In this document: piece after piece, positions 1-37,118 of the stretch
Numbering within the stretch: the first letter of the stretch is position 1
Layout: every line of letters starts with the position of its first letter
DNA from: Pseudomonadota bacterium
GTDB taxonomy: Bacteria > Myxococcota_A > UBA796 > UBA2385
Direction: 5' to 3'
Assembly (NCBI GenBank): GCA_046051725.1
Contig: JBJONS010000140.1
Location: forward strand, 1-37,118
Length of the DNA: 37,118 bases
Notes under the pieces: model-generated
Databases searched by the model: none
What the model was told of the DNA's origin: nothing
The model's input: the letters and a program-made list of their open reading frames with translations, nothing else
Translations under genes and position numbers: made by a program

Positions 1-344
1 TCCACGCCGCCGGGGTCCAGCTCGCCTTCGCCAGCGGCGGGGCCCACTTCTCGCGCAACCTGCGGGTGGACGTCGGCGTGCTCACCGCGCACGGCCTGCC
101 CGCGCACGCCGCCCGCCACGCGCTCTGCGCCGGCGGCCCCGAGCTGCTCGGCCTGCCCGGCCTCGGCCGGCTCGAGCCCGGCGCGGTGGCGACCTTCGCG
201 CGGGCCTCGGGCGACCCGCTGCAGCCGCGCAGCGCGGTGACGGCCACCTGGTACGGCGGCCGCCGGGCCAGCATGAGCAGCGTCCAGACGCGTCTTTTCG
301 ACGAATACCGCGCGCTGAGCCCGCTGCGGGTCCCCACGCGCTAA
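1..344 (+). CDS. Amidohydrolase-family protein, C-terminal fragment (5' end outside the window)
   Basis: Frame 3 is open from the window edge to TAA at 342-344. The tail (GLPGLGRLEPGAVATFARASGDPLQP...TWYGGRR) resembles the C-terminal strand region of metal-dependent amidohydrolases. GC3 is high. Confidence 0.5.
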   Translation, partial: HAAGVQLAFASGGAHFSRNLRVDVGVLTAHGLPAHAARHALCAGGPELLGLPGLGRLEPGAVATFARASGDPLQPRSAVTATWYGGRRASMSSVQTRLFDEYRALSPLRVPTR

Positions 345-365
345 GGCGCCGAGCGCGAGGTGTGG

Positions 366-1295
366 ATGCGGGTGCTGGTCACGGGCGGCGCGGGCTTCAT
401 CGGGGGGCACCTCTGCCGCGCGCTGCTGCGCCGCGGTGACGAGGTCACCGTGCTGGACAGCTTTGACGACGCCTACACGCCCGAGATGAAGCGGGCCAAC
501 CTCGCGGGCCTGCCGCTGCGGCTGGTCGAGGCAGACCTCCGCGCGTCCGCCGCGGTCGACGAGGCGCTGATCGGCGCCGACGCCGTGGTGCACCTCGCCG
601 CGCGCGCCGGCGTGCGCGAGAGCCTGGCCAGCCCGCTGCTCTACGAGGACGTCAACGTGCGCGGCACGCTCACGCTCCTCGACCGGCTGCGGCGCCGGCC
701 CCTGCCGCTGGTCTTCGCGAGCAGCAGCAGCGTGTATGGGCGCCGCGAGGACGCCCACGCCTTCACCGAAGAGGACGACACCGGGCGCCCGTTCAGCCCC
801 TATGCGGCGTCCAAGCGGGCTGGCGAGCTGTACTGCTTCGCCGCCCACGCCGACTGGGGCCTGCCGGTCCACGCCCTGCGCTTCTTTACGGTCTACGGTC
901 CGCGGCAGCGCCCGAGCATGGCCATCGCGCTGTTCCTGCACGCCGCCCTCCAAGGGCAGCCGCTGCCGATCTTCGGCGACGGCAGCGCGCTCCGCGACTT
1001 CACCTACGTTGACGACGTGGTGGACGCCATCCTCGCGTCATTGGACCGCCCCGGCGGCTTTCAGACCCTCAACGTCGGCAGCGGCGCGCCGATCCGGCTC
1101 GACGCCCTGGTCGACGCCATCGAGCGGGCGGTCGGCCGGCCGGTCCTCCGGCACCACCTGCCCGATCAGCCCGGCGATGTGCCGCGCACCCACGCCGACG
1201 TGCGCCGGGCGGCCGCGGCGCTGGGCTGGACGCCGCGGGTGCAGATGGAGGAGGGCCTGCGCCGCACGGCCGCGGCGATGCGCGCCGCGCGCTGA
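366..1295 (+). CDS. NAD-dependent epimerase/dehydratase (extended SDR, UDP-sugar 4-epimerase-like)
   Basis: N-terminal Rossmann motif MRVLVTGGAGFIGGH and catalytic YAASK (YxxxK). GAGG lies upstream of the ATG at 366; the ORF track starts at GTG 360. Confidence 0.85.
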   Translation: MRVLVTGGAGFIGGHLCRALLRRGDEVTVLDSFDDAYTPEMKRANLAGLPLRLVEADLRASAAVDEALIGADAVVHLAARAGVRESLASPLLYEDVNVRGTLTLLDRLRRRPLPLVFASSSSVYGRREDAHAFTEEDDTGRPFSPYAASKRAGELYCFAAHADWGLPVHALRFFTVYGPRQRPSMAIALFLHAALQGQPLPIFGDGSALRDFTYVDDVVDAILASLDRPGGFQTLNVGSGAPIRLDALVDAIERAVGRPVLRHHLPDQPGDVPRTHADVRRAAAALGWTPRVQMEEGLRRTAAAMRAAR

Positions 1296-1413
1296 GCCCA
1301 CGCTCCAGAGCCGCAGCCCTCCCCGCCGCGTCCGTCCCCGGCGCAGCCGCGTCCCCTCCCCTCGGTGCCCGAAGCGCGGCGCACCCGCAGGGGGACCCGT
1401 CGCCCGCCTGGGC

Positions 1414-2007
1414 TCAGGCCGCGGGCCGCTTGACCTTGCCCGCGCCCTGCCGGAAGAACTGGATCATGTACTCGGCGGCGCTGGCCAGCGAGAAGAAGGT
1501 CGCGATGTAGAGGAAGAAGAGGCCGGTGACCTGCGGATCCATGCCGAAGGTGTGGGGGGTCCACAACATCACGCCCAGCGCGGTGCCCTGGTAGGCGGTC
1601 TTGAACTTGCCGAGCGTGCTCGCGCTGATGACCATGCCCTCTTGGCTGGCGATGCCGCGCAGGCCGGTGATCGCGAACTCGCGGCAGATGAGCAGGGCGA
1701 CCAGCCAGGCCGGCACCCAGGCGCGCTCGACCATCATGACCAGGGTGGTGGTCACCATCAGCTTGTCGGCCAGCGGGTCGAGGTAAGCGCCGGCCGGGCT
1801 CACCAAGTTCCACTTGCGGGCCAGCCAGCCGTCGATGATGTCGGTGATCATCCCGCCGACGAAGATGAAGAAGCCCAGCCAGATCTCGAACGGGGTGGGA
1901 TCGTCCCAGAGCAGCCAGACCATGAAGGGCACGAGCGCGATGCGGGCCACGGTCAGGCTGTTGGGGAGGTTCCAGAAGCCGTCCCGCTTCATCAGGGGCT
2001 TGTCCAT
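1414..2007 (-). CDS. pgsA: CDP-diacylglycerol--glycerol-3-phosphate 3-phosphatidyltransferase
   Basis: CDP-alcohol phosphotransferase motif DIIDGWLARKWNLVSPAGAYLDPLADK. Multi-pass hydrophobic protein of 197 aa. Confidence 0.85.
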   Translation of the reverse strand: MDKPLMKRDGFWNLPNSLTVARIALVPFMVWLLWDDPTPFEIWLGFFIFVGGMITDIIDGWLARKWNLVSPAGAYLDPLADKLMVTTTLVMMVERAWVPAWLVALLICREFAITGLRGIASQEGMVISASTLGKFKTAYQGTALGVMLWTPHTFGMDPQVTGLFFLYIATFFSLASAAEYMIQFFRQGAGKVKRPAA

Positions 2008-2053
2008 GGGGCTCCGGCGGCGCGCTGCGCGGGGTGCGTCTGGGTCCTGGGGG

Positions 2054-2746
2054 TCACTGCCCGGCCCCGTATGCGGCGAGGTCCTCAGGCACCACCGGGC
2101 GGTTGTCGCGCAGGTGGTCGTAGAGGTCGAGCACGCGCACGACGTAGTGCTGCGTCTCTTGGAAGGGGGGGATCCCCCGGTGCTTCTCGACGTTCCGCGG
2201 CCCGGCGTTGTAGCCGGCCACCGCGTGGTCGAGGCGCGGGAAGCGCTGCATCAGGCTGCGCAGGTAGCGGGTGCCGCCGTCGATGTTCTGGACGGGGTCC
2301 CACGGATCGGCGACGCCGAGGCCGCGGGCGGTCGCCGGCATGAGCTGCATCAGGCCCTGGGCGCCGGCCCGGCTGAGCGCGCGGGGGTTCATGCCGCTCT
2401 CGGCGAGGCAGACCGCCTTGATCAGCTCAGGCGGCACGCCGTAGCGCTCGGACGCCGCCAAGATCTCGTCGTCGAAGGTGTCGAGCAGCGGGAAGCTGCG
2501 GGCGTTGACCTTGCTGCGGTGCGGCAGCGGCTTCTTGTCGAGCAGGAAGGGGCGGAAGCCCTGCCCCGAGGGGGCGTCGGTGTAGAGGTAGGTGCCGTCG
2601 GCGAGCTCGGCCCGGTAGATGTCGGTCGCCCGCGCCGGCCAGATCAGCGCGCCACACAGGCAGGCGAGCGCGCCGACGGCCCAGCGGAGGCGGGCGCGCG
2701 GCGCGGCGGCGGGCGGTGGCGTCGGGGTGGCGATGGCGCGCTCCAG
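2054..2746 (-). CDS. Secreted soluble lytic transglycosylase (SLT domain); start codon uncertain
   Basis: SLT catalytic region AESGMNPRALSRAGAQGLMQLMP. The only canonical start is TTG at 2461, but the frame stays open upstream and encodes a clear signal peptide (RARLRWAVGALACLCGALIWPARA). The 5' end is therefore placed at in-frame CTG 2746; ATC 2734, preceded by GGAG, is an alternative. Confidence 0.65.
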   Translation of the reverse strand: MERAIATPTPPPAAAPRARLRWAVGALACLCGALIWPARATDIYRAELADGTYLYTDAPSGQGFRPFLLDKKPLPHRSKVNARSFPLLDTFDDEILAASERYGVPPELIKAVCLAESGMNPRALSRAGAQGLMQLMPATARGLGVADPWDPVQNIDGGTRYLRSLMQRFPRLDHAVAGYNAGPRNVEKHRGIPPFQETQHYVVRVLDLYDHLRDNRPVVPEDLAAYGAGQ

Positions 2747-2874
2747 CGGGCAGGCCCAGGGGGAGGGGCTCCAGTCTACAGAGCGACGCGCGGCGGGACA
2801 AGGCGGGCTAAGGCACCCCCTCCCGTGGGCGGGGCGTTCGGGTGACGCCGGCCGGGCGGGCGAGTGGAGGCGAC

Positions 2875-4482
2875 GTGGATCAGGTGGACGTGCTCATCAT
2901 CGGCAGCGGCCTCGCGGGGGTCCGGCTGGCGCTGGCCCTCTCCGACGTGGCCCGGGTCCGCCTGCTGACCAAGAAGGTGCGCGAGGAGGGCAACTCCCGC
3001 TACGCCCAGGGCGGCATCGCCGCGGCCTGGCGCGACGAGGACTCGTGGGAGGACCACGTCCGCGACACGATGATCGCCGGCGCGGGCCTCAACCGCCGCG
3101 AGGTCGTCGAGCGCACCGCCCGCGAGGCGCCCGAGCGGGTGCAAGAGCTCATTGATCTGGGCGTCGAGTTCGACCGCTGGGCCGAGCAGCCGCACCTCTA
3201 CGACCTGCACCGCGAGGGCGGCCACAGCCGCCGCCGCATCCTGCACGCCAAGGACCTGACCGGCGCCGAGATCATGCGGGCGCTGTTCGCGCGGCTCGAG
3301 GCCTGCCCCTCGGTCGAGCTGCTCGAGGACCGCATGGTCATCGATCTGGTGACCGACGGCTGGCTGGCCCGGCGGACCGGCCAGCTGCCGCCGACGCCCG
3401 ACCGGGTGCGCGGGGCCTATGTGCTCAACACCGCCACCCAAGAGGTCGAGGTGCACCGCGCCCGGGTCGTCGCGGTCTGCACCGGCGGGACGGGCAAGGT
3501 CTACCTCTACACGACCAACTCGGACGTCGCGACGGGGGACGGCATCGCGATGTGCTACCGGGCCGGCGCGCGGGTCGCGAACATGGAGTTCGTCCAGTTC
3601 CACCCGACCTGCCTCTACCACCCCGACGCTGGCAACTTCTTGATCTCTGAGGCGTTGCGCGGCGAGGGCGGGGTCCTGCGCCTGGCCAACGGCGAGCCGT
3701 TCATGACGCGCTACGACCCGCGGCTCGAGCTGGCCCCGCGGGACATCGTCGCCCGGTCGATCGACTCCGAGCTCAAGCGCACCGGCGCCGACTGCGTCTT
3801 CCTCGACATGACGCACATGAGCCGGGCCCAGATCGAGCACCACTTCCCCAACATCGACGCCAAGTGCCGCAGCCTCGGCATCGACATGGCGACCCGCCCG
3901 ATCCCCGTCGTGCCCGCCGCCCACTACCAGTGCGGCGGCGTGCTGGTGAACGGCGACAGCGAGACCGACGTCGCCAACCTGTTTGTGGTCGGCGAGGCGA
4001 GCTGCACCGGCCTGCACGGGGCCAACCGCCTGGCCAGCAACTCGCTGCTCGAGGCGATCTCGTTCGCGCACCACGCGGCGGTCGCCATCCGCGGCCGGCT
4101 GGCCGAGCCCGAGGCCCAGCCCGCGCTGCCCGACTGGGACCCCGGCAAGGCGGGCCGGCCCGATGAGCAGGTCATCATCACCCAGGTCTGGGATGAGATC
4201 CGCCGCCTGATGTGGAACTACGTCGGCATCGTGCGGAGCAGCGGCCGGCTGCGGCGGGCCCGCAAGCGGCTCGACCTCATCGAGGACGAGATCGAGTCCT
4301 ACTACTGGGACTACGTGCTGACCGGTGATCTGGTCGAGCTGCGCAACCTCGCCACCGTGGCGGGCTGCGTGGTGGACTGCGCGATGCGCCGCCGCGAGAG
4401 CCGCGGCCTGCACTACACGCTGGACTACCCCGAGCCCGACGACCGCTTCCTGCGCGACACCATCGTCCAGCGGCGCTTTTAG
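2875..4482 (+). CDS. nadB: L-aspartate oxidase
   Basis: FAD-binding N-terminus DVLIIGSGLAG, YAQGGIAAA, and the succinate dehydrogenase/fumarate reductase-type flavoprotein body. GGAGG lies 4 nt upstream of GTG 2875; GTG 2842 is an alternative start. Confidence 0.9.
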   Translation: MDQVDVLIIGSGLAGVRLALALSDVARVRLLTKKVREEGNSRYAQGGIAAAWRDEDSWEDHVRDTMIAGAGLNRREVVERTAREAPERVQELIDLGVEFDRWAEQPHLYDLHREGGHSRRRILHAKDLTGAEIMRALFARLEACPSVELLEDRMVIDLVTDGWLARRTGQLPPTPDRVRGAYVLNTATQEVEVHRARVVAVCTGGTGKVYLYTTNSDVATGDGIAMCYRAGARVANMEFVQFHPTCLYHPDAGNFLISEALRGEGGVLRLANGEPFMTRYDPRLELAPRDIVARSIDSELKRTGADCVFLDMTHMSRAQIEHHFPNIDAKCRSLGIDMATRPIPVVPAAHYQCGGVLVNGDSETDVANLFVVGEASCTGLHGANRLASNSLLEAISFAHHAAVAIRGRLAEPEAQPALPDWDPGKAGRPDEQVIITQVWDEIRRLMWNYVGIVRSSGRLRRARKRLDLIEDEIESYYWDYVLTGDLVELRNLATVAGCVVDCAMRRRESRGLHYTLDYPEPDDRFLRDTIVQRRF

Positions 4483-4509
4483 CGCGCGCTGGTCACCGGG
4501 CAGCCCCGC

Positions 4510-5913
4510 TCAGAAGGGCAGCGGTCCGCCGCTGCCGACCAGGGCCTCGAGCTCGTCCACCGTCCGGGGGAGCTGCGGGGTCAGCGACGCGCCGCCCTCG
4601 GGCCGCACCTGCACGTCATCCTCGACGCGGATCCCGCCGAAGCCGAGCCAGCGCGCGGCCACGTCGAGATCGAGCGCGTGCCGGAAGCGCGCCCGCAGCG
4701 CCTCGTCCTGCAGGATGGCCGGCACGACGTAGAAGCCGGGCTCGATGGTGACCAGCATGTCCTCCTCGAGGTCGAGGTCGAGGCGCAGGTAGCCGGTCCC
4801 AAACTGCGGCGAGCGGGCCCGGCCCGGCGCGTAGGCCGCCCGATCCCCGAAGACCTCGAGGTCGTGCACATCGAGGCCGAGCAGGTGGCCGAGGCCGTGC
4901 GGGAAGAACAGCGCGTGGGCGCCCTCGGCGACCAGGTCGTCGACATTGCCCCGCAGAAGGCCCTCATCGACGAGGAAGCGGGCCAAGATGCGGCAGGCGC
5001 CGAGGTGCAGGTCGCGGTAGCGCACGCCGGGCCGGGCCGCGGCGATGGCCCAGGTCTGGGCCTCGAGGACGGCCTCGTAGGCGGCGCGCTGGCGCGGATC
5101 GAAGCGCCCGCTCACCGGGTAGGTGCGGGTCAGGTCGGCGGCGTAGCCGTCGGGGGCCTCGCCGCCGCCGTCGAGCAGCAGCAGCTGGCCGTCCTGCAGG
5201 GTGTTGGGGTGGCTGTGGTTGTGCAGCACCTCGCCCCGCACCGTGAGGATGGTGTCGTAGGCGGTGAGCCGGCCGTGGGCCCGCAGCGCGCCCTCGAACA
5301 GCCCGACCAGCGCGGCCTCGGTGCGCCCCGGGCGGGTCTGGGCCATCACGAGGCGGTGCGCGAACTCGGACGCCGCGGCGGTGCGGCGGGCGGCGTCGAG
5401 CTCGGCCGGGCTGAGGACCCGACGCATGCGGATCAGGGCGTCGATCAGCTCATCATCGCCGTTCTCGCGACCAAAACGGAGCGGCCGGCCAGCGAGGGCC
5501 GCGGCGCGGGCGCAGGCGGCGGGGTCAGACACCGCGATGGTCCGGGGCCGGCTGTCGCCGACCAGGCCCTCGAGCGCGTCGAGATCGGCGACCTGGTCGA
5601 AGCCCCAGGTCGCGGCCCGCTCGGCGTTCGGCGTGAGGTGGCCATGCCAGAGGCCATCGTCGTCGGCCGGCGGGGTCAGCAGCAGCAGCTCGCGGTCGCC
5701 GTCCATCCACAGGGCGGCGCCGGGCTCGTCGCAGCCGGTCAGGTAGAGGAAGCAGCTGTCCTGCCGGAACCGGTGCTGGTTCATCGGCAGGTTGCGCGGC
5801 TGGCTGCCGTTCCCCATCAGCAGGATCGGGCCGGAGACCTGGGCGCGCAGGCGGGCGCGCCGGTCGGCGTGGACGGCGGAGCCGAGGCTCGAGGCGGGGT
5901 GGAGCATGGGCAC
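4510..5913 (-). CDS. pepP: Xaa-Pro aminopeptidase (M24B family)
   Basis: AMP_N-type motif FRQDSCFLYLTG and the metal-ligand region HGLGHLLGLDVHD...TIEPGFY. Confidence 0.8.
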   Translation of the reverse strand: MPMLHPASSLGSAVHADRRARLRAQVSGPILLMGNGSQPRNLPMNQHRFRQDSCFLYLTGCDEPGAALWMDGDRELLLLTPPADDDGLWHGHLTPNAERAATWGFDQVADLDALEGLVGDSRPRTIAVSDPAACARAAALAGRPLRFGRENGDDELIDALIRMRRVLSPAELDAARRTAAASEFAHRLVMAQTRPGRTEAALVGLFEGALRAHGRLTAYDTILTVRGEVLHNHSHPNTLQDGQLLLLDGGGEAPDGYAADLTRTYPVSGRFDPRQRAAYEAVLEAQTWAIAAARPGVRYRDLHLGACRILARFLVDEGLLRGNVDDLVAEGAHALFFPHGLGHLLGLDVHDLEVFGDRAAYAPGRARSPQFGTGYLRLDLDLEEDMLVTIEPGFYVVPAILQDEALRARFRHALDLDVAARWLGFGGIRVEDDVQVRPEGGASLTPQLPRTVDELEALVGSGGPLPF

Positions 5914-5971
5914 CTCGGGGCGCGCGGGGCCGGGCCTCGCGCGGCGGATGAGGGCGCGCGGCCCGGCCCGC

Positions 5972-6520
5972 TCAACCCTCGAGCAGATCCCGGCGGCGCA
6001 CCAGCGCGCAGAAGGGGTAACCGGCCGCGGCCACCCGCTCCGCGGCGCCCTCCTCCCGGTCGACCACCACGATGACCTGGGCGACGCGCAGGCCCGCCTC
6101 CTCCACCCGGGCGATGGCCTGCAGCAGGCTGCCCCCGGTGGTCACCGTGTCCTCGACCACGCAGACCGACGCGCCGTCCTCGAGGTTCTCGCGCCCCTCG
6201 ACGAAGAGCTTGCGGCCGTGGCCTTTGGCCTCTTTGCGGACCATGAAGCCGTGGACTGGCCGGCCCCGCAGCCCCGAGAGCGCGGCGACCGCGCCGGCGA
6301 TCGGGTCGGCGCCGCTGACCGGGCCGCCCACCGCCACCACCGCCGGGTCGAGGCGGTCGAGCACCGCCTCGGCGATCAGGCGCGCGCCCTCGGCGTGCAG
6401 CGTGGTGTGGCGGGCGTCGACGTAGAGGTCGGAGGTCGCCCCGCTGGCGAGGGTGAAGCTGCCCCAGCGCACCGAGCGCGCGCGCAGGATGGCGATGAGC
6501 GGGGCGAGATCGCTGGACAT
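5972..6520 (-). CDS. pyrE: Orotate phosphoribosyltransferase
   Basis: PRPP-binding motif VCVVEDTVTTGGS. Size of 182 aa, with an N-terminus typical of type I PRTases. Confidence 0.9.
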   Translation of the reverse strand: MSSDLAPLIAILRARSVRWGSFTLASGATSDLYVDARHTTLHAEGARLIAEAVLDRLDPAVVAVGGPVSGADPIAGAVAALSGLRGRPVHGFMVRKEAKGHGRKLFVEGRENLEDGASVCVVEDTVTTGGSLLQAIARVEEAGLRVAQVIVVVDREEGAAERVAAAGYPFCALVRRRDLLEG

Positions 6521-6535
6521 GGGGACTCCGCCGGC

Positions 6536-7351
6536 TCAGGCCGGCCAGGCAAGCTGCCCGAGCCAGGCGCTGAGGCCGGTGAAGACCTCCTCCTTCTCGG
6601 GTTCGTTGAAGAGCTCGTGGTAGAGGCCCTTGTAGAGCACCACCTGCTTGGGGCCGCCCCAGCGCTCGGCGACCGCCGCGCTGGCGTGGTGGTCGCAGAT
6701 CTGGTCGGCGTCGCTGATCATCAAGTACAGCGGGGGCCGCGGCGCGCCGCCCTGGCCGCTGACCCGCTCGCTGGCGGCCAGCATCTCCATGCCCCACCGC
6801 GGGCTGATCGTGCCGTAGACGAGCGGATCGGCCTCGTAGGCCCGCACCACGGCCGCGTCCCGCGAGATGAGCCGGGTGTCGATCTCGTTCTTGAGCGGCA
6901 GCCAGGGCCAGATCCGGCTGAGCACCCGCGCCGCCTTCACCTTGAGCGGCGGGGCGACGATGGCCGGGCGCACCAGCGGGTTGCTGAGCGCGATCCCGAG
7001 CAGGGGCGGCGAGAAGGGCTCGGCCGCCGCGTCGAGGCTCACCAGCCCGCCCATCGAGTGGGCGACCAGGGCGAAGGGCGCGCCGATGGTGGCGGCGGCG
7101 GCCCGCAGATCTTCGCCGTAGCGGCGCCAGCGCTCGACGTGGCCCCGGCGGCCGCCGCTGGCGCCGTGGCCGCGCAGCTCGACGAAGGTCACGCGGTAGC
7201 CGTCGCGCACCAGGCGCTCGGCCACGTGGGTGTAGCGCCCGACGTGCTCGGCGAGGCCGTGCACCAGCAGGATGTTCTTGGTGTTGGTCTCTCCCCAGCG
7301 GTAGGCCTTGATCGGCGTGCCGTCAGCGGAGCGGGTCTCAAGGGGCTGCAC
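6536..7351 (-). CDS. Alpha/beta hydrolase, lysophospholipase/monoacylglycerol-lipase-like
   Basis: LLVHGLAEHVGRY oxyanion region, nucleophile elbow AHSMGG, C-terminal HELFNE. GTG start at 7351, 44 nt downstream of the TRAP permease stop on the same strand. Confidence 0.8.
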   Translation of the reverse strand: MQPLETRSADGTPIKAYRWGETNTKNILLVHGLAEHVGRYTHVAERLVRDGYRVTFVELRGHGASGGRRGHVERWRRYGEDLRAAAATIGAPFALVAHSMGGLVSLDAAAEPFSPPLLGIALSNPLVRPAIVAPPLKVKAARVLSRIWPWLPLKNEIDTRLISRDAAVVRAYEADPLVYGTISPRWGMEMLAASERVSGQGGAPRPPLYLMISDADQICDHHASAAVAERWGGPKQVVLYKGLYHELFNEPEKEEVFTGLSAWLGQLAWPA

Positions 7352-7395
7352 AGGTCATCCAGAGCGGCGCGGGGCCGCGGCGGCGGGCGGGGCCC

Positions 7396-10170
7396 CTATT
7401 CCTCTGGGGGCACCCACTCCTCGGGCATGGGCTTGGCGTCGCCGGCGGGGGCCGGCGCGGGCTCCTCGGGCGGCACCCACTCCTCGGGCATCGGCTGCGC
7501 GGCGCCTGCCGGCGCGGCCCCCTCTTCTGGCGGCACCCACTCCTCGGGCGTGGGCGCGGGCGCGCCGCCCTCTTCAGGGGCGACCGCCGGATCCGCGGCG
7601 GGCAGGGCCTCGGTCGGGGCCAGGGGCTCCTCGACCGGGGGCGGCTTGGGCGCGACGACCGGCGGGCGCTCGCCGAGCAGGCCCAGCGACAGGCCTGGCC
7701 AGACCGTGACCACGGCGAGGCAGAACAACATCAGGATCATGTAGGGGAAGGACGCCTTGATGACCTGCACGATGCTGCGCTTGAACACCGTCGACGCGAC
7801 GAAGAGGTTGATGCCCATCGGCGGGGTCAGGTAGCCGAGCTCGAGGTTGACGATGAAGATGATGCCGAAGTGGACCGGATCGATGCCGTAGCTGGCGGCG
7901 ATCGGCGCGAGCAGCGGCGCCACGATGAGGATCGCCGAGATGATCTCCATCGCGCAGCCGAGCGCGAGCAGGAACAGGTTCACCAGCACCAAGAACTGCC
8001 ACTTGCTCGTGACCACCGACTGCAGCCACGCCGCCGCCTGCTGCGGGATGTAGGCCGCCGCGAGGAACTTGTTGAAGGCGATGGCCAGCACGATGATGAG
8101 GAAAAGGCTGCCCATCATGGTGCCCGACTGGACCAGCACCCGGGGCAGGTCTTTGGGCTTGAGCTCGCGGTGGAAGACCAGCTCGACGATGAGCGCGTAG
8201 ACCACGCTGACCGCGGCGGCCTCGGTCACCGTGAAGCGCAGCGGACCGAGCACGCCGTAGATGCCGCCCAGCACCAGCACCGGCAGCATGAGCGCGAGCG
8301 CGCTCTTGCGCAGCTCGCGCAGCAGGTTGCTGAGGTAGCCGCCCTCGAGCTCAGGGATCAGGATCTGGTTGCCCGGCCGGGTCGGGCGGGTCTGGTAGAG
8401 CGTGTAGACCGCGAGCACCGCGGCGATGAACAGGCCCGGACCCACGCCGGCGACGAACAGGTCGTTGGGCGAAATTTGGGTGGTCGCGTCGCTCACCATG
8501 ATCGCGTAGATGATCATCGGGACCGACGGCGGGATGATGATCCCGAGGCTGCCGGCCGAGGTGAGCAAGCCGATGCTGTAGGGCTCGGGGTAGCGCTCCT
8601 TGACCAACATCGGGAACATGATGCTGCCGACCGCGATGACCGTGACCGGCGACGAGCCGCTGATCGCCGCGAAGATCACGCAGGCCATGACGCTCGCGAG
8701 GCCGAGGCCGCCCGGGGTGCGCCCCATCAGCGCCCGCGCCACGCCGACGAGGCGCTCGGCGATGCTGCCTTGGGTCATCAGGTTGCCGGCCAACACAAAG
8801 AAGGGCAGCGAGAGCAGCTCTTCTTTCTTCAGCGACTCGAACATGTCCTTGGCGACGGTGTAGCCGCTGATCCCCTGGATCAGCACCACCGCGCCGACCG
8901 CCGCGGTGCCGATCGACAAGAACAGCGGGGCGCCGACCAACATCATCAGCACGGCGGCCAGGAACAGCAGCCAGCCCGGCGAGAGGCCGAAGGCGGCGCC
9001 GATGCCCAAGAGCAAGCCCGGGAAAAGGCCAACCAGCAGCAGATCGCGCGTCCCGCGCCCGCTGTCTTCGACCAGCTGGGTCTTGACCGGCTCGGCGTCT
9101 TCCGGGGGAGAGAAGTCGGCGAAGATGGCCCGGCCCAGGAAGCGGGCGGCCATGATGAAGAAGCTGAGCGGCAGGATGGACTGGGTGACCCACAGCGGGA
9201 ACAGCGTGCCACCCGCGCTCGACGCGACCATCGCCGCGATGTCGGGGGCCTTTCCGCCCGGCGGGGTGCCGGTGTCGCCGATGAGGCCCTTGAGCTGCTC
9301 AAAAGAGGCCTGCTTCGACGCGACCTGCTCGGCCATCGTCTGCAGCGGCGCCCAGACAAAGGGGGTCCCGTCGAGGTTCTGGGCGTCCCACACCGCCGCG
9401 GCCACGCCGAGCCCAAAAAGGCCCAAGCCAAGGGCGCCGAGCCCCTCGAGGACCAGCCGGGTCGCCACGGCCGGGCGCGCGCCGCCGAGGTGCAGCTGCG
9501 CGAGCACGGCCACGCAGGCCAGCGCGACGACGCCGCCGAGGCCCATCACCGCCGAGGCCGGCAGCAGATCGCCGTGCACGACCGCGCCGACGAAGTTGAT
9601 CGGGGCGACGAGCAGGTCCCACAGCGGCAGGCCCTCTTGCCCGGCCGCCGAGACCAGCGCCTCGTCGACCAGCTCGACCGCGTAGGTGGTGAAGTTCCAA
9701 CAGAAGGCGGCGGCGAGCAGGGCCGCGAAGCGCTTGCTCAAGCGCGCGGCCCGCGGAGAGAGCAGCTTGTCGGCCGCGTCGACCGACAGGTGCCCCCCTT
9801 CCCGCGTGGCGAGCGAGGCGCCCAAAAAGCCGACCCACACCATCAAGGCGACCGACATGTTCGCCGCGCCGTCGATGGTGGGAGCGACGTCGGGGAGCTC
9901 ACGGCTCAGGTAGTTCATGAAGGACAAGAAGGTCATGGCCAACATGGCCACGACGATGAGCGCCTGCTCGATGCGCGCGAGCTGGCGGTCCACCCCCAGG
10001 GCGACGCCCCGCAACAGCACCCAGGCGCCGGTCAGCGCCAGGATCAAGCCGAAGAGCAGGCTCTGGATGGGGCCGTCCCACAGGGACCGAAGCGCGCCGC
10101 GCACGCTGCGATCCACCGCGGAGATCAGCCGCTCGATTCCGTCAAAAACACCGAGGAGGAGCTTGTACAC
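7396..10170 (-). CDS. TRAP transporter fused permease (DctQ-like plus DctM-like modules) with a repeat-bearing acidic C-terminal tail
   Basis: 924-aa polytopic protein. It has an N-terminal small-permease-like 4-helix module and a long DctM-like body (LPFFVLAGNLM, IIPPSVPMIIY, GYLTPPMGINLF). It sits immediately downstream of the DctP gene (6-nt gap). Confidence 0.85.
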   Translation of the reverse strand: MYKLLLGVFDGIERLISAVDRSVRGALRSLWDGPIQSLLFGLILALTGAWVLLRGVALGVDRQLARIEQALIVVAMLAMTFLSFMNYLSRELPDVAPTIDGAANMSVALMVWVGFLGASLATREGGHLSVDAADKLLSPRAARLSKRFAALLAAAFCWNFTTYAVELVDEALVSAAGQEGLPLWDLLVAPINFVGAVVHGDLLPASAVMGLGGVVALACVAVLAQLHLGGARPAVATRLVLEGLGALGLGLFGLGVAAAVWDAQNLDGTPFVWAPLQTMAEQVASKQASFEQLKGLIGDTGTPPGGKAPDIAAMVASSAGGTLFPLWVTQSILPLSFFIMAARFLGRAIFADFSPPEDAEPVKTQLVEDSGRGTRDLLLVGLFPGLLLGIGAAFGLSPGWLLFLAAVLMMLVGAPLFLSIGTAAVGAVVLIQGISGYTVAKDMFESLKKEELLSLPFFVLAGNLMTQGSIAERLVGVARALMGRTPGGLGLASVMACVIFAAISGSSPVTVIAVGSIMFPMLVKERYPEPYSIGLLTSAGSLGIIIPPSVPMIIYAIMVSDATTQISPNDLFVAGVGPGLFIAAVLAVYTLYQTRPTRPGNQILIPELEGGYLSNLLRELRKSALALMLPVLVLGGIYGVLGPLRFTVTEAAAVSVVYALIVELVFHRELKPKDLPRVLVQSGTMMGSLFLIIVLAIAFNKFLAAAYIPQQAAAWLQSVVTSKWQFLVLVNLFLLALGCAMEIISAILIVAPLLAPIAASYGIDPVHFGIIFIVNLELGYLTPPMGINLFVASTVFKRSIVQVIKASFPYMILMLFCLAVVTVWPGLSLGLLGERPPVVAPKPPPVEEPLAPTEALPAADPAVAPEEGGAPAPTPEEWVPPEEGAAPAGAAQPMPEEWVPPEEPAPAPAGDAKPMPEEWVPPEE
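7399..7548 (-). repeat. Three in-frame copies of a 27-nt unit encoding PEEWVPPEE, spaced 63 and 60 nt apart, at the 3' end of the TRAP permease gene
   Basis: The core GGCACCCACTCCTCGGGC recurs at 7409-7426, 7472-7489 and 7532-7549. Peptide units map to 7399-7425, 7462-7488 and 7522-7548. Confidence 0.85.
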
Positions 10171-10176
10171 GTCGAC

Positions 10177-11202
10177 CTACTTCATCGCGTCGAGCTTGGC
10201 CTTGACCTGGCCATAGACCGGCTGCAGCTCGGGGTGCGAGCCCAGGAACTTGGTCAAGGTGGACTGCTTGCAGGCCTGGCGGAAGGCCTTGCGCTCTTCT
10301 TCGGTGAGCTCGACCACCTGCTTGCCCTGCGACTTCATGGTCTCGAGCAGCTCGCCTTCGAGCTTGCGCACCCCGGCGCGGCCCCGCACGCTCTCGGCCT
10401 TGGCGTCCTTGAGCAGGATGGCCTGCAGGTCGGGCGGCATCTTGTCCACGTAGGACTTGGTGTAGACGACCGCGGCCGGCTGGTAGATGTGGCGGCTCAG
10501 CGTGTAGAACTTGACCGGCTCCATCCAACCCGCGGCCATCGAGAACAGCGGGGTGTTGTCAAAGCCATCGACGATGCCCGTGTTCAGCGCAGGCAGCACC
10601 TCAGAGATGGGCTTGGTGACCGCCTTGACGCCCAGCGCGCTGTACATGTCCATGTGGGTCGCCGACTCTTGGGCGCGCATTTTGAGCTTGGCGAGCTCGG
10701 CCGGGCTGCGGATCGGGCCGGTCTTGGTCGCGAAGTTCCGCCAGCCGTTCTCGGCCCAGGCATAGAGCTTGATGTTCTTGGTCGCCAGCGCCTTGCTCAC
10801 CGGCTCGTACAGCACGTCGTCGAGCACGGCGTCGGCCTGGGCGGTGTTCTTGAACAGGTAGGGCAGCTCGGGCAGCTCGAGCAGCGGCAGCTTGAGGGCG
10901 GTGCCCATCGCGCCGGTCGAGAAGCCGCCGCCCTGCAGGCGCTCGCCGCGGGCGGTGTCTTGGGCCATCTCGATCTCGCTGCCGAGGGAGCTGCCGAGGA
11001 AGAGCTTGATCTTGACCCGCTGGGCCGACTCGGTCTCGATCCGCTTCTTGATCGACGCGAGCTGGGTCGACCAGGGCGTACCCGCCGGCGCGGCGGTGCC
11101 GAAGTTCATCACAAAGGTCGCCTCGGCCTGAGAGCTGGAGATCGGCGCGAGCGAGAGGGCGGCGACCAGCGCGGCGGCGAGGCCGATGAGCTTGTTCTTC
11201 AT
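10177..11202 (-). CDS. dctP: TRAP transporter substrate-binding protein (DctP family)
   Basis: Signal peptide MKNKLIGLAAALVAALSLAPISSSQA, DctP-like body, and a GAGGAG Shine-Dalgarno sequence upstream of the ATG. Confidence 0.85.
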   Translation of the reverse strand: MKNKLIGLAAALVAALSLAPISSSQAEATFVMNFGTAAPAGTPWSTQLASIKKRIETESAQRVKIKLFLGSSLGSEIEMAQDTARGERLQGGGFSTGAMGTALKLPLLELPELPYLFKNTAQADAVLDDVLYEPVSKALATKNIKLYAWAENGWRNFATKTGPIRSPAELAKLKMRAQESATHMDMYSALGVKAVTKPISEVLPALNTGIVDGFDNTPLFSMAAGWMEPVKFYTLSRHIYQPAAVVYTKSYVDKMPPDLQAILLKDAKAESVRGRAGVRKLEGELLETMKSQGKQVVELTEEERKAFRQACKQSTLTKFLGSHPELQPVYGQVKAKLDAMK

Positions 11203-11302
11203 CAGGGGGACTCCTCAGCAAGAGGGAGCGGTGGGGGCGCCCGGTGGGGCAGCGCGGGGACCCCGCAGCGGCGCAGGATCAGCCCTCGGCGACGCTGCAG
11301 GG

Positions 11303-14127
<2,825 letters not shown>

Positions 14128-14238
14128 GGCCGGCAGCGGCGGAGCTGCAGAGCAGCGGGGCGCCGGGCAGGAGAGGCCCGCCCCGCCGCCCGCGGGCGCG
14201 ACCAGCCGCGCGCCGGCGTGCATGCCTTCGCTTCGCGA

Positions 14239-14279
14239 CCAAAAACAAAGAACGCCCAAGGTAACCCCTGGGCGTTCTT
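14239..14279 (-). terminator. Intrinsic terminator downstream of tRNA-Leu, possibly bidirectional with guaB
   Basis: Perfect 11-bp stem AAGAACGCCCA (14248-14258) / TGGGCGTTCTT (14269-14279). On the minus strand it is followed by the U-rich run TTTGTTTTTGG. Confidence 0.6.
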
Positions 14280-14286
14280 GCAAGAG

Positions 14287-14368
14287 TGCGCGAAGGGGGA
14301 CTCGAACCCCCACGAGTTGCCTCACTAGGCCCTCAACCTAGCGCGTCTACCAATTCCGCCATTCGCGC
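14287..14368 (-). tRNA. tRNA-Leu (anticodon GAG)
   Basis: Manual fold: 7-bp acceptor GCGCGAA/TTCGCGC, 3-bp D stem, anticodon stem CTAGG/CCTAG with loop TTGAGGG, long variable arm, T arm GGGGG-TTCGAGT-CCCCC. CCA is not encoded. Confidence 0.9.
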
Positions 14369-14644
14369 GCGGCACACCCGACATGTATGCTGTTGCGTCT
14401 CTGGCGTCCAGGGCCGGCGCGCATGTTTTTGGGTCCCAGCCGTGAACTCCCCTTCTTCATGGCCTTTCGCCACGGCCCCCCGCACACGGGGCCCGGACGC
14501 GCGGACGCAGCTGCTCCGGCCGGGGCGGCGGAGACGCCAGAGACGCCAAACACGACGGAGGCGCCAGACACGGCGCCCCAGAGCGGAGCGGGGTCATGCG
14601 CCCGCGGGGGCGTGGCCTCACCCCGAAGGGAGGCAGCCCCACGC

Positions 14645-14673
14645 GAAAACGCGGACCCCGGCAGGGGGCCCGC
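14645..14673 (-). terminator. Candidate secG terminator hairpin
   Basis: The minus strand reads GCGGGCCCC-CTGCC-GGGGTCCGC (9-bp stem with one mismatch) followed by GTTTTC, about 30 nt after the secG stop. Confidence 0.4.
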
Positions 14674-14700
14674 GCACAGATCAACGTCGGCGACGTCGCT

Positions 14701-15213
14701 TTAGGGGGTCGGGGGCGTGGATGGCGCGGGCGCAGCGCCGCTTGCGGCGGGCGCAGGCGCGCCTGGCGCAGGGGCGGCGGCATCGGGCGCCGGAGCCCCG
14801 GTGGAGGCGGGCGCTCCCGCAGCGGCAGGGGCCGCCGGCTCGGCGACCGGCGCGGCGGCATCGGGGGTGACCGGCGCCGGCGCGACCGGGGCCGCCTCTG
14901 CGGGGGCGGTCGCCGAGGGCGCGACCGCTGCGGCCTGCTCTTCTTGAAGGCGCTTCAGCGCGTCGTTCACGTCGCTGCCCGACTGCATGCGGTCGGTGCT
15001 GTACCAGGCCAGCCCGATGCTCGTGACCATGAACATGGCCGCGACCACCGAGGTGCCCTTGGTGAGCAGGTTGCCCTGGCCCCGCGGCGCGTACATCTGG
15101 TTGCCGCCGCCGCCGCCGAGCACGGACGCGCCCTCTTTGCCCGGCTGCAGCAGGATGATGCCCACCAGCGCGAAGCAGAGCATCACGTGCAGGATGGTGA
15201 TGAAGAACTGCAT
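14701..15213 (-). CDS. secG: Preprotein translocase subunit SecG with a long Ala/Pro-rich C-terminal extension
   Basis: MQFFITILHVMLCFALVGIILLQPGKEG...GGGG...LTKGTSVVAAMFMVTSIGLAWY matches the SecG two-helix core. It follows tpiA by 8 nt. The ORF-track start at 15624 overlaps tpiA and is rejected. Confidence 0.85.
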   Translation of the reverse strand: MQFFITILHVMLCFALVGIILLQPGKEGASVLGGGGGNQMYAPRGQGNLLTKGTSVVAAMFMVTSIGLAWYSTDRMQSGSDVNDALKRLQEEQAAAVAPSATAPAEAAPVAPAPVTPDAAAPVAEPAAPAAAGAPASTGAPAPDAAAPAPGAPAPAASGAAPAPSTPPTP

Positions 15214-15221
15214 GGGGTCCT

Positions 15222-16001
15222 CTAGGGGGCGGTCGCGGGGCGGCCACCGGCGGCCCGGATGATGGCGAAGAAGTCGTCGGCGTCGAGGCTCGCGCCGCCG
15301 ACCAGCGCGCCGTCGATGTCGGGCTGGCTGAGCAGCGCGGCGGCGTTGGCGGGCTTGACGCTGCCGCCGTATTGGATCCGCAGGCTGGCGCCCACAAAGG
15401 CCGGGTACTGGGCGCCGAGCCACCCGCGGATGGTCGCGTGCAGCTCTTGGGCCTGGGCGGGGCTGGCCGAGCGGCCGGTGCCGATGGCCCAGACCGGCTC
15501 GTAGGCGATGGTCAGGCTCGGCAGCTGATCGGCGGGCACGCCGCGCAGCCCGGCCTCGAGCTGGCGGGTGACCACGGCGCGCTCTTGCCCGGCGTCGCGC
15601 TCGGCCAGGGTCTCGCCGACGCACAGGATGGGCAGCAGGCCCGCGCGCAGGGCCGCGAGGACCTTCTGGTTCACCAGCGCGTCATCTTCGCCAAAGAGGC
15701 TGCGGCGCTCGCTGTGGCCGACGATGACGTAGGCACAGCCCGCCTGCTTGAGCATCTCGCCGCTGACCGCGCCGGTGAAGGCGCCCTCGGCGGCGGGGTG
15801 CAGGTCTTGCGCGGCGAGGTGCACGCCGCTGTGCTTGAGGCGCGCCCCGACCGCGGCCAGCGAGACGAAGGGCGGCGCGACGGCGACGTCGACCGCGCCC
15901 ACGTCGACCAGCGCGCGGCGCAGCGCCATGGCCAAGGTGTCGGCCTCGGCCGGCCCCTTGTACATCTTCCAGTTGCCCGCGATGAAGGGGCGCCTCGCCA
16001 T
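15222..16001 (-). CDS. tpiA: Triosephosphate isomerase
   Basis: RRPFIAGNWKMY N-terminus, VIVGHSERR, AYEPVWAIGTG, YGGSV. Confidence 0.95.
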   Translation of the reverse strand: MARRPFIAGNWKMYKGPAEADTLAMALRRALVDVGAVDVAVAPPFVSLAAVGARLKHSGVHLAAQDLHPAAEGAFTGAVSGEMLKQAGCAYVIVGHSERRSLFGEDDALVNQKVLAALRAGLLPILCVGETLAERDAGQERAVVTRQLEAGLRGVPADQLPSLTIAYEPVWAIGTGRSASPAQAQELHATIRGWLGAQYPAFVGASLRIQYGGSVKPANAAALLSQPDIDGALVGGASLDADDFFAIIRAAGGRPATAP

Positions 16002-16032
16002 GGGGACCTCCAGAGGGCCGAAGCCCCCGTGC

Positions 16033-17220
16033 TCAGCGCTTGTTGCGCAGCGCCTTGAGGCCCGGCAGGTCGCCGTCCTCGATGTACTCGATCGAGGCGC
16101 CGCCGCCGGTGCTCACGTGGTCGACCTCGGCCGCGACGCCCATCTGGGTGACCGCCGCCGCGCTGTCGCCGCCGCCGACGACGGTGTAGCCCGGAGCCTT
16201 GGCCACCGCCTGGGCGACCGCGAGCGTGCCCGCGGCGAAGGGCGCGACCTCAAAGACGCCCATCGGGCCGTTCCAAAACACCGTCTGGGCGCCCGCAATG
16301 ACCTCGGCGTACTTCGCGGCGGTCACCGGACCGATGTCGAGGCCCATCAGGCCATCGGGGATGGCGGTCACCACCTGGACCTCGGCGTCGGCGCTCAGCG
16401 TGGCGGCCACGACGTGGTCCTCGGGCAGCAGCACCTGGGTGCCCCGCTCGGCGCAGCGCTCGAGGATGCGCTTGGCGAGCAGGCGCTTGTCCTCTTCGAC
16501 CCGGCTCGCGCCGACCGGCTTGTCGAGCGCGCGCAGGAAGGTGTAGGCCATCGCGCCGCCGATGAGCAGCGTGTCGCAGCGCCGGGCGAGGCTCTCGAGC
16601 ACGGCGATCTTGTCCGAGACCTTGGCCCCGCCGAGCACGGCGACCACCGGCCGCTTCGGGCTGTCGAGCACGCGCCCGAGGGCCTCGAGCTCTCTCTCGA
16701 CCAGCAGGCCGCAGGCGACCCGCTCCATCAGCGGCACGATCGCGTCGATGCTGGCGTCCTTGCGGTGCATGCAGCCGAACGCATCGTTGACGTAGACCCG
16801 CGCGAGCCGGGCGAGGCTGGCCGCAAAACCGGCGTCGTTGGTCTGCTCACCGGGGTCAAAGCGCAGGTTCTCGAGCAGCATCACGCCGCCCGCCGGCAGG
16901 TCGCGGGCGAGCTGCTCGACGCCGTCGCCGGTCAGCTCGGGCGAGAAGATGACCTCGCCTTCGAGCAGGGTGGCGAGGCGCTCGCCGGCGCCGACCAGCG
17001 AGAACTTCTCGACGCGCTGCCCGTCGGGCCGGCCGAGGTGGCTGCAGAGGATGACCTTGCAGCGGCGGCCGGTCAGGTAGCGGATGGTCGGCAGGGCCGC
17101 GCGGATGCGGGTGTCGTCGGTGACGTTGCCCTGCTTGTCGAGGGGGACGTTGAAGTCGACGCGCAGCAGGACGGCTTCGCCGGAGAGCTCGAGGCCGGCG
17201 AGGGTGGGGACGCTGATCAC
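16033..17220 (-). CDS. pgk: Phosphoglycerate kinase
   Basis: [10 protein letters not shown] near the N-terminus, GGAKVSDKI, and [10 protein letters not shown]...STGGGAS at the C-terminus. The GTG start at 17220 overlaps the gap stop (GTGA). Confidence 0.95.
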
Positions 17221-18224
17221 GCGACCTCCATCCCGCCGAGGCGGATTGCAAGGTCGATCATGCGGTTCGAGAACCCCCACTCGTTGTCGTACCAGGCCAG
17301 CACCTTGCCGGTGTGGCTGCCCATCGCCTGGGTCAGGGCCAGGTCGACGGTCGAGCTGTGGGCGTCGCCGATGAGGTCCGAGCTGACCAAGGGCAGGTCG
17401 CTGGCGGCGAGGATGCCCTTCATCGGGCCGTTCGCCGCGGCGATCAGCGCGTCGTTGATGGCCGCCACGCTGAGCGGACGCGTCGACTGGAAGACCAGGT
17501 CGACCAGCGAGACGTTGGCGGTCGGCACGCGGATGGCGAGGCCGTTGAGCTTGCCGTTGAGCTGCGGCAGCACCAGCCCGACCGCCGAGGCGGCGCCCGT
17601 CGAGGTCGGCACCATGTTGACCGCCGCGGCGCGGGACCGGCGCATGTCGTCGTGCGGCGCGTCCAGCAGGCGCTGATCCATCGTGTAGCTGTGGATGGTG
17701 GTCATCAGGCCGCTCTCGATGCCGAAGGCGTCGTCGAGCACCTTGGCGAAGGGCGCGAGGCAGTTGGTGGTGCAGCTCGCGTTCGAGACCACCCGGTGCT
17801 CGGGCCGCAGGCCGGCGTCGTTGACGCCCATCACCACGGTGTAGTCCTCGTCCTTGGCCGGGGCGCTGATGATGACCCGCTTGGCGCCGGCGTGGAGGTG
17901 CACGGCGGCCTGGCTGCGCTTGCGGAAGATGCCGGTGCACTCCATCACCACGTCGACCCCCTCAGCCGCCCAGGGCAGCTTGCTCGGGTCCTTCTCGGCG
18001 GTGACCGGGATGAGGCGCCCGCCGACCGAGATGCCGCCGTCGACCGCCTTGACCTCGGGCGCGAAGCGGCCGTGGACCGAGTCGAACTTGAGCAGGTGGG
18101 CCAGCATGTCGGGGCTGGTCAGGTCGTTGATGTGCACGAACTCGATCTCGGGGTTGCCCCAAGCCGCACGAAGCACGCAGCGGCCGATGCGGCCGAAACC
18201 ATTGAGAGCGACGCGAACGGCCAT
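17217..18224 (-). CDS. gap: Glyceraldehyde-3-phosphate dehydrogenase
   Basis: [15 protein letters not shown], catalytic [13 protein letters not shown]-terminal [11 protein letters not shown]. The ATG at 18224 is preferred over the ORF-track start at 18278. Confidence 0.95.
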
Positions 18225-18370
18225 CTTTTCACCTCGAGGTCGTGGAGGGTCGGCGCGCAGGGCGCGCGGGGCCCACAAAAGCGGGCGCGGCCTAACCCCG
18301 ACGCGCCCCCGCCGCCCCTCCTGGCGGGCGACGCGCCGACAACCGAGGAGGCGCGGGATAGCGGCCGCCC

Positions 18371-20032
18371 ATGTCGCTGCTCGTCGCCAACATCCCCTGG
18401 CCCGGCCCCGCGGGGGACCCCGCCCCCGCCATCCGGGCCCGCCTTCAGCTCCCGCCAGGCGCGGCGCTGCACCACGAGCTGGTGAAGCGCTCGGTGGACG
18501 GCCGCCGCCGGCCGCCGCAGTGGCTCGCGAACTACCGCGTCGAGCTCGAAGCGACCGCGCTCGAAGACCAGATCTTGCGCGCGCCGCCCCACGGCGTGCG
18601 CGCCTACAACGACCGCGACCATCAGCGTTTTGACCGCGAAGATCAGCCGGCCGACGCCGGCGCGAGCCCCGCGCGCTGGCCCGCCGGCCTGCGCCCCTTG
18701 GTCGTCGGCGCCGGCCCCGCCGGGCTGTTCGCCGCGCTGCGCTTCGGCGAAGCGGGCGCCCCCGCGGTGCTGCTCGAGCGCGGCGGCCCGGTCGAAGAGC
18801 GCCACCACGCCGTCCGCAAGTTCTGGCGCCACGCCGAGCTCGATCTCGACACCAACGTCGTCTTCGGTGAGGGCGGCGCGGGCGCCTTCTCGGACGGAAA
18901 GATCTACACCCGCCGGCGCGACGGCGAGCTGGGGTGGATCTTCCGGCGCCTCGTCGACTTTGGCGCCGACCCCGAGATCCTCGAAGAAGGCTGGGCCCAC
19001 CTCGGCACCGACCGCATCCGGGCCATCCTGCCCCGCATGCGGGCGCGGATCATCGAGCTGGGCGTCGAGGTGCGCTTCCACGCGGCCGTCGAGGGCCTGC
19101 TGGTCGAGGGCGGGCGCTGCGTGGGCCTGCGCCTCACCGGCGGCGAAGAGCTGCGGGGCGGCCCGGTCATCATGGCGACCGGCCACAGCGCGCGGGACGT
19201 CTGGGCGGCGATGCTCGAGGCGGGCGCGGCGGCCGAGCAGCGGCCCATCCACATCGGGGCGCGCATCGAGCACCCGCAGCAGATCATCGATCAGGCGCGC
19301 TACGGCACCGCGCGGGGTGAGCTGCCCCCGGCGTCGTACCGCCTGACCTCGCACCCGCGCGCGGGGCGCGGCGAAGAGCCGGCCCGCGCGGCCCACACCT
19401 TCTGCATGTGCCCCGGCGGCACGGTGGTCGGCGCCACCAACGAGCCAGGCCGCGTCGTGGTCAACGGCATGAGCTACAGCAAGCGCCAGGCGTGGTGGGC
19501 CAACAGCGCGGTGATCGTCGAGGTCCGGCCCGAGGACTACCCGGGCACCGACCCGCTGGCCGGGGCCCGCTACCAGGACGCCATCGAGCAGCGCGCGTTC
19601 GCGGCCGGCGGCGGCGGGTTCCGCGCGCCGGGGCAGCGGGTGGCCGACCTGCTCGCCGGCAAGGCCAGCGCCGAGCTCCCACGCACCTCGTACACGCTCG
19701 GCGTGACCCCGACCGACCTGCGCGAGGTGCTGCCGCCGCCCTTGGTCGCCGGACTGGTGGCGGCCATCCGCCACTTCGACCGGCAGATCCCCGGCTTCGC
19801 GGGAGAGGAGGGCGTGCTCATCGCGCCCGAGACCCGCACCACCGCCCCGCTGCGCTTCGCGCGGGGCGAGGACCTGGAGTCCCCCACCCTGCCCGGGCTG
19901 ATGCCGGTCGGGGAGGGTGCGGGCTACGCCGGGGGCATCGTGAGCGCGGCGCTGGACGGTGATCGCGCCGCGCGCTCGGTCATCGAGCGGGCCAGCGCGC
20001 TCGCCGCGCGAGACCGGGCCCCGACCGCGTGA
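18371..20032 (+). CDS. FAD-dependent oxidoreductase (COG2509-like uncharacterised flavoprotein)
   Basis: Dinucleotide-binding motif LVVGAGPAGLFAAL after a ~100-aa N-terminal domain, then a GGAGAFSDGK segment and C-terminal GEGAGYAGGI. Confidence 0.75.
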   Translation: MSLLVANIPWPGPAGDPAPAIRARLQLPPGAALHHELVKRSVDGRRRPPQWLANYRVELEATALEDQILRAPPHGVRAYNDRDHQRFDREDQPADAGASPARWPAGLRPLVVGAGPAGLFAALRFGEAGAPAVLLERGGPVEERHHAVRKFWRHAELDLDTNVVFGEGGAGAFSDGKIYTRRRDGELGWIFRRLVDFGADPEILEEGWAHLGTDRIRAILPRMRARIIELGVEVRFHAAVEGLLVEGGRCVGLRLTGGEELRGGPVIMATGHSARDVWAAMLEAGAAAEQRPIHIGARIEHPQQIIDQARYGTARGELPPASYRLTSHPRAGRGEEPARAAHTFCMCPGGTVVGATNEPGRVVVNGMSYSKRQAWWANSAVIVEVRPEDYPGTDPLAGARYQDAIEQRAFAAGGGGFRAPGQRVADLLAGKASAELPRTSYTLGVTPTDLREVLPPPLVAGLVAAIRHFDRQIPGFAGEEGVLIAPETRTTAPLRFARGEDLESPTLPGLMPVGEGAGYAGGIVSAALDGDRAARSVIERASALAARDRAPTA

Positions 20033-20045
20033 CCGCCCGGTCCGC

Positions 20046-20510
20046 CTACCGGAACTCGGTGTCTACGCCGTCCTTGTCGATGGTCATCTTGACCCGCACG
20101 CTGGCGCCGGCGTCGCGGCCCGCGCAGTCGGTCTTCGCGATGGTCCACTCGACGCTGGCGCTCCTGTCCGTGTCGGCGGCGTCCATCTTCCAGGTGCCGG
20201 TCTCGGTGCAGTCCATGCGCTCGCCGTCCATCTCGACGAAGCCCTTGGCGAGGAACACATTGCCAGCGCCGAAGCTGGCCTCGGTGTACTTGAACTCGGC
20301 GCCGCCGTCCGAGGGGCGGAAGTCCTTGAGCGTCGCGGTGAGCAGCTTCGCCAGGAACTTCTGGCTGTTGGCGTCCGACGGTGCCGCGGTGGCCGGGCCG
20401 GTCTCGACCGGGGCCGCGGGAGCGGGGGCGTCCTTCTTCTTGCCCGCCGCGGCGGTGGCGGGGATGAGCAGGGCGCAGAGCGCGGAGATGACGAGGGGGC
20501 GGGCCTTCAT
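20046..20510 (-). CDS. Hypothetical secreted protein
   Basis: Signal peptide MKARPLVISALCALLIPATAAAG, A/P-rich linker, ~100-aa beta-rich body with two Cys. GC3 is high. No family recognised. Confidence 0.55.
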   Translation of the reverse strand: MKARPLVISALCALLIPATAAAGKKKDAPAPAAPVETGPATAAPSDANSQKFLAKLLTATLKDFRPSDGGAEFKYTEASFGAGNVFLAKGFVEMDGERMDCTETGTWKMDAADTDRSASVEWTIAKTDCAGRDAGASVRVKMTIDKDGVDTEFR

Positions 20511-20708
20511 GTGCTCCTCCGGGCCCCGCTGCGGTCTCGCGGGGCGTCGATTGCAGGCGATGGGCGTCGGGCGGCCCCAGCAGAGCGCCCGCCCGACGGG
20601 CTGCGCCCGAGCCTACCACCCGCGGGGGCGGACCCTGGCCGCGCCGGTGCAGAAGCCCGGCAGCGGACCCGCGCACTCCGCGCCCGGCCTCCGCGGAAGG
20701 GGGGCGCC

Positions 20709-22352
20709 GTGACGGCGCGCGGCCCGTGGCGCCTGCTCCTCCACGCCCTCGCCGCCGCGGGGGTCTTGGGGCCAGCGCTGGCCGCAGGGCCGGGCGCCGC
20801 GCCGGGCCGCCCGCGGACTGACGTCGAAGATGGCCTCTGGGGCGCCCTTCACCTCCGCGAGGCCATCGTGGGCGGCGCGCCCCTCTGGCGGGCGCCGGGC
20901 CTCAACCACCCCGACGGGGGCGTCGTCTTGGTCGCCGACCCGCTGGGCGCGGCCCTCGTGGCCGCGGTCAGCCCGTTGCTGGGGCTGGGCGGCGCGGCCA
21001 GCGCGCTGGTGGGCCTTCAGCTCACGCTGGCCGGCTGGCTGGTGCACCGGTTCTCGGTGGAGCGGGCGGCGGCGGCGGGCCGCCGGGGCGCGGGCGTCGA
21101 GGCGGCGGGCCTCGCGGCGGGCCTCTCGTACATGACGTGCGGGACGCTGTTGTCGGTCGTCCACAACGGCAGCAGCGAGGGGCTGGGCGCGGGCGCCGTC
21201 GCGCTCGCCGCCTGGATGGGCTGGCGCGCCGCCCGCCGCGGTCAGCTGCGGGACGCCGCCGGCTGCGCCCTCGCCGTCGGCTGGGGGGCCTTGCACGGCC
21301 CCTACATCGGCGCGCTGGCGCTGGGCTTCGCGCTCTGCATGGCGCTGCGCGGGCCCGCTCCCGCCGGGCTGCGGGCCGGGGCGCTCGGCCTCGGCCTCGC
21401 CTTGGCCCTGCCTTGGGCCGCGGCACAGCAGGCGGCCGCCGCGCACCCCGAGGCCCTGCTGCACATCAAAGGCGCGCCGCAGCTCCACGCCATGCGCCGC
21501 AGCACCGGCCCGGCCGATCCCCGGTCCTTCTTCCTGCCCCTCGACGCCCGTGCGCCCGACATCGCCCGCCTCGGCCGCGGCGGCGAGGCGTTCCTGCACT
21601 GCGGGTATCTTGGCTGGATCACCATGCTGGGCGCCGTTCTCGCGCCACGGCTCCCGGGAGACCGGCGGCTGCTGCTGGCGGGGCTCGGCGCCGGCCTGCT
21701 GGCGCTCGGGCCCACCCTGCTCGTCGACGGGCGCCCGCTGCTCGTCGGCGGGCGGGCGCTCCCCCTCCCCTTCGCGGCGGTCGAGCGCGCCCCGGGCTTC
21801 TCGTCCCTGTCCTTGCTCTGGAGGCTCGGGCTCGGCCTGAGCCTGACCCTGGCGCTGCGCCTCGGCGCGGCGCGCCCCCGCGGCTGGCTGCGGCTGGCCC
21901 TGCCGGCCCTCGTGCTCCTCGAGGCCGGGGCCCTGAGCCCGGCCGGACGGGCGCAGCGGGCGGTGCCGGTCGAAGCGCCCGCCGCGATCCGCGCGCTGGC
22001 CGCCGCCCCGCCCGGCGCGGTCCTCCACCACCCGGCGGCGGCGGTCACGCCCTTCCTCCTGCACCAGGCCCAGCACGGCCACCCGGTCGCCGCCACGGTG
22101 AACATCGCCGCGAACCCGGCCGCCGAGGCCCTGTGGCGCGAGATCGAAGCGGCAGCGGTCCGCACCGAGGCCGCTCGCTGCGCCCCCCTCCGCGCCCGCG
22201 CCCAGGCGCTCGGCCTCCGCTACATCGTCGAGGTGGACGTCCCTGAGGCCGCTCCCGATCCCCGAGGCCCCGCGCTCCAGGCCGCCTTGGGCTGCGCCGC
22301 ACCGGTGGGCCCGCCCCGCGGGCCAGGGCCCCGGGCCTGGGCCCTGTGGTAG
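20709..22352 (+). CDS. Hypothetical polytopic membrane protein
   Basis: GTG start preceded by GAAGGGGGG. There are many Ala/Leu/Gly-rich hydrophobic segments and a soluble C-terminal ~130 aa. The upstream part of ORF 19959..22352 overlaps other genes and is rejected. No family recognised by eye. Confidence 0.55.
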   Translation: MTARGPWRLLLHALAAAGVLGPALAAGPGAAPGRPRTDVEDGLWGALHLREAIVGGAPLWRAPGLNHPDGGVVLVADPLGAALVAAVSPLLGLGGAASALVGLQLTLAGWLVHRFSVERAAAAGRRGAGVEAAGLAAGLSYMTCGTLLSVVHNGSSEGLGAGAVALAAWMGWRAARRGQLRDAAGCALAVGWGALHGPYIGALALGFALCMALRGPAPAGLRAGALGLGLALALPWAAAQQAAAAHPEALLHIKGAPQLHAMRRSTGPADPRSFFLPLDARAPDIARLGRGGEAFLHCGYLGWITMLGAVLAPRLPGDRRLLLAGLGAGLLALGPTLLVDGRPLLVGGRALPLPFAAVERAPGFSSLSLLWRLGLGLSLTLALRLGAARPRGWLRLALPALVLLEAGALSPAGRAQRAVPVEAPAAIRALAAAPPGAVLHHPAAAVTPFLLHQAQHGHPVAATVNIAANPAAEALWREIEAAAVRTEAARCAPLRARAQALGLRYIVEVDVPEAAPDPRGPALQAALGCAAPVGPPRGPGPRAWALW

Positions 22353-22363
22353 CCTCCGCCCCC

Positions 22364-23575
22364 ATGCCGCCGCTGCCCGCCGTCTTGCTGCCCGCCCGAG
22401 GCCCCGTCGAGGGGCTCAGCGGGCCGATCGACGCGCTGCCCCTGGCCGAGGGCACGGTCGGCGCCCACCGCGCGGCCGCCCTGCGCGCGATCGGCGCCGT
22501 GGTGGTGGATCCGGCCCAGCTGGCCCCGGGCGAGCGCCGCCTCGTGCTGCGCGAGGACGCGGTGGTCACCGCCGCGGCCCTCCAGGCGCTGCTGGCGATC
22601 GGCGCGCCGGGCGACCACAGCCTGCGGGTCGGCGGGGCGGTCGAGCGGCTCTGCGCGCGGGTGCGCTTTGGCGATGACAGCCCCGTGGTGGGCATCCTCA
22701 GCGACGGGGCAGGCGACGCAAACGCGCGCCTCGCCGCGGCGCCCACGCACGAGGTGCCGCCCGGCGGGCGGGTCGTGCCCTTCCCGCTCGCGCCCGGGCA
22801 GTTCGCGGACGCCGAGATTGAGCTCCCGGTCAGTGATCTGCTCGCAGCTCCCCTCACCCACTGGCTGCAGCTCTTGTGGTGGAACCTCCTCCGCCTGACG
22901 CCCACCCTCCTCCGGGCGCTCAGCAGCCTCAACCCGTGGATCGCCCTGCCCCGGGTCTGCGGCGCGGCGTGGCGCGCGGGCAGCCTGCGGCCGATAGCGG
23001 TCGCGGCCCAGGTCCGGCGGCTGGACCAGGGCGCCGAGGTCCACCCCAGCGCGGTGGTCGAGGCGAGCTGGCTCGGACCCGGCGCGAAGGTCGGCGCCGG
23101 CGCGATCGTGCGCGGCTGCGTGCTCGGGGCCGGCGCCCAGGTCGAGGAGCACGGCCTGGTCGAGGGCTCGGTCCTCGCCCCCGGCGCGCGGGTGCAGCGC
23201 AAGGCGATGGTGAAGTTCAGCCTGCTGCGCGCGGGCGCGATGGCCGGCGGCTACATGCAGCTCGGGGTCTTGGACGAGAACGCTGCCTTCAAGCTCACCT
23301 CTGCCCTGATGGACCAGAGCTTCGGGGCGCCGGTCGAGGTGCGGGTCGGCGGCCGCCGCTGCGCCGCGCCCTACGGGCTCGCCGGGGTCTGCCTGGGGGC
23401 CGGCTCGGTGATCGGCGCGGGCGTGATGGTGGCGCCCGGGCGCATCGTGCCGCCCGGCCTGCAGATCATGCCGAGCCCGACCAGCGTGCTGCGGCGGATC
23501 CCCAGCGAGCTGCGGGGACGGGTCGTCATCATGGACGGCGGCCTCGCGCCGGCCGTCCCGGGGAGCGGCGCGTGA
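22364..23575 (+). CDS. Nucleotidyltransferase-like / left-handed beta-helix (hexapeptide-repeat) protein
   Basis: The C-terminal half carries hexapeptide-type repeats (GAEVHPSAVVEASWLGPGAKVGAGAIVRGCVLGAGAQVEEHGLVEGSVLAPGARV). The N-terminal half resembles a degenerate sugar-nucleotidyltransferase fold. Start is ATG 22364 or GTG 22346. Confidence 0.6.
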   Translation: MPPLPAVLLPARGPVEGLSGPIDALPLAEGTVGAHRAAALRAIGAVVVDPAQLAPGERRLVLREDAVVTAAALQALLAIGAPGDHSLRVGGAVERLCARVRFGDDSPVVGILSDGAGDANARLAAAPTHEVPPGGRVVPFPLAPGQFADAEIELPVSDLLAAPLTHWLQLLWWNLLRLTPTLLRALSSLNPWIALPRVCGAAWRAGSLRPIAVAAQVRRLDQGAEVHPSAVVEASWLGPGAKVGAGAIVRGCVLGAGAQVEEHGLVEGSVLAPGARVQRKAMVKFSLLRAGAMAGGYMQLGVLDENAAFKLTSALMDQSFGAPVEVRVGGRRCAAPYGLAGVCLGAGSVIGAGVMVAPGRIVPPGLQIMPSPTSVLRRIPSELRGRVVIMDGGLAPAVPGSGA

Positions 23576-24762
23576 TCATCTGGGGACAGCCGGTGCTCAA
23601 CCTCCTGCTGATGGGCGGCTACCTCAGCTTGATGAGCCTCATGTGGCTCGGGCTGTGGTGGGGCGTCCCGCGCTGGGCTGCGGGGTGGCGGCTGGCCCGC
23701 CCGGGGGGTCCGCCGCCCGCCAGCGGGCCCCGGGTCAGCCTGTGTGTGCCGGCGCGCGACGAGGCGCTCAACATCGGGCCCTGCGTGCGCGCGGCGCTGG
23801 CCAGCCGGTGGGCGGAGCTCGAGTTGGTCATCGTGGATGACCGGTCGACCGACGGGACCGGCGCCGCGGCGCTGGCGGCGGCGGAGGGCGATCCGCGCCT
23901 CCGCGTGGTCCAGGGCACCGAGCGGCCGGCGGGCTGGGCGGGCAAGGCCTGGGCCTGCGCGCGGGCCGCCGGCGAGGCGCAGGGCGACTGGCTGCTGTTC
24001 ATCGACGCCGATGTGCGGATTGATCCGGACGCGGTGCACGCGCTGGTCGACCAGGCCGAGCGGGACGGCCTCGACCTGCTCTCGGTCTTTGGGCGCTGGC
24101 GCCTCGACAGCTTCTGGGAGCGGGCGCTGATCCCCACCGTCGGGTGGTTCATCCGGGGCGCGGTGGACCTCGACCGGGTGAACGCGCCGCAAGAGCCGAC
24201 GGCCTTCGCCAACGGACAGATGATCCTCGCGCGCCGGTCGGCCTACGAGGCGGTGGGCGGCCACGGGGCGATCCGCGCCGAGATCCTCGACGACGTGCGC
24301 CTCGCCGAGCTGATGAAGCGCCGCGGGCGCCGGGCGGGCATGCGGGCGGCGCCGTGGGCCTTCGAGGTGCGGCTGTACCGGAGCCTCGGCGAGATCATCA
24401 ACGGCTACACCAAGAACCTGTACGAGGGCATGGGCAGGCGCGCGGTGATCGGCATCGGGGCCGTTCTTTTCGTGATGGTCGGCACGCTGTTCCCCTACGC
24501 GCTGGCGCTCGGGGGCGCCTTCGCCCGCGTGGTGCTGGGGTGGGGCGCGCCCGCCTGGGGCTGGATCGCCTGGGCGACGCTCATCTGCGTCGTGCAGGTC
24601 GCGTTCCGGGCGCGCATCGAGCGCTTCGACGGCCGCTCGCCGCGGATCGCCTGGGTGCACCCCGTGGCGAACCTGCTGCTGGTCTGGATCCTGTTGCGGT
24701 CGGTCTTTGGCGTCCGCGTCCAGTGGAAGGGCCGCGAGTTCGTCGACGGCAAGGCGAGCTGA
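23572..24762 (+). CDS. Membrane-bound family 2 glycosyltransferase
   Basis: N-terminal TM helices, then VSLCVPARDE, VDDRSTDGT and FIDADV (DxD), with further C-terminal TM helices. The GTG start overlaps the upstream stop (GTGA). Confidence 0.8.
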   Translation: MIIWGQPVLNLLLMGGYLSLMSLMWLGLWWGVPRWAAGWRLARPGGPPPASGPRVSLCVPARDEALNIGPCVRAALASRWAELELVIVDDRSTDGTGAAALAAAEGDPRLRVVQGTERPAGWAGKAWACARAAGEAQGDWLLFIDADVRIDPDAVHALVDQAERDGLDLLSVFGRWRLDSFWERALIPTVGWFIRGAVDLDRVNAPQEPTAFANGQMILARRSAYEAVGGHGAIRAEILDDVRLAELMKRRGRRAGMRAAPWAFEVRLYRSLGEIINGYTKNLYEGMGRRAVIGIGAVLFVMVGTLFPYALALGGAFARVVLGWGAPAWGWIAWATLICVVQVAFRARIERFDGRSPRIAWVHPVANLLLVWILLRSVFGVRVQWKGREFVDGKAS

Positions 24763-24790
24763 ACCACCGCGAGAGCGCTGCGCAGGCCGT

Positions 24791-25231
24791 TCACTCCGCC
24801 GGCTGGGGAACCGTGAGCGGCTTGGACTCGAGCGCCCGCAGCGCGCGGCAGCCGGCCAGCGGCAGCGGCAGCTCTGGCGCGCAGCCCTCGCCGAGCACGA
24901 CCACCGCGCGCACGGTGTCGCCTGGCGCCAAGCGGACCGGCGCGGCGATCCGCATGCCGTCCGCGGGCACACGGGTGGTCGGCGTGGGCGCGCCACAGCC
25001 CGGCTGCGGGATCGAGAGGAAGCGGCCCGCGGTGGCGTCAAAACGTTGCCAGTCCACCGCCCGACAGCCGGGCAGGCTCAGGCCGCCCGCGCCGCGCAGC
25101 TCGACCGAGACCGCCGCGGGATCAAGCAACAGGACCGCCTCGGCGTCGGCCGCGGCTGCGGGCCCACTCAAGCCGAGGCTGAAGCTGAGGCCACAGATGA
25201 GGAGGCGAGCGGGGCGCAGCAGGCGGGTCAT
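24791..25231 (-). CDS. Hypothetical small secreted Cys-containing protein
   Basis: ATG at 25231 followed by signal-like MTRLLRPARLLICGLSFSLGLSGPAAAA. The 146-aa product has five Cys in the mature part and high GC3. It is divergent from the beta-barrel gene at 25657. Confidence 0.5.
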   Translation of the reverse strand: MTRLLRPARLLICGLSFSLGLSGPAAAADAEAVLLLDPAAVSVELRGAGGLSLPGCRAVDWQRFDATAGRFLSIPQPGCGAPTPTTRVPADGMRIAAPVRLAPGDTVRAVVVLGEGCAPELPLPLAGCRALRALESKPLTVPQPAE

Positions 25232-25656
25232 CGGGGCTCCACGATCCACCGCCACGTCTATCGCGCGCGGCGCGCGGCCGGGGCGCGCCGCCCCATCGAG
25301 CGTTCTCAGCGGCGCAGCACCGGCGGATCGAGCATCGCGTTTTTGCGATCTTGCCCCTTCATTCCAATCAATCCACGGCCCCACCACAGAGGGCGCGCGA
25401 CCCTGCCCCTGGAGGAGCGCCCTGCGTTATAGTCCGCCGACCCTTACGCACCCGCCGTCCGCGGGGGCGCGAGGGGCCGCGGCGTGGCACCCTCGCGAGC
25501 GCTTCGCCGACCCCGACCGCCCAGCCGGGACGCGGCGTGCGCTACACTCCGCGCGCCGATTGCGCCCCGAATCCAGTGCCGCGGCTGACCCCGCGCTGCT
25601 CCCCAGCTCAGCATCCCCTCGGCCCCGCGACCCGGAGCCCCAGGAGAACACCCCTG

Positions 25657-26469
25657 ATGCGCGCCCCTCTCCAGCTCCTGGCCCCCTTGCTGGCCATCGT
25701 CGGGTTGGCCACGGCATCCCCCGCCGCGGAGGCGGGAGCCAAACCCGCGACCGACGCGATGGATGAGCTCAACAACGGCCGGCCGAAGTACAACGTCGTC
25801 CAGAACCGGTTCTTCCTGAAGGAGAACCGCATCGAGCTCTCGCCGGTCGTTGGCTACGTGCCGAACAACCCCTTCGCCAAGCGCTACGTCGGCGGGCTGC
25901 TCGGGGCGTACCACTTCAGCGAGACCCTCGCGGCCGAGGCCGCGTTCATGTACTCGCCTGACCTGGGCACCGGCGACCTCAAAGGGCTGACCACCACGCT
26001 GGTGAGCATCGCCCACGAGGGCACCGACCAGGGCTTCCAGCAGCCGATCGAGAAGATGATCCTCGGGGCCACCTTCGCGGCCCGCTGGGCGCCGGTCTAC
26101 GGCAAGATCAACCTGCTGGGCGAGCGGGTGCTCAACTTCGACCTGTACGGCGTGGCGGGCCTCGGCCTGCTCTCGATCAACGAGTACTACGCCACCTACA
26201 CCGAAGAGGGCGGGGTCCCCTCGGCTTCGCTGGGCACGGCGATCAAGAAGAACAAGGTGCCGGTGAACCTCGGGCTGGGCATGGACTTCTTCGTGAGCAG
26301 CAGCGTGGCCGTCAAGATCGACGCGCGCAGCTACCTCTACCTCGACAAGAAGCCCCAGTACGATCCCGACGTCGCGGTTGAGGAATCGCGCCTCTACAAC
26401 AACTTCATCGCGTCGGCAGGTGTGAGCGTCTTCTTCCCGAAGATGAAGCCCCGCCAGTACGACTTCTGA
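25657..26469 (+). CDS. Outer-membrane beta-barrel protein, GltA/NfsA-like (myxobacterial OMP beta-barrel type)
   Basis: AGGAG Shine-Dalgarno sequence, signal peptide MRAPLQLLAPLLAIVGLATASPAAEA, alternating beta-strand pattern, and a C-terminal aromatic end (...VSVFFPKMKPRQYDF). It is a clear paralogue of the next gene. Confidence 0.8.
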   Translation: MRAPLQLLAPLLAIVGLATASPAAEAGAKPATDAMDELNNGRPKYNVVQNRFFLKENRIELSPVVGYVPNNPFAKRYVGGLLGAYHFSETLAAEAAFMYSPDLGTGDLKGLTTTLVSIAHEGTDQGFQQPIEKMILGATFAARWAPVYGKINLLGERVLNFDLYGVAGLGLLSINEYYATYTEEGGVPSASLGTAIKKNKVPVNLGLGMDFFVSSSVAVKIDARSYLYLDKKPQYDPDVAVEESRLYNNFIASAGVSVFFPKMKPRQYDF

Positions 26470-26493
26470 GCCCGGCTCCGCGAGGATCACAAC

Positions 26494-27399
26494 ATGCGTA
26501 TGATCAACACACTCGTAGGGATCGGGGCGTTCAGCGCGGCGTGCAGCCTCGGCGTCGCGCGCGCGCAAGACGCGGCCGCGACGGACGCAGCGACCGTCGC
26601 GCCGGCGCCGGCCGCTGAGGCCGGTCTCGCCAACGACGGCCTCGCCGACGAGCTGGACGACGTGCTCAAGGGCCCTGACCCGGGCAGCGAGTCCACCGAC
26701 TCCGAGCAGACCGTCGACGAAGAGCCCGCCGCCACCCCGGCGCCCATCGCGCTCGACGAGGACGGCAAGCGCAAGAAGACGGTCATCAAGACCCTGGCCC
26801 GGAAGAACTTCCTCAAGCTGGGCCGCTTCGAGGCGTCGCCGCACGCCGCCTTCGTCGCCAACGACCCCTTCCTCAACCGCTACATCGTCGGCACGGGCTT
26901 CGGCTACCACATCACCGAGGTGTTCGCGGTCGAGACCTCGATCGACTTCGCGCCCGACCTCGGCGAAGGCGACTGGAAGCCGCTGACCACGCAGCTGGTC
27001 ACCGAGAACAACGTCTCGCCCGACATCTCGAAGCTGACGCTCTTCGGCGCGGCCACCTTCCAGTACTCGCCGATCTACGGCAAGGTCGCGGTGGTGGGTC
27101 GCAACATCGTCAACTTTGACGTGTACGGCGCCTTCGGCATGGGGTTCACCCGCACGACCGACGACCTCACCGCTCTCGGCGCCGAGGACGACCCGCGGGC
27201 CCAGATCACCCAGTTCCAGACCCACCCGACCACCAACTTTGGCGGCGGCCTCCGCATCATCTTCGGTGAGAGCATCGCTGCGCGCGTCGAGGCCCGCTCG
27301 TTGGTCTACATCGAGACGGTGAACGCCACGACCCTGGAGATGAAGAACAACCTCATCCTCCAAGGCGCGGTCTCCTTCTTCTTCCCGAACATGAAGTGA
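26494..27399 (+). CDS. Outer-membrane beta-barrel protein, GltB/NfsB-like, paralogue of the preceding gene
   Basis: Signal peptide MRMINTLVGIGAFSAACSLGVARA followed by an acidic A/P/D-rich N-terminal linker. It shares motifs with the upstream barrel (NRFFLKxxRxExSP / PDLGxGDxKxLTTxLV / YGKxxxxGxxxxNFDxYG / VSxFFPxMK). Confidence 0.8.
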   Translation: MRMINTLVGIGAFSAACSLGVARAQDAAATDAATVAPAPAAEAGLANDGLADELDDVLKGPDPGSESTDSEQTVDEEPAATPAPIALDEDGKRKKTVIKTLARKNFLKLGRFEASPHAAFVANDPFLNRYIVGTGFGYHITEVFAVETSIDFAPDLGEGDWKPLTTQLVTENNVSPDISKLTLFGAATFQYSPIYGKVAVVGRNIVNFDVYGAFGMGFTRTTDDLTALGAEDDPRAQITQFQTHPTTNFGGGLRIIFGESIAARVEARSLVYIETVNATTLEMKNNLILQGAVSFFFPNMK

Positions 27400-27449
27400 C
27401 CCGGCCGCGCCCCGCGAGCGCCGGCCCCGCGTCTGCTCTGGAGCACCGC

Positions 27450-29321
27450 ATGACCTCCGACCGACTCCACAAGGCCTCCCCCGTGCTGCTGGGCGGGCTG
27501 TCTTCGCTCGCGCTGCTGTGGGCCCCCCAAGCGCGGGCCCTCTCCTGCGACGACATCATGAACATGGTCTCGGTGAACGTGCCCGAGAACATCATCGTGA
27601 TGACCGTGAAGGACTCGGGCGAGCAGTTCACCAATGACGAGGTCAAGTGCTTGACGGAGCGCGGCGCGCCCGCGACGGTCATCAAGCAGGCCAAGTCGAT
27701 GACCGCGGCCGAGCCCGAGGTCGGCCCGACCGTGGCCCCCGACGAGGGTCCGCAGCGCAGCGCGCTCGACGAGGGCGACGACACGCTCGGCACCCGCGTC
27801 GACCGGACCAAGTCCAAGGACCTCGCCGACGAGGGCGAGGCCAGCGACGCCGACGAGCCGGCCAAGCTCAAAGAGGCCGTCAAGCAGTACCGCGCCAAGA
27901 AGCCGCTGGCGGCTTCGCTGCTGCTGTTTGAGCTCGTCGAGGCGGGCAACTTCGACCCCAAGCACGAGGCCAAGGTCGACTACTACATGGCCCGCTCGCT
28001 CGAGTCGCTCGAGCTGTGGCACACCTCGCAGTACCACTACATGAAGGTGGTCAAGAAGGGCCCGCAGGACCCGTACTTCAACTACGCCCTGCCGAAGCTG
28101 GTCAAGATCGCGCGGTACACCGGCGACGACACCGAGCTGTCCCGCATCGTGTCGCAGATCCCGACCGACGCCTTCCCGAGCGGCGCCCAGAGCGAGATGT
28201 TCTACCTCCTGGGCGTGCAGGCCTTCGAGGACGACGACCTCAGCAAGGCCCGCAAGTACTTCGGCCAGGTGTCGACCAAGTCCCCGCTCTTCCTCAAGAG
28301 CGAGTACTTCCGCGGCGTCATCTACAACCAGCAGAACAAGCTCAAGAGCGCCGTTCGCAGCTTCCGCGACGTGTACCGGGCCCAGGCCGAGGTCACCAAC
28401 GACCCGCGGTACCTCAAGGAGGTCGAAGAGGTCAAGGACCTCGCCCTCATCAACGTCGCCCGCGTCTACTACGGCATCGAGCGCTACGACGAGGCCGGCA
28501 ACTACTACGAGCTGGTCAACCGCGAGAGCAGCTACTGGGCACAGTCCGTCTTCGAGCACGGCTGGGCCAACTTCATGCAGAACAACCTCAACGACACCCT
28601 GGGCCAGCTGCTCACGGTGCGCAGCGGCTTCTTCAAGGACGACGAGTGGCTGCCTGAGGCCCCGATCCTCCGGGCGTTGACCTACTTCAACCTCTGCGAG
28701 TACAACCGCGTCGACGCGACCCTGCTCACCTTCGACCAGTACTACAAGCCGATGCTGGCCGAGATGCAGGACTTCACCAAGCAGTACGCGTCGGACGAGG
28801 GCAAGAAGCTCGCCGACCAGGCCTGGGACACGTACTTCGGAAAGGACAAGAAGAACCAGACCCTGCTGCCCAAGTCCTTGTTCAACAAGATCTTGCGGAA
28901 CCAGGAGCTGACCGGCCTCGTGCGCCACATGGCCATCATGGACCAGGAGCAGGAGCTCATCGGCCGCCAGCAAGAGCGCTGGGCCGACGCGATGACCCCC
29001 TACCTGACCAAGATCCTCGAGAAGGACCGCGAGCGCTACAAGCGGCGCGCCGGCATGCTCCTCCTCAAAGAGATGGTCCGCCAGTCCAACAAGCTCGCCG
29101 ACCTGATGTCGCAGTCGCAGATCATCCGCTTCGAGGTCGTGGACGCCCAGCGCGTGGACTACGCCTACAAGGCGCAGAACGACGAAATCGGCGACGCGCT
29201 CAACACGGTCAACGTCGACTTCGCGACCGCGGTCGAGTTCATCTACTGGCCGTTCAACGGCGAGTTTTGGAAGGATGAGCTCGGCTACTACCACTACACG
29301 GAACAGGGTTCCTGCAAGTAG
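27450..29321 (+). CDS. Secreted TPR-repeat protein, GltC/NfsC-like
   Basis: GGAG upstream of ATG 27450, signal peptide ...LALLWAPQARA, then a small two-Cys module, an acidic linker and a Y/F/K/E-rich helical-repeat body. It is third in the cluster. GTG 27396, which overlaps the upstream stop, is an alternative start. Confidence 0.7.
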   Translation: MTSDRLHKASPVLLGGLSSLALLWAPQARALSCDDIMNMVSVNVPENIIVMTVKDSGEQFTNDEVKCLTERGAPATVIKQAKSMTAAEPEVGPTVAPDEGPQRSALDEGDDTLGTRVDRTKSKDLADEGEASDADEPAKLKEAVKQYRAKKPLAASLLLFELVEAGNFDPKHEAKVDYYMARSLESLELWHTSQYHYMKVVKKGPQDPYFNYALPKLVKIARYTGDDTELSRIVSQIPTDAFPSGAQSEMFYLLGVQAFEDDDLSKARKYFGQVSTKSPLFLKSEYFRGVIYNQQNKLKSAVRSFRDVYRAQAEVTNDPRYLKEVEEVKDLALINVARVYYGIERYDEAGNYYELVNRESSYWAQSVFEHGWANFMQNNLNDTLGQLLTVRSGFFKDDEWLPEAPILRALTYFNLCEYNRVDATLLTFDQYYKPMLAEMQDFTKQYASDEGKKLADQAWDTYFGKDKKNQTLLPKSLFNKILRNQELTGLVRHMAIMDQEQELIGRQQERWADAMTPYLTKILEKDRERYKRRAGMLLLKEMVRQSNKLADLMSQSQIIRFEVVDAQRVDYAYKAQNDEIGDALNTVNVDFATAVEFIYWPFNGEFWKDELGYYHYTEQGSCK

Positions 29322-29335
29322 TGTCAGGCCGATGT

Positions 29336-29361
29336 GAGGCCGCCCAGAAGCGGGCGGCCTC
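29336..29361 (+). promoter_or_regulatory. Intercistronic stem-loop (perfect 10-bp GC-rich stem, 6-nt loop) without a U tract
   Basis: GAGGCCGCCC (29336-29345) / GGGCGGCCTC (29352-29361), located 15 nt after the stop of the GltC-like gene and 67 nt before the next start. Confidence 0.5.
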
Positions 29362-29428
29362 CTTCGTGCTCCCTCCCCCTTGATCGACCCCTTCGTCCCT
29401 CTCGGGACCCCCGGATCCGAGGCTGCCC

Positions 29429-32400
29429 ATGAAGCGCTCTCCCCTCGTCAGCACCGTCGTCGCCCTGGCGCTCGGTGTGGTGACCCCCGTCGTCGCTCCC
29501 GGAGTGCTGGTCCCCGCAGCGTGGGCGCAGGCCCAAGACGCCAAGAAGGACGAGCGGCGGGTGCTCAAGGTTGACGAGGTGCAGACCACCTCGAAGTCGG
29601 ACGCCTACCGCCAGATGGCCCGGACCAAGCGGCACGAGTCCATCAAGATGCTCAAGAGCATCCTGTCGGACAGCCCGCCGCAGGGCACGCAGAAGGCCGA
29701 GATGCTGCTGCGTCTCGCCGAGCTCTACTTCGAAGAGCACCGCGACCTGCGCATCGACGAGGAGGCGACCCACGTCGCCAACATCGACAAGTGCTTCAAC
29801 ACGCCGGGCTGCGACACCGACGGGATCAAGGCCAACTACGCCGCGAGCCGCGGGTGGGCCGAGAAGGCCGTGGTCCTGTACCGGCAGGTGCTCGACAACT
29901 ACCCGCAGTACCAGCGGGCCGACGAGGCGACCTTCTACTTGGCCTCGACGCTGTCGGGCATCGACGAGCGGGACAAGGCGAACGAGGAGTACACCCGCCT
30001 CGTGCGGTCGTACCCGAACTCCAAGTTCCTCTCGGCCGCCTACGTGCAGATCGGCGAGTACCACTTCGACAACAACGCGGCGTTTAAGGCGCTCGGCGCC
30101 TACAAGCAGGCGACCCTCGACAAGGGCGGCGAGTGGTACGCCTTCGCGAACTACAAGCTCGCGTGGTGCTACTACAACGTCAGCGAGTACGGCAAGGCCA
30201 TCGAGACGATGAAGCACGTCGTCGCCTTCTCGATGACGGGCGCGGAAGGCCAGTCCGAGGCCGACGCCAAGAAGCGGGTCAACCTGCAGGAAGAGGCGCT
30301 CAAAGACCTCGTCCGCTTCTTCGCCGACGCCGGCGAGCTCGACGAGGCCTACGACTACCTGGTGAAGCTGGGCCGCAAGGACCTCATCCGCACCATGCTC
30401 AAGCGCCTCGCGGCGACCTACTTTGAGCAGGGCAAGTTTGAGCAGTGCATCCAGACCTACCGGCGGCTCATCGCGGACAACCCGCAGAGCCCCGAGGCGC
30501 CCGAGTACCAGAACGAGATCATCGGCGCATTCCAGAAAATGGGCCGCAAAGAAGAGACCTCGCAAGAGATCGAGCGGCTCCGCAAGGACTACGGCAAGTC
30601 TTCGGCCTGGGCCCGCGCCAACTCGGCGAACCAGGACGCGGTCAAGGCAGCCCGTGAGTACCTCGAGAAGAACCTGCGGACCGTCGCGGTGAACTACCAC
30701 GGCGAGGCGCGGAAGCTGGGCACCGGCGCGCGCGCGGTCGAGGCCTACAAGTTCGCCGGCGAGGCCTATGCGGTCTACCTTGACGAGTTCCCCGACGGCA
30801 AGTTTGTGTACCAGATGCGGTACGAGTACGGCGAGCTCCTCTACAAGCTCAAGCGCTTCCCCGAGGCCTACGACCAGTTCATGGCCGTGGTCAAGCTCGA
30901 CGCCAACGGGAAAGAGTCCCAGTTCTGCGCCCGCTCCGCTGTCTTCTCTGCCGAAGAGGTGATCAAGCAGGAGGAGAAGGCCGGCAAGATCCAGAAGGCG
31001 AGCAAGGGCAACACCTCGCAGCTGCCGCTCAACCCGTGGGAAGAGAAGAAGCTCGCCGCGCTCGACCAGTTCTCGAAGCTCTACCCCACGCACGAAGACA
31101 CCAAGGGGATGATCTACGAGGCGGGGTACATCTACTACGACAAGAACCGCTTCAAGGACGCCTCTGACCGGTTCCGGACCGTCATCACGATGGATCCGAA
31201 GTCCAAGCAGGCGATGCAGGCGGCGAACCTCATCGTCGACAGCTTCGCGCTGGTCGAGGACTACGAGAACCTCAAGGACGTCTCGAAGGCCTTCTACGAG
31301 CAAGAGAGCCTCGGGAACGCCGAGTTCAAGAAAGAGATGCTCGGCGTCTACGAGAAGGCGTCGCTCAAGCTGGTCGACGTGAACTTCCAGAAGGACAAGG
31401 ACCAGAACAAGGCGGCCGTCGCCTACATGGCCTTCTACAAGGAGTTCCCGAAGTCCGAGGACGGCGACTTCGCGCTGAACAACGCCGCCTTCTACTTCTA
31501 CCAGACCGGCCAGGCGGGCAAGTCGATGGAGGCCCGCCACGCCCTCATCGAGAACTACCCGAAGTCGAAGTTCTGGAAGGACCAGGTCGCGGCCCTGGGC
31601 TTCGACTACGAGTCGATCGCTGACTTCGACACCGCGGCGACCTGGTACGAGAAGCTGTTCGAGACCGACCCGGCCTTCGCCAAGTCGAAAGAGGCGCTGT
31701 TCTCCGCGGCGCTGTTCCGCCGCGCGCAGCGCCAGAACGGCAAGTCGGTCGAGAACCTCACCAAGTTCCGCACGACCTACGCCGACGACGCGCGCTCTGT
31801 CGCCATCCCCCTCGACATCGCCGCGCTCTACGAAGAGGACAAGAACTGGGACGAGGCGTCCCGCTGGTACATGGACTTCTTCATGAAGCCGCCGGCCGGC
31901 GCAAGCGTGGAGCAGACCTTCTTCGCCCGCCTCAAGTACGGCAAGGCGCTCGAGGCCAGCAACCAGACCGCGAAGGCCGACAAGCACTGGAAGGAGACCG
32001 TCGCGGCCTACGACGCGGCGGTGGCCAAGGGCACCGACCTCGGCGCGTCTGCCGCCTTCGTGGCTGAGATCAAGTACAAGTTGGCCAAGCCGCTGCTCGA
32101 CCGCTACCTCGCGATGAAGATCTCGGGCCCCGGAAAGAAGATGTCCGAGGCGCAGACCAACAACGTCCTCAAGGACCAGCTGGTCGGCAAAATCAAGGTG
32201 CTCGGCGAGGTGGAGGCCACCTACGCCAACATCCTCAAGATGCAGGCCGGTGAGTGGGGTCTGGCGTCGCTGGTGCAGCTTGGCAAGGCCTACGAGGACA
32301 TGTCCGAGAGCCTGCTCAAGTCCTACATCCCCGAGTACCTGACCGACGATCAGAAAGAGATCTACCGGATGGGCCTCGAGGACAAGGCCTACGTGCAGGT

Positions 32401-32599
32401 CGACAAGGCCATCGCGGCCTACGCCGAGGGCCTCAAGAACGCCTACGAGCTGAACCTCTACAACGACAACACCGCGTACGCGACCCGCCGCCTCGGCGAG
32501 CTGCGCCCCGACGACTACCCCGTGCTCGTCGAGGAGCTGTCGGAGGCCCGCTTCACCGCGCGGTCCTCGTCTGGCCGCACCTTCGAGACCCAGCCCTGA
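29429..32599 (+). CDS. Large secreted TPR-repeat protein, GltD(AgmU)/NfsD-like
   Basis: Signal peptide MKRSPLVSTVVALALGVVTPVVAPGVLVPAAWA. The 1056-aa product is made of repeated helical hairpins rich in Y/A/K/E/F (for example AEMLLRLAELYFE, YPNSKF..AYVQIGEYHF, YPKSKFWKDQ). It is fourth in the cluster. Confidence 0.72.
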   Translation: MKRSPLVSTVVALALGVVTPVVAPGVLVPAAWAQAQDAKKDERRVLKVDEVQTTSKSDAYRQMARTKRHESIKMLKSILSDSPPQGTQKAEMLLRLAELYFEEHRDLRIDEEATHVANIDKCFNTPGCDTDGIKANYAASRGWAEKAVVLYRQVLDNYPQYQRADEATFYLASTLSGIDERDKANEEYTRLVRSYPNSKFLSAAYVQIGEYHFDNNAAFKALGAYKQATLDKGGEWYAFANYKLAWCYYNVSEYGKAIETMKHVVAFSMTGAEGQSEADAKKRVNLQEEALKDLVRFFADAGELDEAYDYLVKLGRKDLIRTMLKRLAATYFEQGKFEQCIQTYRRLIADNPQSPEAPEYQNEIIGAFQKMGRKEETSQEIERLRKDYGKSSAWARANSANQDAVKAAREYLEKNLRTVAVNYHGEARKLGTGARAVEAYKFAGEAYAVYLDEFPDGKFVYQMRYEYGELLYKLKRFPEAYDQFMAVVKLDANGKESQFCARSAVFSAEEVIKQEEKAGKIQKASKGNTSQLPLNPWEEKKLAALDQFSKLYPTHEDTKGMIYEAGYIYYDKNRFKDASDRFRTVITMDPKSKQAMQAANLIVDSFALVEDYENLKDVSKAFYEQESLGNAEFKKEMLGVYEKASLKLVDVNFQKDKDQNKAAVAYMAFYKEFPKSEDGDFALNNAAFYFYQTGQAGKSMEARHALIENYPKSKFWKDQVAALGFDYESIADFDTAATWYEKLFETDPAFAKSKEALFSAALFRRAQRQNGKSVENLTKFRTTYADDARSVAIPLDIAALYEEDKNWDEASRWYMDFFMKPPAGASVEQTFFARLKYGKALEASNQTAKADKHWKETVAAYDAAVAKGTDLGASAAFVAEIKYKLAKPLLDRYLAMKISGPGKKMSEAQTNNVLKDQLVGKIKVLGEVEATYANILKMQAGEWGLASLVQLGKAYEDMSESLLKSYIPEYLTDDQKEIYRMGLEDKAYVQVDKAIAAYAEGLKNAYELNLYNDNTAYATRRLGELRPDDYPVLVEELSEARFTARSSSGRTFETQP

Positions 32600-32625
32600 G
32601 CGCCGGAAGAGAGAGGAGCACGCAC

Positions 32626-34128
32626 ATGTTCAAAATCAATACCCTGGCGCTCGTCATCGCCCTCGGCCTGAGCTCGACCGTCCTCACCGGCTGCCCCAAG
32701 CAGACCGCGCCCACCGAAGGCGTGGTGGATCCCACCGCGGCCTTCCTGGCCGGCGTCAAGCTGCTGCAGGAGCCCGGGAAAGACGGCACCATCGACTACG
32801 GCGCGGCCTACACCCAGTTCAACACCGCGGCGACGGCCAAGCCCGACTTCGCGAAGGCCCAGTACAACGCCGGTTGGACCGCCGAGCAGCTCGGCAAGCT
32901 CGCCGACGCCGAGCAGCACTACCGCAAGGCGCTGACCGCAGACCCCAACAACGGCGACACCGCCTTCGCCCTCGCCGACGTGCTGACCCGCCAAAAGAAG
33001 GCGGCAGAGGCCGTCACCCTGTTCAAGGGGCGGGTCGACGCCAACGCCGATGACCTCAAGAGCCGCAACGCGCTCATGGAGGCGCTGGTCGCCTCCGAGC
33101 AGCACGATGACGCCATCGAGCAGGCCAAGCAGATCCTGCTCCGCGACTCGAAAAACGTCAACGCGTACCGGAACCTGTCGCGGCTCTACTTCGCCAAGGG
33201 CGAGTACAAGCTGAGCCAGCTGTGCGCCGAGAAGGCCAAGGAGCTCGCCGCAGGCGACTCCGGCATCTACAACAACATCGGCGTCACGTTCCTGGTCATG
33301 GGCGAAGAGGCCTCGGCCATCGACGAGTTCAAGACCGCCATCAAGCTCGATCCAGACAACGTCGAGGCCAACCTCAACCTCGGCTACGTCGCGCTGAACT
33401 CGGGCGACTTCATGCTGGCCCGGACCGCCTTCGAGGCCGCGCTGCAGGGCGAGCCTGGCAACATCGACGGCAAGCTCGGCATGGCGGTCGCGCTCCGCGG
33501 CCTCAAAGAGTACGACCAGAGCGGCAAGCTCTACGATGAGGTCATCAAGGCGGACCCCCGGAACCAGAAGGCCTACTTCAACGCCGCCACCTTGTACGAG
33601 AAGTACGTCAAGGACTACAAGCGCGCCGAGAAGGTCCTCCAAGAGTTCATCAACGCGAACAACAAGGATGGCTCGATCGGCCCGGCCCACGAGGTCTTCC
33701 AGCGCATCGACCGCATCAAAGAGTCGCAGCAGATCGAGGAGGCCCGCCTCCGCGAAGAAGAGCGCAAGAAGAAGGAGGCCGAGGAGCGCAAGAAGCGCCA
33801 AGAGGCCGAGCTCGACAAGCTCAAGACCAAGCTCGCCGAGCTCAAGGCTATCGCCGAGAAGTACCAGGCCTGCGAGGCCTTCGCGATGGGTGTGGGCGAA
33901 GAGGCCAAGATGGTCATCGAGAACGCCCAGATGGTCGTCGAGGCCAACGACGCTGAGATGGCGGGCGACGTGTCGACCTTCGTCGATCAGATCCTGCCCA
34001 TGGCCACCGAGGCGGCCGCGGCCTGCGGGGGCGCCGCTCCCGCCCCCGCTCCGGCGGAGGGTGGCGCGCCCGCGGCGCCCACCGAGCCCGCGTCGGCCGA
34101 GCCCGCGCCGGCGCCCGCGCCCCAGTAG
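32626..34128 (+). CDS. TPR-repeat lipoprotein, GltE(AglT)/NfsE-like
   Basis: GAGAGGAG Shine-Dalgarno sequence and lipoprotein signal MFKINTLALVIALGLSSTVLTGC. Canonical TPR units (AQYNAGWTAEQLGKLADAEQHYRKALTADPNN, AYRNLSRLYFAKGEY, AIDEFKTAIKLDPDNVEANLNLGYV), then a charged coiled coil and an A/P tail. Confidence 0.72.
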   Translation: MFKINTLALVIALGLSSTVLTGCPKQTAPTEGVVDPTAAFLAGVKLLQEPGKDGTIDYGAAYTQFNTAATAKPDFAKAQYNAGWTAEQLGKLADAEQHYRKALTADPNNGDTAFALADVLTRQKKAAEAVTLFKGRVDANADDLKSRNALMEALVASEQHDDAIEQAKQILLRDSKNVNAYRNLSRLYFAKGEYKLSQLCAEKAKELAAGDSGIYNNIGVTFLVMGEEASAIDEFKTAIKLDPDNVEANLNLGYVALNSGDFMLARTAFEAALQGEPGNIDGKLGMAVALRGLKEYDQSGKLYDEVIKADPRNQKAYFNAATLYEKYVKDYKRAEKVLQEFINANNKDGSIGPAHEVFQRIDRIKESQQIEEARLREEERKKKEAEERKKRQEAELDKLKTKLAELKAIAEKYQACEAFAMGVGEEAKMVIENAQMVVEANDAEMAGDVSTFVDQILPMATEAAAACGGAAPAPAPAEGGAPAAPTEPASAEPAPAPAPQ

Positions 34129-34156
34129 CCGCGCCCGTCGCTGGACCGGCTCCCTT

Positions 34157-34196
34157 CGCCCGCCTCCACATCCAGTGGGGCGGGCGTTCGGTTTTT
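34157..34196 (+). terminator. Rho-independent terminator after the GltE-like gene
   Basis: Stem CGCCCGCC (34157-34164) / GGCGGGCG (34179-34186), extended by CCAC/GTGG inside the loop, followed by TTCGGTTTTT. Confidence 0.65.
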
Positions 34197-34803
34197 CAAC
34201 CCGCAGAGGCCGCCCTCGCCCGCAGCGCACGACGCCTCCCAGGCCTGCGCCCCGCGGGCAAGCAGGCCCCGTGGGCGCGGCGGCACCCGCGGATCGCCCG
34301 CCCAGCACAGGCCAGCTCCGGTTCGGCGCGGCCCGGGGCCCGGAGCCGACAGGGCGATCCCCACCAGGGCGACGATCCGGATCGGTCCGCCCACGCCCCG
34401 TGGAAACTCGCGCTGAACGGGAACCAACAGGAGGCGCCCCTTGTCGAACATGCCGTGGAGGGGACGAAATGATCACGACAAGTGACGGGCCCCCGGTGGT
34501 AGACTCGGGCCGCACGATCACCTCCGGCATGCGCGGCGGACTGCGAGATGGGCGTCACTGCGCATGGCCAGAAGCCAACGGCCCACCGTCGGCCTCCCCG
34601 CCCCGCCGCGAAGGCCGGCCCCCATTTCAGGCTTGACGGAGACCTTGCAGTAGCCGTCCATGTCCTCAGCCGCTCTCCGACAGTTTCAACCACAAACCTC
34701 GCTGCCCGCTGGGCTGGTCCCCTTTCCCTGGCCGCCCGCTGCTGGTAGTGTCCGCTGCCACGGCCCTTTGCTCCCCGCGAGGGCCCCCGAACCCGAGGTC
34801 GTC

Positions 34804-35085
34804 ATGTCCATCCGCACTGCCCCACGTGTCCTCGTGATCGCCCTGCTCAGCCTCGCGGCCCCCTCGGCCTTCGCGCAAGATGACGAAGAGTCCGGCGACG
34901 GCAAGAAGGTCCAGTACAAGGCGAAGACCGAGATCGACTTCGAAGGCTTGGACGTCTCGGGCGAGCTCGTCAAGCCCGCCGGTTCGGTGGTCGCCGAGAC
35001 CAAGCGCGCAGCCTTCAACCCGTTGATCCGGCTCCGCACCGACTTCGCACAAGAGATGGTCGAGTCCGTGGACGAGATCAAGTAG
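34804..35085 (+). CDS. Small secreted protein, GltF/NfsF-like by position and size
   Basis: GAGG Shine-Dalgarno sequence, signal peptide MSIRTAPRVLVIALLSLAAPSAFA, and a 93-aa product with an acidic mature N-terminus. It lies immediately upstream of the GltG-like gene. The in-frame ATG at 34660 would bury the signal peptide. Confidence 0.55.
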   Translation: MSIRTAPRVLVIALLSLAAPSAFAQDDEESGDGKKVQYKAKTEIDFEGLDVSGELVKPAGSVVAETKRAAFNPLIRLRTDFAQEMVESVDEIK

Positions 35086-35142
35086 TCTGCGCCCACTCGG
35101 CAGCGGCAACGCCCCGACCAGTTTTCGCAAAAGGAACGACCC

Positions 35143-37118
35143 ATGGGTAACCCCGGAAAGATCGTCCTCGTCTTCGAAGTCTACGAAGGCGGAGAGTTTC
35201 AGCGCCGCGAGGAGCTCTCGGCCGAGAGCGTCACCATCGGCCGCGGCGTCGCGGCCATGCTGCGCATCGACAGCCCCGCCCTCGCGGACCTTCAGGCCGT
35301 GATCAACGTCGGTGACGACGGTGAAGTGCGCCTCCTCGACGTGGTCGGGGCAGACGGCGGAACCAAGGTCAACGGCGCTGCAGTGAACAACTGCGTGCTC
35401 CGCACCGGCGACGAGATGGCCTTCGGCAGCGTCCGCGTGAAGGTCGCCGTCATCGACGCAGGCGCCTTCTCGGATGATGAGGCCACCCAGCTCGGCAAGG
35501 TGGTCGACCTCAGCAAGGGCGCCGTCGCCGCCGCGCCGGCAGCCGCCCTCGAGCGCGCCGCATCGGCCAACGATGACGAGGATGAAGACGACGCCAGCGA
35601 GTCCGAGGTGTCCGAGGACGTCGTTGCGTTCATCATGCGCTCTGGCACGTCCACGAGCGACGCCGGCATCGACAAGAAGCTGCCGAAGGTGCTTGAGGTC
35701 GCCGAGGCGTGGTCGAACACGCTGCTCGAGGTCAAGCACTTTCCGAAGGGGCATCCGGCCGTCACCGTGGGCTCGAGCACGGGCACCCGGTGGCGCTTCC
35801 TCGGACTCCCCATCGCATGGGTGCCGTCCGCGGCCAGCTACGTCGCGTGGCTGGCGGGCCCGACGATCTCCGAGACGACCGAAGAGTGGAAGAACGACTT
35901 CTACGGTCCGCCCGAGAACATGCCCGACGCCGACTTCAAGCTCTTTGAGTCGTCCGGTGGCGGCTTTGTCGCCAACATCAGCGACAAGTGGACTGGTTTC
36001 GTCGATGTGGGCGAAGAGCGCCACAGCTTCCAGCAGCTGATCGCGGCGGGCAAGGCCAAGGCCAGCGGCGCCGGCGTGTACCAGGTCGAGATCACCGAGG
36101 ACACGCGGCTCTTCGCCGATACTGGCCACGTCTACTTCTTCGGCCAGATGGTGCACCCAAGCAAGCGGGTCGTCTCCAACATGACCGACGGCATCGACTA
36201 CCCCTTCCTGGGGTCGATGACGTTCATGTCCTTCGTGTTCTTCCTCCTCTCCTACGTGTACGTGGTCTCGCCGACGCCTCCCGAGCCGGAGATGGTCGAG
36301 ATCCCCGACCGCTTCGTCGAGCTCGTCCTTGAAGAGCCGCCTCCGATCGAGGAGCCGAAGAAGGAGCAGTCCAAGCCCGATGCCAACCCCGACGCCGGCG
36401 AAGGCGCCAAGGCCAAGGGAGAAGAGGGCAAGGTCGGCAAGAAAGACGCCAAGATGAAGGAGGCCAAGGGCGACAAGGTCGCGGCCAACAAGCAGCAGCT
36501 CGACAAAGAAGTGGCCGAGAACGCCGGCGTTCTCGGTGCGCTCCGCGACGGCGGCAGCTCGATGGACGGCTTCGGCAGCTCGGCGCTGAACTCCGACCTG
36601 ACCGGCGGCATCGGTGGCTTGGTCGGTGCCAAGGGCACCCAGATGGGCTCGGGCGGTCTGGGCTCGCGCGGCGGCGGCCTCGGCGGCGGCGGCACGGCCG
36701 AGGGCCTCGGCGGGCTCGGCACCAAGGGCCGTGGGTCGGGCGCTTCGGGCTACGGCACGGGCGGTGGCAACTTCGGCTCCCGCGGAGAGGGCGGCATCGG
36801 CAAGATCGGCGGCGACCCGATCATTCTCGGCGCCCTCGACAAGAGCCTCATCGACGCCGTCATCAAGCGGAACATGAACCAGATCCGCTACTGCTACCAG
36901 CGCGAGCTGACCAAGAACCCCAGCCTCGGCGGTAAGGTGACGGTCAAGTTCGTCATCGCCAAGGACGGCACGGTGTCCAAGGCCGAGATCAAGCAGGGCA
37001 TGGGCAGCGCGGCGGTGGAGAGCTGCATCTCCGGCCGGTTCATGCGCTTCAAGTTCCCCGAGCCGAAGGGCGGCGGCATCGTCATCGTGTCGTACCCCTT
37101 CATCTTCAGCCCGGGCTA
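35143..37118 (+). CDS. Bitopic inner-membrane protein with an FHA-like N-domain, Gly-rich linker and AgmX/PglI-type TonB-C-like C-terminal domain (GltG/NfsG-like); runs to the window edge
   Basis: Not in the ORF track because no stop lies inside the window; I translated it by hand. The frame is open for 658 codons and the last partial codon is TA, probably the stop. It contains VTIGRG...KVNG...GDEMAFG, one TM helix (FLGSMTFMSFVFFLLSYVYVV, ~36196-36267), a K/E-rich and then G-rich region, and C-terminal DPIILGALDKSLIDAVIKRNMNQIRYCYQRELTKNPSLGGKVTVKFVIAKDGTV. Confidence 0.75.
   Translation, partial: MGNPGKIVLVFEVYEGGEFQRREELSAESVTIGRGVAAMLRIDSPALADLQAVINVGDDGEVRLLDVVGADGGTKVNGAAVNNCVLRTGDEMAFGSVRVKVAVIDAGAFSDDEATQLGKVVDLSKGAVAAAPAAALERAASANDDEDEDDASESEVSEDVVAFIMRSGTSTSDAGIDKKLPKVLEVAEAWSNTLLEVKHFPKGHPAVTVGSSTGTRWRFLGLPIAWVPSAASYVAWLAGPTISETTEEWKNDFYGPPENMPDADFKLFESSGGGFVANISDKWTGFVDVGEERHSFQQLIAAGKAKASGAGVYQVEITEDTRLFADTGHVYFFGQMVHPSKRVVSNMTDGIDYPFLGSMTFMSFVFFLLSYVYVVSPTPPEPEMVEIPDRFVELVLEEPPPIEEPKKEQSKPDANPDAGEGAKAKGEEGKVGKKDAKMKEAKGDKVAANKQQLDKEVAENAGVLGALRDGGSSMDGFGSSALNSDLTGGIGGLVGAKGTQMGSGGLGSRGGGLGGGGTAEGLGGLGTKGRGSGASGYGTGGGNFGSRGEGGIGKIGGDPIILGALDKSLIDAVIKRNMNQIRYCYQRELTKNPSLGGKVTVKFVIAKDGTVSKAEIKQGMGSAAVESCISGRFMRFKFPEPKGGGIVIVSYPFIFSPG

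Follow-up and report, generated by a model that had tools for sequence, protein, structure and literature searches.

The closest described systems are Glt and its paralogues in Myxococcus xanthus. Agl-Glt comprises GltA to GltK and the motor proteins AglRQS, and the same organism carries the non-motility cluster nfs and two clusters of unknown function, G4 and G5 (PMC3169522). Nfs, which serves spore-coat assembly, is encoded by nfsA to nfsH in contiguous order without counterparts of GltI, GltJ or GltK (PMC3858216), and its proteins are 23 to 42% identical to those of Glt (Wartel 2013, Table S1). In Haliangium ochraceum (Hoch_3957 to Hoch_3964) and in the merged glt cluster of Anaeromyxobacter, one or more barrels are followed contiguously by C, D, E, F, and G (Luciano 2011, Table S3). 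Linkage of motor and glt genes is ancestral in the core complexes of Bdellovibrio, Geobacter, and the gammaproteobacteria (PMC3169522), and bacteria with AglRQS and GltA to GltG have been suggested as potential gliders (Luciano 2011; PMC3169522).

Here, we describe a real and complete cluster of seven genes at positions 25657 to 37118 (plus strand) of a 37,118-nucleotide stretch of DNA, the window, from an uncultured relative of the myxobacteria. The cluster is predicted to be the envelope-spanning part of a Myxococcus-type gliding or surface-transport machine, and it very probably codes for the force-transducing, trans-envelope part of a member of the Glt/Nfs family.

Results

Seven plus-strand genes were recognized by GC3 frame analysis and translation. 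Their products are, in order, two paralogous outer-membrane barrels and homologues of GltC, GltD, GltE, GltF, and GltG, and one further gene, g0, is read divergently from them:

24791 to 25231, minus strand: g0, secreted protein of 146 aa with four conserved cysteines, divergently transcribed, recognized by synteny
25657 to 26469, plus strand: g1, GltA/B-like outer-membrane beta-barrel of 270 aa, TIGR04565 match, signal peptide
26494 to 27399, plus strand: g2, second GltA/B-like outer-membrane beta-barrel of 301 aa, TIGR04565 match, signal peptide, acidic N-terminal extension
27450 to 29321, plus strand: g3, GltC-like periplasmic or outer-membrane-associated connector of 623 aa, NF033756 match, signal peptide
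29429 to 32599, plus strand: g4, GltD-like large periplasmic TPR protein of 1056 aa, reciprocal best hit of Myxococcus GltD
32626 to 34128, plus strand: g5, GltE-like TPR lipoprotein of 500 aa, NF033758 match, lipobox LTGC
34804 to 35085, plus strand: g6, GltF/CglF-like small periplasmic protein of 93 aa, NF033764 match, signal peptide
35143 to 37118 (codons to 37116), plus strand: g7, GltG-like bitopic inner-membrane transducer of 658 aa, NF033760, NF033768, and FHA matches

A sequence-only reading of the DNA had proposed a co-directional, seven-gene block of Glt/Nfs type with short gaps. The block is borne out, as each protein is homologous and both domain architecture and order agree. The intergenic gaps from g1 to g7 are 24, 50, 107, 26, 675, and 57 bp, and thus short in every case except the 675-bp gap between gltE and gltF, which is long in close relatives as well. 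The proteins are 64 to 93% identical to their homologues in loci L001, the closest relative, and L002 (93 and 69%, respectively, for g1), and all seven genes occur in the same order in L001, L002, L084 to L086, and several dozen metagenome loci. An order kept from L001 to dozens of metagenome loci puts the cluster far beyond chance.

Family models match six of the seven proteins, and NCBIfam has no model for GltD. The sequence-only reading had proposed searches with the OMP_myx_plus and AgmX/PglI C-terminal domain profiles, and these recognized the barrels and the last gene, respectively, above cutoff. On OMP_myx_plus (TIGR04565; cutoff, 60 bits), g1 scores 103 bits and g2 scores 90 bits; g2 also matches Pfam OMP_b-brl at 29.3 bits. 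The two barrels are paralogues of each other, with 33% identity over 243 aa (E = 6e-39), and the GltC homologue follows them directly. Their assignment to GltA/B, at the level of the family, is a predicted one.

Matches of g3, g5, g6, and g7 to the GltC, GltE, GltF, and GltG models extend from one end of the profile to the other. The GltC model (NF033756) is matched by g3 over profile positions 54 to 619 of 622 (E = 1.6e-66; 225 bits against an equivalog cutoff of 450), and the same protein has weak TPR matches. The GltE model (NF033758) is matched by g5 (E = 6.8e-46; 157 bits against 225), which has a coiled coil and a Pro/Ala-rich tail. CglF and GltF are the same protein (PMC4488436), and the CglF model (NF033764) is matched by g6 over positions 5 to 88 of 88 (E = 2.7e-16; 59 bits against 90). 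Finally, g7 matches the GltG model (NF033760) over positions 5 to 647 of 650 (E = 3.2e-98; 330 bits against 650). None of the four scores reaches its curated cutoff, and orthology with the motility proteins is therefore not demonstrated.

Reciprocal searches against Glt, which the earlier reading had proposed, succeeded for g4 to g7, the reciprocal best hits of Myxococcus sp. Y35 GltD, GltE, GltF, and GltG. Identity is 28% over 1082 aa for g4 (E = 5e-91 and 2e-97 in the two directions), 27% for g5 (E = 7e-36), and 38% for g6 (E = 4e-14). Y35 is validated as a genuine glt locus by its model scores, which exceed the curated cutoffs for E (745 bits), F (140 bits), G (1095 bits), and H (176 bits).

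The GltD homologue carries a Sec signal peptide without a lipobox. It belongs to a family of 952 clusters (E < 1e-30), it is 26 to 32% identical to GltD of 80 named Myxococcaceae and Archangiaceae loci, and validated GltD gives generic TPR matches like those of g4. In a tree of GltD, bootstrap support of 100/100 sets the clade of g4 apart from Myxococcus-type GltD, and the clade is a large one of uncultured, mostly aquatic Myxococcota. The sequence-only reading had allowed for a divergent member with a possibly different output, a caution that fits both the four low equivalog scores and the position of g4 outside the Myxococcus-type clade. Because of the same two results, we take the cluster to be a divergent new member, with a predicted output, of an already well-described family.

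The GltG homologue consists of an FHA domain (residues 30 to 95, a Pfam FHA match), a central domain, a membrane helix at about residues 355 to 376, a Lys/Gly-rich linker with 49 Gly in 160 residues, and a TonB-C-like domain. It is collinear with true GltG in its membrane helix, its Gly-rich linker containing GTKGRG, and its C-terminal domain, which is about 50% identical. That domain scores 109 bits on NF033768, the AgmX/PglI C-terminal model (cutoff, 40), and as a profile against the PDB it retrieved TonB C-terminal domains in 13 of 13 matches (best E = 0.0011). The GltJ model, in contrast, gives just 34 bits, from the shared C-terminal domain only. The gene is complete save for the last base of its stop codon: the window closes with TA, where the stop codon begins, and the last residues of g7 match full-length relatives.

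Partners of the seven proteins are absent from the window, which holds no motor gene (TolQ/TolR type, AglR and AglQ/AglS) and no homologue of GltH, GltI, GltJ, GltK, or CglB; GltI, GltJ, GltK, and CglB may lie elsewhere in the genome. A second TonB-like gene of the GltJ/NfsH kind had been suspected past g7, but relatives have a GltH/CglE-like barrel there. The order in relatives is A-B-C-D-E-F-G, usually followed by GltH, and the eighth gene scores above cutoff in L002, L084, and L086. In L001, the gene after G encodes an unrelated 318-aa protein. A choice-of-anchor D lipoprotein is conserved after GltH in relatives.

Upstream of the cluster, g0 probably serves this subclade as an accessory gene. 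It has no Pfam or NCBIfam match. In 10 or more independent loci, a homologue (29 to 44% identity) is found next to barrel A, upstream and in the opposite orientation, a position that is kept even where the context farther upstream differs. A block of exbB, exbD, tonB, (Plug receptor), and lipoprotein genes immediately precedes barrel A, in the same orientation, in 18 or more loci whose GltD identity reaches down to 42%. Neither the window nor L001 has this block. In the relatives, ExbB scores 116 bits on the TolQ model versus 90 on the ExbB model, and ExbD scores 92 bits on the TolR model versus 62 on the ExbD model.

Discussion

How the locus compares with M. xanthus Glt can be stated gene by gene. 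Homologues of GltC, D, E, F, and G, and predicted ones of GltA/B at the family level, have the same domain architectures and lengths, the TonB-C-like domain is common to both, and relatives also have GltH. The window identities, however, are only 27 to 38%, the four equivalog scores miss the NCBIfam cutoffs for orthologues, and g4, which by sequence is not a lipoprotein, has 1056 aa versus about 1190 to 1218 aa for GltD of Glt. Moreover, the window genes are contiguous, whereas 80 of 80 Myxococcaceae and Archangiaceae loci examined have gltD-E-F-G without A-B-C. The contiguous order is shared with Haliangium and Anaeromyxobacter. Compared by length only, Hoch_3961 (D) has 1058 aa, close to g4; compared by description only, the annotation of Hoch_3964 (G; 474 aa) goes no further than TonB family protein, and Hoch_3963 (F) has 185 aa.

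How the seven proteins may act together can be drawn on the M. xanthus model, from which component roles are taken (PMC11761067, PMC3169522, PMC3858216). The homology and architecture of each protein, the collinearity with true GltG, and the conserved gene order are as observed above; protein contacts, motor partner, and cellular output are what we infer. The GltG homologue would sit in the inner membrane, with its helix coupled to a proton channel of the TolQR/ExbBD type encoded outside the window. Its Gly-rich periplasmic linker and TonB-C-like domain would engage the large TPR protein GltD, which together with the lipoprotein GltE would form a periplasmic shaft. The small GltF homologue may bridge GltG and GltD to GltC, and GltC would dock on an outer-membrane platform of the two paralogous barrels. 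Proton flow through the motor could then drive directed movement of the platform. The arrangement recalls TonB/TolA with ExbBD/TolQR, in that g7 likewise crosses the membrane with one helix and continues through a long flexible periplasmic linker into a TonB-C-like domain, and the window's machine would draw power, as those systems do, through a TolQ/ExbB-type proton channel. Unlike TonB and TolA, g7 carries FHA domains on the cytoplasmic side, its linker is Gly rich rather than Pro rich, and it would act with barrels and periplasmic TPR proteins of its own, not with TonB-dependent transporters. We conclude that the cluster is probably a surface-transport or gliding transducer driven by the proton motive force, and the most probable outputs on this analysis are gliding on surfaces and transport of a surface polymer.

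Perhaps the cluster is instead a Glt-like paralogue with another output, as G4 and G5 of M. xanthus may be, and its cargo a protein, a lipid, or another surface component. The scores below the equivalog cutoffs and the separate, fully supported clade of g4 are consistent with that reading, as are accessories of the clade's own (g0, and the choice-of-anchor D lipoprotein after GltH in relatives) and the finding that the M. xanthus paralogues do not replace glt (PMC3169522). The relatives, however, keep the full Glt/Nfs set A to H in content and order, whereas G4 and G5 are reduced and reordered, and the proposal that bacteria with AglRQS and GltA to GltG are potential gliders also points the other way. 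We regard another output as possible though unlikely.

What powers the machine of this clade bears on a second alternative. The linked ExbB-ExbD pair might replace the AglRQS-type trio, with the short TonB-like protein as an analogue of GltJ and with the two blocks merely separated in the window's lineage. Adjacency to barrel A in the relatives, the higher scores on the TolQ and TolR models, and the ancestral linkage of motor and glt genes elsewhere argue for such a motor. The block, however, has a single ExbD/TolR gene versus two in Agl motors, resembles an ordinary ExbB-ExbD-TonB operon that includes a TonB-dependent receptor of the MxcH/Oar type, and is missing in both the window and L001. 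Moreover, downstream housekeeping genes (L3-like, CoA transferase, and guaB) are equally syntenic in the relatives with the exbB block, and thus the linkage may be mere general collinearity. We consider an ExbBD motor quite improbable. Equally doubtful is a wider version, in which the window would represent a distinct Glt-like variant of the mostly aquatic clade. The genes of this variant would go back to one supercluster that also contained a lone ExbB-ExbD pair, acting as motor in place of AglRQS, and genes for a short TonB-like protein, a Plug protein of the Oar/MxcH type, and a lipoprotein. In this version, g0 and the choice-of-anchor D lipoprotein would be accessories specific to the clade. 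Were such a variant real, surface transport or gliding might be coupled to TonB-dependent transport or secretion.

Alternatively, the cluster may be a machine of the Nfs type whose task is not gliding but moving secreted polysaccharide around the cell, on its surface, as in building a spore coat. The window, like nfsA to nfsH, has a contiguous order from A to G (with H in relatives) without paralogues of GltI, GltJ, and GltK, and its distance from Glt (27 to 38%) lies within that of Nfs. Anaeromyxobacter and Haliangium share the contiguous order, however, so that it looks ancestral rather than specific to Nfs. The lengths of B, C, and D also differ, at 442, 512, and 1219 aa in Nfs versus 301, 623, and 1056 aa in the window, and the duplication of glt and nfs has been placed in a terminal branch (PMC3858216), whereas the clade of g4 is separate and deep. 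The window clade consists of uncultured aquatic bacteria that give no sign of sporulation. A GltF-seeded search for Nfs sequences returned GltF orthologues only, and P0198, tried as a candidate NfsD, proved to come from another uncultured lineage. An Nfs-type function is, in our estimate, very unlikely. Finally, an envelope maintenance module related to Tol-Pal/CpoB or BamD is extremely improbable: g4 does pass the tol_pal_ybgF cutoff (94 versus 90.1 bits) and matches BamD and CpoB, but the score sums five to six repeated TPR stretches, validated GltD itself gives 114 bits, neither tolB nor pal lies nearby, five neighbours match Glt-specific models, and CpoB/YbgF, encoded with tolQRAB-pal, has only about 260 aa. 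Profile matches and reciprocal best hits together effectively refute this reading.

Within the cluster, which we read as a divergent Glt-like transducer, the long gap before gltF is itself a feature:

34129 to 34803, no strand: gltE-gltF spacer, non-coding, without coding periodicity, holding a conserved 17-nt motif

The spacer has no conserved open reading frame, no remnant of a GltF paralogue, and no Rfam family. The motif, TTGACGGAGACCTTGCA, lies at positions 34633 to 34649, and it is exact in L001, L002, L088, and L089 and present with one or two mismatches in L084, L096, L097, L108, and L115. In the loci that bear it, the motif always lies 83 to 192 bp upstream of gltF.

Gene content and family assignment

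The G+C content of the window is 70 to 79%, and spurious frames are therefore abundant in raw ORF lists. Genes were instead picked by G+C periodicity at the third codon position (GC3) and then translated, and seven plus-strand genes were distinguished from position 25657 to the window end.

Genes of the cluster (g1 to g7) and their NCBIfam profile matches
25657-26469, + strand: g1, barrel A, 270 aa, signal peptide; TIGR04565 OMP_myx_plus, 103 bits (cutoff 60)
26494-27399, + strand: g2, barrel B, 301 aa, signal peptide; TIGR04565 OMP_myx_plus, 90 bits (cutoff 60)
27450-29321, + strand: g3, GltC-like, 623 aa, signal peptide; GltC, E 1.6e-66, 225 bits (cutoff 450)
29429-32599, + strand: g4, GltD-like, 1056 aa, signal peptide, TPR
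32626-34128, + strand: g5, GltE-like, 500 aa, lipobox LTGC, TPR; GltE, E 6.8e-46, 157 bits (cutoff 225)
34804-35085, + strand: g6, GltF-like, 93 aa, signal peptide; CglF, E 2.7e-16, 59 bits (cutoff 90)
35143-37116, + strand: g7, GltG-like, 658 aa; GltG, E 3.2e-98, 330 bits (cutoff 650); AgmX/PglI C-terminal domain, 109 bits (cutoff 40)

The final bases of the window, TA, begin the g7 stop codon, and the last residues of g7 agree with those of full-length relatives; we conclude that the gene is complete. The two barrels are paralogs (33% identity, E 6e-39). The sequence-only reading had described co-directional genes with short gaps, and while the genes stand, the spacing does not: the gaps from g1 to g7 are 24, 50, 107, 26, 675, and 57 bp, in that order. 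G+C falls from 0.72-0.79 at positions 1-25000 to 0.63-0.69 across the glt block (25000-37118). Horizontal transfer is ruled out as the cause, as GC3 in the block is 0.86-0.95, the same as in flanking genes, and the decrease is confined to codon positions 1 and 2. The drop instead reflects the amino acid composition of periplasmic proteins rich in Lys, Glu, Asn, and Tyr.

The same reading had proposed profile searches with OMP_myx_plus and the AgmX/PglI C-terminal domain, and these gave the predicted result. Moreover, g3, g5, g6, and g7 each matched end to end the GltC, GltE, CglF, and GltG profiles, respectively (GltF is CglF [PMC4488436]), while the GltJ model scored only 34 bits against g7. 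All four matches missed the equivalog cutoff. Judged by these profiles, the four proteins are clear homologs, rather than demonstrable orthologs, of the Myxococcus xanthus proteins.

Identity of the GltD homolog

No Glt-specific model responded to g4 in the NCBIfam profile search. The protein was examined by a search of all 50%-identity representatives, by a tree of the full-length matches, and by loci fetched via a clade of longer proteins in that tree. At E<1e-30, the g4 family comprises 952 clusters at 50% identity. The named-genome loci fetched were all from Myxococcaceae or Archangiaceae (80 of 80), including M. xanthus AM003, Myxococcus sp. Y35, Corallococcus, Archangium, and Cystobacter, and every one carried a split gltD-E-F-G without A-B-C upstream. 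In Y35, the genes after gltD exceed the curated cutoffs for GltE (745 bits), CglF (140 bits), GltG (1095 bits), and CglE (176 bits), and thus the locus is a true glt locus. Y35 GltD, like g4, matches generic TPR models only, which indicates that NCBIfam lacks a GltD model. Y35 GltD and g4 are reciprocal best matches (28% identity over 1082 aa, E 5e-91 and 2e-97), as are g5 and GltE, g6 and GltF, and g7 and GltG. A PDB sequence search with g4 and g7 returned only generic TPR and FHA proteins. Assignment of g4 as a Tol-Pal/CpoB protein was ruled out by profile comparison with true GltD from Y35.

Position relative to Glt and Nfs

The window proteins are 27 to 38% identical to Y35 Glt, in the same range as the 23 to 42% that separates M. 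xanthus Glt, the gliding complex, from its spore-coat paralog Nfs (Wartel et al., Table S1). In a bootstrapped distance tree, g4 and its relatives form a clade with 100/100 support, and Cystobacterineae GltD anchors fall outside it in a 100/100 clade of their own. The literature assigns the glt/nfs duplication to a terminal branch (PMC3858216); this assignment, together with the separate g4 clade, is the basis on which the cluster may be placed nearer to Glt, nearer to Nfs, or before their split. Nfs homologs were not found: a search seeded with true Myxococcus GltF gave GltF orthologs only, all at least 69% identical, no distant contiguous metagenome cluster matched the Nfs gene lengths, and a scan of genome contigs found split glt loci only, with no nfs or Anaeromyxobacter-type locus. 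P0198, a GltD-family representative (1217 aa, 27% identity to GltD) taken as an NfsD candidate, was rejected, as its search led to another uncultured "bacterium" lineage.

Architecture of the predicted machine

In g7, a Pfam FHA domain spans residues 30-95 and is followed by one hydrophobic helix (about residues 355-376) and by a linker, first Lys-rich and then Gly-rich (49 Gly in 160 residues), that leads into the C-terminal domain. The protein is collinear with true GltG through the helix, the linker, and the C-terminal domain, including a common GTKGRG-containing Gly-rich stretch. Against solved structures, the profile of the C-terminal domain matched TonB C-terminal domains in 13 of 13 cases (best E, 0.0011). 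In the M. xanthus model, GltG acts as a transducer of the TolA/TonB type: the membrane helix touches the AglR5QS proton channel, the disordered part in the periplasm wraps around GltD, and the TonB-C-like domain binds the GltD N terminus; GltE binds to the GltD C terminus, GltF bridges GltG/GltD to GltC, and GltC docks on the GltA/GltB barrels (PMC11761067; PMC3169522; PMC3858216). The homologies and the collinearity of g7 indicate that the window encodes a complete outer membrane platform, connector, periplasmic shaft, and inner membrane transducer. The GltG-, GltD-, GltE-, GltF-, and GltC-like proteins would make the same contacts as in M. xanthus; we infer these, along with the motor and the cellular output, for which generic surface transport or gliding is favored.

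Gene order in relatives

Gene order is kept in contigs carrying close g4 homologs (L001, 86% GltD identity; L002/L003, 67%; L084-L086, 53 to 56%), with per-protein identities even across the seven genes. Still closer GltD proteins, 98% and 94% identical, occur on Logan contigs of about 12.6 kb. A metagenome scan added 80 further loci, and in the window's clade (41 to 75% GltD identity), A-B-C-D-E-F-G-H was seen wherever flanks allow. In L002, L084, and L086, an eighth gene scores above the cutoff for CglE/GltH (GltH is CglE [PMC9946355]). The relatives are labeled Myxococcota or "Deltaproteobacteria" MAGs, as deposited and some probably wrongly, and several record names point to seawater or aquatic samples. 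The contiguous A-to-G arrangement is already known and not new: the order also occurs in nfsA-H, the merged Anaeromyxobacter cluster, and Haliangium Hoch_3957-3964 (PMC3169522; PMC3858216), the D protein of which is 1058 aa (Luciano 2011, Table S3).

We conclude that the proposed seven-gene cluster is real and that its Glt/Nfs interpretation is supported. The cluster is a divergent member of the known Glt/Nfs family, from an uncultured Myxococcota lineage and with the ancestral contiguous organization. As such, it would not surprise a specialist and leaves the known mechanism unchanged. The clade it comes from is deep and apparently abundant (the 952 GltD-family clusters and dozens of syntenic loci), and this complete contiguous transducer lends support to A-to-H contiguity as the ancestral state, with the split Myxococcus arrangement being derived. 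With such compact, diverse sequence sets, coevolution and structure-based models of force transfer across the envelope could be sharpened.

Distant contiguous A-B-C-D-E-F-G-H clusters of very different G+C were also found in metagenomes (L141-L166, including L155/L156 at 0.42 and L164 at 0.58), their GltD proteins being 26 to 31% identical to those of the window and of Myxococcus alike. Thus, the contiguous arrangement is widespread beyond the window's clade. In L001, the closest relative with downstream sequence, gltG is followed by an unrelated 318-aa protein (17953-18909) with a homolog in no other fetched locus, and therefore GltH may not follow gltG in the window's genome. In most relatives, the GltH-like gene is followed by a lipoprotein of 373 to 408 aa with choice-of-anchor D/DUF1573/ASH Ig-like domains (L002, 18581-19807; L084, 18682-19848; L086, 18340-19461), and this lipoprotein may act as a partner of the machine at the cell surface. 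Finally, guaB and a TatT-like TPR gene (window 11303-14127) precede the cluster by about 12 kb in the window, whereas in relatives (L002, 20681-23147; L084; L086) they are found downstream of it. This shift points to a rearrangement with breakpoints flanking the block from g0, the divergent neighbor of g1, to gltG, such that the block moved as a unit.

Linked and neighboring elements

At least 18 of the clade's loci have an exbB-exbD-tonB-(Plug protein)-lipoprotein block immediately before barrel A, in the same orientation. The Plug protein is an Oar/MxcH-like receptor (TonB_C+CarboxypepD_reg+Plug).

Loci with the exbB-exbD-tonB block
L084, 124-5778
L086, 721-6016
L085, 2858-5639
Also L088, L091-L096, L102, L104, L106, L115, L119, L125, L134, L139, L143

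The block could be the motor of the Glt-like machine and would then mirror the ancestral motor-glt linkage seen in Bdellovibrio, Geobacter, and gammaproteobacteria (PMC3169522; Luciano 2011, Table S3). It has a single ExbD-type gene, however, and resembles a standard TonB operon. Moreover, housekeeping genes downstream are equally syntenic, and general collinearity therefore suffices to explain the linkage. The motor role is kept as the most novel of the possible readings, at low probability. Neither the window nor L001 carries the block, and the window contains no homologs of TolQ/ExbB, TolR/ExbD, TonB, GltH, or the choice-of-anchor D protein. Its first 24.7 kb is filled by housekeeping genes, including nadB, pyrE, a TRAP transporter, guaB, secG-tpiA-pgk-gap, and a GT2 glycosyltransferase gene.

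Other features of the window
24791-25231, - strand: g0, 146-aa secreted protein with four conserved Cys
14286-14368, - strand: tRNA-Leu(GAG), between guaB and secG, the sole Rfam/ARAGORN match in the window

The g0 protein had no family match, and its single-sequence AlphaFold model was unusable (mean pLDDT, 33.8). At least 10 independent loci have the gene in the same place, next to and upstream of barrel A but on the opposite strand, which makes it a probable accessory of the cluster that is specific to this subclade.

The gltE-gltF spacer (34129-34803) is long and noncoding; no Rfam family, sigma-70 consensus promoter, conserved ORF, or GltF-paralog remnant was detected in it, and terminator-like sites were at background level. 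The spacer includes a 17-nt motif, TTGACGG-N4-CTTGCA (34633-34649), that about 10 related loci share, at a distance of 83 to 192 bp ahead of gltF. It fits the consensus spacing of neither sigma-70 nor, by inspection, sigma-54 or ECF. As a candidate promoter or regulator site, the motif suggests that gltF-gltG forms a separate transcription unit. We note that a second GltF-like paralog (85 aa) lies inside the corresponding spacer in L084 (14855-15112) and L115 (about 14935).
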